Program-made: the position numbers and the translations under genes | Sequence record: OQ718158.1 | Strand: one strand, 5' to 3' | Length of the DNA: 64,000 nucleotides | Source: Escherichia phage vB_Ec-M-J | Part shown: one piece after another, positions 1-64,000 of the stretch | Layout: every line of letters begins with the position of its first letter | Position numbering within the stretch: the stretch's first letter is position 1 | The notes under the pieces: model-generated | Databases searched by the model: none | Seen by the model: the letters and a program-made list of their open reading frames with translations, nothing else | What the model was told of the DNA's origin: nothing

Positions 1-70
1 AGTAGGCAGAGGAAGTCTGCCGTACTTTGTAGTTTCCAAGCTCCTTTTCCATTTTGCAAATTACATCAAA

Positions 71-98
71 TGTAATCAAAAGTAATCAAAAGTAATCA
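71..98. repeat. tandem ~10-bp direct repeat (A)AGTAATCA(A) x3
   Basis: tgtaatcaaa/agtaatcaaa/agtaatcacg read directly. Confidence 0.6.
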
Positions 99-375
99 CG
101 CAATGATTAGTACTGAATTATTACTTTCACCTTAATTTCAATTACCCCTTTACCCTTCGGGGTAAAATTCCATTACCCCTTGAGGCTCCAGCAAAAAGTT
201 GGTTAGTACTCCATCCTAAATCTCGATCCTAAAAATTTTGGAGTACCTATGAAATAAAAGTTGGATCTTCGAAATTTGAAATTTACGTTGGGACGTTTAT
301 GATTTGTGGGATATAATGATGTTTGTAGTCGGGTAGTTTTCAAGAATATCAGCACTGAATAATGAAAGAAAGCTA

Positions 376-403
376 TTGACATTATGATTCAGTACTGTAT
401 AAT
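376..403 (+). promoter_or_regulatory. sigma70-like promoter in left non-coding region
   Basis: TTGACA-16-TATAAT followed by GTTCTACATAGGG (same downstream box as early promoters). Confidence 0.5.
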
Positions 404-731
404 GTTCTACATAGGGTGATGAGTTGCTGCGAACAATTCATTTACTCTACCTCCTGTCGTGAGACAGTACAGAAAAGATAGTTCCTCCTGTGGTGGTACA
501 TCTTTTTGAACCTCATATGAAAATCGTAATAACAGTACTGATATTAACAGAATGGTGTCAGTACTGATTTTAATCTAAAGCATTATGCCACCAGCACAAG
601 CTGGTGGATTCCCTCTAACAGTATTCAGTACTACATGATGGTCTTCATCCTCCTAGGGTAACATAGTGAGGGCTATGATGGCAGTACTGAATACTCCCTT
701 TCAAAAGATAGATCTATGGTATAGTACTGAC

Positions 732-920
732 GGATTTTGGGCGTAGTTACCCTGGATGGATTTTGGACGTAGATATGTCTAGCCCTCCAGAAGTCTGGAA
801 GTAAAGATGGCTATCCATCTAGACGGCTAAACGGCTAGATTTCTGGATGGCTAGATGGCTAGACGTTTGGACGGCTAAACGGCTAGATGGTTACACGTCT
901 GGAAGTATAGACGGCTAAAT
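732..920. repeat. iteron-like cluster of short direct repeats
   Basis: GGATTTTGG(G/A)CGTAG x2; GTCTGGAAGTA x2; ACGGCTAAACGGCTAGAT x2; GGCTAGATGGCTAGACG. Confidence 0.6.
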
Positions 921-1355
921 CAAAATTTTATTTTGTTTTTCCAATAGTTCCCCTACCGCGTGGGGATAGTTTCCCCGCAGTATCTGGAGTTAGATTTTTC
1001 TGAATCTGGAATCATTATCTTATAAACTGGGGGCAATGTCAACGACCTGGACGGATATTTTTAAAAATTTTTTCAGTACTGAATTTTGGGCGTAACTATG
1101 CACCCGGTGGGCTTGAGTCTTTCTCGACTTGATGGAACTATTATACAGTACTGAAAAAATAAAGCAATACCCTGGAAGCAAAAAAGTTTTAATTAATTTG
1201 CTTGCTATCCTGGGCCGGACTATGGTACTATATTTCAGTACTGAGAAAGTGCGTTTACCTGCTAGGGTGCGGGAGTGTATCCTTTTTTTATATCTTGAAT
1301 TTTGGGCGTAATTCCGCACCCTCTGGGGTTTCCGCTTTCTCGCGTCTATGTAGTA

Positions 1356-1383
1356 ATTATACGCTTTTTCAGGATCAAGTCAA
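1356..1383 (-). promoter_or_regulatory. candidate leftward promoter
   Basis: minus strand TTGACT-16-TATAAT; transcribes toward a GCACCC..GGG box. Confidence 0.35.
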
Positions 1384-1676
1384 TACCTAAAAACAAAATA
1401 ATTGAAAATAATTTAACGCGTTTAAACGGCCCGTAAAGCCCTGGAATGATTGGAATGGTGCAAATGTATAGCTTAGGTGTATTAATGCGTTAGAATGCGT
1501 CTGAGGCCGTTTTACGGGGTATAGGGATGATTTGGTGGATTGATTCAGTACTGAATGATAGTACTACTATATAGAAAGATAGTTCCCCTGGATGGTTGCA
1601 GTACTGAATGATAGTACTGAATAATAGTTCCCCTATATAGAAAGAAAACTATTTTAAAAGTATTTGTAGAAAGTAC

Positions 1677-1734
1677 TTGCAAACTAAGTTTAACGGCGTA
1701 TAATGTTTTACATCGAGAGCGGGAACACTTCCCG
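1677..1734 (+). promoter_or_regulatory. early promoter + 5' stem-loop
   Basis: AAAGTACTTGCAA-16-TATAAT-GTTTTACATC then hairpin GCGGGAAcacTTCCCGC. Confidence 0.65.
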
Positions 1735-1759
1735 CTACATATTACGAGAGATTAAAACG

Positions 1760-2122
1760 ATGGCGACTCAAATCACTAAAATTATTGCTAACCTGGTTAA
1801 CTTTCGCGACGAGATGAAAGATCTTCCGGCAGAAACGGTAAAAATTCACATTTCAGCTTATCGGGAACTTATTGCAATGTTACCGCTTAAGCGTGAACAA
1901 TACGCCGCGACCGTGATGCTTGATGCGATGATCCATAAGATGATCGCCAGTGATTTAACGATGGTTTATCAGTATATGGGCGAAAATTTCGCGGTGTATA
2001 GTAAACCAGTACCAGGAATGGAAAGTACAGAAGTATTACACGGTTTAAATTTAAAACAAGATGCATGGGATAATATGCCTCGTTTCCTGGTATGGGCTGA
2101 CAGTGGCAAGATTTACGAATAA
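1760..2122 (+). CDS. hypothetical early protein (120 aa)
   Basis: ORF in track frame; start moved to ATG after RBS GAGAG; track start 1703 lies in promoter -10. Confidence 0.65.
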   Translation: MATQITKIIANLVNFRDEMKDLPAETVKIHISAYRELIAMLPLKREQYAATVMLDAMIHKMIASDLTMVYQYMGENFAVYSKPVPGMESTEVLHGLNLKQDAWDNMPRFLVWADSGKIYE

Positions 2123-2136
2123 GTTTTAAAAAGTAC

Positions 2137-2196
2137 TTGCAAACTAAGTTTAAAAGCGTATAATGTTTTACATCAGGTGGGGAATAGTTCCCCACT
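2137..2196 (+). promoter_or_regulatory. early promoter + 5' stem-loop
   Basis: TTGCAA-16-TATAAT-GTTTTACATC; hairpin GTGGGGAAtagTTCCCCAC. Confidence 0.65.
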
Positions 2197-2216
2197 ATAA
2201 TTAAGAGATTAATTTC

Positions 2217-2450
2217 ATGAGTACTATTTTAACTGTTTCTCAATCCGTTGCACTGACTGACCTATTAAACGCTTTAAGCCGTTGCACTGAGGTTGGCTTG
2301 TTTGATGTGGTAGACGTTGCACCGGACGTTATTAATCATTTTTGTGATGCGATGGAAGAATGTAAGGAAGATGATAGCCGTATGATGGCGGTCGCCTTTG
2401 AGGAAGTACAACCAGGTGAGATCAAAGGTTTACCAGTACTGAAAAAATAG
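2217..2450 (+). CDS. hypothetical early protein (77 aa)
   Basis: track ORF; own promoter and RBS. Confidence 0.65.
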   Translation: MSTILTVSQSVALTDLLNALSRCTEVGLFDVVDVAPDVINHFCDAMEECKEDDSRMMAVAFEEVQPGEIKGLPVLKK

Positions 2451-2453
2451 TAC

Positions 2454-2512
2454 TTGCAAACTAAGTTTAAAAGCGTATAATACTTTCTATCAGGTGGGGA
2501 ATAGTTCCCCAC
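2454..2512 (+). promoter_or_regulatory. early promoter + 5' stem-loop
   Basis: TTGCAA-16-TATAAT; hairpin GGTGGGGAAtagTTCCCCACT. Confidence 0.65.
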
Positions 2513-2532
2513 TATATAAGAGGATTTAAAAA

Positions 2533-2772
2533 ATGGCTAAATCAAAAATGTTCTTAGGTCACAAAAACAAAACTCATTGGAATGTAAGCCTTTGGATTAA
2601 TAACGATGAGTCATTGTACCGGTTGGCCCAGGACTTTATTAACGATAGCACTAATCGCAATGATGCGGCCCGTCATATGATGTTATTTTTAGAACAGACT
2701 GGACAAGATAAAACACCGGACGGATTCAAATATAGCACTACTGCGATCCGTGCGGCGATGGTTGGAATGTAA
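2533..2772 (+). CDS. hypothetical early protein; paralog of 4636..4875
   Basis: track ORF; shares HKNKTHWNVSLWINN...TPDGFKYSTTAIRAAMVGM with 4636 gene. Confidence 0.7.
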   Translation: MAKSKMFLGHKNKTHWNVSLWINNDESLYRLAQDFINDSTNRNDAARHMMLFLEQTGQDKTPDGFKYSTTAIRAAMVGM

Positions 2773-2798
2773 TAGAATAGAATTTATTTAAAGTACTA

Positions 2799-2823
2799 TT
2801 GCACGGGGATAGTACTTTATAAT
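2799..2823 (+). promoter_or_regulatory. degenerate promoter (short spacer)
   Basis: TTGCAC-13-TATAAT; the homologous element at 15302 has an intact 17-bp spacer. Confidence 0.3.
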
Positions 2824-2860
2824 AGTGTTTTATTCATACACCAACGATAAGGGCAACAGC

Positions 2861-3127
2861 ATGAATATTAAGTATTTTGCGACGCGTGAACAAGCTCGGA
2901 TCGCCGCACGGCAGGACGGGGCAACGTTTAAAGATATGGGCGTACAATCGGAACGTGGTAAACGTTGGGCCATTGTAAAGCGTAGTACCGCCAGATCATT
3001 ACAGTACTGGTTAGCGGCCTTAAAAAGTCCCGATAGTGTATCGCGTCGAGTGGTAGAAATAAAGCTCGACCGAAAGGGCAACCGCGTGACTGTGTACCGT
3101 ACTAAAAAGATTGCAGTACTTGAATAA
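2861..3127 (+). CDS. hypothetical early protein; paralog of 15375..15770
   Basis: start moved to ATG after RBS AAGGG; shares KYFATREQARIAAR...RKGNRVTVY with 15375 gene. Confidence 0.6.
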   Translation: MNIKYFATREQARIAARQDGATFKDMGVQSERGKRWAIVKRSTARSLQYWLAALKSPDSVSRRVVEIKLDRKGNRVTVYRTKKIAVLE

Positions 3128-3134
3128 AAAGTAC

Positions 3135-3193
3135 TTGCAAACTATGTTTAATGGCGTATAATGTTTTACATCGAGAGCGGGAACACTTCCCGC
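3135..3193 (+). promoter_or_regulatory. early promoter + 5' stem-loop
   Basis: TTGCAA-16-TATAAT-GTTTTACATC; hairpin GCGGGAAcacTTCCCGC. Confidence 0.65.
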
Positions 3194-3214
3194 CTATAAC
3201 CTGGAGTAATAAAA

Positions 3215-3445
3215 ATGACTAATATGTATATGACTGAAGTTAAAACCGTAAAAGATACTACCACGAATAAAACTACTTACTTACAGCGGATCTGCGGTGT
3301 ATGGCAACGTATCAGCAAATCAAAGTACTTTAAATTAACATCATATGCAAACCGTTCGGATTCATTCAGTACTGAAATAAAAGGTAATAAAGTACACCAA
3401 TACGGCACTTATTATTATTATAGCCTGGACGCGATTGCAGTCTAA
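3215..3445 (+). CDS. hypothetical early protein (76 aa)
   Basis: track ORF; promoter + RBS GGAG. Confidence 0.6.
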   Translation: MTNMYMTEVKTVKDTTTNKTTYLQRICGVWQRISKSKYFKLTSYANRSDSFSTEIKGNKVHQYGTYYYYSLDAIAV

Positions 3446-3475
3446 GCAGTTTACAAATCTTTACAATTGCCGGTA

Positions 3476-3504
3476 TTGACTTATTTTGTCAGTACTGGCA
3501 TAAT
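3476..3504 (+). promoter_or_regulatory. sigma70-like promoter upstream of conserved box
   Basis: TTGACT-17-CATAAT. Confidence 0.5.
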
Positions 3505-3536
3505 GTATTCATTGGCAGATAAGCCGTAGCCCATAG

Positions 3537-3565
3537 GGTGCGGGAGTGTATCTATAGAAAAATTA
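3537..3565 (+). promoter_or_regulatory. conserved ~29-bp box (TAGCCCAyAGGGTGC..GTGTATCTAT)
   Basis: one of about 10 copies in the window, always 25-50 bp downstream of a promoter. Confidence 0.5.
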
Positions 3566-3567
3566 GT

Positions 3568-3600
3568 TTAGTACAGTTACAATTGTGCACCCGGTGGGTT
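3568..3600 (-). promoter_or_regulatory. inverted copy of conserved box
   Basis: reverse complement of GTGCACCCGGTGGGTTAGC matches the box. Confidence 0.45.
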
Positions 3601-3619
3601 AGCTGTTGTCATGGGGTAT

Positions 3620-3648
3620 ATTATGCCAGTACTTGATAATGCTGTCAA
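3620..3648 (-). promoter_or_regulatory. leftward promoter convergent with 3476 promoter
   Basis: minus strand TTGACA-17-CATAAT. Confidence 0.45.
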
Positions 3649-3693
3649 TACTTTTTTAATATTCAGTACTGAAAACTATTTTTAAAAAGTACT

Positions 3694-3720
3694 TGCAAAC
3701 TATGTTTAAAGGCGTATAAT
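3694..3720 (+). promoter_or_regulatory. early promoter (no immediate hairpin; long leader)
   Basis: TTGCAA-15-TATAAT-GTTTTACATC. Confidence 0.6.
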
Positions 3721-3810
3721 GTTTTACATCAGGACGGGGAACGAAATAAGTAACTTCCCGTTAAGTAGCCCAGGAGTAAGGCACACGAAAAACTCCCCTG
3801 ATAAAATAGT
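3721..3810 (+). promoter_or_regulatory. structured ~90-nt leader, duplicated at 14175..14262
   Basis: CAGGACGGGGAACGAAA.AAGTAAC..CCCGTTAAGTAG.CCAGGAGTAAG...AAAAACTCCCCTGATAAAATAG nearly identical in both copies. Confidence 0.5.
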
Positions 3811-3838
3811 TTGACAATTGTTTTTAAAAGCGTATAAT
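3811..3838 (+). promoter_or_regulatory. second (tandem) promoter before 3871 gene
   Basis: TTGACA-16-TATAAT. Confidence 0.5.
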
Positions 3839-3870
3839 ACTTACATCAACTACTGAATGAGGGTTACAAA

Positions 3871-4545
3871 ATGAAAACTATCACTACTACTACTTTCGTT
3901 ATGGATTTTTCTGAATTGAATGAGGGTTGCAAAGCGAAAACTGTCACTAATACTACTTTCGTTATGGATTTTTCTGAATTGAACGCAGAACAAAAAACGT
4001 CAGCTATCGAACTGGTTCGGGAACGTGAAAAAAACTTAAACGATGATTATTTTTCTGAAAGTGAAATTGAATACTATAAAGAAACAGTACTACCGGAATA
4101 TGGCATTAATGACGCTGAAATACAATTCAGTGGTTTTTGGTCCCAGGGTGACGGTGCATCAATCAGTACTGACCACGTTGACGCAGTGAAGTTTTTACGC
4201 AAGGTAAGAGCATTAACTAAATATCGCTCAATCCGTCACTTGCTGAATGAAGATGATTTGGCGATGAGTGTAAAGCGTTCTCACTCCCACTACTCGCATG
4301 AGAATACTGTAAGCGGGTACATTGAATCGGCTTACACTGATTTAACCGCAAAACAAGAAACGTTAGTTAATGAGCTTGAGGAACTACTCACTGAAACTAT
4401 TCGTGAATTATCCCGCAAGTTGTACCGTGATTTAGAGAATGCATATGAGGATCAATTCACTACTGAAAACATTACGGCACTGATTGAGGGTAACGAATAT
4501 CAATTCAATGTTATTAATGGCGTAGTAGAATCAATCGAATATTAA
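3871..4545 (+). CDS. hypothetical protein (224 aa) with N-terminal tandem duplication
   Basis: track ORF; TTTFVMDFSELN(E/A) repeated twice near N-terminus. Confidence 0.7.
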   Translation: MKTITTTTFVMDFSELNEGCKAKTVTNTTFVMDFSELNAEQKTSAIELVREREKNLNDDYFSESEIEYYKETVLPEYGINDAEIQFSGFWSQGDGASISTDHVDAVKFLRKVRALTKYRSIRHLLNEDDLAMSVKRSHSHYSHENTVSGYIESAYTDLTAKQETLVNELEELLTETIRELSRKLYRDLENAYEDQFTTENITALIEGNEYQFNVINGVVESIEY

Positions 4546-4557
4546 TTTAAAAAGTAC

Positions 4558-4619
4558 TTGCAAACTAAGTTTAAAGGCGTATAATACTTTATATCGAGGC
4601 GGGGAGTGGTTCCCCGCTC
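4558..4619 (+). promoter_or_regulatory. early promoter + 5' stem-loop
   Basis: TTGCAA-16-TATAAT; hairpin GAGGCGGGGAgtggTTCCCCGCTC. Confidence 0.65.
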
Positions 4620-4635
4620 AAACGAGGATTAAAAA

Positions 4636-4875
4636 ATGGCTAGTACTAAAACTTACAACGGGCACAAAAACAAAACTCATTGGAATGTTTCCTTATGGAT
4701 TAATAACGGTGAGTCATTGTATCGGCTTGCTCAAAGTTGCATCGCACAAAGTAGAACTAAAGATATTGCTGCGGAATGTATGTACCGCAGATTAAAAGCC
4801 AACGGTACTACTACAACGCCGGACGGATTCAAGTATAGCACTACGGCGATCCGTGCTGCAATGGTTGGAATGTAA
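4636..4875 (+). CDS. hypothetical early protein; paralog of 2533..2772
   Basis: track ORF; conserved N- and C-terminal blocks with 2533 gene. Confidence 0.7.
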   Translation: MASTKTYNGHKNKTHWNVSLWINNGESLYRLAQSCIAQSRTKDIAAECMYRRLKANGTTTTPDGFKYSTTAIRAAMVGM

Positions 4876-4895
4876 TATTCAGTACTGTAACAATG

Positions 4896-4920
4896 GCGGG
4901 GAATGGTTCCCGCCTTTATT
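4896..4920 (+). terminator. hairpin + T-rich tail (terminator or 5' stabiliser)
   Basis: GGCGGGGAAtggTTCCCGCC then TTTATT. Confidence 0.45.
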
Positions 4921-4933
4921 GAGGGTTTATCTA

Positions 4934-5194
4934 ATGAGTAAAGTAATTAGCTATACAGTACTAAGCAAGTCATTATCTATTAGCCAGTGCACCGATGGTT
5001 ATTGGCTATTTGATGAAACGCGTGGAATGAATTTAGCTATGCGTGCAAAAACTGCTGAGGCGGCGTATCTTGAGGCACTGGAATACTACCAGGAACGTTT
5101 AACGGAAGTAGAAGAAGATTATAAAAGCCTCAAAGCGAAAGTAGATCATTTCGTCGGTCAATTCATCGAGGAAGACGACGACAAACAATATTGA
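4934..5194 (+). CDS. hypothetical early protein (86 aa)
   Basis: start moved to ATG after RBS GAGGG; track start 4853 runs through the hairpin. Confidence 0.55.
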   Translation: MSKVISYTVLSKSLSISQCTDGYWLFDETRGMNLAMRAKTAEAAYLEALEYYQERLTEVEEDYKSLKAKVDHFVGQFIEEDDDKQY

Positions 5195-5203
5195 AAAAGT
5201 ACT

Positions 5204-5261
5204 TGCAATTAGTTTTAAGTACTGTATAATGGTTTACATCAAAGGGAGAAATGGTTCTCCC
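5204..5261 (+). promoter_or_regulatory. early promoter + 5' stem-loop
   Basis: TTGCAA-15-TATAAT; hairpin GGGAGAAatggTTCTCCC. Confidence 0.65.
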
Positions 5262-5280
5262 TGGTAATGAGGAAAATAAA

Positions 5281-5502
5281 ATGGCTAATATCACTACTCT
5301 TTCCCAACTGGAAGCACTGGTTAAATCTATGCGGGAACATGCCGACAAAATCGGCGTACAAGATCCAGCCGTTTGCTTCTGCGACGAATTGAATGATGAT
5401 ACCCTGGTAATAGCAGAAGTCCAGGACGTTTCTAACTATTCCTCGCGTTACACTGGCGGCGTAGCAAATAAAGGTGACTTCTGTTTATACCTTACAAAAT
5501 AA
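5281..5502 (+). CDS. hypothetical early protein (73 aa)
   Basis: start moved to ATG after RBS GAGG; track start 5251 lies in hairpin. Confidence 0.6.
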   Translation: MANITTLSQLEALVKSMREHADKIGVQDPAVCFCDELNDDTLVIAEVQDVSNYSSRYTGGVANKGDFCLYLTK

Positions 5503-5505
5503 CAA

Positions 5506-5537
5506 CGCGGGGAGATAATAACTCCCCGTTACTTTTT
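5506..5537 (+). terminator. rho-independent terminator candidate
   Basis: CGGGGAGataataaCTCCCCG then TTACTTTTT. Confidence 0.5.
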
Positions 5538-5608
5538 CAGTACTGAATCATTTAATAGACGGATCTCGGCACCCGGTGGGTTAGTGACTGTTTCGTCTTG
5601 ATGTAGTA

Positions 5609-5637
5609 ATTATGCCAGTACTGGATGCACTTGTCAA
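5609..5637 (-). promoter_or_regulatory. leftward promoter reading into inverted box copy
   Basis: minus strand TTGACA-17-CATAAT; GCACCCGGTGGGTTAG downstream. Confidence 0.4.
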
Positions 5638-5670
5638 CAATTATTTTTCAAATACTTTTTATTAAAATAC

Positions 5671-5725
5671 TTGCAATTAGTTTTTAAACGCGTATAATGT
5701 TTTGCATAGGGGGAGCGGTTCCCCT
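5671..5725 (+). promoter_or_regulatory. early promoter + 5' stem-loop
   Basis: TTGCAA-16-TATAAT; hairpin GGGGGAGcggTTCCCC. Confidence 0.6.
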
Positions 5726-5745
5726 GGTAACTAAGGAATAAGAAA

Positions 5746-5982
5746 ATGGTCGAACAAATCAAATCAACGTCTTCGAATGTAACGGGAACGGTAGCACACT
5801 TTACTAGTGATGAATCGCGGGGCGTTCCCTATTGTGCTGTACATGTAAACACTGAGGGTAACTACTGGTTTACGGTTTACGGATCATATTCATTTGGACG
5901 GCCAGGGCATCAAAAAATTCTGGATAAAGTACAACCAACGGGTAAAAATATCACTGCCGAAATGTTTTATAAAAAATCATAA
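5746..5982 (+). CDS. hypothetical early protein (78 aa)
   Basis: track ORF; RBS AAGGAA. Confidence 0.6.
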   Translation: MVEQIKSTSSNVTGTVAHFTSDESRGVPYCAVHVNTEGNYWFTVYGSYSFGRPGHQKILDKVQPTGKNITAEMFYKKS

Positions 5983-5987
5983 AGTAC

Positions 5988-6046
5988 TTGCAATTAGTTT
6001 TTAGTACTGTATAATATTTTACATCGCAAGGGGGAGCGGTTCCCCC
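5988..6046 (+). promoter_or_regulatory. early promoter + 5' stem-loop
   Basis: TTGCAA-16-TATAAT; hairpin GGGGGAGcggTTCCCCC. Confidence 0.6.
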
Positions 6047-6066
6047 TGGTAACTAAGGATAATCAA

Positions 6067-6366
6067 ATGAAAATTGCAATCATCGCCCTGGCTTTATCTG
6101 TTTCCTCTTTCGCTGTTAATGCGTCATTAGATGTAAGTAGTGAAAAATTCATTCAGTGCACTGTTGCAATGACCGATGAAAGAACTGGCGAGATTGTATT
6201 AAAGGATTTAGAGATCCAGCCGGAAGCATTTAAAAACGGGCCGTTCCATGAAGAAGACGAAAAAGGTAGCACGACAATTTATTACGATGCCAGTACTAAA
6301 CGCGGTTCGGTCACTGTAATGGATACTGAGAAAGTAACTCATACTGGCGTTATTAATTGCCGTTGA
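6067..6366 (+). CDS. secreted/periplasmic small protein (signal peptide)
   Basis: N-terminus MKIAIIALALSVSSFAVNA-S looks like a Sec signal peptide. Confidence 0.65.
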   Translation: MKIAIIALALSVSSFAVNASLDVSSEKFIQCTVAMTDERTGEIVLKDLEIQPEAFKNGPFHEEDEKGSTTIYYDASTKRGSVTVMDTEKVTHTGVINCR

Positions 6367-6387
6367 TAGATACTACGGGGTAACATC

Positions 6388-6618
6388 ATGACTAAGCGAA
6401 TTGTTTTACTTAACGAAAGCAGTACTACACAACTACTTAACGCCGTGCATTATGATATTGAAACGAGCGTTAATCTTATCAGTACTGTCGTACTGTTGGA
6501 CACTGGAAAGGTCGCCAATGATAAAGCGATTGCAGGTATATTAACGGATCTTGAGCCTGGTAGCAGTGCACCCATAACGTTAAATGGTAAAGTGTTTAAT
6601 ATTTTACTCACTGATTAA
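6388..6618 (+). CDS. hypothetical protein (76 aa)
   Basis: track ORF directly after 6067 gene; RBS GGGG. Confidence 0.55.
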   Translation: MTKRIVLLNESSTTQLLNAVHYDIETSVNLISTVVLLDTGKVANDKAIAGILTDLEPGSSAPITLNGKVFNILLTD

Positions 6619-6624
6619 GTACAT

Positions 6625-6650
6625 AGCCCACCTGGTGGGCTTTTTTTGTT
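6625..6650 (+). terminator. rho-independent terminator
   Basis: AGCCCACctgGTGGGCT then TTTTTTTG. Confidence 0.7.
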
Positions 6651-6701
6651 TTTGTAGTATCGTAGTACTGAGATACTTTGAAAATAGTTTTAAAAAAGTA
6701 G

Positions 6702-6729
6702 TTGACATTACCGCAGAAAAGCGTAGAAT
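6702..6729 (+). promoter_or_regulatory. sigma70-like promoter with long leader
   Basis: TTGACA-16-TAGAAT. Confidence 0.5.
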
Positions 6730-6852
6730 GTATTACATCAAGACGGGGAGCACTAAGTAGACCGCCAGTAAGTCGAACGAAAAACTGGACACGTCGAGAA
6801 AACTTTGATACACTAATAAACGTAAACTAAACTTTAATTGAGGATTTATAAA

Positions 6853-7335
6853 ATGGCTAATGTAAAATCATTCATCAAAGCACTGGTAGCAAATGAAACT
6901 AACGTCGCGGCTGAGATCCTGGCTGAACTGGATAACGATACCATGAAAGCGGTACGCAATAATTTTAACATCGCGTACAGTACTGCGAAAGAACTACAAG
7001 CAAATAAAGCGGCAGAAATTGAAGCGGCAAAGGCTGCCCGTGAAGCAGAACTACAAGCAACAATCGAAAGTATTCAGGCGGCAGTAGTTGGATTGGATCT
7101 GGAAGTAGTTACAGAGATGGCACAAAAAGCCCTGGCGGTTAAGTATGGGGAAGACAAGCCAGAAGTAAAAGCCAAAAAATGGATTCAGGAACGCGTAGCG
7201 GTAGTACTGGATAATGGGGAAGAATATCTGATTCCGGTGCGTGGTAACTGTATTGCGGTAGTACTGGACGCGATTAACGCCAGCGGTATGACTCGCGAGG
7301 AATGGATCGAATCTCATCGCAAAGTTGAAGCATAA
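6853..7335 (+). CDS. hypothetical protein, Ala/Glu/Lys-rich helical N-terminus (160 aa)
   Basis: track ORF; start moved from TTG to ATG after RBS GAGG. Confidence 0.65.
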   Translation: MANVKSFIKALVANETNVAAEILAELDNDTMKAVRNNFNIAYSTAKELQANKAAEIEAAKAAREAELQATIESIQAAVVGLDLEVVTEMAQKALAVKYGEDKPEVKAKKWIQERVAVVLDNGEEYLIPVRGNCIAVVLDAINASGMTREEWIESHRKVEA

Positions 7336-7356
7336 CAATTAAAGTACTGAATCACT

Positions 7357-7386
7357 AGCCCACTGTATAAGTGGGCTTTTTTGTGT
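7357..7386 (+). terminator. rho-independent terminator
   Basis: AGCCCACtgtataaGTGGGCT then TTTTTTG. Confidence 0.7.
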
Positions 7387-7393
7387 TTATCGT

Positions 7394-7500
7394 TTACCAG
7401 GCCACCAGCACCGCCTAGAAACGATTCTAACGTATTAAACTGTTTATCTGATGCATTGCCCTAGCTGGTGGCGTGAAGGTCGTTAGAATGCGATTGAGAG
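7394..7500. repeat. long imperfect inverted repeat
   Basis: CCACCAGC..GCTGGTGG and CGATTCTAACG..CGTTAGAATGCG arms; CGTTAGAATGCG also at ~1486 and ~11794. Confidence 0.45.
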
Positions 7501-7536
7501 CGTTTAAAGTATTTTGCAAAAAGTAATAAAAAGTAC

Positions 7537-7597
7537 TTGCACGATTAAGAGATTAGCGTATAATGTTTTACATCGAGAGGGGGAAACGGTTCTCCTT
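7537..7597 (+). promoter_or_regulatory. early promoter + 5' stem-loop
   Basis: TTGCAC-16-TATAAT-GTTTTACATC; hairpin GGGGGAAacggTTCTCC. Confidence 0.6.
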
Positions 7598-7619
7598 CCA
7601 AATCAAAGGAATCAAAACA

Positions 7620-7847
7620 ATGGCTATCGTAATCACTCGCGTAACTGGTACTACTGGCAATTCTTCTACTGTTGCTGTAATTACTAATAAGAAAGGTGCG
7701 GAATTGCATTTTGCAATGGATAAATGGGCCGTTAATGAGTTCGGTCAGTGGGCAAGTGTAGCATACATTGAAACCTATCAAGTGCCGTCGATTAGTTTAA
7801 CTGATTTGGGCGTTGAGCGTATCCTTTGCCTTGATGAATTAAATTAA
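7620..7847 (+). CDS. hypothetical early protein (75 aa)
   Basis: start moved to ATG after RBS AAGGA; track start 7563 lies in promoter. Confidence 0.65.
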   Translation: MAIVITRVTGTTGNSSTVAVITNKKGAELHFAMDKWAVNEFGQWASVAYIETYQVPSISLTDLGVERILCLDELN

Positions 7848-7853
7848 AAAAGT

Positions 7854-7914
7854 ACTTGCAAAGTAAATCGAATAAAGTATAATACATTACATCAAGGGGA
7901 GAAATGGTTCTCCC
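7854..7914 (+). promoter_or_regulatory. early promoter + 5' stem-loop
   Basis: TTGCAA-18-TATAAT; hairpin GGGGAGAAatggTTCTCCCC. Confidence 0.6.
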
Positions 7915-7932
7915 CACTACAAGGAAACTAAA

Positions 7933-8076
7933 ATGAAAACTTGTCAATGTGGTCAGAAATCTATTACGGGTTTAAAGCGGGGCGTTGCTCTTTGCCAGTA
8001 CCATTATAATTTACAAGTATGGGGTAAAGAATGGGCCGACCAGGTGGAAGCAGCAAAGAAAGCAAAAAGTAAGTAA
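7933..8076 (+). CDS. small Cys/His-containing protein (47 aa), not in ORF track
   Basis: ATG after RBS AAGGAA; CQCG...LCQYH could bind metal. Confidence 0.5.
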   Translation: MKTCQCGQKSITGLKRGVALCQYHYNLQVWGKEWADQVEAAKKAKSK

Positions 8077-8094
8077 AATATTATCACAGTACTA

Positions 8095-8123
8095 TTGACA
8101 TAGTTTGATAGTACTGGCATAAT
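8095..8123 (+). promoter_or_regulatory. class-B early promoter
   Basis: ATTATCACAGTACTATTGACA-17-CATAAT; same cassette at 8389, 11231, 11502, 19423. Confidence 0.6.
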
Positions 8124-8156
8124 AGATTTTATCAAGACAACTAAGAGGAAACAATA

Positions 8157-8369
8157 ATGGCTATCATCACAAAAATCAAAGTTAACAAATCACTGGTTAA
8201 ACTTGAACAAGTGAAAGCAGGTTATAAAGTATCGTGGTGCGGTATGTATCGGATGTTCACCGATATAGACAATGCAATCAAGTACTACACTGACACCGTT
8301 GCCTCATTCGTTCGTGCTGATGTGGTTATGGCAGTGGCAACGCACAAAGCAGCGAAAGAAAGTAAGTAA
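8157..8369 (+). CDS. hypothetical early protein (70 aa)
   Basis: track ORF; RBS AAGAGGAAA. Confidence 0.65.
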   Translation: MAIITKIKVNKSLVKLEQVKAGYKVSWCGMYRMFTDIDNAIKYYTDTVASFVRADVVMAVATHKAAKESK

Positions 8370-8388
8370 AAATATTATCACAGTACTA

Positions 8389-8417
8389 TTGACATAGTTT
8401 GATAGTACTGGCATAAT
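8389..8417 (+). promoter_or_regulatory. class-B early promoter
   Basis: TTGACA-17-CATAAT, near-identical to 8095 copy. Confidence 0.6.
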
Positions 8418-8458
8418 AGATTTTATCAAGACAACATATTAATTTAAGGAATACAAAA

Positions 8459-8782
8459 ATGGCTAAAACTATCATTAACACCGTTTCCCTGGCTGCAATC
8501 CGTGCAATCAATGTTGACGGTAAACGTTGGACTGATTCATATGGCAATACTTATCATTCTTGTCATGTAAGCGTTGAACTGGATAACGGTTTGAATGATC
8601 TGGCGGTTGAATCATTTACTTATGGCTATGAAGATGCATATCAACAAACGGCGTTATCTCTCTTAAAGGAATCAGTAGACGGGCTTAATACTGATGAAAC
8701 CTCCCTTACTCGTGTGTGCAATGATCTTAATATCCCGTTGCATTGTACTGTACAGAATGTTAAACGCAAAAAAGATCTTTAA
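8459..8782 (+). CDS. hypothetical early protein; paralog of 14956..15279
   Basis: track ORF; shares RWTDS(Y/H)GNTYHSC.VS...FTYGY...KRKKD with 14956 gene. Confidence 0.7.
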   Translation: MAKTIINTVSLAAIRAINVDGKRWTDSYGNTYHSCHVSVELDNGLNDLAVESFTYGYEDAYQQTALSLLKESVDGLNTDETSLTRVCNDLNIPLHCTVQNVKRKKDL

Positions 8783-8861
8783 TTAGCTTTACTTTATGCA
8801 GATACTTTGATATAGTGTCTGCATAGGGGAAAGAAATTAAACTACTTAAGAGGATCGTATA

Positions 8862-9131
8862 ATGAAAAATATCAGTACTTTAATCGATGCAGGTACTCAT
8901 GTTCGTCGGTCTATGGTTGCAACCAGTACTACAAAACAAGTAGCGAGCGGTTATCTTGTATTTGTGCACGATGGTAAACTCCTGGAACGTTCAATCAATT
9001 TTGATGTTAAAAACAATTGCCGTTTTATTATCTTTAAGCGTGAGCAATATAAAATTGATTTACCAGCAAAGCCCATTAGTGGGGCGTACAACGTGCAATC
9101 ATTGTTTGAACGTCAACCATACACCTATTAA
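8862..9131 (+). CDS. hypothetical protein (89 aa)
   Basis: track ORF; RBS AAGAGGA. Confidence 0.55.
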   Translation: MKNISTLIDAGTHVRRSMVATSTTKQVASGYLVFVHDGKLLERSINFDVKNNCRFIIFKREQYKIDLPAKPISGAYNVQSLFERQPYTY

Positions 9132-9182
9132 TCAAAACATCGTTAGCGGTCGATTCAGGCCGCTTATATTGGGGATTATACC

Positions 9183-9455
9183 ATGAACGTTAATCAAGTA
9201 CTGAATGAGATCGAAAGCATCATTAAACCGATGAAGCGTACTGATGCTATGTTAACACCGGAAGAATGCCGCCTTTATGAGCGTTACAGCGTCGAACAAG
9301 TCCAGGCAATGGCTATGGCTACCCCAGCCGTTAAACCGCCTGAGAATGCGTTACAGGACGTTACAGGGGATTATATCATCAATCCAGTACTAGGGAAGAT
9401 GGCTGCAATCACCGAAGATCAACAAGACTACTTAAGCCAGTACTTAAAAGGTTAA
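9183..9455 (+). CDS. hypothetical protein (90 aa)
   Basis: track ORF; RBS GGGGA. Confidence 0.55.
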   Translation: MNVNQVLNEIESIIKPMKRTDAMLTPEECRLYERYSVEQVQAMAMATPAVKPPENALQDVTGDYIINPVLGKMAAITEDQQDYLSQYLKG

Positions 9456-9460
9456 TTAAT

Positions 9461-9670
9461 ATGCTTACTGTACAGGATAAGATCGACATCTTAAAGGTTA
9501 ATATGTATGTGATTGATGCAGTACCTGGTAAAGTATTTGCCTACGATGACACCACTGTAAGCGATTTCTACTATAGCCAGGCCGTGGGGGATCTTTCTGT
9601 ACAGTCGGTTATTGAAAACGTAGTTAATGCAGCGTATGAGCATTTACTTTCAAATAGTACTTGCAATTAG
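9461..9670 (+). CDS. hypothetical protein (69 aa)
   Basis: track ORF; 3' end runs into next promoter -35. Confidence 0.5.
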   Translation: MLTVQDKIDILKVNMYVIDAVPGKVFAYDDTTVSDFYYSQAVGDLSVQSVIENVVNAAYEHLLSNSTCN

Positions 9671-9720
9671 TTTTTAAACGCGTATAATGTTTTACATGAA
9701 GGGGAGAAATGATTCTCCCC
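9661..9720 (+). promoter_or_regulatory. early promoter + 5' stem-loop
   Basis: TTGCAA-16-TATAAT; hairpin GGGGAGAAatgaTTCTCCCC. Confidence 0.6.
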
Positions 9721-9739
9721 ACTAATTAAGGAATATGAA

Positions 9740-9886
9740 ATGAAAGCATCAAAAAAGAGTACTAACAAGAAAGCACGTTCAACCTTAGATGGGGTATTCC
9801 CTTTACGTTTCGTTGATGAAGTGGTTTCCTACCCGCCTGGCCTTACTCCTGAGATGGTAGAAAGTTTGCGTAAATCTAAAAAATAG
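9740..9886 (+). CDS. small basic protein (48 aa), not in ORF track
   Basis: ATG after RBS AAGGAA following promoter-hairpin. Confidence 0.5.
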   Translation: MKASKKSTNKKARSTLDGVFPLRFVDEVVSYPPGLTPEMVESLRKSKK

Positions 9887-9889
9887 TAC

Positions 9890-9949
9890 TTGCAATTAGT
9901 TTTTAGTACTGTATAATGTTTTACATGAAGGGGAGAAATGATTCTCCCC
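9890..9949 (+). promoter_or_regulatory. early promoter + 5' stem-loop
   Basis: TTGCAA-16-TATAAT; hairpin GGGGAGAAatgaTTCTCCCC. Confidence 0.6.
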
Positions 9950-9967
9950 AATAACAGGAGAAACAAA

Positions 9968-10120
9968 ATGAAACAATACAACGCTCGGTTTGATGTTACT
10001 ATCGGTAACGGCAAAGGTCAATTCTCTTTCAGTACTCGCAAAAGTTATACAGAAAACTTCCTGCGTAATTGTGCACTGACCGCCGCACAAATTAAACATT
10101 ACTTTCAGGCTAAAAAATGA
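9968..10120 (+). CDS. hypothetical small protein (50 aa)
   Basis: start moved to ATG after RBS AGGAG. Confidence 0.55.
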   Translation: MKQYNARFDVTIGNGKGQFSFSTRKSYTENFLRNCALTAAQIKHYFQAKK

Positions 10121-10206
10121 AATCATTAGCTTACTATAGTTCTGCGGTGATCGGTGCATTGATCGCGGCGTTGTTAGTAACCTATCTATTCTTTATGGTG
10201 ATTTAA
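10117..10206 (+). CDS. small hydrophobic peptide (29 aa, one predicted TM helix)
   Basis: ATGA overlap with upstream stop; MKSLAYYSSAVIGALIAALLVTYLFFMVI. Confidence 0.4.
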   Translation: MKSLAYYSSAVIGALIAALLVTYLFFMVI

Positions 10207-10350
10207 ATGAATCCAACAGGTTTAAACTATAAAAGTTGTTCGGCGTTTACGAAAGCAAATAAAGCGAATGCACGTAAAGCGAAAGTACAGGAATACATCA
10301 AGCAAGGCATGACGCGAAAAGCGGCGATTATAAAAGCTAAAAATAAATGA
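10207..10350 (+). CDS. small Lys/Ala-rich basic protein (47 aa)
   Basis: ATG immediately after upstream TAA. Confidence 0.4.
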   Translation: MNPTGLNYKSCSAFTKANKANARKAKVQEYIKQGMTRKAAIIKAKNK

Positions 10351-10440
10351 AAAAAGTGGTTGACTCCGGTCAGCCATTTTGCTATTATATATTCATTGAG
10401 AGATAGCTCACTAGCCCACAGGGTGCATAAGTGTATCTAT
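10351..10440 (+). promoter_or_regulatory. composite element: terminator-like hairpin overlapping promoter, then conserved box
   Basis: AAAAAGTGGTTGACtccgGTCAGCC; TTGACT-17-TATTAT; TAGCCCACAGGGTGCATAAGTGTATCTAT. Confidence 0.55.
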
Positions 10441-10481
10441 TATATGAGTATTGAGTACTGAAAACTATTTTTAAAAAGTAC

Positions 10482-10541
10482 TTGCAAACTATCTCAATAA
10501 GCGTATAATGTTTTACATCGAGAGGGGGAAACGGTTTCCCC
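10482..10541 (+). promoter_or_regulatory. early promoter + 5' stem-loop
   Basis: TTGCAA-16-TATAAT-GTTTTACATC; hairpin GGGGGAAacggTTTCCCC. Confidence 0.65.
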
Positions 10542-10561
10542 TGGTAATAAGGAAACAAATC

Positions 10562-10903
10562 ATGACTATCTCAATTGCTCAATCTAACTTTGAAAATGAA
10601 ATCATCGCCCAGGCACTGCGTTTAAATGATGGTCGGGCCGAAATTAATTACGGTTTCAATTCAGGCGGTTGCGAAAACTATCAGTACTTTGTAACGGCTG
10701 ATGGCGGTGTCCTGGGTATCAATACAGTTATTGTAAACATCCAAAAAATTAATTTCAATGATCCAGACGATAGCCAGTTTTACATCACTGGCGTAGACGT
10801 GAACTATGAGGATGACTCACTAACTGATGATCACACTGGCGAGCGGTTAGAAAGTGCATACGGTGAAGATGATTATCAGTCCGGTCCAGAAGATTTCGAA
10901 TAA
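10562..10903 (+). CDS. hypothetical acidic protein (113 aa)
   Basis: start moved to ATG after RBS AAGGAA. Confidence 0.65.
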   Translation: MTISIAQSNFENEIIAQALRLNDGRAEINYGFNSGGCENYQYFVTADGGVLGINTVIVNIQKINFNDPDDSQFYITGVDVNYEDDSLTDDHTGERLESAYGEDDYQSGPEDFE

Positions 10904-10916
10904 TATAAAAAATAGT

Positions 10917-10976
10917 TTGACAATAGATTATAGTACTGTATAATTAATTACATCAAGGGGAGAAAAACTTCTCCCC
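10917..10976 (+). promoter_or_regulatory. early promoter + 5' stem-loop
   Basis: TTGACA-16-TATAAT; hairpin GGGGAGAAaaacTTCTCCCC. Confidence 0.65.
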
Positions 10977-10998
10977 ACTAACAGAGAGAGAAAACAAA

Positions 10999-11211
10999 AT
11001 GGCTAATATCCGGTCGAAATTAAAAAATGCAAAACAAGTTTTATTTTCAGATCATGAATACTTTAATAAAGATATTACAGGAGTTACAAGTATCAAGGAA
11101 GTAAAAGAAAAAACCGGCGTTTTGTGTGATGTGCGATTAGTTGGGACATTTGGGAATAACGTGCTATATCGCTGCGGTGATTACAATTTTACACTGACTA
11201 TCATTAACTAA
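10999..11211 (+). CDS. hypothetical early protein (70 aa)
   Basis: track ORF; RBS GAGAGAGA. Confidence 0.6.
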   Translation: MANIRSKLKNAKQVLFSDHEYFNKDITGVTSIKEVKEKTGVLCDVRLVGTFGNNVLYRCGDYNFTLTIIN

Positions 11212-11230
11212 AAATATTATCACAGTACTA

Positions 11231-11259
11231 TTGACATAGTTTGATAGTACTGACATAAT
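11231..11259 (+). promoter_or_regulatory. class-B early promoter
   Basis: TTGACA-17-CATAAT. Confidence 0.55.
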
Positions 11260-11294
11260 AACTTTTATCAACTACACTACTAAGGAATTAAAAA

Positions 11295-11474
11295 ATGGCT
11301 ATCATCGCAAAAACTGAAATCGTTGGTCTGGATTCTATCATCATGACGTTTGAAGATCAAAAAGGTATGTATGTAGTTTCCTATGGTGATTATGTTCGGG
11401 AGTATGAAACGGTAGACGAAGCCTTTGAAAGTTATATTCGCCAGGTGAATAAAGCATACGACGACTACCGCTAA
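11295..11474 (+). CDS. small protein (59 aa), not in ORF track
   Basis: ATG after RBS AAGGAA downstream of class-B promoter. Confidence 0.5.
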   Translation: MAIIAKTEIVGLDSIIMTFEDQKGMYVVSYGDYVREYETVDEAFESYIRQVNKAYDDYR

Positions 11475-11501
11475 AATATATTACCAGTACTATTAAATCT
11501 A

Positions 11502-11529
11502 TTGACAACGTTTGATAGTACTGTATAAT
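11502..11529 (+). promoter_or_regulatory. class-B early promoter
   Basis: TTGACA-16-TATAAT. Confidence 0.55.
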
Positions 11530-11573
11530 AAGTTTTATAAACAGTAGTTAACTTAACCTAAGAGAGAAACAAA

Positions 11574-11717
11574 ATGATCGCACTGGATTCATTCATCGAC
11601 GCAGTACTGGCAAAAACTGGCGAGGATCTGACCGCAGAACAATACGCGATGATCGAGCAATGTCAGCAAAACGGTAAATCGGTGAAAGATACTGTTAAGA
11701 TTATCCGCAAGATGTAA
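11574..11717 (+). CDS. small protein (47 aa), not in ORF track
   Basis: ATG after RBS AAGAGAGAAA. Confidence 0.5.
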   Translation: MIALDSFIDAVLAKTGEDLTAEQYAMIEQCQQNGKSVKDTVKIIRKM

Positions 11718-11723
11718 TATTAT

Positions 11724-11752
11724 AGCCCACTGGTTAACGCTGGTGGGCTTTA
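11724..11752 (+). terminator. terminator-like hairpin
   Basis: AGCCCACtggttaacgctgGTGGGCT then TTTAAT. Confidence 0.45.
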
Positions 11753-11816
11753 ATCATTTACCCTATACAATGCCAGTACTAAACCGTTTATCTCGTTAGA
11801 ATGCGTTACAGGACGT

Positions 11817-12020
11817 TTGACAATGATTAGCATGAAATCAGTACAAAAACAAATAGAAACATTATCAAAAATTAAACGTAAACAATACTCGTTAGAATAT
11901 ACAATCAATGGTAACTATCATCTAATGAAAGAAAATAATTTTATAGTCATTGATGAATCATTGCAAGTTATTAGTATAGTACTGAAAGCATTAATTAATG
12001 ATAGAAAAAAATTAAAATAA
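11817..12020 (+). CDS. hypothetical protein (67 aa), AT-rich
   Basis: track ORF; no clear RBS or promoter. Confidence 0.4.
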   Translation: MTMISMKSVQKQIETLSKIKRKQYSLEYTINGNYHLMKENNFIVIDESLQVISIVLKALINDRKKLK

Positions 12021-12023
12021 TTG

Positions 12024-12052
12024 TTGACATACAATGCCAGTACTGGCATAAT
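12024..12052 (+). promoter_or_regulatory. sigma70-like promoter upstream of box and GATC cluster
   Basis: TTGACA-17-CATAAT. Confidence 0.5.
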
Positions 12053-12077
12053 ACTTACATCAAGACGAGAACGTCAC

Positions 12078-12106
12078 TAACCCATAGGGTGCACAAATGT
12101 AACTAT
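12078..12106 (+). promoter_or_regulatory. conserved box copy
   Basis: TAACCCATAGGGTGCACAAATGTAACTAT. Confidence 0.45.
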
Positions 12107-12110
12107 ATAA

Positions 12111-12190
12111 TATCGATCAATAAATGATCAAAAAAGTACTGGATCAATTTAGCATAAGGAGTATAATTCTGATCAATTCTTGATCAAAGG
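12111..12190. repeat. cluster of five GATCAA repeats
   Basis: cGATCAAtaaatGATCAAaaaagtactgGATCAAttt..ctGATCAAttcttGATCAAagg. Confidence 0.6.
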
Positions 12191-12348
12191 CAATATACGC
12201 AGTTGAATTTATATAGACAGTACAAAGGCGTTACTATCCGTGGTAATGCTGATGGATATGTAGTATCATACGGTTTGAATAAGATAAGCACTAGTAGTAT
12301 TATTGTAGCATTACAGTACTATAGTATTTTTATAATGAGGTTAAAATA

Positions 12349-12606
12349 ATGGCTGTTGGATTCGCGAAGGACGGGGCCGAGCAAGACGAGATTAACGCAG
12401 TTATTCAGGCCGCTGTAAACCACGCTAGAACGCAAATTAACGCACAAATAGAATCACTGATACATTGCCTCGACTGTGGCGATAAAATCCCTGAGAATCG
12501 CCGCCAGGTCGTTAAGGGGTGTAAGTACTGTATCACTTGCCAGGAGGATCATGATAGTACTTTTAAACGTCAACCGCGTAATTGTTGGCATAGATCTATG
12601 AGATAA
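12349..12606 (+). CDS. TraR/DksA-family C4 zinc-finger protein
   Basis: C-x2-C-x15-C-x2-C-x2-C (HCLDCGDKIPENRRQVVKGCKYCITCQ), typical of TraR/DksA zinc fingers. Confidence 0.7.
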   Translation: MAVGFAKDGAEQDEINAVIQAAVNHARTQINAQIESLIHCLDCGDKIPENRRQVVKGCKYCITCQEDHDSTFKRQPRNCWHRSMR

Positions 12607-12612
12607 AAAGTA

Positions 12613-12640
12613 TTGACAGTACTATCCAGTAGTGTATAAT
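12613..12640 (+). promoter_or_regulatory. early promoter
   Basis: TTGACA-16-TATAAT-GTTTTATATC. Confidence 0.55.
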
Positions 12641-12669
12641 GTTTTATATCTTAACTGAGGATAGAAATC

Positions 12670-13026
12670 ATGGGAATACAACATATCACGCGTACTACTG
12701 ACAATGGCGAGATCACTGGCTATCAAGTACAGGGCAAAGTAGCACAATTGCAGTACTGGTTTGTTAAACGTGGAATCATTGCACCGGATCTTGATTATGA
12801 CCGTGTAGCGTTTATTGATTCTCTTTATGTTGATCCTGATAGTCGGGGGAATGGTGAAGGTAACGAATTAATGAATGCCTTTATTGATGCCGCCGATGAT
12901 TCAGATTGTATCATCTTAGAATGCGATACGGGAGAAGATAACGCCTTTAATCTTAAAGAATGGTATGAAGGTTTCGGATTCGAGGTACTGATCGATAGTG
13001 AATATCCTATCATGATTTTATCATAG
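12670..13026 (+). CDS. GNAT-like acetyltransferase (putative)
   Basis: acetyl-CoA motif A-like VDPDSRGNGEGNELMNAF (R-x-x-G-x-G) and C-terminal Y..GFGFE. Confidence 0.5.
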   Translation: MGIQHITRTTDNGEITGYQVQGKVAQLQYWFVKRGIIAPDLDYDRVAFIDSLYVDPDSRGNGEGNELMNAFIDAADDSDCIILECDTGEDNAFNLKEWYEGFGFEVLIDSEYPIMILS

Positions 13027-13028
13027 TA

Positions 13029-13089
13029 CTTGCATTTAGTTTTCAGTACTGTATAATAGTTTACATGAAGGGGAGAATAGTTCTCCCCA
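13029..13089 (+). promoter_or_regulatory. early promoter + 5' stem-loop
   Basis: TTGCAT-17-TATAAT; hairpin GGGGAGAAtagTTCTCCCC. Confidence 0.6.
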
Positions 13090-13105
13090 CTACAAGGAAA
13101 GACAA

Positions 13106-13294
13106 ATGGAAAACTTATCAAGTATTTTAGTACAAGATGATTTCGGTAATCCTGGAAGTGCTATCATTGTTCGGGGTAATAAAGCAACGTTTGTTATTGC
13201 TGGTGGACCCGTACAGCGTAGCATTAAAAATAATGCTGTTACCATTAATAATGTACGCTATCGCTTAGATAAAGAATTAATTCATAAACTGTAA
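13106..13294 (+). CDS. hypothetical early protein (62 aa)
   Basis: track ORF; RBS AAGGAAAGA. Confidence 0.6.
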   Translation: MENLSSILVQDDFGNPGSAIIVRGNKATFVIAGGPVQRSIKNNAVTINNVRYRLDKELIHKL

Positions 13295-13302
13295 AAAAGT
13301 AC

Positions 13303-13363
13303 TGGACAATAGATTATAGTACTGTATAATAAGTTACATGAAGGGGAGAAAATGATTCTCCCC
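13303..13363 (+). promoter_or_regulatory. early promoter + 5' stem-loop
   Basis: TGGACA-16-TATAAT; hairpin GGGGAGAAaatgaTTCTCCCC. Confidence 0.55.
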
Positions 13364-13380
13364 ACTAAGAGGAAAGAAAA

Positions 13381-13593
13381 ATGCAAGGTCAACTAATCGT
13401 TCGTAAATGGTCTGATACTAACGCTAAACCGTGGGATGTACAATACATCGCCCCCAATGGTGAATCCAGATATCAACCAGGTGTAACGCATAGTACTGAG
13501 CAATTCGCCGCCGCTCATCGTGAACGTCTGTTACAATCAATGCAGCAAGGTTTCGGTGAAAAATTCATTCAGGATCATTGGCTGAAAGATTAA
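13381..13593 (+). CDS. hypothetical early protein (70 aa)
   Basis: track ORF; RBS AAGAGGAAAG. Confidence 0.6.
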   Translation: MQGQLIVRKWSDTNAKPWDVQYIAPNGESRYQPGVTHSTEQFAAAHRERLLQSMQQGFGEKFIQDHWLKD

Positions 13594-13600
13594 AAAGTTC

Positions 13601-13660
13601 TTGCACAGTACTGAATAAAGTGTATAATGTTTTATATCGAGAGGGGAATAGTTCCCCTCC
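13601..13660 (+). promoter_or_regulatory. early promoter + 5' stem-loop
   Basis: TTGCAC-16-TATAAT; hairpin GAGGGGAAtagTTCCCCTC. Confidence 0.6.
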
Positions 13661-13679
13661 TAACAAAAAGGAAAGTATA

Positions 13680-13853
13680 ATGATCCAAGTAGAATTATCA
13701 GTACTGAAAGATCTATTTTATCGGTTAGGTACTAATGGCGAGTATCCTAAAAGTGATACCGCAAAACTTTTTGTATCACTCGACTTATGGCAACGCGAAC
13801 AATTAGTAATGTCGTGGCGTAAAGGTAAAGCAGATCGCGAGGTGAAAGCATGA
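13680..13853 (+). CDS. hypothetical early protein (57 aa)
   Basis: start moved to ATG after RBS AAGGAAAG; track start 13578 is a TTG in the promoter. Confidence 0.55.
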   Translation: MIQVELSVLKDLFYRLGTNGEYPKSDTAKLFVSLDLWQREQLVMSWRKGKADREVKA

Positions 13854-13999
13854 AAGAATTCTTATTTGAAGTAGTGTTTCAAGGTGTCGGTAGTAACCAA
13901 CTGATTCGCTCAAGTGGTTACAATGTTAACCAGGCATGGAATAACATTAAACAAATGTACCCGAACGCTATCACATATCGCAACCCGAAAGAAGTTTAA
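13850..13999 (+). CDS. small protein (49 aa), not in ORF track
   Basis: ATGA overlap with upstream stop; coordinates +/-1. Confidence 0.4.
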   Translation: MKEFLFEVVFQGVGSNQLIRSSGYNVNQAWNNIKQMYPNAITYRNPKEV

Positions 14000-14005
14000 A
14001 AATAA

Positions 14006-14092
14006 TTGAAAAAGGGATTGACTCCGGTCAGTCCCTTTGCTATTATATACGCATAGAAACAAATTAGCCCACCGGGTGCATAAATGTATCTA
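14006..14092 (+). promoter_or_regulatory. composite element: hairpin/promoter + conserved box
   Basis: AAAAAGGGATTGACtccgGTCAGTCCC; TTGACT-17-TATTAT; TAGCCCACCGGGTGCATAAATGTATCTAT. Confidence 0.55.
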
Positions 14093-14146
14093 TTGTTTGC
14101 TGGTGGCTAGTACTATCAAGTACTGAAAACTATTTTTAAAAAGTAC

Positions 14147-14174
14147 TTGCAAAGTATCACGATAAGCGTATAAT
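14147..14174 (+). promoter_or_regulatory. early promoter (long leader)
   Basis: TTGCAA-16-TATAAT-GTTTTACATC. Confidence 0.6.
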
Positions 14175-14262
14175 GTTTTACATCAGGACGGGGAACGAAA
14201 CAAGTAACCCCGTTAAGTAGTCCAGGAGTAAGACATACGAAAAACTCCCCTGATAAAATAGT
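14175..14262 (+). promoter_or_regulatory. structured leader, second copy of 3721..3810
   Basis: near-identical sequence to 3721..3810. Confidence 0.5.
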
Positions 14263-14290
14263 TTGACAATAGAAAGTAAACGAGTATAAT
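14263..14290 (+). promoter_or_regulatory. second (tandem) promoter before 14324 gene
   Basis: TTGACA-16-TATAAT. Confidence 0.5.
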
Positions 14291-14323
14291 ACTTACATCA
14301 ACCACTGATAAGGAAACATTAAA

Positions 14324-14599
14324 ATGCGGATTCTACTGACAGCTAACGAAATCGAACAAGTACTGACTACTAACCTGGAAGACTGGAAACGTGAAGCAGA
14401 TATCCAGGCGGTTCAATGGCTTAATGATAAGTTAACGCCGGATGATTTAAGTAAGATTGTAGATCCTCAATTCTACGAAGATATTCACGACACCGCGTTA
14501 AGCGTCGAGGATGTACTTGATAAGCACTACATTGATACTGATTTACATGTTTACGGTCGTAAAAACTTTATCACTATTCACGACATTTACAATACTTAA
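14324..14599 (+). CDS. hypothetical early protein (91 aa)
   Basis: track ORF; RBS AAGGAAA. Confidence 0.65.
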   Translation: MRILLTANEIEQVLTTNLEDWKREADIQAVQWLNDKLTPDDLSKIVDPQFYEDIHDTALSVEDVLDKHYIDTDLHVYGRKNFITIHDIYNT

Positions 14600-14602
14600 G
14601 TA

Positions 14603-14662
14603 TTGACAAAGTATCTTAGTACTGTATAATAGTTTACATCGAGAGGGGAAACGGTTCCCCTC
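14603..14662 (+). promoter_or_regulatory. early promoter + 5' stem-loop
   Basis: TTGACA-16-TATAAT; hairpin GAGGGGAAacggTTCCCCTC. Confidence 0.65.
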
Positions 14663-14685
14663 CTAACAAAGAGAGAGAAATAAAA

Positions 14686-14868
14686 ATGGCTAAGTGCACT
14701 ATCTGCAAGAAAGAAATAGTATTAGTTCCAAGTGCCCGTGAACGTGCCGCTCGGTTTGGTGGCAAAGCGTCAGACTATACAAAAATGTTTACTGCCCATA
14801 CAGCTTGCCAGGTAGCAAAACGTTCACAAGAAAGCGTAGAATTAATGCGTAAACTTTCCAAAAAATAA
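14686..14868 (+). CDS. small basic protein with CxxC..C (60 aa)
   Basis: track ORF; MAKCTICKK...HTACQ. Confidence 0.6.
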   Translation: MAKCTICKKEIVLVPSARERAARFGGKASDYTKMFTAHTACQVAKRSQESVELMRKLSKK

Positions 14869-14871
14869 GTA

Positions 14872-14931
14872 TTGACAAAGTATCTTAGTACTGTATAATA
14901 GTTTACATCAAGCGAGGGGAATGGTTCCCCT
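14872..14931 (+). promoter_or_regulatory. early promoter + 5' stem-loop
   Basis: TTGACA-16-TATAAT; hairpin GAGGGGAAtggTTCCCCTC. Confidence 0.65.
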
Positions 14932-14955
14932 CCTAACAAAGAGAGAGAAATAAAA

Positions 14956-15279
14956 ATGGCTATGATCCTTACCCAGAAAGTAGAACTGAAAATTGTAACC
15001 TCCTTTGACATTAACGTTAATCGGTGGACTGATTCACACGGCAATACTTACCACTCTTGCTACGTGTCTGCGTTAATTGGCGACCGCTGGGAAGACCTGG
15101 GACACGAAACCTTTACATACGGTTACGGTACACAAGGCGAATACACGGGCTTGGAGATCATTAAAGAAACCGTTATAGGTTTCAACCCGAAAGAAAAAGT
15201 TATTCACCGCATCGAGGAAGAGATCAACAAAGAAATAACAGTTCGATACAACGATGTAAAACGTAAGAAAGACATGTAA
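14956..15279 (+). CDS. hypothetical early protein; paralog of 8459..8782
   Basis: track ORF; conserved RWTDSHGNTYHSC block. Confidence 0.7.
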   Translation: MAMILTQKVELKIVTSFDINVNRWTDSHGNTYHSCYVSALIGDRWEDLGHETFTYGYGTQGEYTGLEIIKETVIGFNPKEKVIHRIEEEINKEITVRYNDVKRKKDM

Positions 15280-15301
15280 TAGAATCCATTTAAAGTACTA
15301 T

Positions 15302-15330
15302 TTGACATTGCCCAGATAGTACTTTATAAT
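15302..15330 (+). promoter_or_regulatory. sigma70-like promoter
   Basis: TTGACA-17-TATAAT. Confidence 0.55.
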
Positions 15331-15374
15331 AGACTCTAACTTGTAGTACTAACTCAACTAATAGGATGTATACC

Positions 15375-15770
15375 ATGATTACTAAATTCTACGCTACCCG
15401 TGAAGCTGCCCGTATTGTTGCACGCGAGGAAGGAGCAGCATTTAAAGACATGGGCAAAGATGCACCGAAAGGTCAACGCTGGGCCGTACAGTTCAAAGAA
15501 ATCTCTGATATTGTGAATTCACCTGAGCCAGTACTGACAGCAGCAGAACTAAAACGAGCGGATATGCTGGCGGCAATACTTGACGCACAAGATGAGTTTA
15601 TCGCTGATTCTGATATCAAAGTACAGGTAAACCACACCGCATGGACTCACGCGGATCACCTGGCAAACCTTAAGCGTCCAAGTGAACTGATTCGCAACCA
15701 GAAAGAGATCCGACACGACCGTAAGGGTAATCGTGTAACAGTATACAGTAAACGCCGCCAGGTTATCTAA
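15375..15770 (+). CDS. hypothetical early protein; paralog of 2861..3127
   Basis: start moved to ATG aligning with paralog (MITKFYATRE); track start 15366 is also possible. Confidence 0.6.
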   Translation: MITKFYATREAARIVAREEGAAFKDMGKDAPKGQRWAVQFKEISDIVNSPEPVLTAAELKRADMLAAILDAQDEFIADSDIKVQVNHTAWTHADHLANLKRPSELIRNQKEIRHDRKGNRVTVYSKRRQVI

Positions 15771-15800
15771 TAACTTGCAGTACTAACAACACGGCGGGAT

Positions 15801-15826
15801 CAGTTCCCGCCTTTTTTATAGGACAA
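15801..15826 (+). terminator. rho-independent terminator
   Basis: GGCGGGAtcagtTCCCGCC then TTTTTTAT. Confidence 0.7.
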
Positions 15827-15831
15827 ACAAC

Positions 15832-16086
15832 ATGATTAAGGTTCAACTATCAAACGATAATGTATTACGGGTACACTATAAAGCACCTCAGAGAATCATC
15901 ACAAAGGCCGTACAGCTTGCTAATGAGTTTATTAATGGTAACCTATTACCTAGGAAGTTAAGCAACGGGAAACTGCGTGTAATCGACGTGGACACTAACA
16001 ACAGGATAGTAATCGAGAACACAGGAAAGATAAACCTTTATGAGCATCAACAATACAATAAGAAAATAAAACTAATATCACGTTGA
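15832..16086 (+). CDS. hypothetical protein (84 aa)
   Basis: track ORF; RBS AGGA. Confidence 0.55.
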   Translation: MIKVQLSNDNVLRVHYKAPQRIITKAVQLANEFINGNLLPRKLSNGKLRVIDVDTNNRIVIENTGKINLYEHQQYNKKIKLISR

Positions 16087-16112
16087 CAGTACTCAATTGT
16101 TTTAGTACTATG
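16084..16112 (+). promoter_or_regulatory. promoter (leader duplicated at 16359)
   Basis: TTGACA-17-TACTAT; GTACTCAA.TGTTTTAGTACTAT conserved in both copies. Confidence 0.45.
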
Positions 16113-16139
16113 TACACATACCAACACGGGAGAAACAAA

Positions 16140-16358
16140 ATGAAATTATCTAAAATCGAAAAGAAAACTATTGATGAAGCAGTTAAGCACGGTTATACCT
16201 TTCGTAATGATTCACATTTTACCAATTTTCAACAAGGGTATCGTACTATTAAAAAACTAATTGACAAAGGTTTATTAGTTGAAGTCAATAACGGTAACGG
16301 TATCGAGTATCAACCAACACAGGACGCATTTTATTTTAAGAAATATAATATTATCTAA
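16140..16358 (+). CDS. hypothetical protein (72 aa)
   Basis: start moved to ATG after RBS GGGAGAAA; track start 16083 is the TTG of the -35. Confidence 0.6.
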   Translation: MKLSKIEKKTIDEAVKHGYTFRNDSHFTNFQQGYRTIKKLIDKGLLVEVNNGNGIEYQPTQDAFYFKKYNII

Positions 16359-16387
16359 TTGACAGTACTCAAATGTTTTAGTACTAT
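16359..16387 (+). promoter_or_regulatory. promoter, duplicate of 16084
   Basis: TTGACA-17-TACTAT. Confidence 0.45.
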
Positions 16388-16415
16388 ATGTACATACCAA
16401 CACGGGGGAAACAAA

Positions 16416-16658
16416 ATGATTACTTTAGAAAAACGTATCAAAGAAACTACATCGCTGGTGGAACTGTTAACAGTACTCAAATGTAAAACAACACCATTCA
16501 GCACGCCGGACTTTATTAATATGGTTGATGTTAATGGTCGCTATCGTATCACGGTCGAACAAGGAGCGGCGAAAGTATTCAGTACTAAAAACACTAAGGA
16601 AGTGATCCACGCCGTTAATGTTAAAAAAGTAGTTGCCATTGATAGTAAAGTACTGTAA
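16416..16658 (+). CDS. hypothetical protein (80 aa)
   Basis: start moved to ATG after RBS GGGGGAAA. Confidence 0.6.
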   Translation: MITLEKRIKETTSLVELLTVLKCKTTPFSTPDFINMVDVNGRYRITVEQGAAKVFSTKNTKEVIHAVNVKKVVAIDSKVL

Positions 16659-16689
16659 TATAGTTTCATTAACTCAAGGAGAACATGCA

Positions 16690-17274
16690 ATGCGTAATTA
16701 TACTAAATTCATCCGTACACTGTCAGAAATGGAAACCAACAAAGAGATCCTTTCAGCTTGTCGGTTAGCTGGACTGGAGATCATCGGTGCTGGTTCTTCC
16801 CGTATAGTATTCGCTTTAAATGATCGGTTAGTGATTAAGGTCGCGAATTGTGATGCGGGTGTAGAACAAAATGAAACTGAATGTAAGGTATGGAATTTTT
16901 TAGACTATGACCGCCCTCAGTTGAAACAGTACTTTGCAAAGGTGCATATGCATTTATGCGATCCTGATAATATGTTTATCGTTATGGATCGGTTGAGTAC
17001 TGCAAGTAAAGGCAGTGTGAAGCACGTTAACGCGTGCAATGAATTAAAGTACAATATTAAACGTAATGCAATTGAACGCCAGCACCGCTTTGCTGATGCA
17101 CTACAACACGTCGATGATACATTATCAACACTAACGATAAGAGATATCAGAAAACAGAATATCGGCCAGGATCGTAATGGCCTTATTAAAGTACTTGATT
17201 ACGGTTTAACCTGCAATATCTGGAATCAGTACTATAAAAAGCGTGATGTGGCAGCAAGTAAGGTAACACGATAA
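16690..17274 (+). CDS. putative protein kinase-like protein (Hanks-type motifs)
   Basis: IIGAGSSRIV (G-x-G loop), VIKVA (Lys), IRDIRKQN (catalytic loop), VLDYGL (DFG-like) in canonical order and spacing; RBS AAGGAG. Confidence 0.5.
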   Translation: MRNYTKFIRTLSEMETNKEILSACRLAGLEIIGAGSSRIVFALNDRLVIKVANCDAGVEQNETECKVWNFLDYDRPQLKQYFAKVHMHLCDPDNMFIVMDRLSTASKGSVKHVNACNELKYNIKRNAIERQHRFADALQHVDDTLSTLTIRDIRKQNIGQDRNGLIKVLDYGLTCNIWNQYYKKRDVAASKVTR

Positions 17275-17280
17275 AAAAGA

Positions 17281-17370
17281 TTAAAAAAGGGATTGACTCC
17301 GGTCAGTCCCTTTGCTATTATATATTCATTGAGAGATAACTCACTGACCCATAGGGTGCGGAAGTGTATC
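17281..17370 (+). promoter_or_regulatory. composite element: hairpin/promoter + conserved box
   Basis: AAAAAAGGGATTGACtccgGTCAGTCCC; TTGACT-17-TATTAT; TGACCCATAGGGTGCGGAAGTGTATCTAT. Confidence 0.55.
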
Positions 17371-17416
17371 TATTATATAAGTATTCAGTACTGAAAACTA
17401 TTTTAAAAAAAAGTAC

Positions 17417-17476
17417 TTGCATTGTACTTAGAATCAAGTATAATGTTTTATATCGAGAGGGGGAAATGGTTCTCCC
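17417..17476 (+). promoter_or_regulatory. early promoter + 5' stem-loop
   Basis: TTGCAT-16-TATAAT; hairpin GGGGGAAatggTTCTCCC. Confidence 0.6.
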
Positions 17477-17498
17477 TGGTATATTAAGGAATAAAATC

Positions 17499-17720
17499 AT
17501 GACTACAATGACTTGCATTTACGCTTCCAATCTTCTGAATGATGCGGCCTTTAATGTTGATTCAGAATATCAATGTTATCGGGATGAAAATAAAAAAGTT
17601 TTTGTAGTTGATAATAATGGTTTCCATATTGAATTACAATCCGGCTTCACTGGCGTTGATGGTAAATCAGTATGGGGCGTACAGGATGATAAAGGTACAT
17701 ATCATTTTAAACGTAATTAA
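17499..17720 (+). CDS. hypothetical early protein (73 aa)
   Basis: start moved to ATG after RBS AAGGAATAA. Confidence 0.6.
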   Translation: MTTMTCIYASNLLNDAAFNVDSEYQCYRDENKKVFVVDNNGFHIELQSGFTGVDGKSVWGVQDDKGTYHFKRN

Positions 17721-17723
17721 GTA

Positions 17724-17782
17724 TTGACAAAGTATCTTAGTACTGTATAATAGTTTACATCAAGGGGAGAATAGTTCTCCCC
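17724..17782 (+). promoter_or_regulatory. early promoter + 5' stem-loop
   Basis: TTGACA-16-TATAAT; hairpin GGGGAGAAtagTTCTCCCC. Confidence 0.65.
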
Positions 17783-17803
17783 GATACTAAAAGGAATAAA
17801 ATC

Positions 17804-18211
17804 ATGACTACTACTAATCAAGCTCGGTCCATCGCCAACGATAAAAATCATGCTGAAATGGTCGCTGGTTACATTGAAGCTATGCAATTCAGTACTGTAC
17901 ACAATGAGAACGGCGAATACCTGGAAGATTATGAATTATCAGAGCAAGCCCATCAAGCGGCAGTGATTGCATGTTCACGTTTCCTTGCTGTACATGGTGA
18001 AGATATGGAAACAGTACAAAAACACCATAATCCTGATTATACTTATAGTCATGCGGGTCATGATCTCTTTCTTACTCGCGAAGGTCACGGCACTGGTTTT
18101 TGGGATCGTGATATCGGTCACTATGATGATATATTCACTAAGTACTGCGAAGAAATCAACGTTTGCGATCCCTATGTAGGCGATGATAATCTAATCTATA
18201 TGGGCGAATAA
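17804..18211 (+). CDS. hypothetical early protein, His-rich (135 aa)
   Basis: track ORF; RBS AAGGAATAA. Confidence 0.65.
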   Translation: MTTTNQARSIANDKNHAEMVAGYIEAMQFSTVHNENGEYLEDYELSEQAHQAAVIACSRFLAVHGEDMETVQKHHNPDYTYSHAGHDLFLTREGHGTGFWDRDIGHYDDIFTKYCEEINVCDPYVGDDNLIYMGE

Positions 18212-18217
18212 AAGTAT

Positions 18218-18276
18218 TTGACAAAGTATATCAGTACTGTATAATAGTTTACATCAAGGGGAGAATAGTTCTCCCC
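18218..18276 (+). promoter_or_regulatory. early promoter + 5' stem-loop
   Basis: TTGACA-16-TATAAT; hairpin GGGGAGAAtagTTCTCCCC. Confidence 0.65.
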
Positions 18277-18298
18277 ACCAATAAAAGGAAACAAAATT

Positions 18299-18571
18299 AT
18301 GTCCAGCTACTCCGCTACTATGATCATTAAAGATATGAACGGTAATCCTACTTCTGCTGGTGGATCATTTGGAAACATTAATTTAGATGGTCGGTTATCC
18401 ATGCAATCAGCCATCGATGCAGCGAAAGAAGTTTTTAAGAATGAATGTACTGTAAGTAAGCTGGATTATATGGGATTCGCTATCGAAAAAACTAATCGTT
18501 TTGTGAACTACAAAAATCCACTGATGATCGATACTAACCTGAAAGCAAACGAAGTGGGGTACTTATTATGA
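18299..18571 (+). CDS. hypothetical early protein (90 aa)
   Basis: track ORF; RBS AAGGAAAC. Confidence 0.65.
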   Translation: MSSYSATMIIKDMNGNPTSAGGSFGNINLDGRLSMQSAIDAAKEVFKNECTVSKLDYMGFAIEKTNRFVNYKNPLMIDTNLKANEVGYLL

Positions 18572-18759
18572 CAGTAGAAGAAGTTAAAAAAGTACTGGCA
18601 GTACTACGCTATCATAATCATTGCAAGGTGAAGAATGATCCTGATTATCTCGATTCATCCCTGGAAGAGGATACACTACAAGCAATAAGCCATATGCAAA
18701 AAATGCTTAAGCGTATGACCGAAAAGAATAGGCCGGACTATATCGGAAATAAAATTTAA
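18568..18759 (+). CDS. hypothetical protein (63 aa)
   Basis: track ORF; ATGA overlap with upstream gene. Confidence 0.55.
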   Translation: MTVEEVKKVLAVLRYHNHCKVKNDPDYLDSSLEEDTLQAISHMQKMLKRMTEKNRPDYIGNKI

Positions 18760-18766
18760 AAAGTAC

Positions 18767-18826
18767 TTGCATTGTAGTTAGATTAACGTATAATGTTTTA
18801 TATCGAGAGGGGGAAATGGTTTCCCC
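18767..18826 (+). promoter_or_regulatory. early promoter + 5' stem-loop
   Basis: TTGCAT-16-TATAAT; hairpin GAGGGGGAAatggTTTCCCCTC. Confidence 0.6.
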
Positions 18827-18846
18827 TCAAGTCCAGGAGATACACC

Positions 18847-19110
18847 ATGAACACTATCGAAATCACTATCAATGCACACGTATACGACAACGTAGTACTG
18901 CAAACTACTATGACCGCTAATGATACCAGTACTTTGCGGAATACTGTTATTAGTGCCGTATGTGCTGCAATCGGTGATGTCGCCCTGGAAAATGCAGAAC
19001 ACATCAACAACGGTTTCACTATGTGCAAACGTGATAACGCAAAACATATCATCGTAGAAGGTTACGGCGGTGTAGAATTTAATGTTTATATGAAAAAAGT
19101 ACTTGCATAA
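18847..19110 (+). CDS. hypothetical early protein (87 aa)
   Basis: start moved to ATG after RBS CAGGAGA. Confidence 0.6.
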   Translation: MNTIEITINAHVYDNVVLQTTMTANDTSTLRNTVISAVCAAIGDVALENAEHINNGFTMCKRDNAKHIIVEGYGGVEFNVYMKKVLA

Positions 19111-19159
19111 TAACTAAAACAAAGTATAATGTTTTGCATAGGGGGAGATATCCTCCCCC
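19104..19159 (+). promoter_or_regulatory. early promoter + 5' stem-loop
   Basis: TTGCAT-15-TATAAT; hairpin GGGGGAGAtatcCTCCCCC. Confidence 0.6.
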
Positions 19160-19177
19160 ACTAAAAGGAGTAATAAA

Positions 19178-19402
19178 ATGGCTAACTTTGATGAACTGAT
19201 GCGGGAAGTAGCTAACCTGGCAGAAGAGAAGAAATCATTCGATTCTATCTATAACACCGCTCACCGTGATTCAGTACTGGCATGTAACCAGGATCAAAAA
19301 GATGAACTAATCGCCACCTATCATGAAGCATGGAAGTACTACCGACAATGGGAGAAAGAAGAAAGTGAGTCTACCATCGAAGGTATCAATAATCTAATCT
19401 AA
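19178..19402 (+). CDS. hypothetical early protein (74 aa)
   Basis: track ORF; RBS AAGGAG. Confidence 0.65.
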   Translation: MANFDELMREVANLAEEKKSFDSIYNTAHRDSVLACNQDQKDELIATYHEAWKYYRQWEKEESESTIEGINNLI

Positions 19403-19422
19403 AAGTTTTATTTCAGTACTAT

Positions 19423-19450
19423 TGACATAGCTTGATAGTACTGATGTAAT
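19423..19450 (+). promoter_or_regulatory. class-B early promoter
   Basis: TTGACA-16-TGTAAT. Confidence 0.5.
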
Positions 19451-19478
19451 AACTTTACTAACTACAAGGGGAAACATA

Positions 19479-19736
19479 ATGGATCAATTCACACAATATC
19501 GGGTAAATCCTCAATCTATGGCCTACGTAGAAGACCATAAAACGTTACCAGTACTGCAACCAGTTAAAGGCCGTATCTATCGTGGCCTTGCCTGGGATAC
19601 GGCCCAGGATGGATATAAAACCGTCGCCGTGGGGATGTATTGCGGGAATGGTGAATGGTTTGATCCTAACAATCCGATTGCACTTGACAGTACTGAAAAA
19701 ATGAAATGGGCCGACTACATCGAAGATATTTCATAA
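19479..19736 (+). CDS. hypothetical early protein (85 aa)
   Basis: track ORF; RBS AAGGGGAAA. Confidence 0.6.
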   Translation: MDQFTQYRVNPQSMAYVEDHKTLPVLQPVKGRIYRGLAWDTAQDGYKTVAVGMYCGNGEWFDPNNPIALDSTEKMKWADYIEDIS

Positions 19737-19743
19737 AAACTAT

Positions 19744-19806
19744 TTGACAGTACTAACCAGTAATGTATAATGTTTTACATAGAGCGGGGGAATAGTTCTC
19801 CCGCCA
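19744..19806 (+). promoter_or_regulatory. early promoter + 5' stem-loop
   Basis: TTGACA-16-TATAAT-GTTTTACAT; hairpin GAGCGGGGGAAtagTTCTCCCGCC. Confidence 0.6.
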
Positions 19807-19826
19807 ATAGTTTGGAGTTAAACATT

Positions 19827-20027
19827 ATGTCTATCGCTATCGCCCTGGTTGAAGTACTGAAAGAAGCTAAAGCCAACCTTATCGATGTACAGATTAAGGA
19901 ATTGCAAAACGGCTTAATCGGCTGTACTTGTACCGCTGGTGGAGCGGCAGACTATCGAGAACACGAATCACTCGAATCACTGGTTCGGTATCTTACCATG
20001 ATCGTTGATGATTGGAGAATCATCTAA
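19827..20027 (+). CDS. hypothetical early protein (66 aa)
   Basis: start moved to ATG after RBS GGAG. Confidence 0.6.
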   Translation: MSIAIALVEVLKEAKANLIDVQIKELQNGLIGCTCTAGGAADYREHESLESLVRYLTMIVDDWRII

Positions 20028-20036
20028 CAAAAAAGA

Positions 20037-20126
20037 ATAAAAAAGGGATTGACTCCGGTCAGTCCCTTTGCTATTATATACGCATAGACAAAAACTAGCC
20101 CACAGGGTGCATAAGTGTATCCAAAA
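20037..20126 (+). promoter_or_regulatory. composite element: hairpin/promoter + conserved box
   Basis: AAAAAAGGGATTGACtccgGTCAGTCCC; TTGACT-17-TATTAT; TAGCCCACAGGGTGCATAAGTGTATCC. Confidence 0.55.
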
Positions 20127-20189
20127 TATATAGTTAATAACGGTGAGTAACTATCTGCTGGTGGAGTGAAAACTATTAATAAAAAAGTA

Positions 20190-20218
20190 TTGACAAAGTA
20201 TATCAGTACTGCAATAAT
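20190..20218 (+). promoter_or_regulatory. sigma70-like promoter
   Basis: TTGACA-16-CAATAAT. Confidence 0.45.
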
Positions 20219-20271
20219 GTATCTCGTAGGGCGGCAATGGTGCGACGGCCCACAAAGTTAGGAGCTTCAAA

Positions 20272-20604
20272 ATGACTACTTCAATCGCTATCGTTAAAGC
20301 TTTCATCCGTACTAATGTTTCCTCTGTATTCATCGACGGCCTCGACCGTAACGTAGAATACTCAATCATTATCGCACAAACGGCAAACGGTTCTCGGTAC
20401 ATCCTGAATGATAGTGAAGCAAATCACTACTACTTCACTAAAGCCACTGGCTTTAAACGCATCGATGCTGATGTAGTATACGCTAAGATGAATAAGCTGG
20501 TAGATAAGATTAACGCTAAAGGTACTATAGATTTACAGTACTGGACCGAAACCGATCCAGAATATGGATCTCACCGCTACCTGAATCCAGGTATTAAAAT
20601 GTAA
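20272..20604 (+). CDS. hypothetical protein (110 aa)
   Basis: track ORF; RBS TTAGGAG. Confidence 0.65.
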   Translation: MTTSIAIVKAFIRTNVSSVFIDGLDRNVEYSIIIAQTANGSRYILNDSEANHYYFTKATGFKRIDADVVYAKMNKLVDKINAKGTIDLQYWTETDPEYGSHRYLNPGIKM

Positions 20605-20611
20605 AAAGTAC

Positions 20612-20672
20612 TTGCATAGTACTTAGATTCATGTATAATGTTTTACATAGAGAGGGGGAAATGGTTCTCCCT
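20612..20672 (+). promoter_or_regulatory. early promoter + 5' stem-loop
   Basis: TTGCAT-16-TATAAT-GTTTTACAT; hairpin GAGGGGGAAatggTTCTCCCTC. Confidence 0.6.
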
Positions 20673-20693
20673 CCTAAATTAAGGAGTTTTATC

Positions 20694-21095
20694 ATGACCT
20701 TCTCAATCACTTCCTTCGCTGACGTTTTAGTACTGGCTCGGACTTTTGGTAAAGATGCACTGGAGTACGCTGTAAGTAATGGCACTATCCAACCGGAACA
20801 GTGCCGCATCATTGGAAACTGCAAACGTTGGGCGGTATCCAATACTATTGCACTGGAAAACTTCAACGATGGCAACAATGAATATTCTGTTGATGCAGTA
20901 TTCGAAGCCGTAGACCTGGGCGGTATCTATAACACTAACCTGAATGATGTGCGTATCGTTCGCACGGGGTTCGGTGCTTATGATGTATCTATCCGTGAAG
21001 CTATGGACAATGGATACATTAGCAAGGACTTACTTGCTCACATCATGCAGCTATGGACGGAACGTAACGAAGCACGCACTATCTTAGGGCTGTAA
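20694..21095 (+). CDS. hypothetical protein (133 aa)
   Basis: start moved to ATG after RBS AAGGAG. Confidence 0.65.
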   Translation: MTFSITSFADVLVLARTFGKDALEYAVSNGTIQPEQCRIIGNCKRWAVSNTIALENFNDGNNEYSVDAVFEAVDLGGIYNTNLNDVRIVRTGFGAYDVSIREAMDNGYISKDLLAHIMQLWTERNEARTILGL

Positions 21096-21120
21096 GCGTT
21101 ACACATCACTAAACATCATA

Positions 21121-21140
21121 GGCCGCTCTCTAGCGGCCTT
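21121..21140 (+). terminator. GC hairpin (weak terminator candidate)
   Basis: GGCCGCTctctAGCGGCC, no clean T-run. Confidence 0.3.
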
Positions 21141-21163
21141 AACTATATCAGGAGGGCATACAT

Positions 21164-21373
21164 ATGTTCTATACAGTATATAGCGTTATAGGCACTATTG
21201 CAGGCGTACATGATAACGTCGATAGTGCTATGCGTACAGTACTGCAACAGGTTCCACTTAAGCCTAAGACCATTAAGCAGATGACAGCACGACTAACCAG
21301 GGCGACGGCTGGCGTGGAAGTATGGCAGGACTATGGGGATACACAGATAATCGTAAGCGTAACGAAGGATTAA
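21164..21373 (+). CDS. hypothetical protein (69 aa); last gene before composition shift
   Basis: track ORF; strong RBS AGGAGG. Confidence 0.6.
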   Translation: MFYTVYSVIGTIAGVHDNVDSAMRTVLQQVPLKPKTIKQMTARLTRATAGVEVWQDYGDTQIIVSVTKD

Positions 21374-21565
21374 TGCGTAAAAGGATTTAGTACTGAATCA
21401 TAAAAAAGTCAAGGTATTTTTAAACTTCAGCGTTAAAAAAATGCATAGGTAATCCCTTGACTTTTATGAATAAAAAGGGATTGGACTATGGCAAAATGCG
21501 TAGGGGGCTAAAGGGCGGGTAACCTTTAGCGACTTCGATAAAGGGGTATTACTAATAAAATGTTA

Positions 21566-21594
21566 TTGACTTTTTATATGAATTGTATATTATA
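21566..21594 (+). promoter_or_regulatory. promoter at head of F1 array
   Basis: TTGACT-17-ATTATA. Confidence 0.5.
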
Positions 21595-21623
21595 TGATTG
21601 ATATTATTTTTAATGGAGTCCCT

Positions 21624-21821
21624 ATGCGTATTTTAACTCAAGAAGAGCACAACGACACACTCATATCCAACATGGCATATATCCTACATATGTCACATAT
21701 CCGTGGTATTGCATATAAGCGTGAATTGGTTATGAAACTTTTCATAGGAACTAACTATCAAGAAAAGTATATCGAACTATACTTACAAGAATTACGAAGG
21801 GACATAAAAGGAAGACGATGA
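21624..21821 (+). CDS. F1 paralog (small GTNYQ-motif protein)
   Basis: start moved to ATG after RBS GGAG; C-terminal FIGTNYQEKYIELYL. Confidence 0.55.
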   Translation: MRILTQEEHNDTLISNMAYILHMSHIRGIAYKRELVMKLFIGTNYQEKYIELYLQELRRDIKGRR

Positions 21822-22018
21822 AAATGCGTATTTTAAATAAAGAAGATTATCAAGAACTGTTACGTAAAAACATGGTAAAGATTTATAACACAGACACAAA
21901 CTTAGAACGAATTGAGTTATACCTTTTGATTACATTGGGAACAAGCTATCAGGGAAGATGGGTGATTCAATATATTGATGCATTGAAAAATGAAATATTG
22001 TCCACGAGGAAACAATGA
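21818..22018 (+). CDS. F1 paralog
   Basis: ATGA overlap; LGTSYQGRWVIQYI. Confidence 0.55.
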   Translation: MKMRILNKEDYQELLRKNMVKIYNTDTNLERIELYLLITLGTSYQGRWVIQYIDALKNEILSTRKQ

Positions 22019-22224
22019 AAACTATAACACGAACCCAATCATTCGGTCTTATCTTGAAATACATGGACTTAATGTTTGATATCAGCAAAGACCTTTCTAA
22101 AACTGAAATCCAAGTTGCAAGAGCAGAGATCCGCATGTTGGCTGTACTGAACACAAACCATCAGGAAGAGTATGTTGACGATTGGATTCATTTTTTAATA
22201 GAAGATATTAAGAGTAAACTATGA
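22015..22224 (+). CDS. F1 paralog
   Basis: ATGA overlap; LNTNHQEEYVDDWI. Confidence 0.55.
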   Translation: MKTITRTQSFGLILKYMDLMFDISKDLSKTEIQVARAEIRMLAVLNTNHQEEYVDDWIHFLIEDIKSKL

Positions 22225-22436
22225 TTTTTTTAACACCAGAAGAATATAAGATACGTTTTGTTTCTGTCCAGAATAAAATCTTACTGATATATGCTTCTTT
22301 AAATGTAGACCTTAACTTATCAAGGGCAATGGAGAAGGATTTACTCATGGGTGCATTTTTGGATACAGACTTTCAGGAGTATTATGTAGGGGAATACTTA
22401 ATTGCACTCAAGAATTATATTAAGAGTAAACTATGA
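22221..22436 (+). CDS. F1 paralog
   Basis: ATGA overlap; FLDTDFQEYYVGEY. Confidence 0.55.
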   Translation: MIFLTPEEYKIRFVSVQNKILLIYASLNVDLNLSRAMEKDLLMGAFLDTDFQEYYVGEYLIALKNYIKSKL

Positions 22437-22648
22437 ATATCATTGCAAACTCAAATCAATATACCGAACGCGTCGCTGCCAGACAACTTGAAATTCTCAT
22501 AGTATATGAAGAGACTGATGATTTGAACTTAGCATTAGTATTGGAAAATGATATACTATTGGGTGCATTCCTCGGCACAGACTATCAGGAGCATTTCTTG
22601 AATGAGTATATAATTGCACTCCAGAAATACATTAAGAGCAAACTATGA
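22433..22648 (+). CDS. F1 paralog
   Basis: ATGA overlap; LGTDYQEHFLNEYI. Confidence 0.55.
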   Translation: MNIIANSNQYTERVAARQLEILIVYEETDDLNLALVLENDILLGAFLGTDYQEHFLNEYIIALQKYIKSKL

Positions 22649-22863
22649 AACATTTAAGTAATTCCGAGAAGAATAAAATTATCATTGCTGCAATAAACAA
22701 ATATTTTACACTTCCTCACACAGAAGGTTTATGTGTAAGAGAACACAGGATAAACACCACCGATATACGCATGATGGCTGTACTGGGGACTAACTTTCAG
22801 GAAGAGTATGTTGTTGCACACATAGTTGCCCTCACTGATCTAATAAGGGACAAATGTAAATGA
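22645..22863 (+). CDS. F1 paralog
   Basis: ATGA overlap; LGTNFQEEYVVAHI. Confidence 0.55.
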   Translation: MKHLSNSEKNKIIIAAINKYFTLPHTEGLCVREHRINTTDIRMMAVLGTNFQEEYVVAHIVALTDLIRDKCK

Positions 22864-23117
22864 AACACTTAACACTAGATGAATATGAAACTATAGTCCG
22901 TAAACTAACCCCTATAGCAAGGATAGTCTACGATGACCCCAGCCTTACATGGAACCAAATGCGAGCTAAAGTTAATGAGCTATGGTTGCTGTACTTTATG
23001 GGAACGCAATATCAAGATAAGTTTTGCACAGAATATGTCGAACAATTAATGAATGTTATACAGGATAAACTAGATGATTATTGGCTCACAAAACATGAAG
23101 ACTTTATCAGGAGTTGA
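22860..23117 (+). CDS. F1 paralog
   Basis: ATGA overlap; MGTQYQDKFCTEYV. Confidence 0.55.
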   Translation: MKHLTLDEYETIVRKLTPIARIVYDDPSLTWNQMRAKVNELWLLYFMGTQYQDKFCTEYVEQLMNVIQDKLDDYWLTKHEDFIRS

Positions 23118-23346
23118 GTATCAAACTGCCCTATTCTCTTTAATCCATACCCTTAGAAAAAACAATGCCTTACATGGTGCACCTGAAGTGGATGTTATCA
23201 ACGGTGAACTTTATCTTATGAAATTCATTGGAACAAACTATCAAGATCTGTTCATTCAACGATACCTATCAGCATTAAGAAACCAAATCCAATATAAAAC
23301 CATCAAGGCCAAAAAAGAATGGAATAAACAATGCGACACAGACTAA
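23095..23346 (+). CDS. F1 paralog
   Basis: in-frame ATG chosen (track 23074); FIGTNYQDLFIQRYL. Confidence 0.5.
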   Translation: MKTLSGVEYQTALFSLIHTLRKNNALHGAPEVDVINGELYLMKFIGTNYQDLFIQRYLSALRNQIQYKTIKAKKEWNKQCDTD

Positions 23347-23582
23347 ATCACAAAATGTATTGTAAACTATTACAGACACTGGCACAGAAACACTATGACA
23401 CGGTATCTGAAATATTACCCTATGATATCATGCGTTTACTTCACTGTGAGGCCGAGATGCTTGTACTGATGACAGGCACTGATAAAAAAGCAATTGCCAA
23501 ATCAATAGATATGTTCATCGAAGCACAATGTCAACACATTAGAACCGAGATATGGAGACGAGAGAATGATAACACTAAATGA
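23331..23582 (+). CDS. F1 paralog (divergent, MTGTD)
   Basis: track ORF; LMTGTDKKAIAKSI. Confidence 0.45.
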   Translation: MRHRLNHKMYCKLLQTLAQKHYDTVSEILPYDIMRLLHCEAEMLVLMTGTDKKAIAKSIDMFIEAQCQHIRTEIWRRENDNTK

Positions 23583-23781
23583 GTTTCAGTATCATTGGAG
23601 GTTACAAGCTATAAGAAGGAAAGTTGTTAGTATTTCTTTAGACAAGTCTATTGCACAAGAGGACAAATGTGTTATAATAGCTGAAATGAAGTTGGGTGTA
23701 TTCGTAGGAACAAACTATCAAAACATCTACACTGACGTATTGTTAAGTGCCTTACGTAACAAGGTGATATCAAAAGAATGA
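23566..23781 (+). CDS. F1 paralog
   Basis: track ORF; FVGTNYQNIYTDVLL. Confidence 0.55.
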   Translation: MITLNEFQYHWRLQAIRRKVVSISLDKSIAQEDKCVIIAEMKLGVFVGTNYQNIYTDVLLSALRNKVISKE

Positions 23782-23996
23782 GAAAATTAATAGGTTACGA
23801 ATATGTTAAGCTTCTGAAAACATGTGCCAACAGAAGAGTAAAGATTCAATCTGATAAGAGCATCCCTGCCAACCTAAAACATGCAATGGTAGCTGAACTC
23901 TATGCAGGGGCACTCATAGGGACAAACTATCAACAAATGTATATAGACATGTGGGTTGATGCATTAGTCAAGGAGATCCAAAGTAAATGCAAATGA
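23778..23996 (+). CDS. F1 paralog
   Basis: ATGA overlap; LIGTNYQQMYIDMWV. Confidence 0.55.
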   Translation: MRKLIGYEYVKLLKTCANRRVKIQSDKSIPANLKHAMVAELYAGALIGTNYQQMYIDMWVDALVKEIQSKCK

Positions 23997-24205
23997 TTAA
24001 TTTAAGTAAAGATGAATATTATGTTCGTCTTGCAAAAACTTATCCAGCACGTAACGCCGTTTATAATAGTAACATTATTGAACGCTCAAAGAAGTTGATT
24101 GTAGTAAATGAGATTAAGATGCTTTCAGTCTTAGGAACAAACTATCAAGAGAATGCTGTACTGTTGTTAATTGATGCCCTCAAGAGAGAGATACAAAGTA
24201 AATGA
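23987..24205 (+). CDS. F1 paralog
   Basis: track ORF; LGTNYQENAVLLLI. Confidence 0.55.
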   Translation: MQMINLSKDEYYVRLAKTYPARNAVYNSNIIERSKKLIVVNEIKMLSVLGTNYQENAVLLLIDALKREIQSK

Positions 24206-24441
24206 TTAATTTATCTTTCCATGAATATCAAAAACGTTTAAATGCATCAAGGGATATAAGGATTCAAATCTTCAATAACAAAAAATTGAAACCTGACACC
24301 AGAAGAATCAAAATAATAGAAGCAGAGTTATGCAACTTCCTGGGGACGAACCATCAGGAAGGTAAGATAAAAAACTATCTTAGAGAACTAATGATTTGTA
24401 TCGAAAATAAATGTGATGCTTTGGAGAATAAAAATGATTAA
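24202..24441 (+). CDS. F1 paralog
   Basis: ATGA overlap; LGTNHQEGKIKNYL. Confidence 0.55.
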   Translation: MINLSFHEYQKRLNASRDIRIQIFNNKKLKPDTRRIKIIEAELCNFLGTNHQEGKIKNYLRELMICIENKCDALENKND

Positions 24442-24691
24442 TTTAAGTAAAGATGAATATACCGAGCGTATGACAAAAATTACGCACAAACGTAATACAA
24501 TCTATCACAACCCAGAAATTCAACACAGTAAGAAAATGATTATGATGCGTGAGTTAAAGATGGGTGTATTCTTGGGAACAAACTATCAAGAGCCAGAAGT
24601 AAATCGATTAATTGATGAGTTACTATTGGAAATCAAAGGTAAGCTGTACTTTCATCAAATGACCCAACCACTGAGGTGTACTGATCGATGA
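24434..24691 (+). CDS. F1 paralog
   Basis: start moved to ATG after RBS GGAG (track 24413); LGTNYQEPEVNRLI. Confidence 0.55.
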   Translation: MINLSKDEYTERMTKITHKRNTIYHNPEIQHSKKMIMMRELKMGVFLGTNYQEPEVNRLIDELLLEIKGKLYFHQMTQPLRCTDR

Positions 24692-24939
24692 ATGCGATGA
24701 ATATTGTGAATAACATCAGATTAGCAGAAAGATTTGATAGAATTGGGGAAGCACTGAGAAGATACGATAAAGAATATGGTCATTTGAGCTTTTCTATAGA
24801 AAAGAGATATGAACTTGAAGCAGAGTTTAAAATGCAGAGTCTCTTAGGCACACAGTATCAAAACCAATATATTCAAACTTGGATTGATTGTTTAATCCAG
24901 ACAATTTACGTAAGAAACATTAAATGCAAAATGAAATGA
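24688..24939 (+). CDS. F1 paralog
   Basis: ATGA overlap; LGTQYQNQYIQTWI. Confidence 0.55.
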   Translation: MNAMNIVNNIRLAERFDRIGEALRRYDKEYGHLSFSIEKRYELEAEFKMQSLLGTQYQNQYIQTWIDCLIQTIYVRNIKCKMK

Positions 24940-25184
24940 TATACTTAACCTATAATGAATACGTCGAGAGATTAGTTCGTGCCAAGAGATATACCAATAA
25001 ACGTCCAATTGACCTAAACCAAACCCCAGCAGAAAGGAGTGCAGAAGTATTATTCCAATCACTACCATATCTTCTGGGAACTGATAGACAAGAGGAATAT
25101 GTTGCACGTATGATTAGATATCTTAAAATCACTATTAAGGAAAAAGTAAATGCAAATGCAAATGAAATACTTAACAGACGATGA
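24924..25184 (+). CDS. F1 paralog
   Basis: track ORF; LGTDRQEEYVARMI. Confidence 0.5.
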   Translation: MQNEMIYLTYNEYVERLVRAKRYTNKRPIDLNQTPAERSAEVLFQSLPYLLGTDRQEEYVARMIRYLKITIKEKVNANANEILNRR

Positions 25185-25407
25185 GTTAAAAGAACGATTA
25201 ATTAAATCCAGAAAACTTACAAATCAACTTCCAAACGACACAAACAAGTCACATGCCGAAAGGAGTGCAGAAGTTTTATACATTCAACTCCTGTACTTTC
25301 TTGGAACTGACAGACAAGAGTATTACATTGAAAGTATGCTTCGATATCTTAAATTCTCTATAAAGGAAAAGGTACATGCTCAAGAATTTAAAAATCCTAA
25401 CAGTTAA
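25150..25407 (+). CDS. F1 paralog
   Basis: track ORF; LGTDRQEYYIESML; close paralog of 24924 gene. Confidence 0.5.
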   Translation: MQMQMKYLTDDELKERLIKSRKLTNQLPNDTNKSHAERSAEVLYIQLLYFLGTDRQEYYIESMLRYLKFSIKEKVHAQEFKNPNS

Positions 25408-25618
25408 TGAATATCATAAGATTGTAATGAAAACTAATAGTGCAATTTCTAAAAAATCAAACCCAAAGTACATACTGGAACACACATTTGAAGAACGTCA
25501 ATTAGCTTTAGTTGAAGCAAAACTTCTTGCACTATTAGGAACAAACTATCAGGAAGAATACATCAGAAAACTAATATACCTTTTAACTAAACACATCAGG
25601 AAAAGAAAAAAAGCATGA
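25376..25618 (+). CDS. F1 paralog
   Basis: track ORF; LGTNYQEEYIRKLI. Confidence 0.5.
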   Translation: MLKNLKILTVNEYHKIVMKTNSAISKKSNPKYILEHTFEERQLALVEAKLLALLGTNYQEEYIRKLIYLLTKHIRKRKKA

Positions 25619-25845
25619 AGCACTTGACAGATGATGAACATGGGCTTATAGTAATGGATGTAATCAACATCGAATACAAAAAGTTGATACGCTACCGTTG
25701 TTATGAAGATAAGCAACTCGTTCTAGCAGAACAGAAGTTGTTTCGACTCTTAAACACAAACTTCCAAGCACAATACGAAGAATCGTATATGTACCTTTTG
25801 GCGAGGAAAGCAAAAAGAGATTATGAAAATTTTAAGCCACAGTGA
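25615..25845 (+). CDS. F1 paralog
   Basis: ATGA overlap; LNTNFQAQYEESYM. Confidence 0.5.
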   Translation: MKHLTDDEHGLIVMDVINIEYKKLIRYRCYEDKQLVLAEQKLFRLLNTNFQAQYEESYMYLLARKAKRDYENFKPQ

Positions 25846-26038
25846 ACAAACAGAATTGTTAATCTTTAATACAAGTAAATTCTTAAACATAACATTGTCT
25901 GATATAGATGATGATGAAAAAGAGTTACTTAGAGCAGATTTAAGAGTTCTTTTATATATTGGAACTAACTTCCAAGAGCAATTCGTTGAGGACTACATCG
26001 ATGAACTTAAAGAATCTGTACTGAGAACATGCAAATGA
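25823..26038 (+). CDS. F1 paralog
   Basis: track ORF; IGTNFQEQFVEDYI. Confidence 0.5.
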   Translation: MKILSHSEQTELLIFNTSKFLNITLSDIDDDEKELLRADLRVLLYIGTNFQEQFVEDYIDELKESVLRTCK

Positions 26039-26262
26039 AAATCCTTTCACCAAGTGAATACCACGAACTATTAAGTAGTTTAATTCTAAAATTGTATATA
26101 GCAAAGACCACAGATTTACCTGATGAAGAAAAAAATATTCTAATGAGTGAAATCTATGTTAATTCTACCCTAGGGACTAACTATCAAGAATGCAATATTA
26201 ATGATTACATCAATGAACTAAAAAGGTTTATCCAATGCAAATGCGAATCATTACCGAAGTAG
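26029..26262 (+). CDS. F1 paralog
   Basis: track ORF; LGTNYQECNINDYI. Confidence 0.5.
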   Translation: MQMKILSPSEYHELLSSLILKLYIAKTTDLPDEEKNILMSEIYVNSTLGTNYQECNINDYINELKRFIQCKCESLPK

Positions 26263-26477
26263 AATACCTAACAATCATAAATGGACTGTTTTCGAAGTTA
26301 TTTGCCATTAACACATCAAAACTTCCAGATACTGATAAAATTATTAAGTTAAATGAAATCTACGTTCAAGCTACTCTAGGAACAAACTATCAAGAAGCCA
26401 ATGTGTATAATTACATTAATACACTCAAAAGGGTAATACAATTAAAATGCACAGACAGCACACACACAAACCCCTAG
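26235..26477 (+). CDS. F1 paralog
   Basis: track ORF; LGTNYQEANVYNYI; close paralog of 26029 gene. Confidence 0.5.
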   Translation: MQMRIITEVEYLTIINGLFSKLFAINTSKLPDTDKIIKLNEIYVQATLGTNYQEANVYNYINTLKRVIQLKCTDSTHTNP

Positions 26478-26677
26478 GAACAGCAGAATACATTGAACTA
26501 ATGGCTGCAAACTTCTCATCCTTTAAGAAACTGATGCAAGAATCAAATAATGATTTAGAATATCATATCAAAAGTTCAGATTTAAGATTGCTACTCACTC
26601 TAGGAACAGACAGTCAGTACAAATTCGTACAGGAGCATATTAGAGCACTTTTAAATGGCATCAGGGATAAACTATGA
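26447..26677 (+). CDS. F1 paralog
   Basis: track ORF; LGTDSQYKFVQEHI. Confidence 0.5.
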   Translation: MHRQHTHKPLGTAEYIELMAANFSSFKKLMQESNNDLEYHIKSSDLRLLLTLGTDSQYKFVQEHIRALLNGIRDKL

Positions 26678-26889
26678 AGGAAATATCAAATCAAGAGTAC
26701 TTGGCACTGTTCAGAAAAAATAGTCAAGAATTTCTGAATATTGATACAAGGACTGATATAAGTGAACTTCAGAAAAATCTTTTGCGTTCAGAGATGATAG
26801 TACTGACACTCTTAGGAACACAGCATCAAGAGAGAACTGTTAATTCACACATAGGTATTCTTATACAGATAGTACAGGAAAAGATATGA
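26674..26889 (+). CDS. F1 paralog
   Basis: ATGA overlap; LGTQHQERTVNSHI. Confidence 0.5.
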   Translation: MKEISNQEYLALFRKNSQEFLNIDTRTDISELQKNLLRSEMIVLTLLGTQHQERTVNSHIGILIQIVQEKI

Positions 26890-27107
26890 GAATCATAACA
26901 CAAAAAGATATTTTTAAGTACGCAAGGGTTCATGCATCTGAAATGAATGCTATATTATCAAAAAGTTACAATGACCCTTATACACAAGATGTACTGTATC
27001 AGGAATTATGGTTGAATATACTTATAGGTACTAACTACCAAGATGAGTGCGTTCAGAGGTATTTGACAGCTTTACGTGATGCTACAGCTAATGGAGTACG
27101 TGTTTAA
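26886..27107 (+). CDS. F1 paralog
   Basis: ATGA overlap; IGTNYQDECVQRYL. Confidence 0.5.
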   Translation: MRIITQKDIFKYARVHASEMNAILSKSYNDPYTQDVLYQELWLNILIGTNYQDECVQRYLTALRDATANGVRV

Positions 27108-27108
27108 T

Positions 27109-27360
27109 ATGAAAGTACTGAGTGAATTAGAAATGCATAATAGATTATACAAGTACTACCATTTACTTAAACCTATACAGAGGATTAAGTGTCCCTTTGA
27201 AGTGAAACAGGTTTTGATTTATGAGCATAAGTTCTTTGTATCATTAGGTACTAATCATCAAGAGTACTTTTTGAAGTTGTACTTGATTACATTAATAGAT
27301 TTAATTCACTATAAAACCACACAATCTAAACAAGCTAATAAAGAGAAATATGAAAACTAA
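27109..27360 (+). CDS. F1 paralog
   Basis: ATG 1 nt after upstream stop (track 27076); LGTNHQEYFLKLYL. Confidence 0.5.
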   Translation: MKVLSELEMHNRLYKYYHLLKPIQRIKCPFEVKQVLIYEHKFFVSLGTNHQEYFLKLYLITLIDLIHYKTTQSKQANKEKYEN

Positions 27361-27688
27361 TATAAAACTCAAGGTATATAAATCATTTGCAAGTACATAC
27401 ATCAAATGCCATACATGTAACTCTGTAATGGACTACAAAGGTAAGCCATTTGCACTTACTTACGATAATACAAGAGGTTTTTATATATCTTTTGCTGATT
27501 ACAAATATAACATATACGAACACATTGACATTGAAGATTTAAGTACTTTATCTGAAGAGGAATACTTTCAAGAATCATTAGTATGGGATTTGGAGTTTCC
27601 TATGTCATTGGTACATAAGATGATAGTACTAATAAAAGAAACTAAGCCTGTACCTAATGGTTATGAAGATCACATTATTGAGTATTAA
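27350..27688 (+). CDS. F2 paralog (EExxFQ-S motif protein)
   Basis: track ORF; SEEEYFQESL; N-terminal C-x-x-C. Confidence 0.6.
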   Translation: MKTNIKLKVYKSFASTYIKCHTCNSVMDYKGKPFALTYDNTRGFYISFADYKYNIYEHIDIEDLSTLSEEEYFQESLVWDLEFPMSLVHKMIVLIKETKPVPNGYEDHIIEY

Positions 27689-27702
27689 TATATAAGGTAA
27701 CT

Positions 27703-28044
27703 ATGAAAACTAATATACAACTCAATGTATACAGTTCAGAAGAACATACATATATCAAATGCAGTCTATGTAAAGATGTAATGGACTACAAAGGTAAGCC
27801 ATTCACAATTACCTATGATTCTGATGTTAATGATTTATATATATCATTTCTTAATTACGAAAATAAAATATACAAGCACGTTGATATTAAAGATTTAAGT
27901 ACTTTATCAGCAGAGGAATACTTTCAGGAATCATTAGTATGGGATTTAGAGTTTCCTATGCCATTAGTACATAAGATGGTAGTACTAATGAAAGAAGCTA
28001 AACCAGAGTTTAACGGTTATGAAGAACACACAATTGAGTATTAA
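27703..28044 (+). CDS. F2 paralog
   Basis: track ORF; SAEEYFQESL; close paralog of 27350 gene. Confidence 0.6.
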   Translation: MKTNIQLNVYSSEEHTYIKCSLCKDVMDYKGKPFTITYDSDVNDLYISFLNYENKIYKHVDIKDLSTLSAEEYFQESLVWDLEFPMPLVHKMVVLMKEAKPEFNGYEEHTIEY

Positions 28045-28260
28045 ATGAAAAGATTATCATACAAAGATTACACCAATCTTATCAGGACTTTACAACCAGA
28101 AATTAAAAGAATTAATTCTCTTCCTATATCTCCTACAGATTGTGCAGTACTGAAAGATGAGTTAATCTTAAAACACACAGTAGGAACAAACTATCAAGCT
28201 GATAGTGTTCGATATTTAATTTGGGGGTTGATGTGTCAAATAAAGTCCAAATGCAAATGA
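28045..28260 (+). CDS. F1 paralog
   Basis: ATG adjacent to upstream stop; VGTNYQADSVRYLI. Confidence 0.55.
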   Translation: MKRLSYKDYTNLIRTLQPEIKRINSLPISPTDCAVLKDELILKHTVGTNYQADSVRYLIWGLMCQIKSKCK

Positions 28261-28266
28261 CAGTAC

Positions 28267-28295
28267 TTGACAGTACTTTTCATTACTGATATAGT
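28267..28295 (+). promoter_or_regulatory. internal array promoter
   Basis: TTGACA-17-TATAGT. Confidence 0.45.
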
Positions 28296-28326
28296 ACCTG
28301 TACGTTAATCATTAGGGTAGAAAATT

Positions 28327-28572
28327 ATGTTGAATTTTTTAAATTTCCTTATCGTCTTGTGTATTGTTCTTGGGATTGCACCATTTGTATTGTATTTCAT
28401 GGAGTCCGATGAAATGCAAAAGATGAATTGCACAAGGACAGGACAGAGTAGAGAAGAGACGATTCTTATGCCTGTTACGGTTATTGTTAATAATATGCCC
28501 ATTACAAACATGGTCCCTACCCTAACGACAACGTACCAGTACTCTTGTACAGACGGAGAGAGGTGGAGATGA
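28327..28572 (+). CDS. small membrane protein (N-terminal TM helix)
   Basis: track ORF; MLNFLNFLIVLCIVLGIAPFVLYF hydrophobic. Confidence 0.5.
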   Translation: MLNFLNFLIVLCIVLGIAPFVLYFMESDEMQKMNCTRTGQSREETILMPVTVIVNNMPITNMVPTLTTTYQYSCTDGERWR

Positions 28573-28895
28573 CACGTAAATTCAATTGTATTGTACGTAA
28601 GAATTCATGTTACATTGTAGTAGCTGATTTTAATACAGGTGCTGGGTTGAAGATATTTGAGTACAGAAAATGCAATAATTCTTTTCATTGGAAATTGGGT
28701 GCAAGAAAAGCAAAAACAATTTCAGTACCGAATTTATGTTCTATCTCTGAAGAAGAAGAGTTTCAGTACTTGTTAGTACATGATGATTCTTTAGGATTTA
28801 CATTCGAAGACATGAAGGAAGTACAAAAGCAGATGATTGCACATTGTCATCTTCCAAAGAATTTTGTTCAACGCGTATGTGAATTCTACATATAA
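28569..28895 (+). CDS. F2 paralog
   Basis: ATGA overlap after RBS GGAGGTGGAG (track 28545); SEEEEFQYLL. Confidence 0.55.
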   Translation: MTRKFNCIVRKNSCYIVVADFNTGAGLKIFEYRKCNNSFHWKLGARKAKTISVPNLCSISEEEEFQYLLVHDDSLGFTFEDMKEVQKQMIAHCHLPKNFVQRVCEFYI

Positions 28896-28904
28896 GAGAA
28901 GAAT

Positions 28905-29216
28905 ATGAAATTTAATATAGCAAAAACATCGAGTATATGTATTTTTGGTTATGCCGAAGAGTTGGGTGATATTGACATTCTTTTGTACAAAAAGGATGGT
29001 GTTATGCATTTCAAGTACCAGGATGAAGAGGCAGACAATTATCTTTTACCTAATTTAGTACAAATGCAGGAAGAGGAATTATTCCAGTACAGCTTAATAT
29101 ACGACATTGATATTTGCACGATGCCAGTATTAATTAATATACAAAAAGTTATGCTCGATATGTATGATAAGCTAATACAAGGTATGTCAGGGAGGATCAT
29201 TGAAATCGATATATAA
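28905..29216 (+). CDS. F2 paralog
   Basis: track ORF; QEEELFQYSL. Confidence 0.55.
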   Translation: MKFNIAKTSSICIFGYAEELGDIDILLYKKDGVMHFKYQDEEADNYLLPNLVQMQEEELFQYSLIYDIDICTMPVLINIQKVMLDMYDKLIQGMSGRIIEIDI

Positions 29217-29412
29217 GAATTTACCTAATGAATATATGTTGAAGTACAAAGAGTTTATTAAAGATGTATATGTAGATCCTTTCAATATCAAATTTGCAGA
29301 GTTCGAAGTATCATTTTATCTAGGGACAATAGTACAGGACCAATACGTTGATAATCTAATAAGGTGTTTGAAAAAGGAGATACAATGCAGACCCAAAGGT
29401 ATAAAAAGGTAG
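29200..29412 (+). CDS. F1-like paralog
   Basis: track ORF; FYLGTIVQDQYVDNLI. Confidence 0.45.
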   Translation: MKSIYKNLPNEYMLKYKEFIKDVYVDPFNIKFAEFEVSFYLGTIVQDQYVDNLIRCLKKEIQCRPKGIKR

Positions 29413-29657
29413 ATTCTTTATTGTACGCTTCAAAGTACAGGGATTTTTGTTTACGCGGTTCTGGAGGGGGAGAGGAAGATTTCGCTCTGAGATTATCAGA
29501 ATTCAATATGTTATTTTATCTTGGTACAAAAGAACAAGAAGATACAGTACAGAAATTTATCAATCACCTTGTACAAAAAATTAATATGCAAATTTTGATG
29601 CTTGAGTTACAGAATGAGATAAATGAATATGAATCCAGAAATAGTTCAGGATCTTAA
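29385..29657 (+). CDS. F1-like paralog
   Basis: start moved to ATG after RBS AAGGAG (track 29364); FYLGTKEQEDTVQKFI. Confidence 0.45.
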   Translation: MQTQRYKKVDSLLYASKYRDFCLRGSGGGEEDFALRLSEFNMLFYLGTKEQEDTVQKFINHLVQKINMQILMLELQNEINEYESRNSSGS

Positions 29658-30033
29658 AAAAGTAATATTTCTTTTGAATACAAGAAGTTCTTTATATAAG
29701 GAGTTCAAGGATATTAAAACATCGTGTAATATAGATTTTTTTGAAACCATACATGCGGAGTTTCGTGATTTAATTATAGATGTATTGTTTGAATTTTCCG
29801 AGAAATATCAAGGTACAGTCTTCGGTGTTAAGAATGTTCTTCGTCCAAGTACAGGTACAAGGAAGATTGAGTTATCACATTTTACAATTGGTAACAACGA
29901 TTTATTCAGTTATAACCCCAGTACATCTTTATATTTTATTCCTAAAGGAGAAAAGAATAGTCCTATTCATTACGGATGGATTATATCTTATACAATAAAT
30001 GGAACGGAGTATCCTATCAAATGGCACGATTAG
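29623..30033 (+). CDS. hypothetical protein (136 aa)
   Basis: track ORF; no family motif. Confidence 0.5.
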   Translation: MNMNPEIVQDLKKVIFLLNTRSSLYKEFKDIKTSCNIDFFETIHAEFRDLIIDVLFEFSEKYQGTVFGVKNVLRPSTGTRKIELSHFTIGNNDLFSYNPSTSLYFIPKGEKNSPIHYGWIISYTINGTEYPIKWHD

Positions 30034-30173
30034 GGTGTGAAGATTATAATATGAATATATTATTAAGAAATATTAATGCAGATTATTGTGTATGGGTTAA
30101 GAATAGAGATATGATGTATTATGATTTTTATTTAGATTGTGCCATTAAGCGTTTTTTAAGAGAAGAACATTAA
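29976..30173 (+). CDS. hypothetical small protein (start uncertain)
   Basis: track ORF overlapping upstream gene end. Confidence 0.3.
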   Translation: MDYILYNKWNGVSYQMARLGCEDYNMNILLRNINADYCVWVKNRDMMYYDFYLDCAIKRFLREEH

Positions 30174-30355
30174 TGAAAACCGTTAATACAAAAGCAATAA
30201 ATGATTTAAATGATTCTTTATTAGTAAGTATCAAGATGTATTACAATATACATTTAAAGGGTGGTATAGATAATTACAATTATTATCTTTCATTAGTTAC
30301 AATAGAACATTTAAATTATATAGATCAGTTATTACATCCAAATCCACCAAATTAA
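30173..30355 (+). CDS. hypothetical small protein (60 aa)
   Basis: track ORF; start overlaps upstream stop. Confidence 0.35.
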   Translation: MKTVNTKAINDLNDSLLVSIKMYYNIHLKGGIDNYNYYLSLVTIEHLNYIDQLLHPNPPN

Positions 30356-30366
30356 GGAATACCAAT

Positions 30367-30927
30367 ATGAATGATATTGAGTTATTGGTACATAAGATTT
30401 GCACAATATCGTTAGTGCTGAACAATGCGAATACAGTACAGAGTTCCCTTTTAAGAATTAATAAAGTTGGGAGTAGTTTATATTTGGAAGTAAAAGCTGG
30501 TTTTGCAGGACAGTACAATGATAAAATCAAAGAAGAAGTTAAGGGAAATGAAGATGCTTTCATTGAGGTTTGTGCAACAGTTGGTTCAAATCCAATTTCA
30601 GTATCACCTTTAATGCGAAATGAAAATTCAGAATTTGATTCCAGTTTTGAAGGTTATTTGTGGTACAATGCTGGTGATGATTATTTTATATATCAGAATT
30701 CCAAAACGGATTATAGTGAAGAAGGTATAAAATTCATTGATCCTTACAATGAAGCAGAAGTATTTCAGACATCCCTAATATACAATGCAAATCAAATGAA
30801 GTATCTTATGTTGTTTAGTACAATGCATTTGAATCCATTGAAAGATAATTTAAAATTTTTCATTCGTTTAGAATTAGTTGATATTGCTTATGATCTTTTA
30901 ATGCAAGGATACAGTTATGAAGTATAA
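30367..30927 (+). CDS. F2 paralog (LLMQGYSYEV C-terminus)
   Basis: track ORF; EAEVFQTSL; C-terminal 60 aa near-identical to 31004 gene. Confidence 0.6.
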   Translation: MNDIELLVHKICTISLVLNNANTVQSSLLRINKVGSSLYLEVKAGFAGQYNDKIKEEVKGNEDAFIEVCATVGSNPISVSPLMRNENSEFDSSFEGYLWYNAGDDYFIYQNSKTDYSEEGIKFIDPYNEAEVFQTSLIYNANQMKYLMLFSTMHLNPLKDNLKFFIRLELVDIAYDLLMQGYSYEV

Positions 30928-30928
30928 A

Positions 30929-30997
30929 ATGCTGTATACAAAAGATATGATTTATGTTGAATTAGAAGTCAATGACGATGTATCCATCAATAGGTAA
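30929..30997 (+). pseudogene. 22-codon remnant of an MLYT-type F2 gene
   Basis: MLYTKDMIYVELEVNDD matches N-termini of 31512 and 31844 genes, then stops. Confidence 0.5.
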
Positions 30998-31003
30998 TAA
31001 TAT

Positions 31004-31510
31004 ATGAATGAGATAGAATTATTAGCACACAAGATTAGTACAGTAATGCTTATGCTCAAGAATAATCATTCTATGCATAAGTACATTTTTATAGGTGATT
31101 TACGCATAGAAGATAGATATGATAAATTATCGTTTATGTTTAAAGATGAAAGTAATGCAAAAGTTTGTTTTGCAGCATTTGCCCAAGGCAATCCAGAACA
31201 AGCATCTCCTGTTATATACGAAAATAGTGAAGGGTATTTGTGGGTCAACACAAACGATTATTTCTTTTATGTTTTGAAACAAGATGATGAAGTAGAAGCA
31301 CGAATTGATTTAATTGATATTAGTTCAGATTGTAGTGCTGAATTATTTCAGAAATCGTTATTATACAGTCCTCGTCAAATACATTATCTAAAGTTATTCA
31401 GTTCATTGTACGCGAATCCTTTAATTAAGGGTTTTAAATTTTATATCAAAATTCCGCACCTTTCAAACGTTTATGATTTATTAATGCAAGGATATAGTTA
31501 TGAAGTATAA
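31004..31510 (+). CDS. F2 paralog (LLMQGYSYEV C-terminus)
   Basis: track ORF; SAELFQKSL. Confidence 0.6.
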   Translation: MNEIELLAHKISTVMLMLKNNHSMHKYIFIGDLRIEDRYDKLSFMFKDESNAKVCFAAFAQGNPEQASPVIYENSEGYLWVNTNDYFFYVLKQDDEVEARIDLIDISSDCSAELFQKSLLYSPRQIHYLKLFSSLYANPLIKGFKFYIKIPHLSNVYDLLMQGYSYEV

Positions 31511-31511
31511 A

Positions 31512-31811
31512 ATGCTGTATACATTAACATTAATATATGTAGAATTAGAATCCGATTCAGATGCATGGAATTTGGTTAAAGAGGTCGATACCAATCAATG
31601 GTACATGGCAAATTTAGACGCACAGGTTGTTACGGATTATTTTATAGATTTTAATACATTATCTGAAGAAGAATTTTTCCAAATGCAATTGGTGGTTGAC
31701 ATGTACGGACATGACATGGTAACATTAAGAAATATACAGAAAGCCGTTAATGAATTCCAAAGCAAGAAAGATTATGAGGTAGGAGCGTATTATGACATCG
31801 ACGTACAGTGA
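31512..31811 (+). CDS. F2 paralog (MLYT type)
   Basis: ATG 1 nt after upstream stop (track 31500 in frame); SEEEFFQMQL. Confidence 0.55.
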   Translation: MLYTLTLIYVELESDSDAWNLVKEVDTNQWYMANLDAQVVTDYFIDFNTLSEEEFFQMQLVVDMYGHDMVTLRNIQKAVNEFQSKKDYEVGAYYDIDVQ

Positions 31812-31843
31812 AAGCAATGAGTACAATAGTTATGAAGTATAAA

Positions 31844-32149
31844 ATGCTTTATACATTATCAGGGATATATGTAGAATTAGAACCCGATTATCCAGATGGA
31901 TGGAATTTTATCAAACGCTCCGAAAGAAATACATGGTACATGGCACATTTGGATAATGACGTAATATTAGACAATTTTGTGGATTTTAATACATTATCAG
32001 AAGAAGAATTCTTCCAAATGCAATGTGTGCTTGACACAAAAGGATTTGATGTGCTATTATTAAAGAATATACAGAAAGCTGTTAACGAATTAATATCCAA
32101 TGACGAGTTAGGCAAAGTGAGGCTGTTCCATGATCTCGAAGTACAATGA
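31844..32149 (+). CDS. F2 paralog (MLYT type)
   Basis: start at MLYT ATG (track 31808 is GTG); preceded by fossil ...agttatgaagtataaa; SEEEFFQMQC. Confidence 0.5.
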   Translation: MLYTLSGIYVELEPDYPDGWNFIKRSERNTWYMAHLDNDVILDNFVDFNTLSEEEFFQMQCVLDTKGFDVLLLKNIQKAVNELISNDELGKVRLFHDLEVQ

Positions 32150-32705
32150 AAGCAATGAGTACAATGAAATTCAGTACACCTACGCTAATGCAATCCTTAT
32201 GGGACAAAAGTTAGCTTGTATTGTTGCAGCCTTATATAATGCACAGAAAGATTACAAGCGTCACATCCACAAATGTATTGGTATTATTCCATCGAAGTAC
32301 AATACATATATTGCGTGCACGAGACATTTTGATAAACGATTCAATACACCTGATACCCCAAATGCCCATAGTGTTATTGGTCTTTTGGATTTTGCCCCTG
32401 GTGCTGTTATTGGAAAGAATGATTTAGAGTACGCATGGTATAATAAAAATGCCCCGTTAGTAATGGTAAAATATGATACAGAAACGAACAAAGCAATAGA
32501 GTACAATACATATAAATCAGAGGAAGAATTTTTCCAAGGTTCATTGCTTGTGCCAGTGCGTTTGTTATTTTATAATGTCATAATGAGTACAGTACACGAT
32601 AGTCCATTACACAAGAATCACAAAATTAATTTCAATTTTTGTGCTTATGCGATTGATGGTGTTTATGAGTGCTTAATGGAGGTATTGAGTTATGAAGCTG
32701 AATAA
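32130..32705 (+). CDS. F2 paralog
   Basis: track ORF (start uncertain); SEEEFFQGSL. Confidence 0.5.
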   Translation: MISKYNESNEYNEIQYTYANAILMGQKLACIVAALYNAQKDYKRHIHKCIGIIPSKYNTYIACTRHFDKRFNTPDTPNAHSVIGLLDFAPGAVIGKNDLEYAWYNKNAPLVMVKYDTETNKAIEYNTYKSEEEFFQGSLLVPVRLLFYNVIMSTVHDSPLHKNHKINFNFCAYAIDGVYECLMEVLSYEAE

Positions 32706-33033
32706 TACATTTGATATTAAGAAGTTAAGAGAATGGTTTAATAGTATTGAAATTGACGCCATTCCTTATCATACATATGAACAAAGTGATTTACAAAGTA
32801 TTGATATCAGTGAGTTGTACAAATATTATCAGAGTGCATTAGAGATGCATAAGTTATTTTTGAGTACAAATTTCATTCTAAATTACAATTTTGAGGAATT
32901 TAATAATTATAATTTAGTACAGAAATATGTAGTAGCAAAGTACATGTACAATCAAGGAATTAAAGATTGCCTCGAATTCAATACCGTTCTTATTTTAGTT
33001 GAGGTAATTTTATGCACCGCATGTCTGATTTAG
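32692..33033 (+). CDS. hypothetical protein (113 aa)
   Basis: track ORF; no clear family motif. Confidence 0.4.
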   Translation: MKLNNTFDIKKLREWFNSIEIDAIPYHTYEQSDLQSIDISELYKYYQSALEMHKLFLSTNFILNYNFEEFNNYNLVQKYVVAKYMYNQGIKDCLEFNTVLILVEVILCTACLI

Positions 33034-33509
33034 AGTTCAGTTTAGATGCAGCCTTTAAATTTGTTCACAAAATAGAAACAATATATCGTACATTATGTGC
33101 AATAACATCAGTATCAAAAGAGTTTGATGTTGGTGAAAGGTATCAGGTGTGGAATAATTCATTTTATAATAAAGAACATTCTGCGACGGCATTTTATATT
33201 TTAGCATTTAATCCCAGCAATTGTTACCCAGAGAAGCATGAACGTTATCCAAATGACGACATGTGGTTTGAGTACAAAGAAGATGCTGATATGTCGTCAA
33301 TTGTAGTTCCTGATGATTTTAATGCACAAGATTTAACAGAAGAGTGGTGGTTCCAGCAGAATTTAGTACATGATGATATTGATTTATTTTTCTATATTGC
33401 ATTTAAAATGCTTTATCACAACAATATAGTTAAAGAAAGTTTATCGTTTTCATGTCTATATATTGATGATTTGTACAATGAAATTCAAATAAACATGCCT
33501 GTATCGTAA
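33012..33509 (+). CDS. F2 paralog
   Basis: track ORF; TEEWWFQQNL. Confidence 0.55.
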   Translation: MHRMSDLEFSLDAAFKFVHKIETIYRTLCAITSVSKEFDVGERYQVWNNSFYNKEHSATAFYILAFNPSNCYPEKHERYPNDDMWFEYKEDADMSSIVVPDDFNAQDLTEEWWFQQNLVHDDIDLFFYIAFKMLYHNNIVKESLSFSCLYIDDLYNEIQINMPVS

Positions 33510-33527
33510 GATATGGGCTTTTTTTGT

Positions 33528-33556
33528 TTGACACGAGTACAAATGCATGGTACAAT
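33528..33556 (+). promoter_or_regulatory. internal array promoter
   Basis: TTGACA-17-TACAAT, preceded by T-run. Confidence 0.5.
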
Positions 33557-33581
33557 GTGTAATCATTTTAAGGAGATACCT

Positions 33582-34157
33582 ATGGAAAATTTTAAAATAC
33601 CAGATGATTTCAATTCAGTACAAGAGATTGTACACAAGGTTCATTATATTTTTAATGAATTAATTATTGCCAATTCATCCGGTATGCAAATTGAGTTAAA
33701 GGATATTGATAGAGAAGAAGTTTTTTTGGGTTCCCCAAATTCAATCATTCCTTTTTATGGTCAGGACCGTTTATGGTTCATGAGAGATACCCCAATTGAC
33801 AAATACAAAATACAAACAAAATCAGAGTTTTATTCTATTTTTGAATATCTTAATATTACATTACAAACACAAGATATAAATGCAATAAGTGCCATGAGTG
33901 CTGAGGAATATTTTCAGTACAGTACATTGCATAGTCCAGAAGAAATCTTTGTTGTTATGCTCGTTGCAAAATTGAGTACAGTTGATTTTGGGACGTACCC
34001 AAATAAATCATTCAAGATTATTATTCCTGCATTCGTTGATCTTTATGATTTCATTGTGCACAAGAAAGAAAGTACAGTGTACGATATGTATCGTTCAAAT
34101 ATCAGTTTATTTGCATCAAGTGCAGTAAATGCAGTGATTACAGGGGAATTAAAATGA
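33582..34157 (+). CDS. F2 paralog
   Basis: start moved to ATG after RBS AAGGAG (track 33513 overlaps promoter); SAEEYFQYST. Confidence 0.6.
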   Translation: MENFKIPDDFNSVQEIVHKVHYIFNELIIANSSGMQIELKDIDREEVFLGSPNSIIPFYGQDRLWFMRDTPIDKYKIQTKSEFYSIFEYLNITLQTQDINAISAMSAEEYFQYSTLHSPEEIFVVMLVAKLSTVDFGTYPNKSFKIIIPAFVDLYDFIVHKKESTVYDMYRSNISLFASSAVNAVITGELK

Positions 34158-34762
34158 ACATAGATCAATTAATGAAGTACAGTACAAATACAATTCCAGT
34201 GCTAAGTAAAGCATTAGATGCATTCAATGCTAAGTACCCTGAAGGTTCAGAGTTAAATATTCCTTTTACCACAGAAGGGATTGTTGATACGTACATTGTA
34301 AACATCAGTAGTACAGGTATTGTTTTGAAGCAAAAGTACGGCGAAAGTGAATATTATGGATTGAAGCTGGATAATATTTCAGGAGAGAAGACACCTTATG
34401 AGTTTTGGGTTCCGAATAACATTGAGTCATGGAAAACAAATATTAATAAGAGAGACGAAAGAAATTTACCTCTTGTACAAAATAATGAAAAAAGAATTGA
34501 TGTATTTTATTATTACAGTACAGCCCAGTTTCCAGAAGAGATTTATTTAAATTCAGAGGTGCATGAAGATATTGAATCATTTTTCTTTCAGTTATCATTG
34601 GTACAGGATATCATGCCTGTGCAAATGTTCAGGGATGAAATAAATTTAGCGAAAGAGATTTCGGATATGTTACCTGAATTTAGTGTTCTTTATGGTAGTA
34701 GAGCTTTACCTGAAAATGTTTACAAAGAATTTATTTCCATTGTTAAAGGGTTGAATATATAA
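34154..34762 (+). CDS. F2 paralog
   Basis: ATGA overlap; ESFFFQLSL. Confidence 0.55.
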   Translation: MNIDQLMKYSTNTIPVLSKALDAFNAKYPEGSELNIPFTTEGIVDTYIVNISSTGIVLKQKYGESEYYGLKLDNISGEKTPYEFWVPNNIESWKTNINKRDERNLPLVQNNEKRIDVFYYYSTAQFPEEIYLNSEVHEDIESFFFQLSLVQDIMPVQMFRDEINLAKEISDMLPEFSVLYGSRALPENVYKEFISIVKGLNI

Positions 34763-34763
34763 T

Positions 34764-34958
34764 ATGACCGCCTATGATATCAAACAAAGGCATACGAAGT
34801 TTGATTTGTTCACATACCAATTCCACAATGATATAGTGAATTTTAACATCAATGCGTCCTTGCATCCTACATCACAAGATGATTTTGACAACAGAGTGCT
34901 TAACATCGTGGTGCTTTTGTGTTATAATCATTTCAGTGAATATTTTAACGCCAAATGA
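34764..34958 (+). CDS. hypothetical small protein (64 aa)
   Basis: track ORF; no family motif. Confidence 0.35.
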   Translation: MTAYDIKQRHTKFDLFTYQFHNDIVNFNINASLHPTSQDDFDNRVLNIVVLLCYNHFSEYFNAK

Positions 34959-34965
34959 GGCACAC

Positions 34966-35484
34966 ATGTATCAGGCCAAGTACAATACATCATATGCATT
35001 TGCACACAACATTTTGAAGATCATCAAAGCGTTAGAGGGTGGATTGCTTAGTCATAAGTACACCAAAGTAGGTGACAATTGGTTCAGAAATGATGATGAG
35101 TTCAGAAGTCATAAGATTGTTTACAGCAATAATTACAGTGCCAATTACCTTCAGGATGTTGCTATGTGCTTCGAATACGTGTTACAGTTCAGGGGTTCCA
35201 TCAGTCCTGATCTAAGAGAACACATGTACATTCGATACCTACCAATGCTTAAGGATGAGAAATCAATATTCAATTCAGTACACCACAGAGTACGAGAGAG
35301 AACATTCAGGGATATTTTAGAAGATGAAGCTGCATATTTCCAGCAATCATTGATTGATGCTCCTGATGTGTTACAGATGCAGAATTTGTATAATGTATTA
35401 GATGCGAACATCGATACGGATATCTTTTTTTCCTTAAGTGATTATGAAACATTTTTGGAAGATTTAAAGGAAATAGGATTATGA
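34966..35484 (+). CDS. F2 paralog
   Basis: start moved to ATG after RBS TGAGG (track 34852); DEAAYFQQSL. Confidence 0.55.
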   Translation: MYQAKYNTSYAFAHNILKIIKALEGGLLSHKYTKVGDNWFRNDDEFRSHKIVYSNNYSANYLQDVAMCFEYVLQFRGSISPDLREHMYIRYLPMLKDEKSIFNSVHHRVRERTFRDILEDEAAYFQQSLIDAPDVLQMQNLYNVLDANIDTDIFFSLSDYETFLEDLKEIGL

Positions 35485-35825
35485 GTAGATTTTCAGTTTA
35501 TATAGTAAACGTCAGTAAAGATGGTAGTTTAATTGAATTTGATGTAGTTGATAACAATGATAATTCATATGGTATTAAGGTACAGGACAATGATGTACAG
35601 TTCAGTACAAGGACAAATTTTGAGAATCCAGTCCAAGTTCCGAATTTCATAGAAGATGAAGCTGCACGATTCCAACACGAAACGGCCTTTGATAATTTAG
35701 CGATGCATATTATTATGCAACAGAGTTTAGTTCAATTGCTTCAGGTATTCAGACAAAATATATATGTACATGAAGTGTCGATTAATGGCATTCAAAGTTC
35801 CGTTTTGTTCGGTACAAATATGTAA
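35481..35825 (+). CDS. F2 paralog
   Basis: ATGA overlap; DEAARFQHET. Confidence 0.5.
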   Translation: MSRFSVYIVNVSKDGSLIEFDVVDNNDNSYGIKVQDNDVQFSTRTNFENPVQVPNFIEDEAARFQHETAFDNLAMHIIMQQSLVQLLQVFRQNIYVHEVSINGIQSSVLFGTNM

Positions 35826-35835
35826 GGAAAGTACA

Positions 35836-36390
35836 ATGAGTTCAATGAGTTTATTAGATACATTAGAAAAAGACAGAAGTGCCATTAAGAGATTAAAAAA
35901 TCTTGTCCAGAGCATTGCGAACAACGCTGAGAAGTTCAGTGACAATCTTAGTATAGGTGATATAACCAGTACAGGAATAAAAACCCTGAAGTCAGATTTA
36001 TTAATTCATAAGGAAGATAAATTATTATTTGTATTGAGTTCAGATTTAATGGTTGCAAGTAATGGTTTCAATTCGATATCAACACAAGATGGTAGCACAG
36101 GATTATATCTATCACAGGGTGTCCAGACGAACGAACAAAAGTGTTTTAGTTCAGGAGTACAGAATCCCTTTAAGTTCAGTACAGAACAAGCTACAGAGCT
36201 TTTAGATGCTTCAGAAGAGATGTTATTTCAGTACAAAACGGTTCATACAGATTTTGAATTACGATGCATGTACGCTGTTAAGCATTATGTTCAGGAGTTC
36301 GAGAATTTAAGTTATCTTTTAGTTCGAACGAATACAAAGAACATTGGTGCATTAGAAGATTACATTTCAAAAGTTGTTAAAGGGTGCTAA
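35836..36390 (+). CDS. F2 paralog
   Basis: start moved to ATG after RBS AAGGA (track 35764); EEMLFQYKT. Confidence 0.55.
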   Translation: MSSMSLLDTLEKDRSAIKRLKNLVQSIANNAEKFSDNLSIGDITSTGIKTLKSDLLIHKEDKLLFVLSSDLMVASNGFNSISTQDGSTGLYLSQGVQTNEQKCFSSGVQNPFKFSTEQATELLDASEEMLFQYKTVHTDFELRCMYAVKHYVQEFENLSYLLVRTNTKNIGALEDYISKVVKGC

Positions 36391-36553
36391 AGGGTGCTGA
36401 TGAAAGAGTTATTTGAAGAACAGTTCGATACATATGTGGATAATATTCTTTATTCTAGTCGTGCTAGTCAACGAGGAAATCGTGCTTACAACATAGATTA
36501 CCTATTAACGGTGCTGAGTTCACAGTACACCTACGCTGTGCAGAGGACATATT

Positions 36554-36757
36554 ATGGATAATTTTAGAGATGTTGCAAAGGAGAAGTTCAAGTGCAGTTT
36601 AGATTACGGTTTAAATGATTTTCTTACATGCACAATGTACAGGAATGATGATTATGAGCAATCCGTAATTTCGTTGCACAGATATTTCGAAATAATTTAC
36701 GCAAGATATCTTAGAAGGTTAGATGGGACAGGGGATTGGAATTATGATTACGTTTGA
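36554..36757 (+). CDS. hypothetical small protein (67 aa)
   Basis: track ORF. Confidence 0.35.
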   Translation: MDNFRDVAKEKFKCSLDYGLNDFLTCTMYRNDDYEQSVISLHRYFEIIYARYLRRLDGTGDWNYDYV

Positions 36758-36968
36758 AGAGCCGGAAGTGGTATATTGCTTTAGTGTGAAAGGTTTTGAA
36801 TACATGATGGATTCGATTTTGAAGGATACATATTTGGTTCAGATTGAAGTTACAGATAATACAGATAATGCATTACAGCGAGTATTGAATATATACGAGA
36901 GGACGAGTCGAAGGCTTTGTGCGATGAAAAGGATTGAAGAAATCAAGCTTTCTAGGCTGAATAAATAG
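36744..36968 (+). CDS. hypothetical small protein
   Basis: in-frame ATG after RBS GGGGA (track 36723). Confidence 0.35.
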   Translation: MITFEEPEVVYCFSVKGFEYMMDSILKDTYLVQIEVTDNTDNALQRVLNIYERTSRRLCAMKRIEEIKLSRLNK

Positions 36969-37174
36969 AGACGTTTCATTTTCACAGGCCGCAGGAGGGG
37001 GGGTCAAAAAAATTTTCGCTGAAAAACATGTTAAGGTATATGTTTAATATAAAGTTTTAAAATGTGTTCACAGAGTACAGTTCATGTTTCCTTAAACAAA
37101 AAAATACCCAGCCGCCGAACGTGCTCCTTATATTGGAGTTTACCTTATTAATTACAGTAGAGATTACAATTGAA

Positions 37175-37558
37175 ATGAAGATGCAAATAAAATATAATGA
37201 ATTTTGTGCAAGGACATTCATGTACACTGGTGAATTAGTTACGCACTGTAACTTATACAAGGGTGATTTAAACTACACAAGGGACAAGCTTATAAAATAC
37301 GAAAATGCTGACTTTTATTTGATGGATTTTAGTACTGGGTTTCATGGGATATCTATCGAGATGCCGGACTATACCGTACTTGATGATGCTGCACTGTTTC
37401 AGGAGGCATTAGTATTTGATAAGAAGTACATCTGTACATTAGAAGAGATAGTTGAAATCCAGCGTAGAATTAAATGTATTCACAGGGAATGTATAGATAT
37501 CTGGTGCAGGACTGGTGAGGCTGATTTCTGGAAATTTTTTAATCTAGGGGAAGAGTGA
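37175..37558 (+). CDS. F2 paralog (CNL.KGD subfamily)
   Basis: start chosen by alignment with 37555 and 37911 paralogs (track 37064); DAALFQEAL. Confidence 0.5.
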   Translation: MKMQIKYNEFCARTFMYTGELVTHCNLYKGDLNYTRDKLIKYENADFYLMDFSTGFHGISIEMPDYTVLDDAALFQEALVFDKKYICTLEEIVEIQRRIKCIHRECIDIWCRTGEADFWKFFNLGEE

Positions 37559-37914
37559 TGGAATTTGATTTTGTAATATCAGTACATTCTTTTAAGAACA
37601 GTTTTCAGTACTTTTGTAATTTAAACAAAGGTGATTTAATGCACAGTGCAAATGAGTATATTCATTACACTCAGGGTAAATTTACATTCATTGATTACAA
37701 TTCATTACAGTATCCACATCAAGATATGCCGGACTATACAGTAATGGATGCCGCTGAACTATTTCAGGAGTCATTAGTATTTGATAAGAAGTACTTGTGT
37801 ACATTTGAAGAAGTAATTGCAATACAAAATGAAATGAAAGAGTATGACTCTTTGAATAAAGGCAATGTCAGTATTAATCAAGAATACAAATTCAATATAG
37901 GAATTCCAGAATGA
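37555..37914 (+). CDS. F2 paralog (CNL.KGD subfamily)
   Basis: ATGA overlap; AAELFQESLVFDKKYLCT. Confidence 0.6.
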   Translation: MMEFDFVISVHSFKNSFQYFCNLNKGDLMHSANEYIHYTQGKFTFIDYNSLQYPHQDMPDYTVMDAAELFQESLVFDKKYLCTFEEVIAIQNEMKEYDSLNKGNVSINQEYKFNIGIPE

Positions 37915-38255
37915 CATTTGATTTTTCTATGTTTATACCTAAGATTAGTACTTCACTGGAAGTGTATTGCAATCTTAACAAAGGTGATTATGAACACAAA
38001 ATGGATCAGTACATTAAATTTAATGGTTCTTACTTTAGCTTCATTGATTATCAGGCCAAAGGAACAGTTGTAGAAAATATGAAAGACTATGCAACTGTAC
38101 ATGGTGAGGCTGAAATATTTCAAGAGTCATTAATATTTGACAAGAAGTACTTGTGTACACTAGAGGAAGTTATTGAACTCCAACAGAAGATGAAAGAATA
38201 TAGAAGAATCTGCATAGAGACTGATTCCAAAGATAGGTATTGTTTTAAGCTATGA
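37911..38255 (+). CDS. F2 paralog (CNL.KGD subfamily)
   Basis: ATGA overlap; EAEIFQESLIFDKKYLCT. Confidence 0.6.
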   Translation: MTFDFSMFIPKISTSLEVYCNLNKGDYEHKMDQYIKFNGSYFSFIDYQAKGTVVENMKDYATVHGEAEIFQESLIFDKKYLCTLEEVIELQQKMKEYRRICIETDSKDRYCFKL

Positions 38256-38437
38256 ATAAAAAAGAACAAATGGAATCATTCATGAATACAATACTTCGAC
38301 GATTCGTAATTGATATTAGACATAACAACAGCATTAGGAATGATATGTACTTCGGTACATATGATATTAGTGAATTGTATATAGCTAATATTCACATGGT
38401 GTACCGAGATTATATCAAGACACAACACAGGAGTTGA
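38252..38437 (+). CDS. F1-like divergent paralog
   Basis: ATGA overlap; YFGTYDISELYIANI. Confidence 0.4.
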   Translation: MNKKEQMESFMNTILRRFVIDIRHNNSIRNDMYFGTYDISELYIANIHMVYRDYIKTQHRS

Positions 38438-38438
38438 T

Positions 38439-38909
38439 ATGAGTTTTTCAAGAGCATTAGAAATTGCTAAGTTAATTGATTTATGTAAAAAGGAAATAGT
38501 ACTCAATCGTCTCAATGGGTATCTATTCAAGGAAGGTAAAGCTTATTGTCGAATGATATACGATGACAGTAGTGAGTACATTCACATGTACGAAGAAAAC
38601 TTAGATTCTTCTGAAACAACACTCACTGGGTGTGATGTTAATCTGGAAGATAATTACATGTACTTCTGTCGTGATGCTGATATTTTAATACAATATACTG
38701 ACATTATAACTGGTGCAGCAGAAAAACATCTTCCGTATTCAGTACTGGATAATGACTGGGGAAGTGAAGAGTTCTACTTCCAGCAGAATACTATCTACGA
38801 GGAATATGTGCTTGACAAGCTTGTCATTCTGTGGTACTTTAATAATACCGATTGTCCTAGCTTCTATCTGGACTTGGATCTACTACGAGTTATTAAAGAG
38901 GATATATGA
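38439..38909 (+). CDS. F2 paralog (WG.EE.YFQ / WYF subfamily)
   Basis: track ORF; DNDWGSEEFYFQQNT...VILWYF. Confidence 0.6.
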   Translation: MSFSRALEIAKLIDLCKKEIVLNRLNGYLFKEGKAYCRMIYDDSSEYIHMYEENLDSSETTLTGCDVNLEDNYMYFCRDADILIQYTDIITGAAEKHLPYSVLDNDWGSEEFYFQQNTIYEEYVLDKLVILWYFNNTDCPSFYLDLDLLRVIKEDI

Positions 38910-39346
38910 GTTTAGCAAGTGCACTTAAACTGGCACACAAAATACATCACTTCCACGATAACATAAAAAGTGGTTTCTATGGTGATAAAGTAAGTGCATT
39001 TGGTAATGAGTATTATCTATCAGGTATAAAGACATACTCTGATGATATTTTACTTATGGGCCATGATAAAGACAATACTATACAGTACTCTTCATGTAGT
39101 CAATATACTAGTTTTTTTGTATATATTCCAGGTACTAAGATTACTTTTGACACATCAAATACACCTGTTGACTTCGGGATACTTGATGGGCCGTGGGGTA
39201 CTGAAGAGTATTACTTCCAACAGAGTCTTATTTTTAACCAAGAAATGCTTGATTCCTTGGTTGTTTTGTGGTACTTTAAGGAATTGAATTTTGAACCCTT
39301 CTTCCTTGACTGGGGAGCATGTGAATATTTAAGTACAGGGGATTAG
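38906..39346 (+). CDS. F2 paralog (WYF subfamily)
   Basis: ATGA overlap; GPWGTEEYYFQQSL. Confidence 0.6.
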   Translation: MSLASALKLAHKIHHFHDNIKSGFYGDKVSAFGNEYYLSGIKTYSDDILLMGHDKDNTIQYSSCSQYTSFFVYIPGTKITFDTSNTPVDFGILDGPWGTEEYYFQQSLIFNQEMLDSLVVLWYFKELNFEPFFLDWGACEYLSTGD

Positions 39347-39348
39347 TA

Positions 39349-39837
39349 ATGTCATTACAAAGTGCATTGAAAGAAGCAAAGAAGATTCATGAGTACATGA
39401 TTATGGTACAAGAAGGTTCAGTGCCTGGTGTGTATAAAACATCTGATACTGAATTTTTTGTAAAAGACCGCGACGATTATGATGAGTCAGAGATACATGC
39501 AGAAACGTTAGTACTACACACTGATACGGGTGATACTGATGACTGTGAATATCATATGTACAATCAATACATTAGTTATTGTAGAGATGAAGATATTATA
39601 ATTTACAGCCCTGATTACGATGATTATGACACAATCATTCCGTATTCAGTACTGGAAGGTCCGTGGGACAGTGAGGAATATTACTTCCAGAACAGTACTG
39701 TGTACAATGAAGAAGAATTAGATGTTATTGTAATTATGTGGTACTTTAAAAGTATTGGTTCTGGTAGTTTCTATTTCGATTATGAATACGTAGAGAATAC
39801 TGTAGGGGAAGATAATGTCATTACGAAGTGCTCTTGA
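39349..39837 (+). CDS. F2 paralog (WYF subfamily)
   Basis: track ORF; GPWDSEEYYFQNST. Confidence 0.6.
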   Translation: MSLQSALKEAKKIHEYMIMVQEGSVPGVYKTSDTEFFVKDRDDYDESEIHAETLVLHTDTGDTDDCEYHMYNQYISYCRDEDIIIYSPDYDDYDTIIPYSVLEGPWDSEEYYFQNSTVYNEEELDVIVIMWYFKSIGSGSFYFDYEYVENTVGEDNVITKCS

Positions 39838-40258
39838 TAAAGCAAAAGAACTACAGGCATATATTGAAGATATTAAGGCTGGGAAGTTCGAAGAAGTATA
39901 CAAAGCCGAGAATGGTAACTACTACAAGGATTGTGATTTTGCTACAACTACAGTTATTCTTGGGTTGAATTCCAAAAGTCCCGCAGATTTTTCACAATAC
40001 AATCCAGATGCAGAATTTATCAGTTATGCTTATGGTGGTGAAATCCGTTTTTATAATCGCAGCAGACCTTTAAAATTGAACTTTGAAGTACTGAAAGGTC
40101 CGTGGGATAGTGAAGAGTATTACTTTCAGAATAGTACTTTGTATGATGATGAAGTACTAGATACTTTAGTTATTATGTGGTACTTTAAAAGTATTGATAG
40201 CACAAGATTTTATTTGGATTATGAATATGTACGTGCAGCACATAAGGGTAAACGATGA
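39815..40258 (+). CDS. F2 paralog (WYF subfamily)
   Basis: track ORF; GPWDSEEYYFQNST. Confidence 0.6.
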   Translation: MSLRSALDKAKELQAYIEDIKAGKFEEVYKAENGNYYKDCDFATTTVILGLNSKSPADFSQYNPDAEFISYAYGGEIRFYNRSRPLKLNFEVLKGPWDSEEYYFQNSTLYDDEVLDTLVIMWYFKSIDSTRFYLDYEYVRAAHKGKR

Positions 40259-40569
40259 AATTCTTATACAGTATTCAGTACATTCCAGGTACAATTAGTT
40301 TAATGTATTTCTTCGATCATGATAATTTCCAGCACCTTGCCGTTAGAAGATGTAATGAATCTTTAATGATTGAATATCTTCACGATTGTGATTATATTCC
40401 CGACTTTCTTGAATGTGATTACAGAGATGATCATGAAACATTTCTTTTTCAGGAATCACTTATATGGGATAAGAGAATTAATTTTCATGCCTTAATTGAG
40501 ATACAAAAACAAGTGAAGTACTACTGGGATTACTTAATTACCCAAGAATATATAGAGATTGAAATATAA
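40255..40569 (+). CDS. F2 paralog
   Basis: ATGA overlap; HETFLFQESL. Confidence 0.55.
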   Translation: MKFLYSIQYIPGTISLMYFFDHDNFQHLAVRRCNESLMIEYLHDCDYIPDFLECDYRDDHETFLFQESLIWDKRINFHALIEIQKQVKYYWDYLITQEYIEIEI

Positions 40570-41012
40570 TGTACGAAAGTGATCTTAAGCACGCTGAAGA
40601 ATTAGTTAATATAGTAAAGTTCTTTCAAAATAATATAAAGTACTTAGACTATAAAGGGGCATATATTAGTACTATAAGTGTTGGTACTGATATTCTAGGA
40701 TTAGGTAATGAATATAAGTACGAGTCACATGATTATGATTTGGAATTCAAGTACTTCGTATGGGATTCTGGAACTTTCTATTATATAGAGGAAGGTGGAA
40801 AATATTTTGAATTCACAGAAGAAGAAGTACTATTTTTAAATTCAGAAGATGCTTACTTCCAGTACAGTACTATATACCCAAATGGGGCGTTAAGAGCTTT
40901 AGTAGTTTTTAATGCATTCCTGAAAGAGAACTTTAATAATTCTATATTCATTGATTTAGATTATGTATATGAACTAAATCAGGTGATATATATGGAGTCC
41001 AGAGAAAAATGA
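40569..41012 (+). CDS. F2 paralog
   Basis: track ORF; EDAYFQYST. Confidence 0.55.
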   Translation: MYESDLKHAEELVNIVKFFQNNIKYLDYKGAYISTISVGTDILGLGNEYKYESHDYDLEFKYFVWDSGTFYYIEEGGKYFEFTEEEVLFLNSEDAYFQYSTIYPNGALRALVVFNAFLKENFNNSIFIDLDYVYELNQVIYMESREK

Positions 41013-41455
41013 GTTATGAAAGTGCACTAAAAAAGGCTAATGATATTCTACGCGTTGTTCAGTTCTTAAAGGACTATCCTGATTATGTAGATGATGAACG
41101 AAGAGAAGTTTCTAATGGCACGAAGATTACAATTGATTCTTTATTTGACACTAGCAACGACAACTGTAGTACTATTGAATTAGCATACGATTATATTTCA
41201 TTGAACAGAAAATATGATGAAGTTACGATAGAGCGTCATGAGAATGAAGAATCTTTTAAAATTTCTGATATTTTATCTCTGAGTACAGAAGAAGGGTACT
41301 TCCAGGGAAGTACTGTTTATAATGAAGGAACACTTGACAATCTATGTACATTTAGTGTACTATATCAGAAGTCAGTACTGGATATATTTTATCTAGACAC
41401 TGAAAAACTTGATAGGTTAGTTGATTTCGTTACTATAGAAGAGGCATCCTTTTGA
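41009..41455 (+). CDS. F2 paralog
   Basis: ATGA overlap; TEEGYFQGST. Confidence 0.55.
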   Translation: MSYESALKKANDILRVVQFLKDYPDYVDDERREVSNGTKITIDSLFDTSNDNCSTIELAYDYISLNRKYDEVTIERHENEESFKISDILSLSTEEGYFQGSTVYNEGTLDNLCTFSVLYQKSVLDIFYLDTEKLDRLVDFVTIEEASF

Positions 41456-41985
41456 GAAAAATTAACATTAATGATTATGATGCATTACAAGATTTATCAA
41501 AAAAGATTCGCACTATCGTACCAGTACTGAAAAAATGCAGTACTGGATTAATTGATCCTAGTACAGTTATTAGTGAGAAGTACGATTTCCATAAACTGTT
41601 ACAAGGGAATGGTGCATTCCAGAAGTGTGAGATACGTGAGAAACACGTCATTGATACATCATTGCTTTCAATTGGTTCAGCCGTTCATAAGAATGTTGTA
41701 TACCTTGAATCCAGATCTGAAACTATTCGACAGATGACTTTTAAGAAAAAGTGTACTGAAATTGACGTGTACACTATGATATGGGGTTATCCAGAGTTAT
41801 ATCGTACTATTAATATTCCTAAGTACAATTACAATTCATTTGAAGAACAGTGCTTTCAACTATCTTGTACTGATCCTGACTATGCTATTATTCAGTTCTA
41901 TATGGAATTACAGATGGCATTTAACAGTAATTTAAATATCAATTTATTAAAGGTTGATTTCGATGAAGTATTCAAAAACATTTAA
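41452..41985 (+). CDS. F2 paralog
   Basis: ATGA overlap; FEEQCFQLSC. Confidence 0.5.
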   Translation: MRKININDYDALQDLSKKIRTIVPVLKKCSTGLIDPSTVISEKYDFHKLLQGNGAFQKCEIREKHVIDTSLLSIGSAVHKNVVYLESRSETIRQMTFKKKCTEIDVYTMIWGYPELYRTINIPKYNYNSFEEQCFQLSCTDPDYAIIQFYMELQMAFNSNLNINLLKVDFDEVFKNI

Positions 41986-42181
41986 TCGAATTGAATACAT
42001 GAGAACTGTGAGTGCAGTGTGGGACATATGGTTCACTACTAAACCAAAAATGGATTACCATGACTTTAAGCTATTGTTCTTCGTTGGCTCTAACAAACAG
42101 GATGTTGCAATGAAGGGTTATATTCAGCACTTACAGGAACTAATCCAGAAGAGAATATATGAAAATAATAGACCAAGATGA
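41954..42181 (+). CDS. F1 paralog (embedded in F2 array)
   Basis: track ORF; FVGSNKQDVAMKGYI. Confidence 0.45.
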   Translation: MISMKYSKTFNRIEYMRTVSAVWDIWFTTKPKMDYHDFKLLFFVGSNKQDVAMKGYIQHLQELIQKRIYENNRPR

Positions 42182-42350
42182 TATTGCTAAACTATTCAAT
42201 ATATATTCTTCTAAAATGATGCAAACCGACTCATATAGTACTGAATTCAAAGAATTAAAAGTACTGATGTATTTGGGCACACAGTATCAGGAACAAGTTG
42301 TTAAAGAATATATTGATTCTTTACAGAAGGATATCCGTTATGTACAATGA
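42159..42350 (+). CDS. F1 paralog (embedded in F2 array)
   Basis: track ORF; LGTQYQEQVVKEYI. Confidence 0.5.
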   Translation: MKIIDQDDIAKLFNIYSSKMMQTDSYSTEFKELKVLMYLGTQYQEQVVKEYIDSLQKDIRYVQ

Positions 42351-42894
42351 ACTTGACTTAGCATTTGAGCGTGTAAAAATCTTCATTGAAACTTATCTTA
42401 TGCATGAAACTATACTGAAAACAAAAGGAATATGGTTCACTGATAAATTTCTTACTATGGCTATGAGAGGTGGAATGAAACATCTGTACTGCACAGATAA
42501 TGCAAGAATTTCAGTACTGAATTATGATGAAAGTGTAGCATCCAGTACCAGTTTAATTTCTACATACAATGATAATGTTATTAGTATTATGTGCAATATG
42601 AATGTCCCATCTATTTCTGTATATAAAAACTGTGATAGTTCATTGGAGTACAAGATTGAGCAGTACTTATATCCTAACACAGAAGAAAACATCTTTCAAA
42701 ATAGTCTTATGTGGGATGATACATCTACTAAGTGCATATATCTTTATAATAAATTAAAAGAGTACATTGTTGATAGTTCAATTAGTACTGCTGTATTCAG
42801 TGTTACTGTTTTTAATGATAATCGTGAAGATATGAGTTATTACAGAGACATTGTAAGAATACATGCAATGTATAAGGATCTACTATGTTATTAA
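42340..42894 (+). CDS. F2 paralog
   Basis: start moved to ATG after RBS GAAGG (track 42298); EENIFQNSL. Confidence 0.5.
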   Translation: MYNELDLAFERVKIFIETYLMHETILKTKGIWFTDKFLTMAMRGGMKHLYCTDNARISVLNYDESVASSTSLISTYNDNVISIMCNMNVPSISVYKNCDSSLEYKIEQYLYPNTEENIFQNSLMWDDTSTKCIYLYNKLKEYIVDSSISTAVFSVTVFNDNREDMSYYRDIVRIHAMYKDLLCY

Positions 42895-43487
42895 ATGCAA
42901 ATAAATGTTGTAGTACTGAGGTTCATTTGTATTTTAAGAAATTAGTAAATGATATTATCTATATGCAAGAAATCATTTATCACAAAAGAATGGACTTAGA
43001 AAAAGCATTAGTTCAGTTCTCTTTTAATCTCGATGGTGATATATCGTTAGATGGTGATGGATTGCGTATAGCATTTGACGGTAATACAAATAGGGTTTTC
43101 TTTTGGATAGATAATAAATTATGTTCATCAATATGTCGTACTTTTTATAACCCTATTTCGGACTTATATCAATTGGTGTATTCTAAAGGTGCAGTTGAAG
43201 CATCATACGGTGATAGCTTTGCACTAGGGAAGAGTATCCCATATATGCAATCATTTGATATTGAATTAGTCAGTACTGATGAAGATGCAATGTTCACAAA
43301 TGATATAACAATGCAGCGTGAATCTGCAATGAGATATATTACAAATTCTATGCATACATTCTTCGAAAGAGCAGAATTTGATAATGTGTACATAGCAAAT
43401 GTAAATATTTTTACTGACCTTTGTCAGTTCTTGAGAAGTATTTTTGATTTCGATGAAAGCTATTGTAAGCTTTATACTGAGGTTTAA
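42885..43487 (+). CDS. hypothetical protein (200 aa), weak F2-like
   Basis: track ORF; motif degenerate (DEDAMFTND). Confidence 0.45.
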   Translation: MLLNANKCCSTEVHLYFKKLVNDIIYMQEIIYHKRMDLEKALVQFSFNLDGDISLDGDGLRIAFDGNTNRVFFWIDNKLCSSICRTFYNPISDLYQLVYSKGAVEASYGDSFALGKSIPYMQSFDIELVSTDEDAMFTNDITMQRESAMRYITNSMHTFFERAEFDNVYIANVNIFTDLCQFLRSIFDFDESYCKLYTEV

Positions 43488-43492
43488 ATGCC

Positions 43493-43852
43493 ATGAATAC
43501 CATTAGTATTACGTACTACACAACGAAAAAATACGTTTGTTGTTTACTTTCATTAAAGACAAATGATGATATGTTTGAAATGGCGGCATATACATTAGGA
43601 TTATCCGAGGATGGTTTTCAATGTCATGAAGCGTACTCAAATACACGTGAAGATACAATTGATACTACTTTAATGCAAGAAGATGAGTTGTTTCAAGAAA
43701 GTTTAGTATGGGATAAAAAATACTATTGTGATTTTGATTTTCTTTGTTTAATCCAGAAAGAAATGAAAAGGATCTTCGACAATTATCCGGTGAAGAGATT
43801 GAGTACTAAGCCGGAGCAGTACAGGAGAATTTTATTCCGTTATGAAGACTGA
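43493..43852 (+). CDS. F2 paralog
   Basis: track ORF; EDELFQESLVWDKKYYC. Confidence 0.55.
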   Translation: MNTISITYYTTKKYVCCLLSLKTNDDMFEMAAYTLGLSEDGFQCHEAYSNTREDTIDTTLMQEDELFQESLVWDKKYYCDFDFLCLIQKEMKRIFDNYPVKRLSTKPEQYRRILFRYED

Positions 43853-44180
43853 ATTAGTAAAAATAATGTACGCAACTCACACCAAGTTATTATTGGTTAA
43901 AATGGATTACAACAGAAAACATAATGAATTCTGTACATTAATCCGAAATGAGGAATCATTTACATTGCGTACAAATGATAAGCCAATGCTAACTATAAAT
44001 GATTTTTCAGGTTTAGATACAGGTGAATTGTTTCAGGAGTCATTAGTACTGGATAGTAGTATACATTTGGAAATTGAAGTACTACAACAGTACCAGATAC
44101 TTTTGAATCGTATTATGGAAAATTATCCATGTGAAGTTGGTGGACCAATGCAATTCAAATCAAAGATGTATGAACTATGA
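43842..44180 (+). CDS. F2 paralog
   Basis: track ORF; TGELFQESL. Confidence 0.55.
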   Translation: MKTELVKIMYATHTKLLLVKMDYNRKHNEFCTLIRNEESFTLRTNDKPMLTINDFSGLDTGELFQESLVLDSSIHLEIEVLQQYQILLNRIMENYPCEVGGPMQFKSKMYEL

Positions 44181-44187
44181 GGTTAGT

Positions 44188-44721
44188 ATGTTAGATAAAA
44201 TAAAGAACGAGGGAACTCTATACAATCATCTTAAGTTGGATACGTTCGAGGCAGCAATCAGTACTGCACAAGATATAATTGATATTATCAAGTACATTAA
44301 AGAAAATAAGTTAAAATGTGTGAAAACGCCAGAACGTACAATGTACAAAGATGACGACCTTCACGTATCAGTTGTTAAGCCAAAAGATAAGGATGGTAAT
44401 AGAGATTTCTATAATAACAGTGCACAGTATGAATGTGAATATGATCCCGAATTTAGAGGTGGATTCATGTGCTTCAGTAAAACAGATACTTCACATGTTG
44501 AGATACGTACATTAAAAGGTCTAGGTAGATTTGAGTTCATGGATATAGAACTAAATGAAGAAAACTACTTCCAACAATCATTACTTAATACTGAATACAA
44601 TTTAGGTGTACTATTCATGTACAAGTACTTATATGAGCACTTAAATGAAGACTTCTATCTGGACTTAGAAGATTACCATTTAGTATGGAAAGAAATGGTA
44701 GAACTTCGTGAGAACTCTTGA
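44188..44721 (+). CDS. F2 paralog
   Basis: start moved to ATG after RBS GAGG (track 44131); EENYFQQSL. Confidence 0.55.
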   Translation: MLDKIKNEGTLYNHLKLDTFEAAISTAQDIIDIIKYIKENKLKCVKTPERTMYKDDDLHVSVVKPKDKDGNRDFYNNSAQYECEYDPEFRGGFMCFSKTDTSHVEIRTLKGLGRFEFMDIELNEENYFQQSLLNTEYNLGVLFMYKYLYEHLNEDFYLDLEDYHLVWKEMVELRENS

Positions 44722-44747
44722 CACCCTCCAAATCTTTGTGATATAAT
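44718..44747 (+). promoter_or_regulatory. internal array promoter
   Basis: TTGACA-18-TATAAT with TG extended -10. Confidence 0.5.
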
Positions 44748-44780
44748 CTCTTTATATTAATTGTAAAGGGTTATATCACA

Positions 44781-45263
44781 ATGTCCAAAGACCTATCATT
44801 TAGCAATGCACAAAAAATCGCACAAAATATCATTAAACTTCATAAGTTCCTTTTAACAGTTAAAGAGAATATAATTCTCCCACGATGCACACTTTATGCG
44901 TACAAAAATTATTTGTCAATGAATAGCAATTTGTTGCATACTACAGATGAGAATTTCTGTGGTATTCGTGTACTTGACGATGCACCAACAGGGGATTTTA
45001 TCTCATATTGTTTCCATACATCTGATAGTTTTAAGTACTATCATCCTAGATTTAATGATGATGAATATGAATATGACACATTTAATGTTAGATCAGAAGA
45101 AGAATTCTTCCAGTACAGTACTTTGTACAATGAGAGAATCGTGTTTAGTTCTACAATTTTTACAGTACTTAAAGATGAACTCAATGACGCAGATGATAGA
45201 TTCTATATGGATTTAAACTTCGTAGATGAAATCATTGAGTACATGGAGAAAAATGGTCTATGA
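44781..45263 (+). CDS. F2 paralog
   Basis: track ORF; SEEEFFQYST. Confidence 0.6.
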   Translation: MSKDLSFSNAQKIAQNIIKLHKFLLTVKENIILPRCTLYAYKNYLSMNSNLLHTTDENFCGIRVLDDAPTGDFISYCFHTSDSFKYYHPRFNDDEYEYDTFNVRSEEEFFQYSTLYNERIVFSSTIFTVLKDELNDADDRFYMDLNFVDEIIEYMEKNGL

Positions 45264-45742
45264 TTACAACAGAATATGATTACGATGGTGTTTTAGAATT
45301 TGCATCTAACATTCATCGCATTGCAAAGGAGTTCAGAAGTCCCCAACCTTTCGGTGGAATGCCTTTTGGTGGAATGTTCCAATATGACCAATTCAGTTCA
45401 ACCAAAGGAAGACTTGCCTTTAAAAATAATAAGGGCAATCAAGTATATGCTGAGTTCTTTGACGATAATGACTTTCACTACAGAGCTGAATATATTTCAT
45501 ATTGCCAAGGGTCTGATTTGAAGATTAACATTGATACATTTAGAGATTCAGTGTTTATCCCTTATAGTGAGTTAGTTTTCATGACAGAAGAAATGTACTT
45601 CCAAGGGTCTTGTATTCATGATGCAAAAGTACTTAATGCTATATTACTTTATGGTGCACTACTTCATCATTACAAATACAAACAACGATTCTTTATAGAT
45701 TTAGTTGTATACCATCAATGCGTGGATTATTTGAATGCATAA
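45260..45742 (+). CDS. F2 paralog
   Basis: ATGA overlap; TEEMYFQGSC. Confidence 0.6.
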   Translation: MITTEYDYDGVLEFASNIHRIAKEFRSPQPFGGMPFGGMFQYDQFSSTKGRLAFKNNKGNQVYAEFFDDNDFHYRAEYISYCQGSDLKINIDTFRDSVFIPYSELVFMTEEMYFQGSCIHDAKVLNAILLYGALLHHYKYKQRFFIDLVVYHQCVDYLNA

Positions 45743-46097
45743 TACAACAACAATTCAGTACATGACGGATGGCAATGATTGCTTTGCTTCAAGATATGAA
45801 TTCATCAAGAACCATTTTGTAACCTATATCCCTGAATATAATCAGTTTTATCTACAGATTTACCAAAATGATTCATATATGAATGAGATATATTCTGAAA
45901 TAAAAATCCCTGATTATAGTACTTTATCAGAAGAGGAATTGTTTCAGGAGAGCACTGTCAATACTGAAGATGTGTACGAACTAATGGAATACCAGAAGGT
46001 ACTTAAATATTTCCATGAAGTTCAGGATATACAAATGGATAGTGTTAAAACGTGGAATTATAACACATACGAGGTAAATTATGTTCGAAATGATTAA
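45735..46097 (+). CDS. F2 paralog
   Basis: track ORF; SEEELFQEST. Confidence 0.55.
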   Translation: MHNTTTIQYMTDGNDCFASRYEFIKNHFVTYIPEYNQFYLQIYQNDSYMNEIYSEIKIPDYSTLSEEELFQESTVNTEDVYELMEYQKVLKYFHEVQDIQMDSVKTWNYNTYEVNYVRND

Positions 46098-46494
46098 AAT
46101 TATGCAACGATGCATTGTTGACCAACATGGAATATATGGATATAGTTTAAGTGCAGCTATTGACAAAAACAAAACAACCTATGTAAGCTATAATTCAGTA
46201 CTTGGATTTGATATATTCATTGATGCCAACAATAAAATCAAACAAGCCAAGGATGTATCTATAATGACCCCTGATGAGCTATTTCAGTACAGCTTAGTTC
46301 TGCCCACCTGTATTGATTTACAACGCCTAGGAGCTATACAGAAGGTTTTACGCGAACATAAAGTACAACCAAATAAAATTACACACATTCCAGAAACATT
46401 CTACAAACCCATAGAAGTAGAAACACCTGATTATATGTTAAGTGATGATGAGTTCTACAAGAAACACTTCCCTGGTAAAGTTTGGAGAGATTAA
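46081..46494 (+). CDS. F2 paralog
   Basis: track ORF; PDELFQYSL. Confidence 0.55.
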   Translation: MFEMIKIMQRCIVDQHGIYGYSLSAAIDKNKTTYVSYNSVLGFDIFIDANNKIKQAKDVSIMTPDELFQYSLVLPTCIDLQRLGAIQKVLREHKVQPNKITHIPETFYKPIEVETPDYMLSDDEFYKKHFPGKVWRD

Positions 46495-46976
46495 TGAACC
46501 GAAAGTACAGAGAAACTATGAAGTTCGCTAAGGAGTGTTTAGAGACAGTTGATTTCATTTTCGATAACAAAGACTCATTGGGTCGCCACTTCGTAATTAC
46601 AAAGAAAGAAGATAAGAGATACAAATGTCAACGATTAGGATACAGTATTGAGTTCTCCTTAATGATTGATGGCATGATAAACTCCTTATATGAATGTGGT
46701 AAGACTGATTACATTTCATTTAGATCTTGGAGTGAACGTGTCATGTTCTTGACTCCAAATGGAGTTGTATATCCTTTTCTTGATGATTTATCAGAAGAAA
46801 GTTACTTTCAAAATAGTTTAATTTACACAGAAAAAGAACTCAAAATGCTATTCATTATGTCGTACTTTAAAAAGTACTGCAATTTTAAATCATTATCTTT
46901 TGAGATCTCTGCAATGAAAGTATTCATTAAAAATGTAAAAGAATTAAAGAGGATTTACGATGTACATAGAAAATGA
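46482..46976 (+). CDS. F2 paralog
   Basis: track ORF; SEESYFQNSL. Confidence 0.55.
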   Translation: MERLMNRKYRETMKFAKECLETVDFIFDNKDSLGRHFVITKKEDKRYKCQRLGYSIEFSLMIDGMINSLYECGKTDYISFRSWSERVMFLTPNGVVYPFLDDLSEESYFQNSLIYTEKELKMLFIMSYFKKYCNFKSLSFEISAMKVFIKNVKELKRIYDVHRK

Positions 46977-47502
46977 TAATGTAAAATGCATTGCCGACAT
47001 TTGTATAAAATTAATGAAAATTTTCATTAACCCAAAATACAAGACTCGTTCTTTACGTCATAATATTGATGATCATTGTGTAATTACTATTCTAGGTAGT
47101 ATGCTTGATGTAAAGTACGATGGTAAATTGTTATTCGGTGTCCGAGAAGAGAAGATAGATGATGTCTTCTTTTCTCCTAAAGATAAGTTTGAACCTTCTG
47201 ATTATAAAGTAATTATTCGTGATGATAGTATCTACATTAGTAGTGACTATTCAAATTACGTCGAACAGATATACACTGAAAATGTTGACTACAACCATGA
47301 ACTACTAGATTTACCAACATCAGACATAGATATGGAGAGAATCAAATTTTCATTATCAAATAATGAGTACTTAGGTATACAAACATATTATGCACTTCAG
47401 GGAAAGATTCCACCTGCGATGTATATAAGAATTGAGATTGGTAATGTATTCAGTGATACGGTTATATCAATTGCTGATAAAATATTGAAGGTACAATTAT
47501 GA
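46960..47502 (+). CDS. hypothetical protein (180 aa)
   Basis: track ORF; no clear family motif. Confidence 0.45.
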   Translation: MYIENDNVKCIADICIKLMKIFINPKYKTRSLRHNIDDHCVITILGSMLDVKYDGKLLFGVREEKIDDVFFSPKDKFEPSDYKVIIRDDSIYISSDYSNYVEQIYTENVDYNHELLDLPTSDIDMERIKFSLSNNEYLGIQTYYALQGKIPPAMYIRIEIGNVFSDTVISIADKILKVQL

Positions 47503-48056
47503 ATTTTACTAATTATAATTTACATAGACTTGAATTACGTCATTGTATTGCATTTGCAAAAACATTAATGTGCATCATTGATACACTATCATCTAAAACT
47601 TTTCGAAAGGATAATGATTTATGCCTTAAAAAAGGTAAAGTACAAAAATACGATTATACAGATGAAACGTATTTTGATATCTTTTTGGGAACAAATGATA
47701 GTACAAGAGTAGGATGTTTGGGAACAGTTGGAACACATTGCTTTACATGGAATCCAAATTCAAGTAAAGTACGAATTGACACCAACGATACATGTTATGC
47801 TGACCTTAGTACTGAATCTGATTTAGAATCAGTTATGTTCCAACACATGTTAATTCATAAACCAAATGAAATTCTTTATCTTGTTGCTTTTAGTTATCTC
47901 TTACAAAATTATAAATCAGGTTTTACTATTGAAACTGATATCGATGAGATTATGGATGAGATTCCTAGTTTAAAAGATATTCTTGAAGAAAAAGATTTCT
48001 ATCAGGACTTTAGAGATTTATACAACATGCACAGGGAGTTATCTGATAATGAATAA
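47499..48056 (+). CDS. F2 paralog
   Basis: ATGA overlap; ESVMFQHML. Confidence 0.5.
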   Translation: MNFTNYNLHRLELRHCIAFAKTLMCIIDTLSSKTFRKDNDLCLKKGKVQKYDYTDETYFDIFLGTNDSTRVGCLGTVGTHCFTWNPNSSKVRIDTNDTCYADLSTESDLESVMFQHMLIHKPNEILYLVAFSYLLQNYKSGFTIETDIDEIMDEIPSLKDILEEKDFYQDFRDLYNMHRELSDNE

Positions 48057-48567
48057 AGATGATATTCTAATCAGACTAATCAACAGTCTGTTAAAATTCG
48101 TGAATAGTGATAGTGATACACACAATGTAGGTGACATTGAATTCAAATCATTTGGAATGTACGGTGAGGACAAAACATATTATGCATCAATGAAATTCCA
48201 AGATTATTATGAAATGTTAATTGCGTTAACATACGAAGATGTGGACCCAAGATGGAGTTCCAGTATTTCTCTGTCGAGAATGGTAATTCGTAGTAAACAT
48301 CGTTACATTTCGTCAAAGAATACTCCTAATTTGTTTGATATTGTTTTGAATGAAAATACCAACCCCCCATCTAAACATGATATCGTACCTTTAACTGATG
48401 AAGTACAGTTTCAATTGAGTACCATTTGTGATGAAGATGTGATATCATGTATGAAAATTTACGAGAAGATTGGTAGTGATATCCCTAAGAACTATTACAT
48501 AACAATAGATGGAACGTACCTCCGAGATGAGGCTCTAGCGTACATTGACAGCGTTTTACCAAAATAA
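48049..48567 (+). CDS. F2 paralog
   Basis: start moved to ATG after RBS AGGGAG (track 47983); DEVQFQLST. Confidence 0.5.
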   Translation: MNKDDILIRLINSLLKFVNSDSDTHNVGDIEFKSFGMYGEDKTYYASMKFQDYYEMLIALTYEDVDPRWSSSISLSRMVIRSKHRYISSKNTPNLFDIVLNENTNPPSKHDIVPLTDEVQFQLSTICDEDVISCMKIYEKIGSDIPKNYYITIDGTYLRDEALAYIDSVLPK

Positions 48568-48590
48568 AGACCCTTATGGGTCTTTTTGTG
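48568..48590 (+). terminator. rho-independent terminator
   Basis: AGACCCttatGGGTCT then TTTTTG. Confidence 0.7.
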
Positions 48591-48598
48591 TTTAGTGC

Positions 48599-48627
48599 TT
48601 TACATGAGCATTCAGGTGTGTTATAAT
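48599..48627 (+). promoter_or_regulatory. internal array promoter
   Basis: TTTACA-17-TATAAT. Confidence 0.5.
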
Positions 48628-48654
48628 CGCTTTTAACAGAGTACAGGAGAAGAT

Positions 48655-49218
48655 ATGAGTACTGAATTAATTAAAGAAATCACATTGTTGGTAAAGCATT
48701 GTTTTAAGTTCATTGATGATAATGGTTCACGCCAGTACATTAAAGTTAATGAGAAATATAACATTAACGTCCTAAAGAATGAAACCGTTAACAGTTATGC
48801 AAACATTGAGTTAGATGTTGAGGACAAATACACAGCATTACACATCATTTCGTCCGGCGATAGAAAACAAGATTATCGTTCTACATTTTATGATGATAGT
48901 GTTACTGTTGGTTATAAATTTCATAAAAATAAAATTGCCTATAAGAATACATACACACATGAAGTAATTGAAGAGTACAATTATAAAATTAAAAAAGACG
49001 AGTACGATGTACTTTTATTCAATGCGAACCTCATACACAACGCTGGTACTGTTCGCAATCTTATGTTAGCATATGAAATTCCAAAGATTATAGAAAGAAA
49101 TGAATTGATAATCTTTAAAACTATATTAAAATTCAGTACAGAAGAATTAGAAGATCTAGTACTGGCTCTTAAGACGTTCATCAATGAACATGTACCTGTT
49201 AAATTAGAGGACTTATAA
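48655..49218 (+). CDS. hypothetical protein (187 aa)
   Basis: track ORF; RBS CAGGAGAAG; motif absent. Confidence 0.5.
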   Translation: MSTELIKEITLLVKHCFKFIDDNGSRQYIKVNEKYNINVLKNETVNSYANIELDVEDKYTALHIISSGDRKQDYRSTFYDDSVTVGYKFHKNKIAYKNTYTHEVIEEYNYKIKKDEYDVLLFNANLIHNAGTVRNLMLAYEIPKIIERNELIIFKTILKFSTEELEDLVLALKTFINEHVPVKLEDL

Positions 49219-49802
49219 TGCAAGCTGAACACATTCAAATTATGAAATTGATGCATGACATTGCAGAACTATCTGAAAAGCACAACATTACTGAACATGA
49301 GCCTATTGGAAATTATCGTCTTAAAGTTGAATGCAAATCACCATATCGTTTTGGTTCAGTAGTACTGGAGTCTTATAAAGTTTACGATTATGGAACGACG
49401 AAAAAAGGTTCATGGGATACTATGGCAATGTATATCCGAACATCAAGGCATAGTGAGCAAATCGGTTCCATTACTCCAAACATGATATTTGTCAATGCTT
49501 TACACGAAGATATTAATCGAATTGTTGAATCTAATTTTGATGACGTAGAGAATGATACATATTTGGAAATTCCACCAGAACTAGATCAAAGTGAAGACAT
49601 TCGTGAAGCATACATTTTCCAGAGATCAGTACTTGACAACTTCAAGGAGTTTGAGTACATGATGCTTTGCTATGAAACTGCAAAAGCTATTGACACTGGT
49701 GAATTGGTAATGTATAGTAAGTTCATTAACTGTGAATCCGATACATTAAAAGAGCTACACACGGCAATCAAAAACATCAAGGATACATATGAACGCTTAT
49801 AG
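49218..49802 (+). CDS. F2 paralog
   Basis: track ORF; REAYIFQRSV. Confidence 0.5.
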   Translation: MQAEHIQIMKLMHDIAELSEKHNITEHEPIGNYRLKVECKSPYRFGSVVLESYKVYDYGTTKKGSWDTMAMYIRTSRHSEQIGSITPNMIFVNALHEDINRIVESNFDDVENDTYLEIPPELDQSEDIREAYIFQRSVLDNFKEFEYMMLCYETAKAIDTGELVMYSKFINCESDTLKELHTAIKNIKDTYERL

Positions 49803-50367
49803 TTATATGACAGCCCGACACCAACAGCTATATGATATCAGTACAAAGATGCTACACATTGTTGGTAGTGCCAAAGAAATTAACAAACATTACCTCATTC
49901 GTGATGTGTCATTTTCATCTAAATGTATGTCCAAAGAATATTACGATCACGGTATTCTTACTATTTCTGGTGCCAGGAATATTTGTATTGTAAAAAATAA
50001 TAGTAAAAGTAATGAAGAGTGCGAGATTAGATCCGATATCCAAATTAATGATGATGGAAGTTTTTCACACCATCCATTTCATATTAGTACTGTTGGTGTT
50101 TTATATAATATTAAAGTACTATTCGGTGATAAAGAGTATGAGTTAAAAGCTATCAATCCAGAATCAAGTACAGTTGATGAAGAACTGTTTCAGATGAGCA
50201 CCGTTATACCTGAAGAGGTTCTTAGTACTGTTATTTTTTGTAGTTTAATTTATCACACATACAAAAAGTTCCAGTTCGATTTCCACATTTTAGGAACGTA
50301 CATCTTCAATACTTTGAATGTTGATCGTTTAAAAGCATTAAATGCAGCAATGGATAAGGTGCTATAA
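49789..50367 (+). CDS. F2 paralog
   Basis: track ORF (start could be 49807); DEELFQMST. Confidence 0.5.
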   Translation: MNAYSYMTARHQQLYDISTKMLHIVGSAKEINKHYLIRDVSFSSKCMSKEYYDHGILTISGARNICIVKNNSKSNEECEIRSDIQINDDGSFSHHPFHISTVGVLYNIKVLFGDKEYELKAINPESSTVDEELFQMSTVIPEEVLSTVIFCSLIYHTYKKFQFDFHILGTYIFNTLNVDRLKALNAAMDKVL

Positions 50368-50795
50368 TGACAAGAGATGAATGCTTATACATATGGGATA
50401 TAATTGAAACTACACTTTCAAATCCAGAAAATTATAAAACAAAAAAAAGACAACGACACAAAATATGGATAGATTTGTTCGTTGAGGGCATACACGCAGT
50501 GACTATTTGGGATTCACCGAGGGCATCATCATCTACTCTGTTGGACAATGAATGCATTGATTGCATTAATTCCAATTTTCATCTCCACGGTACTACATAT
50601 TTCGGCACATTTCTGGATATTGAAAGTAAAGATGATATTGATTCACTTGCGTTACAATACCAAGTACTGTATGATACTAAATTAATTTACGATTTAGTAC
50701 TAGCTTCTTATGTGTATAAATTAATGATGAAATATAATCATATTTCAGTTTCAGTTTATACTAAGGATATTCTTTCATTAAGAGACAAAACATGA
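50367..50795 (+). CDS. hypothetical protein (142 aa)
   Basis: track ORF; motif degenerate. Confidence 0.45.
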   Translation: MTRDECLYIWDIIETTLSNPENYKTKKRQRHKIWIDLFVEGIHAVTIWDSPRASSSTLLDNECIDCINSNFHLHGTTYFGTFLDIESKDDIDSLALQYQVLYDTKLIYDLVLASYVYKLMMKYNHISVSVYTKDILSLRDKT

Positions 50796-51298
50796 GTTTA
50801 TTAAATGCACGAGAATTAGTTGAGATGTATGAGATCTTATCTTCATATAAAAATTCCCCAAAAGATGTAATTCTCAACAAAAAGTTCCATGTCAATGTTG
50901 ATCATATGAAAAATATAGATATGATTTCTTTAGTGGAAAGTCGTAAATCGGGTCTTGAGCGTGATATCATGCGTTTGATTTATATTAACAAACCATCATA
51001 TACTAATGATAGTTCAATTAGTAATGAGACGTTTTTGTACACTCCTTATACTGATTGTACTTTAGTTTCAATGTCTAATCAGAAACAAGATACTATCCAA
51101 TTCATCAATACCAGTACTGATAACATTGAAGAAAATGAATTCCAAAACAATACATTAAGTTCATGTAGTAGTGTTATAACCTTTATGTCATATCTGTGGT
51201 CAATCAAATCAAATGCAATTGTATATAGTTCTAATTACACACAAGATAGTATTGTTGAATCATTTAAAGTTCTAAAGGAATACTATGAAAATAACTAA
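50792..51298 (+). CDS. F2 paralog
   Basis: ATGA overlap; EENEFQNNT. Confidence 0.5.
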   Translation: MSLLNARELVEMYEILSSYKNSPKDVILNKKFHVNVDHMKNIDMISLVESRKSGLERDIMRLIYINKPSYTNDSSISNETFLYTPYTDCTLVSMSNQKQDTIQFINTSTDNIEENEFQNNTLSSCSSVITFMSYLWSIKSNAIVYSSNYTQDSIVESFKVLKEYYENN

Positions 51299-51866
51299 TG
51301 ATTTTATTAGAAGCTTAGTGCACCCTATGCTTGGTGTTATGAAAAAACTACAGACTCTACCTGAAGACAACGATTACAAGTTTAATCGTTTTGATTCGGA
51401 TGTGTTTTGTATTGAAATGGAAATTAATAACAATCGTTATTTTCATTTAAAATTCAAAGAATCGTCGAGTTCGCACTACAACTTTGACATGAATTTTAAA
51501 ATAAGCAATGATATTGAAGAAAACGCAATATCAAATCATATTAGCAGAAATGGTTTCATGCATAGAACTAATATGTTCAATAATAAAAACAGTATTATAT
51601 CTAAATGGAATCATCAATTCACTAAAATTTGTGATATTGATTGCAGTACATTTGGTGAAGAACAATACTTTCAGTTAAGTACAATACATGAACTTCCACC
51701 ATATGATTGTGTAAAAACATGGTTTGATATTCATAATATAATTGATGATGCAATCGTACTTCCATTTGGGTTGTCAATATCATATACTGCACCTAAAACG
51801 TTTGTTTTTACTGAAGATATGATTATGAAAAAGATATGGGCGATGATGCCACTTATGCTTGATTAA
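51285..51866 (+). CDS. F2 paralog
   Basis: track ORF; GEEQYFQLSTIHEL. Confidence 0.55.
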   Translation: MKITNDFIRSLVHPMLGVMKKLQTLPEDNDYKFNRFDSDVFCIEMEINNNRYFHLKFKESSSSHYNFDMNFKISNDIEENAISNHISRNGFMHRTNMFNNKNSIISKWNHQFTKICDIDCSTFGEEQYFQLSTIHELPPYDCVKTWFDIHNIIDDAIVLPFGLSISYTAPKTFVFTEDMIMKKIWAMMPLMLD

Positions 51867-51877
51867 CGGAGAACTAC

Positions 51878-52429
51878 ATGAATCAAAGTCATGATCTTTT
51901 TAAATTATGTGCATCCAAAGATGTGGAAGGATGGGCAGATAAAATCAATACAATTATTAACCGTTATCTTGGCTTCTGTGCACGATCACGAAGTGAAGGT
52001 TCAATGCGTTTCCAAATAACCATGACAATCGATGGTGTTACGATTTATGTCAACGAAGAACGTCTTGGTATTAATCTCTATGATAGTTGTGTCTTTGCTA
52101 TTCACCAGAAAATGGGGGCAGGTTGGGGTTGTAATAATATGAACACCAATGCATTTTTCTGGGTAGGTCATAGCAACACAGTACTTGATCCTTCAAAGAA
52201 ATCAAACCTTTTAGATGATAATTTGGTATATGATTTAGCTTACTCTGAAGAACAACATTTCCAGTTAAGTACAATACATAGCTTAGTTCAATATGACGAT
52301 TGTATCAAAGCATTAGAATTATGCCATTCACTTGAACTTAAAGAAAAATTGATACAAATTTACCCATTGTTCTTCCATGAAGAAGTACAATGCACACTAG
52401 ATCATATTTTATATGGGTACGACAAATGA
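51878..52429 (+). CDS. F2 paralog
   Basis: track ORF; SEEQHFQLSTIHSL; paralog of 51285 gene. Confidence 0.55.
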   Translation: MNQSHDLFKLCASKDVEGWADKINTIINRYLGFCARSRSEGSMRFQITMTIDGVTIYVNEERLGINLYDSCVFAIHQKMGAGWGCNNMNTNAFFWVGHSNTVLDPSKKSNLLDDNLVYDLAYSEEQHFQLSTIHSLVQYDDCIKALELCHSLELKEKLIQIYPLFFHEEVQCTLDHILYGYDK

Positions 52430-53028
52430 GAAAAAGTTATCAAGAAGCTATTGACCTAATTCGAGAAGTTATTAAGGCGGCTCCAGGTGCGATAGCATTC
52501 AAGAAGTCCCTATATAAAAAGTATGGTCCCATGTCAAGTATGTGCTGTCAAAAGAAACGTAGTAAATTTACTACGCAGTACTGGCATGATTCTATTATCC
52601 TGAGTAATGAACATCAGCGTATTTTAACAATCGAATCAGTAGATAATCAATATGGTGAAGGAATGATTTGTGTTCCTGACTATGATGAAATTAATTTCAA
52701 TTGTGGAGATTATGAGACAACATTATTATTACACGAGGGTTACCCTGAAGGTGATGTAATGGCAGAGTATAATCCAAAAACCAAAATACTGAAACGTGGT
52801 ATGCAGTTCAAAATCAATAACAAAGATGATGTGGAAGCAGCACTAATGCAACTTAGTACTAGTGAACCTATCACTATTGATGTAGAAGAGTTATGGGGCA
52901 TCATTTCAGTACTTAATGAGTGTTATAAAATTAAATCATTACATAAGTACTCTATCATTTTACATACTAATTGTGCAATGATAAAATGCAAGAACATACA
53001 AGAGATGGTGGTTCCAGATGAACTTTAA
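52426..53028 (+). CDS. F2-like paralog
   Basis: ATGA overlap (track 52390); variant motif EAALMQLST. Confidence 0.45.
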   Translation: MRKSYQEAIDLIREVIKAAPGAIAFKKSLYKKYGPMSSMCCQKKRSKFTTQYWHDSIILSNEHQRILTIESVDNQYGEGMICVPDYDEINFNCGDYETTLLLHEGYPEGDVMAEYNPKTKILKRGMQFKINNKDDVEAALMQLSTSEPITIDVEELWGIISVLNECYKIKSLHKYSIILHTNCAMIKCKNIQEMVVPDEL

Positions 53029-53602
53029 AGAAATAGAAAGTAAAATTAAGTACTTCAAAGATATTAAAAAACTTTGGGAAAAGTATAAAATTGATTATCA
53101 GTTCCAAGATGATGATACTGTTCAAAACATTGATATTAATATTCGTGTGAAGTTCAAGAATGGTAGTTATGGTGAAGTTAAATTGAATGCTATTGGTGTA
53201 TTCCTTAAAGATTATGATGGTTCTTCACTTGCTCAATTCGATTTCACACCTGATCCTGATGATATGTTACTGAGTGAAATCAATGCATATGACCTTGAGA
53301 TGTTTAGTGGGAAGCCTTTACTATTCCGCTTATCAGATGAATGGGATGAGGTTTACTACACATACAAAGATGGAGTGATTCGAGACGTGAATGATGAAGT
53401 AGTAAATGATATGGAAGAACGTCTATTTCAAGAATCATGTGTGTCATCGGAGTCATATACATATCAATATCTTCTTGACATGTTCGATTTGTATAGTAAA
53501 ATAGATTCAGAAATGAGTACTTTAAGTATTCAATACCTTACAATCAACGACTATGCACAACTTGAAACAGTAGTGAAAGCTCTGGTCAAAGTACTGAAAT
53601 AG
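53018..53602 (+). CDS. F2 paralog
   Basis: track ORF; EERLFQESC. Confidence 0.5.
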   Translation: MNFKEIESKIKYFKDIKKLWEKYKIDYQFQDDDTVQNIDINIRVKFKNGSYGEVKLNAIGVFLKDYDGSSLAQFDFTPDPDDMLLSEINAYDLEMFSGKPLLFRLSDEWDEVYYTYKDGVIRDVNDEVVNDMEERLFQESCVSSESYTYQYLLDMFDLYSKIDSEMSTLSIQYLTINDYAQLETVVKALVKVLK

Positions 53603-53611
53603 GAATGAATT

Positions 53612-54025
53612 ATGAAACTGTATCATGCGAGTACTGTAAAAATTGATAACTTTTATATCCCGTATGGTGGCCTTCATATGGGAGGCAAACACAGTGCTCT
53701 AGAAGCTGCATTACGCAAGCTGAGAAGCCCACTAAACGTCGTTGACGCTGATACAGTATACTTGCATACCTTAGAAGTTGATGTTGATAACGTGCTTCTA
53801 TGGGAAGATTTAGGTAGTGATGATGAGTGGCGTGGGCTGATTGAACATTGTAATTCTAAAGGTTACGATGCTGTTCAGTACACAAATGAATACGAGCCGG
53901 ATAATGTTCCTAGTTATATGATTTGGGATACATCTAAAATTCGTATTATTGAAGTTGATGCGATGCATATGGATGATGCAGAAATGATCATCGAAGATTT
54001 CCTTGATGAATATGAAGGTGTATAA
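53612..54025 (+). CDS. hypothetical acidic protein (137 aa)
   Basis: track ORF; RBS AGGAATGAA; no family motif. Confidence 0.5.
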   Translation: MKLYHASTVKIDNFYIPYGGLHMGGKHSALEAALRKLRSPLNVVDADTVYLHTLEVDVDNVLLWEDLGSDDEWRGLIEHCNSKGYDAVQYTNEYEPDNVPSYMIWDTSKIRIIEVDAMHMDDAEMIIEDFLDEYEGV

Positions 54026-54543
54026 TGATTGAACCTATGACAGTACTAGCACGTACTAAACTATTATTGAAGATTGCTGAGATATTCACTGTTCTTATGT
54101 ACAAAAATAAAGACATAACTGACTTAGGTATTAAGCAACCTTGGTCTGTGTCAAGGTTCTCTGCATTCTACAGATTATCATATAATGGTGAAACTGTTCT
54201 TGATTTTAATCCAAAAGCCAAGTTTATGAATTACGCTGCATTATATGAATGTAATGGTGGATTAACAAATGACTTCACTGAAATAAAAGTACAATCAGAA
54301 TCATTAGAATTTAATGACTTACTATATCCAGAATTTAAGTTAACTGAAGAAATACTTTTCCAGTACTCTCTGATTCTCAAAGATACCAAAAGTCTTGAGT
54401 ACTACAAAGAGTTAGTAGATATTTTTAAGAATACTCGATTTACAAAAGATATTGTGATATTCTGGTATGCAGAGCATGTTACTGAGGAATTGCTTGAAGA
54501 ATTTCTTCTAAATATGACAGCAATCAAGGAGAAGTTATGTTAG
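54025..54543 (+). CDS. F2 paralog
   Basis: track ORF; TEEILFQYSL. Confidence 0.55.
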   Translation: MIEPMTVLARTKLLLKIAEIFTVLMYKNKDITDLGIKQPWSVSRFSAFYRLSYNGETVLDFNPKAKFMNYAALYECNGGLTNDFTEIKVQSESLEFNDLLYPEFKLTEEILFQYSLILKDTKSLEYYKELVDIFKNTRFTKDIVIFWYAEHVTEELLEEFLLNMTAIKEKLC

Positions 54544-55010
54544 ACATTTTAGGAAACATCGATACAGCAAATTATTTTATTCAAGATGCACTGTTCAATA
54601 CAGTACAGAAAGGGTTGGATGTACGATGTAATATCCATCAGGGAGATGGGTATTTTGTTGATATCACTGAAACACGCAAGAACGTGTTCAATTTAAACAT
54701 TACCACATTGACACGTCAGAACATTGCACGTATTTTGGTCAATAAAGATGAAGTAGTTCTTCGTTATAATTCCAAATTCCTGTTCACATACAAGAAGAAG
54801 ACTGACATGTTCAGTACTAATTTGTTTGATGAACCCTTCAATCTGGAAGACTTAGAAGCAACATTCTTTACACAGAATACTATGCTGAAATTCAATGATG
54901 TTGAATTTTCATCAGAAGTAATGTCTGAAACACTACAAATGGTTAAGGTAGTATTCTATGCTTTTCAACAGTTTAACGAAGAACGAAACAAGGTTAACAA
55001 CAACAGATGA
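54537..55010 (+). CDS. F2-like paralog
   Basis: track ORF; variant EATFFTQNT. Confidence 0.45.
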   Translation: MLDILGNIDTANYFIQDALFNTVQKGLDVRCNIHQGDGYFVDITETRKNVFNLNITTLTRQNIARILVNKDEVVLRYNSKFLFTYKKKTDMFSTNLFDEPFNLEDLEATFFTQNTMLKFNDVEFSSEVMSETLQMVKVVFYAFQQFNEERNKVNNNR

Positions 55011-55023
55011 ACTAATCGCGGCG

Positions 55024-55371
55024 ATGGGAGCCAATGAGAAATACTTCAATGGGATTCATTTTTTTAAAACGTATCTTAGTGAAAGTAAAGTACTATATGT
55101 ATACGGTTCCCAGTACTGCATTGTCGCAAAGCACCCAGATTCGATTTCACTAAAATTTAACACTTATTCAAAAAACTTCTTGACGATTAATAAAAGCAAT
55201 GTTACTATGTCTGGTATAGGGAATCAGGTTGTTGAGATTCCTTTGGACTCAATTGATTCTATTGAGTTCTTTCAATACGAGTGCTTAGGTGTTGATTTTG
55301 GTACTGTCAGTACTGAATCTATGCGAACATTAATTAATTTACTTAAAGGTAAAGTTCATGCTTTTAACTAA
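55024..55371 (+). CDS. F2-like paralog
   Basis: first in-frame ATG after upstream stop (track 54958); IEFFQYEC. Confidence 0.45.
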   Translation: MGANEKYFNGIHFFKTYLSESKVLYVYGSQYCIVAKHPDSISLKFNTYSKNFLTINKSNVTMSGIGNQVVEIPLDSIDSIEFFQYECLGVDFGTVSTESMRTLINLLKGKVHAFN

Positions 55372-55858
55372 TTCGATGAAGAATTCATTTAAAATTATCA
55401 AAGAAATACTAAATGGGTCTAAAACTTCTAGTGGGTCTTCCTTTACTAGTGACCAGATCCAACACAGTACAAAGGATTGTACTGTAATCTTTGGGTTACA
55501 TAGTCTGCGTTTGACAATAGTAAATAATATTGATAACACAGCAATTGTAATCACCCCATGTCATATTCAGAATGAAACAGGTGCATACTTACACCACATG
55601 GGGACTGTATTCTACATCTTCAATACTGAAGAAAACATTGTTAAAGAATACAACACACTCAATGTTGATGCAGGTGAGTTATTCCAATTGAGTACTGTCA
55701 ATGATTGTAACTTCAGTGACAATGCAGAAGTACTTCCATTGTTTCTAAGTCTTCTCAATAACATGGAAAAACTAACCACTGCATACAACAAAAGTGACGT
55801 ACCGCAAGCAGTATTGAATATCACCGAAGCAATGGAGAAATACAAAGCTGTGACCTAA
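55358..55858 (+). CDS. F2 paralog
   Basis: track ORF; AGELFQLST. Confidence 0.5.
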   Translation: MLLTNSMKNSFKIIKEILNGSKTSSGSSFTSDQIQHSTKDCTVIFGLHSLRLTIVNNIDNTAIVITPCHIQNETGAYLHHMGTVFYIFNTEENIVKEYNTLNVDAGELFQLSTVNDCNFSDNAEVLPLFLSLLNNMEKLTTAYNKSDVPQAVLNITEAMEKYKAVT

Positions 55859-55900
55859 TATATGTGCACATGGAGTGCCTTTGAAGATCAAGGATAGATC

Positions 55901-56374
55901 ATGGAGATTAAAACTGTTGAGAATGGAAAGATAGATGACATTTTAGAGTTGGACGCATTCAAAGTTCATGATATAATGTTCAATGTAAAGGACATAATTC
56001 AGTGCTTGTTTTTATGCAGTAAAACTATGCACGACTTCTTTCACAATCCAAATACTAATGTTTTCATACTAACAATCAGTACTAGCAATTCGTTTATCAT
56101 GGGTATGCCTATGAGTACAAATGACGAGTACATTGATTGTGTTATTCGTAACAATGATAATATTACCCCACAATCTGAAGTACGTAAGAAAAAGAATACA
56201 TACACTATCAAAGATGATAAAATCATGATGTGTTGTAGTAAAGGGTTTATTTTGGATAATTTTAAAGTGAAAGATAGTTATCATGATTTTAAAGTATCAG
56301 AGACACAAACTAATGTAGTTCTTTACGCAAGTGATATTGAAAGCCTAACAGTTAAAGATCCCGATTTGGAGTAA
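55901..56374 (+). CDS. hypothetical protein (157 aa)
   Basis: track ORF. Confidence 0.5.
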   Translation: MEIKTVENGKIDDILELDAFKVHDIMFNVKDIIQCLFLCSKTMHDFFHNPNTNVFILTISTSNSFIMGMPMSTNDEYIDCVIRNNDNITPQSEVRKKKNTYTIKDDKIMMCCSKGFILDNFKVKDSYHDFKVSETQTNVVLYASDIESLTVKDPDLE

Positions 56375-56376
56375 GT

Positions 56377-56508
56377 ATGGCTAAAAATGTAAACAACTTT
56401 GTACAAAAGCATATGAATGAGTTTAATAAACCTCAAACACATGTGGACCGTAAAAAAGCAATGAAGAATGGTAAAGTAAAACACAAGTCGAGATTTATTC
56501 TCGACTAA
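56377..56508 (+). CDS. small Lys-rich basic protein (43 aa), not in ORF track
   Basis: ATG 2 nt after upstream stop; MAKNVNNFVQKHMNEFNKPQTHVDRKKAMKNGKVKHK. Confidence 0.35.
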   Translation: MAKNVNNFVQKHMNEFNKPQTHVDRKKAMKNGKVKHKSRFILD

Positions 56509-56541
56509 TTTTTTATCCGAAATTTAGGAGATTGTATTACT

Positions 56542-57390
56542 ATGGATACAACAGATTTTCGTAATTTCAAAAAGTATTCAGTACTTGAACATATCAACGA
56601 ATTTCTGAATTCCCCAACACCATTTGGTATCAGTACATCAGATACATACGATGGATATAGAATCTTCCCATGCAATGACTTTCAAATTTCTGTCAAAAAA
56701 GGTACTTCAAAAGAAGTTGCAATTCGTGATGTAGTACTGTATAGCGATTCTTCTATTTCTTACTGTCATGATGTGAACAATTTTGAATCTCTTTCAACAC
56801 CTAATTGTTCATACTACAAATCCAATGACACAATGATGTACAAAGAAGAACACATCAATGGGGTTTCGTTTTATAAAACCGCCAGCGATAAATCATATAC
56901 ATCTAGAGATGATTTTGGAAAATATACATGCACTATGTATACGGATGATGAAAAATCAAATCGTATTCATTCATTCGAATCCAAATTCAAAGAGAGTGAA
57001 GTTTCAAATATCACTATACAAGAAAAGGTTACCGAAGATGGTGTTGTGTATCGTAGTACTGCATTCTTCCGAATGAAAGATATTGCAACTGGTCGCCCAA
57101 TGATGTATAATATTGACATATTCATGAAAGGTGAATCATCGGAAGTGGTGATTAGTACTGGTTATCGTGCCAACTACACATTTACAATGGAATCACCTGA
57201 TGCATCGTTGGTACATCTATTCAACAATTTATATACTTTCCAATTCGAACTTGGTTTCGAAACAAATGAATATCAAATATTTGAGATATTAAAAAGTAAT
57301 ATTATTAATAAATTGGAATATTACTTCAAGTTAGGCGGGAAGATGAACATAGTTAATACTATGTTACGCAACATAAAAGAAACAATGTAA
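56542..57390 (+). CDS. hypothetical protein (282 aa)
   Basis: track ORF; RBS AGGAG. Confidence 0.65.
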   Translation: MDTTDFRNFKKYSVLEHINEFLNSPTPFGISTSDTYDGYRIFPCNDFQISVKKGTSKEVAIRDVVLYSDSSISYCHDVNNFESLSTPNCSYYKSNDTMMYKEEHINGVSFYKTASDKSYTSRDDFGKYTCTMYTDDEKSNRIHSFESKFKESEVSNITIQEKVTEDGVVYRSTAFFRMKDIATGRPMMYNIDIFMKGESSEVVISTGYRANYTFTMESPDASLVHLFNNLYTFQFELGFETNEYQIFEILKSNIINKLEYYFKLGGKMNIVNTMLRNIKETM

Positions 57391-57406
57391 TTATGGAGGA
57401 TTTGGT

Positions 57407-57700
57407 ATGGATACTAAATTCAAACTTATGTTCAAAACAGAGCCGTATATCCCTTATACTGGTGAACGTTTTATTCCACCTGGTGCAGTGGAGATTGAGC
57501 ATCCTGATGGAACAAAATTGTATCTCAGCCCATGTTCGTATGAACGTGCAGTTGAAATGCTAATTATGAATAGTAAACATTGTAGTAATAAGTACATTAG
57601 CTACTTATACAATGAACATATTCTAGAATTTAATGATGAGAATATGTTCATGCTGGCTATTAACGATTTCAATAACTGGCACGAAAGTTTGACTATTTGA
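57407..57700 (+). CDS. hypothetical protein (97 aa)
   Basis: track ORF; RBS GGAGGA. Confidence 0.6.
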   Translation: MDTKFKLMFKTEPYIPYTGERFIPPGAVEIEHPDGTKLYLSPCSYERAVEMLIMNSKHCSNKYISYLYNEHILEFNDENMFMLAINDFNNWHESLTI

Positions 57701-57707
57701 TAAAATA

Positions 57708-57738
57708 TTGTGGACATGACAATTCCTTGTGATATAAT
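57708..57738 (+). promoter_or_regulatory. extended -10 promoter
   Basis: TTGTGG ... TGTGATATAAT (TGn-TATAAT). Confidence 0.45.
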
Positions 57739-57771
57739 GTTCACATCTTTTTTTGATAAATGGAGATATAG

Positions 57772-58158
57772 ATGAATACAAGTTCTGTTCTAAAAGCTAT
57801 TGGTGGTGTACTTCTGATTGAAGTCCAGGGTGAACCTAAGCTATGTTGCTTAGAAGACATGAAGAATACTAAACACTTCAGTACTGGACAGATTTTCAAT
57901 GCTATTCGTGTTCTTAACGACAAATCAGTACAAGACTATGGAAAGGTATGGCCTTCGTATGTAAATCCTGAAGGTGAAATTAGTGCTGATTGGAAAACAA
58001 TTGAAGCAGTACGTGTGAGTTGTGAGAGCGATTGGGATTTCATCGTTGAAGTATGTGACCAACTGCAAGAAGATGTGCCAGAGATTGTCGAACGTAAAGA
58101 AGTTCTAGCACAACTTGATAAATTCCGTCACGGTACTCTACCGTATGACGTAATCTAA
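57772..58158 (+). CDS. hypothetical protein (128 aa)
   Basis: track ORF; RBS TGGAGA. Confidence 0.6.
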   Translation: MNTSSVLKAIGGVLLIEVQGEPKLCCLEDMKNTKHFSTGQIFNAIRVLNDKSVQDYGKVWPSYVNPEGEISADWKTIEAVRVSCESDWDFIVEVCDQLQEDVPEIVERKEVLAQLDKFRHGTLPYDVI

Positions 58159-58209
58159 TCTGATTTATTAAAAACTATCTAACTAACATTATATAAAAAG
58201 GAATTTAAA

Positions 58210-58515
58210 ATGGAAGACAACGGAATGAAATTTGATATGTTTGAAGGTGTACCAGAGTTCGATTTCAATAAACTTGAAAATGGTGAAGAATCAGAACTAG
58301 TAAGTGTTACACTAAAATCAGATACCAAAAAGAAATATTCCCCATCAGTTCGTGCTCGTTCTCAAGAAGAATATGAAACCTTCATTGAGAGTATTCATTA
58401 CGAAACGTTCCATCATGCAGATGGTACTCCGTATGAAGTTCGTGTTACAGTACTGAAGCCTGAAGTAAACCCAATGGAAAATCTACGTCCTGTTTACTGC
58501 TGGGCAAGCCACTAA
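58210..58515 (+). CDS. hypothetical protein (101 aa)
   Basis: track ORF; RBS AAAGGAA. Confidence 0.6.
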   Translation: MEDNGMKFDMFEGVPEFDFNKLENGEESELVSVTLKSDTKKKYSPSVRARSQEEYETFIESIHYETFHHADGTPYEVRVTVLKPEVNPMENLRPVYCWASH

Positions 58516-58524
58516 TAAACCAAA

Positions 58525-58555
58525 GGACGGGATATAATATCTCGTCCTTTTTTTG
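58525..58555 (+). terminator. rho-independent terminator
   Basis: GGACGGGATataatATCTCGTCC then TTTTTTTG. Confidence 0.7.
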
Positions 58556-58566
58556 TCGGGAGATAT

Positions 58567-59415
58567 ATGAAACTTTATCTAATCGTTGACTACAGTAAGG
58601 GTTATTATGACTACGCAGAAGAATCTGAAGGGTATTGCTCGTCTACTAATGTCAATGTACGCACAAGTAATACACATGAGCATGAATCTATTACAAGCCT
58701 AAAAGATTTCATCGCATATCGAGCATTTGAAAAGAATTTCTGTCGTAGTAGATATTCGAAGTTTGAGTACCCGTTAATTGATGTTCCTGATGAATTGATG
58801 TTCCAGTTAATGCTCACTGGAGTACAAGATTATGATTACATCGCGTACAATCACATTACTAAGAAAATTTATATCGGTACGTCAACACATGACATTTCTA
58901 TGTATGCATCATGCCCCGATGATCGAATGAATGATAGAAAATCATACTATAGTGGATCAGTTGGTTCAAATGATTCATTAAATGAAAATTTATTCTTTGA
59001 GTACGAGTTTGATAATCATCGAGGGAATAAAGACCGAGAAGATTATTGTACTGAAATTGATAGTACCAATGGATATGAAGAAGTGAAAGAAGCGTTAATG
59101 CCATATATCCTTGACAAGTACTACAAAGATTTTCAGTACTGTAGTAATTTTCTAATCAGAAATTCTATCATAATAGGTCGTCAAAGTACTGCATTCTCTA
59201 AGTACTACAATGATTCCCCTGTTGCTGAAAATGAAAACTGTAATGTTCTCTCAATCCCACGTGAAGATATGGTATTCATGTTCACATCTTTCATTGAAGA
59301 TGATGAGTTGTATGTAAAAAACAAGCACAGGTTCATGCCAAGTAAGATTGAGGTTATGAGAAGCTTAAGTGCAGATATCTTAACGAATTTCACTGAAAAA
59401 ACAGAATACAACTGA
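58567..59415 (+). CDS. hypothetical protein (282 aa)
   Basis: track ORF; RBS GGGAGA. Confidence 0.65.
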   Translation: MKLYLIVDYSKGYYDYAEESEGYCSSTNVNVRTSNTHEHESITSLKDFIAYRAFEKNFCRSRYSKFEYPLIDVPDELMFQLMLTGVQDYDYIAYNHITKKIYIGTSTHDISMYASCPDDRMNDRKSYYSGSVGSNDSLNENLFFEYEFDNHRGNKDREDYCTEIDSTNGYEEVKEALMPYILDKYYKDFQYCSNFLIRNSIIIGRQSTAFSKYYNDSPVAENENCNVLSIPREDMVFMFTSFIEDDELYVKNKHRFMPSKIEVMRSLSADILTNFTEKTEYN

Positions 59416-59445
59416 GACATACCATAAGTTTATGATATAATGTAA

Positions 59446-59477
59446 GGTGACAGCAGAATATGTTGTCACCTTTTTTT
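59446..59477 (+). terminator. rho-independent terminator
   Basis: GGTGACAgcagaatatgtTGTCACC then TTTTTTT. Confidence 0.7.
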
Positions 59478-59479
59478 AA

Positions 59480-60005
59480 TCCTGAAAGGTTCCATATGGA
59501 AATGATTGAAGCCTAATCCACTCGAAAAGTAGAGGGTAGATGAGTAGTCCTTTCAGTACGAACAGCAAATGAAACCCGTTAGATGATGGCATAGTTTGAA
59601 CCACTCACGGCAATGCGGCTGTATAAAGAACTCCAATAGGATAAAGAGAGTTCCTCGATAGACATATAAGGATCGCACCTTACCAATTATCTAAGGGAGA
59701 TTTCATGAGAAATTTGCGGTCGTAATTTATACAAAATAGTTGCGTCCAAAATTCGTGAAATCAAATACAAGTACTGGTCATATGGTATTTGTATTATGTG
59801 TCGGGATGTTTAAGACCGACGACCGTTGCTACAAGAACCGCGATAGAGAGAAACAGAGCAACCCGCTTTCGCCTCGTAAGAGAATTCGTGATATGAACTA
59901 TGTGAAGGCCACCAGCGTCAAACTTTTTTTGTTCTTTCCCCTGCGGGGGGATGAAATATGCTCAAGCAAACCCCGTCAATATTAATTAAAACAAATCATA
60001 GTACT
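59480..60005. other. ~520-bp GC-richer non-coding island (candidate structured RNA or degraded gene)
   Basis: no RBS-supported ORF; composition differs from flanks; ends with CCCCtgcGGGG hairpin. Confidence 0.3.
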
Positions 60006-60009
60006 TTCG

Positions 60010-60038
60010 TTGAATTAGACATGCGAAGCGTGTATAAT
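60010..60038 (+). promoter_or_regulatory. sigma70-like promoter
   Basis: TTGAAT-17-TATAAT. Confidence 0.5.
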
Positions 60039-60096
60039 TCGACTGGTGTTGATGAAGTCAACGCCATGTACAGTCATTGATGTTTCCATAGGAATA

Positions 60097-60642
60097 ATGA
60101 TGTCATTTATTAAAAAATCTAAAAGCGTCACTTATAAAACACTAGAATTTGTTGATTCAGACAATCAGAACCAAGACCAGGAGAATTTTACTGGTTTTGT
60201 TGTGATTAAAGAAAAGGGATGTATTTCGTACATCAAAGAGTTGCAGTGCGGTTTTGAATTAACTTCCATTAAGTTATTCCCAACCAAGAAGCCTACAATT
60301 CTTAAAGCTCGTTATGGGAACTACTACGAAGAGCGTTATAGTAATAATCTAATCAGTGCGAAAGCACATATCGTCAATGGTGAACTAGAAGGAGAATATA
60401 GAAAATTCAACCCACAAGGAAAATGTGTTTGGGTTAAATACTTCAATTCAGGAAATGATGTAACATCAGAAATTATTGAGTTTTTAGGTTTAACATGTAC
60501 CCTTGAAACTCTTCATGATTACAAATTTAATACTGAAGAAGAGTTTAATCTGATGATGCGTTATGGATCACATTTTAAATTTTTATATGAATACAACATT
60601 GACAGTAGTACTTTTGATGACATAGTACTTAACTGTCTATAA
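60097..60642 (+). CDS. hypothetical protein (start uncertain: 60049, 60097 or 60100)
   Basis: track ORF 60046 (GTG) begins at predicted TSS; RBS-like AGGA before ATGATG. Confidence 0.5.
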   Translation: MMSFIKKSKSVTYKTLEFVDSDNQNQDQENFTGFVVIKEKGCISYIKELQCGFELTSIKLFPTKKPTILKARYGNYYEERYSNNLISAKAHIVNGELEGEYRKFNPQGKCVWVKYFNSGNDVTSEIIEFLGLTCTLETLHDYKFNTEEEFNLMMRYGSHFKFLYEYNIDSSTFDDIVLNCL

Positions 60643-60658
60643 TCAAAGGAAATTATGT

Positions 60659-61183
60659 ATGTCGAAGAAGGATGCTTCGAAGAAAAAACAATCAGTACAT
60701 TTCAGTACTGGAAAAGATAACTGGACTACTCCAAAGGATTTCTTTGAAGATTTGGATGAACTCTGGGAATTTACACTAGATGCAGCGTGTGTCAAAGAAA
60801 CTGCATTGTGTGATAAGTTCTTTACACCAGAAGACAATTCACTTGAACAGGACTGGGGAAACAATATCGTGTGGCTCAACCCACCGTACAGTGATTTGAA
60901 AACGTGGTTATCTAAGGCAGTTGATGCATATAATAACGGGGCAACTGTAGTTATTCTTGTACCCTCAAGAACCGATACAATTGCTTTTCAGGATTATGCT
61001 GCTAAAATATGTGATTGTATTTGTTTTATAAAAGGTCGCTTAAAGTTCGGCATTCCTGAAGAACCAGATAAAAAGACGGACAGTGCACCATTCCCTAGTT
61101 GTTTAATAGTACTTGATAAGTATTTGACTCCAGCTAAAATCAACTATCTTAAATCTCTTGGTCAGGTGATGAAGAACATATGA
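60659..61183 (+). CDS. DNA N6-adenine methyltransferase (phage Dam-like family)
   Basis: WTTPKDFFEDLDELWEFTLDAAC ... IVWLNPPYS: NPPY catalytic motif in the arrangement of small phage Dam-type MTases. Confidence 0.7.
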   Translation: MSKKDASKKKQSVHFSTGKDNWTTPKDFFEDLDELWEFTLDAACVKETALCDKFFTPEDNSLEQDWGNNIVWLNPPYSDLKTWLSKAVDAYNNGATVVILVPSRTDTIAFQDYAAKICDCICFIKGRLKFGIPEEPDKKTDSAPFPSCLIVLDKYLTPAKINYLKSLGQVMKNI

Positions 61184-61713
61184 AAGAAACATGTATATTA
61201 TCATTTATGCGATGTAACCCAATACATCACGGACATGGTTTAGTGTTTGAAAAAGCTCAAGCACTACAAGAACAGTACAATGCGGATTTGAAAATATTCC
61301 TTAGTACCAGTACTGATGCCGTCAAAAACCCATTACCTCCTGAACTGAAAATGTACTATACAGAAGGATTTTACCCATCTGTACAAGAAAATATCTATAC
61401 AGAAGATAATCTGTTTGATATAATGAGAGAACTGGATGGAAAGTACTTAGATGTTCTTTTCATATGTGGTTCAGATAGACTTGAACCATTCCAAAAAACA
61501 CTTGACACGTACAATGGGAAGTTATATAATTTTTGTTCAATCAAGGCAGTTCAAGCTGGAATTGACCGAAATGTAAGTCGCTACAGTTCCACACAGATGC
61601 GTGAGTTTGCCAAGAATGAAGATTTTAATAGCTTCAGTACTTTTCTACCTGGTAATGATGATGCACTGAAAATTAAACTATTTGAAGATGTAATAAAATA
61701 CATGAGGAAATAA
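61180..61713 (+). CDS. HxGH-motif nucleotidyltransferase (NMN/NaMN adenylyltransferase-like)
   Basis: FMRCNPIHHGH near N-terminus and SSTQMR near C-terminus (ISSTxxR-like); ATGA overlap with MTase gene. Confidence 0.55.
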   Translation: MKETCILSFMRCNPIHHGHGLVFEKAQALQEQYNADLKIFLSTSTDAVKNPLPPELKMYYTEGFYPSVQENIYTEDNLFDIMRELDGKYLDVLFICGSDRLEPFQKTLDTYNGKLYNFCSIKAVQAGIDRNVSRYSSTQMREFAKNEDFNSFSTFLPGNDDALKIKLFEDVIKYMRK

Positions 61714-61715
61714 CT

Positions 61716-62009
61716 ATGTCAGTACTGTTTAAAACTAACCCAGTACTTTGGGATCAGAATGAGGATTCGGGTTTCCGTTCAATCCATGTTGAATTCAAAG
61801 GTAATACGGTGGTTGCAATCATTGCAAACAAAACTTTAGGAAACTGGACTGCACAAGTTGTTCCTATGGGATATTCTTATACATCTGATGAAGTTGCGTT
61901 TCTGGCTGAATTATATAGTCAAACACCATTCATCATCAATGTTCTAGAGCGTAGTGATAAGTTAACACATGACGAAGTAATTGACTTCCTGGCGAACTTA
62001 CATGTCTGA
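61716..62009 (+). CDS. hypothetical protein (97 aa)
   Basis: track ORF; start 2 nt after upstream stop. Confidence 0.55.
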   Translation: MSVLFKTNPVLWDQNEDSGFRSIHVEFKGNTVVAIIANKTLGNWTAQVVPMGYSYTSDEVAFLAELYSQTPFIINVLERSDKLTHDEVIDFLANLHV

Positions 62010-62289
62010 TGATTCGAATCTAACAGGTTATTTTTTGCAAGAATCAATGATCAAATTCAGTGAACATTTTCCAGTACTAGATGGTGTGGAGATGTGGCAT
62101 GTAAAACCACTCTTCCACACTTTCAGTAAAGAGCACAAAATGTTATTGACTGAGGCTTGTAAATCGAATAAAATATGCCAAATCAAGATTGGTGTAAATG
62201 TCTACAAAGGATTAGTCATCTTTTTTGACAACAACAGCAACTACTTTTATATTGTTAAGGAGCATTACGTTGACAAATACAAATACTAA
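61981..62289 (+). CDS. hypothetical protein (102 aa)
   Basis: track ORF. Confidence 0.5.
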   Translation: MTSWRTYMSDDSNLTGYFLQESMIKFSEHFPVLDGVEMWHVKPLFHTFSKEHKMLLTEACKSNKICQIKIGVNVYKGLVIFFDNNSNYFYIVKEHYVDKYKY

Positions 62290-62887
62290 TACATACTTTC
62301 GTTATCTTCGCCTAGGGCTTTCCCTACGCCCAATCCGTGGTAAGTGTGATTCACTTGCTGATTTGGATTATGCATATGCATTACATTGTGATGGTGTTCA
62401 ATATGTATTAGGTGACTATGGCACATTCGAAGAATCCAATGACAGTTCAGAAATTATTGCTGGTGTTGCTAACCTTAACAACATTGCCAATAGTTCTCGT
62501 CATGAAATCGTTCTTGAAATTCAGAACTTCATTGAGAAAAATACTGGCAAGCGTACATGGTCATATGTCGGTACTGATGCACAAATGTCAATCGCATTTG
62601 GTAACGAAGATGGTTATGTAGCACAACTTATTATGGATTTCGAATCAGAAGAGAAGTTCCTAGAATACAAGGAAAAAATCATCCAATCCTTGTTGCAAAT
62701 GGGTATTCCTGAAGATCGTATGCCTGAAATTCAAAGCATTGATGAGTTTGTTCTTATCCCATCTGATGAAAAATATGATGCGATGTTTACAGCACTGAAC
62801 ATTCCTGGTGTAGTTGTTGAGTACTTCGATGATGGTGATGCTGACATTTACCTAGATCTCGACGACGATGATGACGATGATGAATAA
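62270..62887 (+). CDS. hypothetical protein with poly-Asp C-terminal tail
   Basis: in-frame TTG after RBS AAGGAG (track 62225 is also TTG); ends DLDDDDDDDE. Confidence 0.5.
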   Translation: MTNTNTNTYFRYLRLGLSLRPIRGKCDSLADLDYAYALHCDGVQYVLGDYGTFEESNDSSEIIAGVANLNNIANSSRHEIVLEIQNFIEKNTGKRTWSYVGTDAQMSIAFGNEDGYVAQLIMDFESEEKFLEYKEKIIQSLLQMGIPEDRMPEIQSIDEFVLIPSDEKYDAMFTALNIPGVVVEYFDDGDADIYLDLDDDDDDDE

Positions 62888-62894
62888 TACATAT

Positions 62895-62923
62895 AGCCCG
62901 ACATAAGTTCGGGCTATTTTTTT
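62895..62923 (+). terminator. rho-independent terminator
   Basis: AGCCCGacataagttCGGGCT then ATTTTTTT. Confidence 0.7.
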
Positions 62924-62933
62924 AAGGGGAAAT

Positions 62934-63203
62934 ATGAATTACAAACATATACAATTCACTTATATGGAATTATTTAAATTACACCATAATCACAGAAGTA
63001 CTAACACAATTAATAAAAATGCGTTTACTCATAAATTATGGTCAAATTACCTAGAAGAATTACGTGAGTATTTTATTGATACTGAAATTTTCATTAATGG
63101 AAAAAAACGAAAGATACTTAGAGTCGATAGTTTTGGTGGTAGATTAGTACTTTCATATAAATTTGATAACGACTTATTCTCTGTTGATTTGGTGAATATA
63201 TGA
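62934..63203 (+). CDS. F3 paralog (MNYK..QFTY family)
   Basis: track ORF; N-terminus MNYKHIQFTYMELF. Confidence 0.55.
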   Translation: MNYKHIQFTYMELFKLHHNHRSTNTINKNAFTHKLWSNYLEELREYFIDTEIFINGKKRKILRVDSFGGRLVLSYKFDNDLFSVDLVNI

Positions 63204-63460
63204 ATTATAAAGATTTCCAATTAACATTCAAGTGCATTCGTGACCTAGCAAATAAAAATAATAGTATATTTTTAGAAGATACATGTATTGAAATGATTAA
63301 TATTGTGCGTGAGAGGATTAAAGAAAAATTCAGTACTGTAATTATCAACAACGATCATGCAGAATTTTCAGATATAATCATTAAGCTCGATGGTAAAGTA
63401 GAGGTACAGTTCTACACTGATTTTGGATTTACGAGTGTTCCTCTGGAGATATTCCCTTGA
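63200..63460 (+). CDS. F3 paralog
   Basis: ATGA overlap; MNYKDFQLTFKCI. Confidence 0.55.
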   Translation: MNYKDFQLTFKCIRDLANKNNSIFLEDTCIEMINIVRERIKEKFSTVIINNDHAEFSDIIIKLDGKVEVQFYTDFGFTSVPLEIFP

Positions 63461-63768
63461 AATTAAATTTGAATGATGTTCAATTCACGTATAAAAATAT
63501 ATATGGTTTGTATGACATGTATCTTTTTAGTGGGAAGATTGGTGAACATGTCGAATCAAAAGAATCACCATTTATTAATAATTACTATGATTACTTAGAT
63601 TCTATTGCTGAATATATAAAAAAGAATTACAGTACTTACACTGATGGAGATGACATATTTGAATATTCAGGTGTAAAATCTTATCAAGGTATTATCCATG
63701 TAGAATTTCTTGAAAAAACTGATAGGGAATTTATGGAGATTAAAGTTATGAAGTTAACGGACCTATAA
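63457..63768 (+). CDS. F3 paralog
   Basis: ATGA overlap; MKLNLNDVQFTYKNIYGLY. Confidence 0.55.
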   Translation: MKLNLNDVQFTYKNIYGLYDMYLFSGKIGEHVESKESPFINNYYDYLDSIAEYIKKNYSTYTDGDDIFEYSGVKSYQGIIHVEFLEKTDREFMEIKVMKLTDL

Positions 63769-63778
63769 GAGTTGACAT

Positions 63779-64000
63779 ATGAATATTAATGATATACAAT
63801 TCACATACAAATTTTTGTATATCCAATACGCTACGGTTGATGCTGGAGAATATCTCTACGGTGAAATCTATCGTTCGGTATGGATAAAGTTTTTGGATGA
63901 ATTACATGAATATTACCATGATTTGTGTATAGTTCGTGATAATAAAATATACAAATTCCGCGATATTGTTAGTCATAGCGGTAAGCTACGATTGGAATTA
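63779..64000 (+). CDS. F3 paralog (3'-truncated by window end)
   Basis: ATG after RBS AAGAG; MNINDIQFTYKFLYIQY; no stop before window end. Confidence 0.5.
   Translation, partial: MNINDIQFTYKFLYIQYATVDAGEYLYGEIYRSVWIKFLDELHEYYHDLCIVRDNKIYKFRDIVSHSGKLRLEL

Follow-up and report, generated by a model that had tools for sequence, protein, structure and literature searches.

Genes and features around the junction

The window analyzed here, a stretch of 64,000 nucleotides from Escherichia phage vB_Ec-M-J (OQ718158.1), covers the left genome end of an Asteriusvirus, a jumbo coliphage of the PBECO4/121Q type. Around 21.5 kb, spaced small genes give way to tightly packed paralogs across a non-coding gap of approximately 200 bp, which had already been noticed in a sequence-only reading of this DNA; the left-hand gene stops at 21,373 and the first gene of the paralog arrays starts at 21,624, preceded by GGAG at 21,615–21,618. 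The left-hand gene (21,164–21,373, plus strand) is the last gene of the terminal repeat (DTR) described below. It encodes a 69 aa protein of phrog_17833, and its homolog occupies the same last place in the DTR of Klebsiella phage fENko-Kae01 (ENKO_050; 36% identity, E = 2e-11). Pfam and PHROGs searches revealed no function for the last DTR genes or for the array paralogs, the sole hints being a sub-threshold kinase match for 16,633–17,271 and DUF7217 for 21,164–21,370.

A tandem array of about 25 overlapping genes for 58–93 aa paralogs (phrog_4148) occupies 21,624–27,360 on the plus strand, starting with the first gene after the DTR. It is followed, on the same strand, by more families of tightly packed 100–210 aa genes (27,350–56,374), which together with the small-paralog array form the GC minimum of the genome. 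The arrays are operon-like, consist of overlapping paralogs, are rich in amino acids with AT-rich codons, and use the host-rare synonymous codons AGA, ATA, ACA, and GGA; sigma-70-like promoters (at 21,566, 28,267, 32,031, and others) apparently drive them as well. In the related phage fEgEco12, the phrog_4148 family is present only at 21–27 kb, and it was not found in the first 45–48 kb of fENko-Kae01 or of Pectobacterium phage CBB.

Within the gap, a AGTACTGAA box (21,389–21,397), one instance of a palindromic hexamer that occurs far more often in this genome than expected, is followed by the inverted repeat TCATAAAAAAGTCAAGG ... CCTTGACTTTTATGA (21,398–21,469). The core arms of this repeat, which had been picked out from the sequence alone, lie at 21,404–21,418 and 21,451–21,465, are complementary at 14 of 15 positions and are separated by 32 nt; when the gap is folded as RNA (z = -3.4), the repeat makes the main hairpin, and its AAGTCAAG...TTGACTTTT is found in fENko-Kae01 too. 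The box AAAATGCATAGGTAATCCCTT (21,438–21,458) is identical in CBB, and the box GATTGGACTATG (21,479–21,490) is likewise conserved; in all three lineages, the distance from the start of G(G/C)ACTATG to the DTR end is exactly 43 nt. A small inverted repeat, GCTAAAGG-N8-CCTTTAGC (21,507–21,530), spans the terminus. The new promoter posited in the sequence-only reading corresponds to the promoter-like site TTGACT-16-TATTAT (21,566–21,593, plus strand; 10/12 match), which heads the first array and is conserved in fEgEco12, with TTGACA-17-TATACT at the equivalent place in fENko-Kae01; given its location outside the DTR, it is present in a single copy per genome. Another TTGACT, in the inverted repeat (21,457), was rejected as a sigma-70 promoter, having no -10 element at 16–18 nt. 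An Rfam scan of the gap detected no family (the only hit, snoR74, scored 22.7 bits with E = 0.91, the gathering score being 44), and an IMG/VR scan for TTGACTTTT-N(10-17)-GATTGGACTATG returned one contig only, too few for a comparative test.

A compositional step at the gap

The sequence-only reading proposed an abrupt compositional boundary at about 21.4–21.6 kb, and in GC this is indeed the largest step in the window. The GC content is 38.6% at 1,700–21,400, 31.8% in the gap (21,400–21,600), and 32.4% at 21,600–56,000; a single maximum likelihood change-point for the whole 64-kb window falls at 21,550 (log-likelihood gain 108), which is also where adjacent 5-kb windows differ most in GC (0.061, compared with a maximum of 0.037 elsewhere). 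When the 55 genes on the left are compared with the 110 genes on the right, the per-gene values drop from 0.476 to 0.408 for GC1, from 0.343 to 0.270 for GC2, and from 0.376 to 0.308 for GC3 (Mann-Whitney p < 1e-8 in each case). Per-amino-acid codon fractions bear out the claim that CTG (0.26 left vs. 0.08 right), CGT (0.42 vs. 0.28), CCG (0.28 vs. 0.09), and GCG (0.19 vs. 0.08) are more common on the left. A rightward gain had been suggested for four other codons; it holds for AGA (0.10 vs. 0.36) and ATA (0.11 vs. 0.28) but barely for TTA (0.36 vs. 0.40) and not for AAA, for which the direction is reversed (0.74 vs. 0.65). The codon adaptation index (CAI), with E. coli ribosomal protein and elongation factor genes as the reference, is 0.419 on the left vs. 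0.304 on the right (p = 1e-13).

Two independent deviations add up to the step: relative to the genome, the DTR is higher by about 3 GC points, chiefly in GC3, and the arrays are lower by about 3.5 points, chiefly in GC1/GC2. In fEgEco12, for which the comparison is genome-wide, GC is 38.5% in the DTR and 35.5% in the unique part, and GC3 is 0.363 vs. 0.281 for all unique genes; the excess over the core genome amounts to 8 points in GC3, 3.4 in GC1, and 2.9 in GC2, with GC raised across the whole DTR, in coding and non-coding DNA. The other DTR boundary of this phage also shows a step, from 33.3 to 38.5%. The lowest-GC 21-kb window of the genome (31.8%) falls in the arrays, where GC1/GC2 is 0.408/0.268, against 0.446/0.315 in the genome-wide comparison, and GC3 is 0.295, against 0.281 for the genome. 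The tetranucleotide signatures, which had been put forward as a check on the boundary, are strongly discontinuous, and the outlier is the left block: the DTR correlates with the core at r = 0.27, whereas core chunks correlate among themselves at 0.85–0.90 and the signature of the arrays still largely follows that of the genome (r = 0.64–0.76 to core chunks). It is the DTR that stands out from the genome in both GC3 and tetranucleotides, and the suggestion that the arrays have a different origin is not supported.

The gap is the inner edge of the terminal repeat

In fEgEco12, positions 1–20,993 are 100% identical to positions 353,741–374,733 of the same genome, and this DTR of 20,993 bp is backed by PhageTerm and restriction digests (PMC13070987). 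Positions 1–21,525 of the window, the left DTR copy (plus strand), align with it end to end, base 1 on base 1, collinearly and at 94–97.5% identity; 21,525 corresponds to the last base of the fEgEco12 record, and the mapped length exactly matches the DTR length listed for vB_Ec-M-J (21,525 bp; PMC13070987). The records of fEgEco12, E9.1, BF17, and CRJP21 all end with the nucleotide equivalent to 21,525, at ...GGGCGGGTAACCT, and that of BAU ELP-22 stops 128 nt before this end. The annotated DTR ends of fENko-Kae01 (19,736) and CBB (22,456) are both at the homologous CT↓TAGC, with the arrow marking the end of the repeat. In the window, the inner end (21,525–21,526) reads ...GGGCGGGTAACCT followed by TTAGC, in the conserved cut context (C/G)CT↓TAGC.

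The collinearity with a known DTR, the shared record ends, and the published 21,525-bp length imply that the non-coding gap is the junction between the DTR and unique DNA. The sequence-only reading was right in seeing a real boundary between two differently organized gene blocks here but missed the inner end of the DTR at 21,525. We estimate a probability of close to 0.8 for the interpretation in which the gap at 21.38–21.60 kb joins a DTR of about 21.5 kb (window 1–21,525) to unique Asteriusvirus DNA, and the compositional step is there because two very different genome compartments abut at 21,525. The identity of the boundary as the inner DTR edge is secure, as distinct from the cause of the higher GC of the DTR. 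The window covers one genome end, and the closest record in the searched collection is 97.4% identical; a second copy of 1–21,525 at the other end of the vB_Ec-M-J genome is predicted from homology and from the length given in PMC13070987. The gap contains a conserved junction element, which comprises the inverted repeat together with the boxes AAAATGCATAGGTAATCCCTT and G(G/C)ACTATG and the terminus ...CT↓TAGC and is presumably the site where packaging generates the terminal-repeat ends.

The DTR as such is already in the literature, whereas its particular sequence make-up has so far gone undescribed: the published descriptions of Rak2-like DTRs that we found give length and gene count only, without the GC and codon step, the oligonucleotide signature, the junction element, and the Chi cluster that are reported here. 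The phAPEC6 paper contains nothing about repeats, promoters, or GC, and literature searches for Asteriusvirus transcriptomes and for AGTACT in jumbo phages yielded nothing usable; neither did they yield expression, packaging, or injection data for this phage group.

Genes and signals of the terminal repeat

The DTR carries about 55 small plus-strand genes that are spaced and mostly fronted by promoters, with a median intergenic distance of 82.5 nt, compared with -4 nt for the right-hand genes. The E. coli-like promoters noted on the left in the sequence-only reading are in excess of expectation, with 103 sigma-70-like sites against 65.4 ± 8.5 in shuffled sequences, whereas the next 20 kb contain 110 such sites against 113 ± 11 expected. 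The DTR has about 40 consensus sigma-70 promoters, and the perfect form TTGACA-N16/17-TATAAT occurs 11 times, always on the plus strand; an upstream promoter with 10 or more matches out of 12 precedes 27 of 55 DTR genes vs. 17 of 110 right-hand genes. Terminator-like sites are likewise more frequent than expected in the DTR (24 vs. 12.9) but not in the arrays (5 vs. 6.1).

Chi sites are found 12 times in the window, against 0.48 ± 0.69 expected, and 11 of these are within the DTR, nine in the plus and two in the minus orientation; the plus orientation is the one active for RecBCD entry at the right end. Four Chi sites are located in coding sequence, compared with 0.39 expected under a synonymous-shuffle null. 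The DTR shows no avoidance of GATC or CCWGG, and in the DTR alone, CCWGG is over-represented, with CTAG and CTTGG under-represented. This oligonucleotide pattern resembles that of very-short-patch repair (VSP) and could follow from codon choice, with CTG used more often and CTA and TTG less often. At its outer side (1–1,702), the DTR is non-coding and repeat-rich; this part contains some 13 (C)AGTACT(G) boxes, repeats with an 8-nt period at 757–916, and an inverted Chi pair at 588/600. At 38.5% GC, this 1.7-kb segment equals the remaining DTR, an observation in favor of a regional pressure.

Conservation in related phages

The GC step and the junction element recur at the DTR edge of fENko-Kae01 and CBB. 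The change-point and the DTR end are at 21,550 and 21,525, respectively, in the window, at 21,000 and 20,993 in fEgEco12, at 19,570 and 19,736 in fENko-Kae01, and at 23,070 and 22,456 in CBB; in the latter two phages, which lack the small-paralog array next to the DTR, a step of about 3–3.5 GC points remains. Synteny had been another proposed check: the DTR is present and syntenic in every relative examined (three genera), and conservation across the three genera extends to the last two DTR genes, the step in GC, and the junction element. Across these genera, the signatures correlate at r = 0.79–0.84 between DTRs and at 0.72–0.88 between unique parts, and the Chi sites of the DTR are in the plus and minus orientation, respectively, 12 and two times in fENko-Kae01 and seven and two times in CBB. 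That signature, step, and junction element are all conserved in three genera suggests a maintained property of this compartment rather than a recent acquisition.

With respect to SP27, the arrays have diverged by 10% and the DTR by 3.5%, a threefold faster divergence of the arrays. The equilibrium GC estimated from polarized substitutions is 0.346 for the DTR vs. 0.278 for the arrays, a difference of only about two standard errors, and SP27 hardly qualifies as an outgroup for the DTR, where it differs by 3.5%, compared with 3.0% within the ingroup.

Possible causes of the compositional contrast

The combination of spaced small genes, sigma-70 promoters, terminator-like hairpins, and an oriented Chi cluster suggests that the DTR could be a host-facing compartment. 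Its higher GC would be due either to a regional recombination or repair bias or to immediate-early expression. We favor a regional GC-biased pressure that would keep the DTR enriched in GC, its most likely source being Chi/RecBCD/RecA-driven recombination between the repeat copies followed by host mismatch repair. In favor of a regional pressure are the shift toward G/C-ending codons, the GC-rich non-coding segment, the concentration of Chi sites in the DTR, the CCWGG, CTAG, and CTTGG frequencies specific to it, and, more weakly, the difference in equilibrium GC. Recombination between identical copies makes no mismatches, so biased repair would require mixed infections or replication errors. 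The AT-richness of the arrays, in turn, probably results from protein composition combined with weak codon selection in fast-evolving paralogs.

Immediate-early expression by unmodified host machinery would be the main alternative to this pressure, or a co-cause. In its full form, this alternative retains the same DTR edge and derives the composition from expression timing: the DTR would be a T5-like pre-early segment served by the host RNA polymerase and the host tRNA pool alone, with AT-rich codons becoming usable later. The notion that the two blocks are under different expression constraints, raised in the sequence-only reading, is compatible with the evidence, which includes the consensus sigma-70 promoters that precede roughly half of the genes in the DTR and the CAI of 0.40 vs. 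0.29 in the arrays. Moreover, DTR codon usage correlates with that of ordinary and highly expressed E. coli genes at r = 0.81 and 0.53, respectively, and these correlations are lower for the core (0.68 and 0.37) and the arrays (0.65 and 0.23). The phage tRNAs (two Thr-UGU, Ser-UGA, Ser-GCU, Asn-GUU, and a CAU tRNA) fit codons that are avoided in the DTR but favored in later genes (for example ACA, 0.17–0.18 vs. 0.36–0.52), and T5, in which two-step entry is established, shifts in the same direction.

The details of the codon shift nevertheless speak against timing as the source of the composition. Compared with the core, the DTR makes less use of the host-optimal codons CGT, GGT, GCT, and GTT, and more use of the host-rare CGG (0.18 vs. 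0.00); overall, the shift tracks codon endings in G or C (rho = 0.69, t = 6.5), with no such relation to E. coli preference (rho = 0.11). Because the DTR's own shift is toward G/C-ending codons, translational selection is demoted to a rival explanation. Adaptation to host-preferred codons was rejected as the reading of this shift, given that the correlation with highly expressed usage in the DTR-to-array comparison stems from the arrays avoiding good codons. Furthermore, structural genes match the CAI of the DTR without a rise in GC3, the non-coding 1.7 kb of the DTR is equally high in GC, and homologs of T5 LTR proteins, including A1 and A2, were not found in the window. Finally, the arrays also have sigma-70-like promoters, so that a purely temporal or RNA polymerase-based account of the contrast is not evident. 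Taken together, we consider expression timing a possible explanation, although a rather unlikely one.

An explanation from the arrays alone, in which fast-duplicating, weakly constrained paralogs have drifted toward AT next to a left block of ordinary phage DNA, agrees with their being the GC minimum of the genome (31.8%) with the lowest CAI, with their threefold faster divergence from SP27 (10% vs. 3.5%), and with a codon shift opposed to host-preferred codons (rho = -0.42). The genome-wide comparison contradicts it as the sole explanation: the DTR is itself an outlier relative to the other 300 kb (GC3 0.363 vs. 0.281, r = 0.27, and the densities of Chi, GATC, and CCWGG), and the array deficit is chiefly in GC1/GC2, that is, in amino acid composition, with GC3 at 0.295 vs. 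0.281, unlike the outcome of mutational drift. This explanation thus covers at most about half of the step and appears improbable.

Horizontal acquisition of either the arrays or the left block from a source of other base composition, with the step as an un-ameliorated seam, is the least credible option and highly improbable: the tetranucleotide discontinuity (r = 0.27 between the DTR and the core), the restriction of the small-paralog family to Asteriusvirus, with none beside the fENko-Kae01 and CBB DTRs, and the variation in array copy number among close relatives (3,208 bp matched by a 3,001-bp query) are in its favor, but the arrays resemble the genome (0.64–0.76), the unique parts of the three genera are alike (0.72–0.88), the three genera share the DTR together with the two genes at its end, the step, the junction element, and the signature, which after an ancient acquisition would have ameliorated unless actively maintained, and a step of about 3–3.5 points remains where the small-paralog array is missing. 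Among the features of genomic islands, only atypical composition was observed; the DTR is present in all relatives examined, and annotation revealed no integrase, transposase, or tRNA at the seam, and no tRNA anywhere in the window.

Returning to the regional pressure on the DTR, one can speculate further that the Rak2-like DTR is a distinct "host-interface" compartment that enters and acts first, like the first-step-transfer DNA of T5, is Chi-armored and recombinogenic, owes its GC-richer, host-like make-up to host recombination and very-short-patch/mismatch repair that would act mostly on the repeat, and has its end set by G(G/C)ACTATG-N35-↓TAGC. We regard this composite as quite unlikely to be correct in its entirety. 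If true, it would be a phage case of recombination-linked GC-biased conversion confined to a single 21-kb segment.

Implications

The compositional step accounts for an otherwise puzzling discontinuity in the genome. The GC/GC3 step, the sequence ...G(G/C)ACTATG-N35-↓TAGC, and the densities of Chi and AGTACT are cheap end markers that could place the physical ends of many Asteriusvirus and Rak2-like genomes deposited in circularly permuted form or without the repeat. The approximately 50 uncharacterized repeat genes make up a compartment set apart by promoter architecture, codon regime, and signals for host recombination and are obvious candidates for immediate-early host takeover in a phage group that is used in therapy. 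If the GC enrichment is driven by recombination or repair, the DTR would offer a compact natural system for the study of viral GC-biased conversion.

Comparison with known terminal repeats

The structure of the vB_Ec-M-J DTR does not differ from that of other Rak2-like DTRs (fEgEco12, 20,993 bp; Sharanji, 20,668 bp; fENko-Kae01, 19,736 bp; CBB, 22,456 bp), all of which have about 50 small plus-strand genes, a non-coding outer part, and an intergenic end followed by packed paralogs.

Similarly to the DTR, the T5 LTR is a terminal repeat with small genes of the host-takeover type behind host-type promoters, and terminal-repeat genes behind host sigma-70 promoters are indeed what we find here. 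The compositional shift is similar as well, with GC3/CAI of 0.381/0.402 for the T5 LTR genes vs. 0.310/0.347 for the adjacent early genes, and the T5 LTR signature correlates with these DTRs at r = 0.33–0.49. However, T5 has genes on both strands, whereas the DTR genes here are on the plus strand only; the 1-kb injection stop signal of T5 is at the inner edge of the repeat, whereas the large non-coding block here is at the outer (left) edge; and T5 shows no AGTACT enrichment and abundant GCGC. A tblastn search of the window with 15 T5 LTR proteins, including A1 and A2, gave no match at E ≤ 0.01. The inner edge of the DTR carries a structured, conserved junction element. By analogy with T5, the DTR might be the first part of the genome to enter the cell.

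The terminal repeat of Bacillus phage SPO1, about 13 kb long and present in two copies per genome, contains small early host-takeover genes, each with a strong host-sigma promoter. Its gene packing is like that of the DTR, in a different host and lineage.

Chi-rich terminal regions are also known in phage P1 and in lambdoid phages such as LLS (PMC12315714). Unlike these phages, the present one is a virulent jumbo myovirus with its own recombination proteins (RecA-like, SbcCD-like, and others); in common with them, its sequence shows far more Chi sites than expected, which cluster in or close to the terminal redundancy with one orientation favored.

The boundary is the inner end of the direct terminal repeat

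The sequence-only reading had placed an abrupt boundary of GC content and codon usage at about 21.4–21.6 kb, and this observation is confirmed: GC content is 38.6% at 1.7–21.4 kb and 32.4% at 21.6–56 kb, a maximum-likelihood fit of one change-point to the 64-kb window places it at 21,550, and the difference between adjacent 5-kb windows is greatest at the same position (0.061, vs. at most 0.037 anywhere else). Per gene, GC1, GC2 and GC3 are each about 7 points lower to the right of the boundary (p < 1e-8 for each). Among the codons named as markers of the step, CTG, CGT, CCG and GCG are indeed more frequent on the left, and AGA and ATA on the right, whereas TTA is used about equally and AAA is, if anything, more common on the left. 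The non-coding gap (21,374–21,623), the inverted repeat within it (21,404–21,418/21,451–21,465) and the promoter, in the form of a promoter-like site at 21,566–21,593, are all found as described. All genes of the window are on the + strand, and the 64 kb contain no tRNA genes.

A 3-kb query across the boundary matches 41 phage records, all from PBECO4/121Q-type (Asteriusvirus) jumbo phages of Escherichia, Salmonella or Klebsiella, the closest being Ecwhy_1, EC.P1 and fEgEco12 (97% identity). The fEgEco12 record is linear (374,733 bp), with the first 20,993 bp duplicated exactly at the right end; this direct terminal repeat (DTR) was found with PhageTerm and its ends confirmed by restriction digests, and for vB_Ec-M-J, a close relative, a DTR of 21,525 bp is listed (PMC13070987). 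The alignment with the window begins at base 1 of fEgEco12, and window position 21,525 pairs with the base on which the fEgEco12 record finishes (...GGGCGGGTAACCT). Given this alignment and the DTR of fEgEco12, base 1 of the window is a physical genome end and positions 1–21,525 are the DTR, equal in length to the repeat listed for vB_Ec-M-J. The gap is thus the junction between the repeat and the unique part of the genome; the GC change-point is 25 bp away from the DTR end. The independently deposited records of E9.1, BF17 and CRJP21 end at the same nucleotide as fEgEco12; that of BAU.Micro_ELP-22 stops at ...AGTACTGAT, 128 nt before this common terminus, probably reflecting a less precise end assignment. 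An 8.3-kb repeat reported for UE-S1 was doubted by the fEgEco12 authors (PMC13070987). The structure, then, is the published DTR and is already known; the published accounts of these DTRs consulted for comparison (including PMC13070987 and PMC5259590) make no mention of compositional, codon or oligonucleotide distinctness, a conserved junction element or a Chi cluster.

Two components of the compositional step

Comparison of regions across the whole fEgEco12 genome, assembled from its parts, separates two contributions. GC content is 38.5% in the DTR and 35.5% in the unique part; only the tail-fibre block exceeds the DTR (39.5%), and the genome minimum is in the paralog arrays (24–50 kb, 31.8%). 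The DTR is the GC3 outlier (0.363 vs. 0.281 in all unique genes), with higher fractions of CTG (0.25 vs. 0.08), ATC (0.45 vs. 0.24), GGC (0.27 vs. 0.08), CCG (0.21 vs. 0.07) and CGG (0.18 vs. 0.00); the shift in CTG, ATC and GGC recurs in Klebsiella phage fENko-Kae01 and Pectobacterium phage CBB. The arrays are the outlier for GC1/GC2 (0.408/0.268 vs. 0.446/0.315) and have the lowest CAI (0.29). Tetranucleotide correlations among chunks of the core genome are 0.85–0.90; correlation with the core is 0.64–0.76 for the arrays and just 0.27 for the DTR. Across the three genera, the DTRs correlate at 0.79–0.84 and the unique parts at 0.72–0.88. Thus, it is the DTR that is the odd compartment rather than the arrays, and its character is kept across genera.

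The array deviation accounts for roughly half of the Asteriusvirus step. The family phrog_4148 has 28 paralogs of 58–93 aa, starting with the first gene past the DTR, about 25 of them contiguous up to 27.4 kb; in fEgEco12, it occurs only in the same place, directly after the DTR, and it was not found in the first 45–48 kb of fENko-Kae01 and CBB. Searches with the array proteins and the last DTR genes gave no assignable function. The low GC1/GC2 of the arrays follows from amino acid composition (Ala 3.6% vs. 7.5%, with higher Phe, Tyr and Leu), and their codon shift is opposed to host-preferred codons (rho -0.42). SP27 differs from window positions 1–43,000 by 10% in the arrays and 3.5% in the DTR, i.e., the arrays diverge threefold faster; the low value in the DTR could reflect either far stronger conservation or exchange between Asteriusvirus species. 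Divergence of fEgEco12 from the window is about 3% in both DTR and arrays. These features of the arrays are consistent with paralogs that evolve rapidly and are only weakly selected for codon usage. The suggestion that the arrays are of foreign origin is unsupported, whereas its companion, different expression or functional constraints, is plausible.

Conservation of the step and the junction

The same arrangement is found in two other genera. The annotated DTR of fENko-Kae01 (1–19,736) contains spaced small genes and ends in an intergenic gap, followed by overlapping paralogs of ~180 aa; GC content falls from 37.3% within the DTR to 33.8% beyond it, with the change-point at 19,570. The layout of CBB, whose DTR (1–22,456) was defined from read depth by a separate laboratory (PMC5259590), is alike (37.8% vs. 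34.7%, change-point 23,070). In fEgEco12, the change-point (21,000) nearly coincides with the DTR end (20,993), and there is a step at the other DTR boundary as well (33.3% to 38.5%). Just upstream of that boundary, at 348.8–353.4 kb (8,836–13,439 of the fEgEco12 piece L002), ~18 tightly packed genes encode proteins of 46–69 aa, except for one of 219 aa, at 33.5% GC; therefore, in a concatemer, the GC-rich repeat has small-gene arrays on both sides.

The last two DTR genes of the window are homologous to the last two of fENko-Kae01, and the junction repeat AAGTCAAG...TTGACTTTT is common to both. CBB has an identical copy of the AAAATGCATAGGTAATCCCTT box. The G(G/C)ACTATG box starts exactly 43 nt before the DTR end in each of the three lineages, and the terminus context, (C/G)CT|TAGC, is conserved. 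A small inverted repeat spans the DTR end (21,507–21,514/21,523–21,530). RNA of the gap folds better than shuffled sequences (z = -3.4), and an Rfam search with it matched no family.

Signals concentrated in the repeat

DTR genes are separated by a median of 82.5 nt, whereas to the right of the DTR the median intergenic distance is -4 nt. The DTR contains 103 sigma-70-like sites (65.4 +/- 8.5 expected), including 11 perfect consensus promoters and 15 copies of TTGCAA-16-TATAAT, all on the + strand, whereas the next 20 kb contain 110 (113 +/- 11 expected). Upstream promoters with 10 or more of the 12 positions matched precede 49% of the DTR genes and 15% of the right-hand genes, and terminator-like hairpins number 24 in the DTR (12.9 expected) and 5 to the right (6.1 expected). 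A cassette combining a terminator-like element and a promoter is repeated between DTR genes (10353–10380, 14011–14038, 17286–17313, 20042–20069); the -35 hexamer of its TG-extended promoter, TTGACT-17-TATTAT, lies within the 12-bp hairpin AAAGGGATTGACTCCGGTCAGTCCCTTT.

Chi (GCTGGTGG) occurs 12 times in the window (0.48 +/- 0.69 expected), all but one within the DTR: at 588 and 7402 on the - strand and at 600, 7464, 11739, 13199, 14099, 16454, 18356, 19935 and 20157 on the + strand; the remaining site is at 59909 (-). Thus, 9 of the 11 point in the direction that is active for RecBCD coming from the right end (PMC12315714). The DTR of fEgEco12 holds 10 of 24 + sites although it is 6% of the genome, and there are 12 + and 2 - sites in the DTR of fENko-Kae01 and 7 + and 2 - in that of CBB. 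The window, fEgEco12 and fENko-Kae01 each have an inverted Chi pair, CCACCAGC-N4-GCTGGTGG, at a distance of ~0.5–0.6 kb from their left terminus.

The palindrome AGTACT, frequently as CAGTACTG, is hugely over-represented across the window (AGTACTG: 231 on both strands vs. 7.0 +/- 3.0 in shuffles), at 6.6 per kb in the DTR, 0.9 in the small-paralog array (21.5–27.3 kb) and 3.0 beyond. Examples in the DTR are at 109, 391, 534, 560, 683, 1075, 1147, 1237, 1547, 1600, 1613 and 21389. The fEgEco12 genome contains 1,115 copies (~128 expected by base composition), and the enrichment pattern is repeated in fENko-Kae01 and CBB. Many copies are in promoter spacers adjoining the -10 element (TTGACA-N9-AGTACTG-TATAAT), and in coding DNA the motif is found in all three frames; we found no literature on it. 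The outer DTR (1–1,702) is non-coding and repeat-filled, opens with the hairpin GGCAGAggaagTCTGCC, and includes ~13 AGTACT boxes spread over several repeat families and degenerate 8-nt periodic repeats (CTAGAYGG-like, 757–916). The fENko-Kae01 and CBB sequences open with TATC, and in fEgEco12 TATCC is found 10 nt upstream of the called left end.

Several short sites are missing altogether: GCGC from the 64-kb window, fEgEco12 (~190 expected), 45 kb of fENko-Kae01 and 48 kb of CBB, GGATCC from fEgEco12, and CCWGG from 45 kb of fENko-Kae01. These absences look like restriction-site avoidance.

Possible causes of the GC enrichment

We propose that a regional rather than codon-specific pressure might raise GC across the DTR. 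The excess over the core is greatest at GC3 (+8.2 points), followed by GC1 (+3.4) and GC2 (+2.9), and the non-coding 1.7 kb is as GC-rich as the rest of the DTR. The codon shift of the DTR relative to the core follows G/C-ending codons (rho 0.69), not E. coli preference (rho 0.11): CGT and GGT are reduced and the host-rare CGG is increased. Recombination or repair at the DTR, a hotspot of recombination signals, could be the source of this pressure. Only in the DTR is CCWGG enriched (observed/expected 1.69 vs. 0.47–0.66), and only there are CTAG (0.42 vs. 0.8–0.9) and CTTGG/CCAAG (0.30 vs. ~1) depleted. Gain of CCWGG with loss of CTAG and CTTGG/CCAAG is a pattern classically associated with very-short-patch repair in E. 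coli, and the DTR resembles it, although codon choice could produce the same. GATC is avoided in unique DNA (0.43–0.45, 1.4–1.6 per kb) but not in the DTR (0.92, 3.8–4.1 per kb). Equilibrium GC from polarised substitutions is 0.346 in the DTR and 0.278 in the arrays, paralleling the present difference, at only ~2 standard errors.

The main alternative, that the DTR composition is selected for immediate-early expression by a naive host, is plausible. It is favored by the promoter architecture of the DTR, by its overall closer approach to E. coli codon usage and by the phage tRNA set: ARAGORN identifies six tRNA genes in fEgEco12 (290.9–295.1 kb; Ser-TGA, Ser-GCT, Met/Ile-CAT, Asn-GTT and two Thr-TGT) without annotation in the record, several of which read codons that are rare in the DTR and common in late and array genes, e.g., ACA. 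We rate recombination or repair slightly above selection for expression, and both may hold together.

Comparison with bacteriophage T5

The first-step-transfer repeat of T5 also has GC3 and CAI above those of the neighboring genes, and its tetranucleotide signature correlates with those of the DTRs described here; both fit the expression alternative. The T5 left terminal repeat differs in having zero copies of AGTACT, and 50 kb of T5 contain 89 GCGC sites vs. none in the window, fEgEco12 and the stretches of fENko-Kae01 and CBB given above. A tblastn search with 15 proteins of the T5 repeat gave no hit in the window (E <= 0.01).

Follow-up and report, generated by a model that had tools for sequence, protein, structure and literature searches.

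The 64,000-nt window analysed here, from Escherichia phage vB_Ec-M-J (sequence record OQ718158.1), contains a run of 26 consecutive small genes on the + strand (21594-27360) that belong to a single protein family, here called F1, as a sequence-only reading of this DNA had proposed. The encoded proteins are ~65-90 aa long. Adjacent ORFs, as called, overlap at all 25 internal junctions of the array, and since each gene starts inside the preceding one there is no intergenic DNA within it. The genes had been described as mostly coupled by ATGA overlaps; overlap itself proved universal, with the 4-nt ATGA form present at 12 of the 25 junctions when the longest ORFs are used (up to 15 if internal ATG starts that fit the family are taken instead) and overlaps of 8-44 nt at the others.

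The array opens with member 1 (21624..21821), a 65-aa protein when read from the ATG at 21624 within an ORF that opens at 21594; a GGAG lies 9 nt upstream of this ATG, and the 65-aa form is annotated in fEgEco12 and PBECO4. Member 1 is followed, all on the + strand, by members 2 (21818..22018), 3 (22015..22224), 4 (22221..22436; 47% identical to member 5), 5 (22433..22648), 6 (22645..22863), 7 (22860..23117), 8 (23074..23346; alternative start 23095), 9 (23331..23582), 10 (23566..23781), 11 (23778..23996), 12 (23987..24205; alternative start 23993, giving ATGA) and 13 (24202..24441). The second half comprises members 14 (24434..24691; 53% identical to member 12, in an ORF that opens with GTG at 24413), 15 (24688..24939), 16 (24924..25184), 17 (25150..25407), 18 (25376..25618), 19 (25615..25845), 20 (25823..26038), 21 (26029..26262), 22 (26235..26477), 23 (26447..26677), 24 (26674..26889), 25 (26886..27107) and 26 (27109..27360; ORF opening with GTG at 27076). 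The internal ATG codons at 21624, 24434, 27109 and, in a dispersed member, 29385 are probably the starts used, in preference to those of the longest ORFs.

Immediately downstream lie two genes of a second family, F2 (27350-27688 and 27703-28044, encoding 112 and 113 aa; + strand), and then a further F1 gene, member 27 (28045..28260, +). Together, 27 F1 genes and the two F2 genes make up a single polycistronic unit of ~6.7 kb, with a sigma-70-type promoter found by promoter scan ahead of it (TTGACT-16 nt-TATTAT, 21566..21593, +) and member 27 as its final gene; a strong sigma-70-type promoter from the same scan (TTGACA-17-TATAGT, 28267..28295, +) marks the downstream limit of the unit. Beyond it, on the + strand, are members 28 (29200..29412; TTG start), 29 (29385..29657; ORF opening with GTG at 29364), 30 (41954..42181; a weak member of uncertain start) and 31 (42159..42350). 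The window therefore encodes ~31 F1 members, 26 in the run and five dispersed (28045, 29200, 29385, 41954 and 42159).

In order to define the family we trained a hidden Markov model (HMM) on 29 members, leaving out 41954 and 42159. Searched against the 461 ORFs of the window, this model recovered both untrained members (E=2.9e-7 and E=4e-14, respectively) and identified no further member, the remaining ORFs all having E values of at least 0.37. A sixth dispersed gene put forward by the sequence-only reading, 38252-38437, is not supported (E=5.5). Leave-one-out HMMs recovered 28 of the 29 trained members at E<=5e-8 (for example, E=1e-12 for member 1, E=1.3e-10 for member 28, E=1.2e-8 for member 29 and E=5e-8 for member 19), whereas shuffled versions gave E>=0.5. 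The exception was member 9, in which G-T-D is followed by an insertion and the Gln is missing (leave-one-out E=0.11). It is nonetheless predicted to have the same three-helix layout (pLDDT 85), its position and size fit the array, and we consider it a divergent F1 member.

Database profiles led to the same family. Nine of ten F1 members tested matched phrog_4148 of PHROGs (best E=1.8e-23); members 6, 7, 11, 13, 17, 21, 27 and 29 were part of this test, member 31 matched with E=1.4e-17, and member 9 gave no match to the profile. The alignments cover profile positions 1-72 of 74 and are thus full-length; matches to phrog_28039 were weaker, and a Pfam search returned no match. The PHROGs entry for phrog_4148, the same family as F1, describes no function, structure or tandem layout. 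The near-invariant columns of the F1 HMM (G49, T50, Q53 and L64) bear out the C-terminal motif that had been described, but the stretch ahead of it is not simply a variable N-terminus, as it has a consensus of its own (M-K-x-L-[ST]-x-x-E-Y) and is included in the alignments, which span residues 1-72. Nor is a distant relationship between F1 and F2 supported, as had been suggested from a shared Y/F-Q-E core: profile-profile comparison gave a probability of 0.1% for F1 versus F2, and likewise for F1 versus a third family, F3, indicating that the Y/F-Q-E common to F1 and F2 is a resemblance and not evidence of homology. F2 and F3, by comparison, have an FQ motif region in common (probability 90.7%, E=1.2e-6).

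The AlphaFold model of member 21 is a small helical bundle of four helices (pLDDT 95.7), for which structure comparison against the PDB found no specific match. A turn with the sequence L-G-T-[ND]-[YF]-Q-[ED] joins the last two helices and is conserved along with the hydrophobic core; most other positions are highly variable, with entropies above 3 bits in surface columns. Most members have a negative GRAVY, which points to soluble proteins, and pI values range from 4.4 to 10.0. To the eye, the pattern h-h-L-G-T-x-x-Q-x-x-V-x-x-x-I-x-x-L resembles the helix-turn-helix of sigma region 4 and LuxR, raising the idea of a family of DNA- or RNA-binding regulators (nucleoid proteins or small transcription factors) in which the L-G-T turn serves as a helix-turn-helix. 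The apparently early timing of the genes (see below) would suit such regulators, as would the precedent of Bacillus phage G, in which a lineage-specific expansion of ~35 zinc-ribbon proteins has been proposed to serve in this way (Iyer et al. 2021, PMC7824862). Like F1, that expansion has multiplied a single very small domain, of unassigned role, into ~30 or more paralogues in a jumbo phage; it differs in being built on a zinc ribbon instead of a helical bundle, F1 having no metal-binding Cys/His pattern, and in phage group and host. We regard a regulatory role as distinctly unlikely.

The motif is also repeated at the nucleotide level. With <=3 mismatches allowed, the + strand holds 16 occurrences of the conserved 17-nt word GGAACAAACTATCAAGA, all of them inside F1 genes, against an expectation of 0.42; the motif Asn is encoded by AAC in 17 of 18 cases even though AAT accounts for 70% of the other Asn codons in these genes (P=1.7e-8), and the motif Tyr by TAT in 15 of 16. 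The word might therefore act as a site for RNA processing, recombination or binding, which would partly explain why the motif is retained. However, K64-1 copies retain the protein motif but lack the bias in codon use, the synonymous site of the motif Asn column varies among orthologues (pS 0.26), Rfam gives no matching family, and constraint on the protein accounts for most of the motif conservation; a role for the DNA or RNA word itself thus appears highly improbable.

An exhaustive search of 1.84 billion representative proteins yielded 96 clusters of F1 homologues. Those whose source could be traced, being named or on long contigs, all come from jumbo phages of Asteriusvirus (E. coli/Salmonella) or Alcyoneusvirus (Klebsiella), and the other remote homologues sampled lie on metagenome contigs. 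The copies in K64-1 match phrog_4148 as well, and no 1:1 orthology between F1 genes and the Klebsiella phage copies is detectable. F1 is thus a lineage-specific multigene family of small soluble helical bundles in Rak2-like jumbo phages. Copy number was compared across related phages: five genomes carry gap-free arrays of 26-29 contiguous, intact copies, close relatives differing in number, and the ~140 array genes of these genomes include no pseudogenes or gaps (one short member, of 52 aa, occurs in two genomes).

Pooled dN/dS for F1 is 0.35-0.41. Reading frames that stay open in five genomes, together with a dN/dS below 1, support the view that the genes are translated and under selection. 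Compared with fEgEco12, the ratio is 0.39 for F1, 0.23-0.27 for flanking non-family genes, 0.23 for F2 and 0.38 for F3. Core columns (L4, L29, L46, G48, T49, Q52, Y59, L63 and I67) have ratios of <=0.13, and exposed columns reach ~0.9-2.7, where values above 1 come from non-independent pairs among five genomes and in part from gene overlaps, in which dS is depressed; with the overall ratio below 1, these data do not demonstrate diversifying selection. The excess of the F1 ratio over that of neighbouring genes, together with a variable copy number, a narrow distribution and annotation without function, might indicate that the array is mostly dispensable filler, a selfish duplication grown by unequal crossing-over, tolerated in a jumbo capsid filled by headful and of weak or redundant function. 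The lack of pseudogenes and gaps, the strong constraint on core positions and retention of the family in two phage genera all argue against this view, and we find it very unlikely.

Pairwise protein identity among F1 paralogues averages 24% and does not exceed 53%. Adjacent genes are slightly more similar (29.6%) than distant ones (~24%), and this comparison supports an origin of the F1 genes as paralogues of one family through tandem duplication. The duplications do not appear recent, however, as the sequence-only reading had held on the strength of two pairs that it took for near-identical. These pairs share only 53% (members 16 and 17; 24924/25150) and 51% (members 21 and 22; 26029/26235) of protein sequence and 70-71% of DNA sequence. 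Moreover, 24924 and 25150 each have their own orthologue in PBECO4 and CRJP21 (91-98%), and 26029 and 26235 have separate orthologues in PBECO4 (78% and 100%), indicating that the duplications predate the divergence of those phages. The dispersed member 28 has an 87% orthologue in ph0011 and no clear orthologue in fEgEco12. Gene by gene, the array is 48% to 100% identical to PBECO4 in nucleotide sequence, and breakpoints fall within genes.

Could the paralogues be subunits of one hetero-oligomeric assembly, made in near-equal amounts through coupling and acting as a cytoplasmic scaffold or compartment component during replication? Zero spacing and overlapping starts favour coupled, co-ordinated synthesis, and conserved polar residues (E8/Y9, T49, N50, Q52 and E53) sit in the turn and the N-terminal segment, which are paired with each other in the predicted model, and may form a common contact face. 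A fixed stoichiometric complex is nevertheless hard to reconcile with a copy number of 26-29 and with the swapping of single cassettes between relatives for paralogues only 36-60% identical, and F1 members are also dispersed in the genome and vary widely in charge. An assembly of this kind is unlikely.

The array begins ~40 nt past the end of a ~21.5-kb direct terminal repeat, whose boundary we infer, by comparison with fEgEco12, to lie at about 21,526; its candidate promoter at 21566 thus sits ~40 nt into the unique region. That promoter matches 10 of 12 consensus positions, in a scan whose overall site count is no higher than in shuffled sequence. In PBECO4 the upstream sequence differs, yet TTGACA-17-TATGAT stands at the equivalent place. 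The terminal repeat holds 20 near-perfect sigma-70 promoters. Equivalent short-gene regions of the related phages CBB and PA5oct are predicted or measured as early (PMC5259590, PMC7318152), and by analogy the F1 array is probably expressed early. In the virion proteome of phAPEC6, neither proteins of 7.5-11 kDa nor products of gp348-548 appear, in keeping with a non-structural role. Small early host-takeover proteins are known from T-even phages (AsiA and Dmd of T4) and from T5 (the products of its pre-early terminal-repeat genes); they are made from host sigma-70 promoters at the onset of infection and bind stoichiometrically, their genes are single-copy and their targets known. F1 resembles them in protein size, in its place in or adjoining a terminal repeat, in its predicted host sigma-70 promoters and in the proposed mode of binding; it differs in having ~31 paralogues and in that neither its sequence nor its fold resembles a solved structure.

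Diverged paralogues arrayed in tandem near genome ends, in copy numbers that vary between strains, are also found in large eukaryotic DNA viruses, as in the MGF110/360/505 families of ASFV and the Bcl-2-like and host-range families of poxviruses, where small helical proteins have diverged on a conserved scaffold to bind different components of host defence. The likeness to F1 lies in the arrays of diverged helical paralogues near genome ends and their variable number. No homology links these families to F1, which is prokaryotic; its proteins are far smaller (~70 aa), its genes form a single operon with overlapping stops and starts, and a role against host defence is only proposed.

A specific form of such binding would be the neutralisation of toxins by antitoxin- or immunity-like proteins, with a different toxin for each paralogue, be it from a host toxin-antitoxin system, an abortive infection system or a competing element. 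Tandem, one-strand arrays of small, diverged immunity genes of the same family, encoding specific protein binders, are an established pattern in bacterial polymorphic toxin systems (PMC3482391), and F1 members are likewise small, soluble and helical with variable surfaces; in addition, the equivalent early region of K64-1 includes, according to its annotation, a putative YeeU-like antitoxin gene and a putative YafQ-like toxin gene. F1, however, resembles no known immunity or antitoxin family in sequence or fold, and no toxin genes lie within or adjoining the array, so that we consider this sub-case rather unlikely.

The reading that we prefer, tentatively and at somewhat less than an even chance, is that the array encodes a battery of varied binders, translated together and early, that act in host takeover or counter-defence. 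Host RNA polymerase would transcribe the operon early in infection, and translational coupling would deliver all of the paralogues together. On the shared scaffold, each would present a variable surface of its own and act as a stoichiometric binder, inhibiting or redirecting a different macromolecule of the host or of a rival element, and this diversity may be kept up as copies are duplicated or lost and as co-infecting phages recombine.

The small-protein family F1 occupies 26 consecutive ORFs of 65-94 aa at 21,594-27,360 which, like every gene of the window, lie on the + strand. Two genes of another family (112 and 113 aa; 27,350-28,044, +) follow directly after this run, and a further F1 gene (28,045-28,260, +) closes the unit. 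We built a hidden Markov model (HMM) on 29 candidate members and ran it against the 461 ORFs of the window, where it picked up two genes outside the training set, those starting at 42159 (E=4e-14) and 41954 (E=2.9e-7); none of the remaining ORFs scored below E=0.37. Leave-one-out profiles recovered 28 of the 29 members at E<=5e-8, as against E>=0.5 for shuffled F1 sequences. The sole failure was 23331-23582, in which G-T-D is followed by an insertion and the conserved Gln is missing; the gene is in register with the array, and the same helix layout is predicted for it (pLDDT 85, from a prediction that used the family alignment). The ORF at 38252-38437 was ruled out as a member (E=5.5). With 23331 counted as divergent, 38252 dropped and the two untrained genes gained, F1 therefore comprises 31 members: 25 firm ones and a divergent one make up the contiguous run, and five lie outside it (28045, 29200, 29385, 41954 and 42159). 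The tandem array of about 26 genes described in the sequence-only reading thus stands, as do five of its six dispersed members.

Nine of the ten members tested matched phrog_4148 of PHROGs v4 (E 3e-4 to 1.8e-23), which carries the label 'unknown function'; 23331 did not match. Eight of the nine alignments span approximately positions 1-72 of 74, and that of 29364 is confined to profile positions 37-68. The family had initially been described as a shared core behind a variable N-terminus. The core motif held up, with G, T, Q and one Leu as near-invariant columns, but homology is full-length and includes an N-terminal M-K-x-L-[ST]-x-x-E-Y.

An AlphaFold model of member 26029-26262, for which the alignment comprised the 31 paralogues, reached a pLDDT of 95.7 and a pTM of 0.80, with helices at residues 8-17, 19-27, 32-46 and 53-73 and a one-residue bridge linking the N-terminal segment to the G-T turn. 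In this model G-T-[ND]-[YF]-Q-[ED] would be a structural turn, with Gly ending helix 3 and N/D-x-x-E capping helix 4. A Foldseek search of the PDB gave a best E of only 0.83, a viral structure library returned only Asteriusvirus members of F1 itself, and characterised anti-defence proteins with solved structures (anti-CRISPR, anti-restriction and others) showed no likeness to F1 in sequence or fold. The pI of F1 proteins ranges from 4.4 to 10.0 (median 8.8) and GRAVY is negative in most members, so the proteins are soluble and not uniformly charged. One alternative is that they are nucleic-acid-binding regulators, which we regard as improbable: against a helix-turn-helix or sigma region 4-like identity, ten members had no Pfam match at E<0.01, helix-turn-helix families included, a PDB sequence-profile search yielded nothing beyond E>=1.5, and no structural likeness to helix-turn-helix domains was found. 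Profile and structure searches thus tied F1 to phrog_4148 and to nothing in Pfam or the PDB.

All 25 junctions within the run overlap. Twelve are 4-nt ATGA overlaps (up to 15 with family-consistent internal ATG starts) and the non-ATGA junctions overlap by 8-44 nt. The purine-rich stretch before the next start consists of the conserved C-terminal I-K-S-K-L codons, as exemplified by ATATTAAGAGTAAACTATGA at three successive junctions. From this layout we infer coupled translation of the whole F1 set. That the paralogues form a hetero-oligomeric assembly is another explanation, to our minds a rather unlikely one. A promoter-like site, TTGACT-16-TATTAT (21,566-21,593, +), precedes the array ~40 nt past the terminal repeat boundary, on its unique side, and with this promoter the first F1 start is placed at the ATG at 21,624, behind GGAG. 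The upstream sequence differs in the related phage PBECO4, yet TTGACA-17-TATGAT is found at the same place. The next strong promoter (28,267-28,295, +) lies directly after the last gene of the F1 unit; the first gene behind it, 28327-28572, encodes 81 aa with a hydrophobic N-terminal stretch, MLNFLNFLIVLCIVLGIAPFVLYF, and is probably a small membrane protein gene. Within F1 member 19, at its 5' end, we also observed a promoter-like TTGACA-17-TATAGT (11/12 positions; 25624-25652), which is made by the Leu-Thr codons of the N-terminal motif and could be an internal promoter or chance.

In the record of fEgEco12, a related phage with the same array, the first ~21 kb are repeated at the right end, and its direct terminal repeats of 20,993 bp have been confirmed by PhageTerm and restriction digests (PMC13070987). 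The repeat boundary maps onto the window at ~21,526, and by this comparison window 1-21526 would correspond to the direct terminal repeat. The repeat of vB_Ec-M-J itself has been given as 21,525 bp (PMC13070987), which would fit the ~21,526 boundary if the window starts at the genome end. This segment probably acts as an early or pre-early block, comparable to the terminal repeat of T5. Twenty near-perfect sigma-70 promoters (at least 11/12 consensus positions) lie at 0.4-20.2 kb, 19 of them in intergenic spacers and most 29-57 nt upstream of a gene. Equivalent short-gene regions of CBB and PA5oct were predicted or measured to be early and host RNA polymerase-dependent (PMC5259590, PMC7318152).

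Several other features were seen around the repeat. The 190-nt spacer before the array promoter (21374-21565) folds at -45.6 kcal/mol, more stably than its shuffled versions (z=-2.97), and spans the inferred inner edge of the repeat. A 28-nt hairpin, AAAGGGATTGACTCCGGTCAGTCCCTTT, occurs in three exact copies (14011-14038, 17286-17313 and 20042-20069); its stem holds a TTGACT -35 hexamer, TATTAT follows, and the element has the look of a promoter joined to a terminator-like stem-loop. No known RNA families were found in 17-31 kb of the window. The 213-aa product of 16633-17274 matches a protein-kinase model weakly and short of the family cut-off (Pfam Pkinase, E=0.004). Its counterparts are annotated Ser/Thr kinase (fEgEco12 g044) and protein kinase (gp473 of Klebsiella phage K64-1), and in both genera the gene lies upstream of F1. 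A few kb upstream of its right-hand terminal repeat, fEgEco12 carries another tandem array of ~20 genes of 59-77 aa and one 219-aa gene (PP777464.1 348835-353438; 14102-18705 of our stretch L009), with an approximate consensus of M-x-x-E-[YF]-Y towards the N-terminus and Y-x-x-[VIL]-L-x-L-I towards the C-terminus. It does not match the F1 HMM (best E 0.24); the repeat is therefore flanked on either side by arrays of small paralogues.

The phage behind the window is a jumbo coliphage of the Asteriusvirus type. Thirty-five phage records align to window 21,594-28,260 at 80-96% identity, with Escherichia phage fEgEco12 closest (95.8%) and PBECO4, phAPEC6, 121Q-like phages and four Salmonella phages also among them; the features under those matches are all annotated 'hypothetical protein'. 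The PBECO4 RefSeq record (NC_027364; L004 3004-9361) has 19 annotated features vs 29 contiguous intact F1 genes by HMM, leaving about one-third of the array without annotation in the genus reference genome. The F1 locus thus exposes annotation gaps.

A word-indexed search of 5.8 billion proteins gave 120 matches, and all those traceable to a source were Asteriusvirus-like. When 1.84 billion representatives were searched exhaustively with the profile, only 96 clusters reached E<=1e-3, and nearly all of these are 52-121 aa long. Named remote matches were the Klebsiella Alcyoneusvirus phages K64-1 and phiKp_21 and Escherichia phage A4, the rest being metagenome contigs, and tblastn added RaK2 and Muenster as carriers. 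The 13-15 F1 copies of K64-1 are spread over 40 kb as small clusters with genes of the F2 and F3 type interleaved; copies from E. coli and Klebsiella phages are 30-45% identical, a paralogue-like level at which one-to-one orthology is not resolvable. Some F1 proteins are extended: two of K64-1 (121 and 115 aa; L002 20564-20929 and 23909-24256) bear an extra ~55-aa C-terminal tail, and P0207, a 269-aa fusion, is encoded just after F2 genes in some Asteriusvirus-like 350-kb contigs (L006-L008 10001-10810). Since neither Pfam nor PHROGs has a match for the added parts, which are not F2 or F3 either, domain fusions were dropped as a route to F1 function.

F2 and F3, two other paralogue families, together range over window 27350-46976 on the + strand. 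F2 has 11 members of 103-164 aa (starts at 27350, 27703, 28545, 28905, 37064, 37555, 37911, 40255, 43493, 43842 and 45735) and F3 has 15 of 146-210 aa (30367, 31004, 32130, 34852, 38439, 38906, 39349, 39815, 40569, 41009, 42298, 44131, 44781, 45260 and 46482). Both contain an invariant Phe-Gln in the motif S-E-E-E-[YL]-F-Q-x-S-[LT]-[VI], around which they are related (hhalign probability 90.7%), and their database matches are all PHROGs without assigned function. By eye this motif resembles TEV/3C protease sites, probably by coincidence. The distant kinship first suggested between F1 and F2 was rejected, as was kinship with F3 (hhalign probability 0.1% for each). K64-1 carries F2 and F3 as well, and given the interleaving there, F1, F2 and F3 therefore travel together in both genera.

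Pairwise protein identity within F1 averages 24% and reaches at most 53%. The adjacent pairs initially read as near-identical products of recent tandem duplication, 24924/25150 and 26029/26235, share only 53% and 51% of protein residues and 70-71% of their DNA. Moreover, 24924 and 25150 each have their own orthologue in PBECO4 and in the related phage CRJP21 (91-98% identity), and 26029 and 26235 have separate orthologues in PBECO4 (78% and 100%). The duplications are therefore older than the split of those phages, and recent duplication is ruled out. Neighbouring F1 genes are 29.6% identical vs ~24% for distant ones, a slight likeness that is a faint trace of tandem origin. When compared with relatives, the arrays were intact and gap-free in all five genomes, with 26-29 contiguous copies (window 26, fEgEco12 28, ph0011 27, PBECO4 29, CRJP21 28). 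Nucleotide identity to PBECO4 varies from 48% to 100% per F1 gene, with breakpoints within genes; cassettes and half-cassettes have evidently been swapped between phages. The locus shows the traits of a viral tandem multigene family, namely paralogues, copy-number variation, mosaic cassettes and a site beside the terminal repeat.

Pooled dN/dS for F1 orthologue pairs is 0.37-0.41. Measured against fEgEco12, the ratio is 0.39 for F1 and 0.38 for F3, vs 0.23 for F2 and 0.23 and 0.27 for non-family genes upstream and downstream. Core positions L4, L29, L46, G48, T49, Q52, Y59, L63 and I67 have ratios <=0.13, and several exposed positions are near or above 1, in pairs that are non-independent and with C-terminal dS depressed by the gene overlaps. 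On these sequence comparisons the F1 genes encode proteins under selection, and we find it quite improbable that the array is tolerated filler.

Synonymous sites are conserved inside G-T-N-Y-Q in the F1 genes of window 21747-28199. The motif Asn is AAC in 17 of 18 genes, whereas Asn elsewhere in the same genes is 70% AAT (P=1.7e-8), and the motif Tyr is TAT in 15 of 16. The 17-nt word GGAACAAACTATCAAGA has 16 + strand copies at <=3 mismatches, all in F1, vs 0.42 expected. This bias is absent from the K64-1 copies. Gene conversion, an RNA or DNA signal and a codon effect are candidate causes; one conceivable source is short-tract recombination at the motif from one paralogue to another, which would fit the intragenic breakpoints. 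An explanation of the array by a nucleotide-level element strikes us as highly improbable.

With regard to a place in the virion, the mass-spectrometry table of phAPEC6 virions lists no 7.5-11 kDa protein and none numbered gp348-548. The F1 array lies at 317.7-324.2 kb of the 352.6-kb phAPEC6 genome and would fall within that numbering. The table argues against F1 as a virion component, although small proteins can escape mass spectrometry.

The F1 family is real, under selection and lineage-restricted. Its proteins are tiny and helical, with a conserved hydrophobic core and turn motif and variation at most other positions. The genes form a single compact operon where the unique region begins, and copy number and cassettes turn over among close relatives. 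The most parsimonious mechanism, which we favour tentatively, may be a battery of early, co-expressed, stoichiometric binders against different host or rival targets, serving takeover or counter-defence. As a sub-case of this binder model, an immunity- or antitoxin-like array is unlikely. A further version of the binder model, less probable than the general one, is a germline-encoded 'library' on a miniature helical scaffold. Here the ~31 paralogues would each neutralise their own defence or takeover target, and new specificities would come from recombination at the motif as half-cassettes are shuffled among co-infecting phages; F1 would then be a previously unrecognised anti-defence fold class and a natural minimal binder scaffold.

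Papers on fEgEco12, phAPEC6, CBB, RaK2, Sharanji and PA5oct, and overviews of jumbo phages, make general remarks on paralogues and leave F1 undescribed; in RaK2, ~10% of genes are paralogues (RaK2 literature). The literature searched held nothing experimental on a role of F1 in host range or immune evasion. Lineage-specific tandem expansion in large viruses is already known as a general phenomenon. F1 has its PHROGs entry, though none of the papers searched describes it; what is unusual is its 26-29 contiguous overlapping genes, its scaffold without an informative structural neighbour and its site immediately beyond the terminal repeat.

Asteriusvirus and Alcyoneusvirus jumbo phages are under development for therapy against E. 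coli and Klebsiella, and >70-80% of their genes are without assignment. F1 alone accounts for ~31 genes, ~5% of the gene count, and with F2 and F3 fills tens of kb of the early region. Function aside, the locus offers a clean natural system in which to follow tandem family growth, divergence and cassette exchange in phages. Should F1 proteins prove to be diversified binders aimed at host factors or defences, they would go some way towards explaining host range, and would constitute a new class of anti-defence or takeover proteins built on a very small, evolvable helical scaffold.
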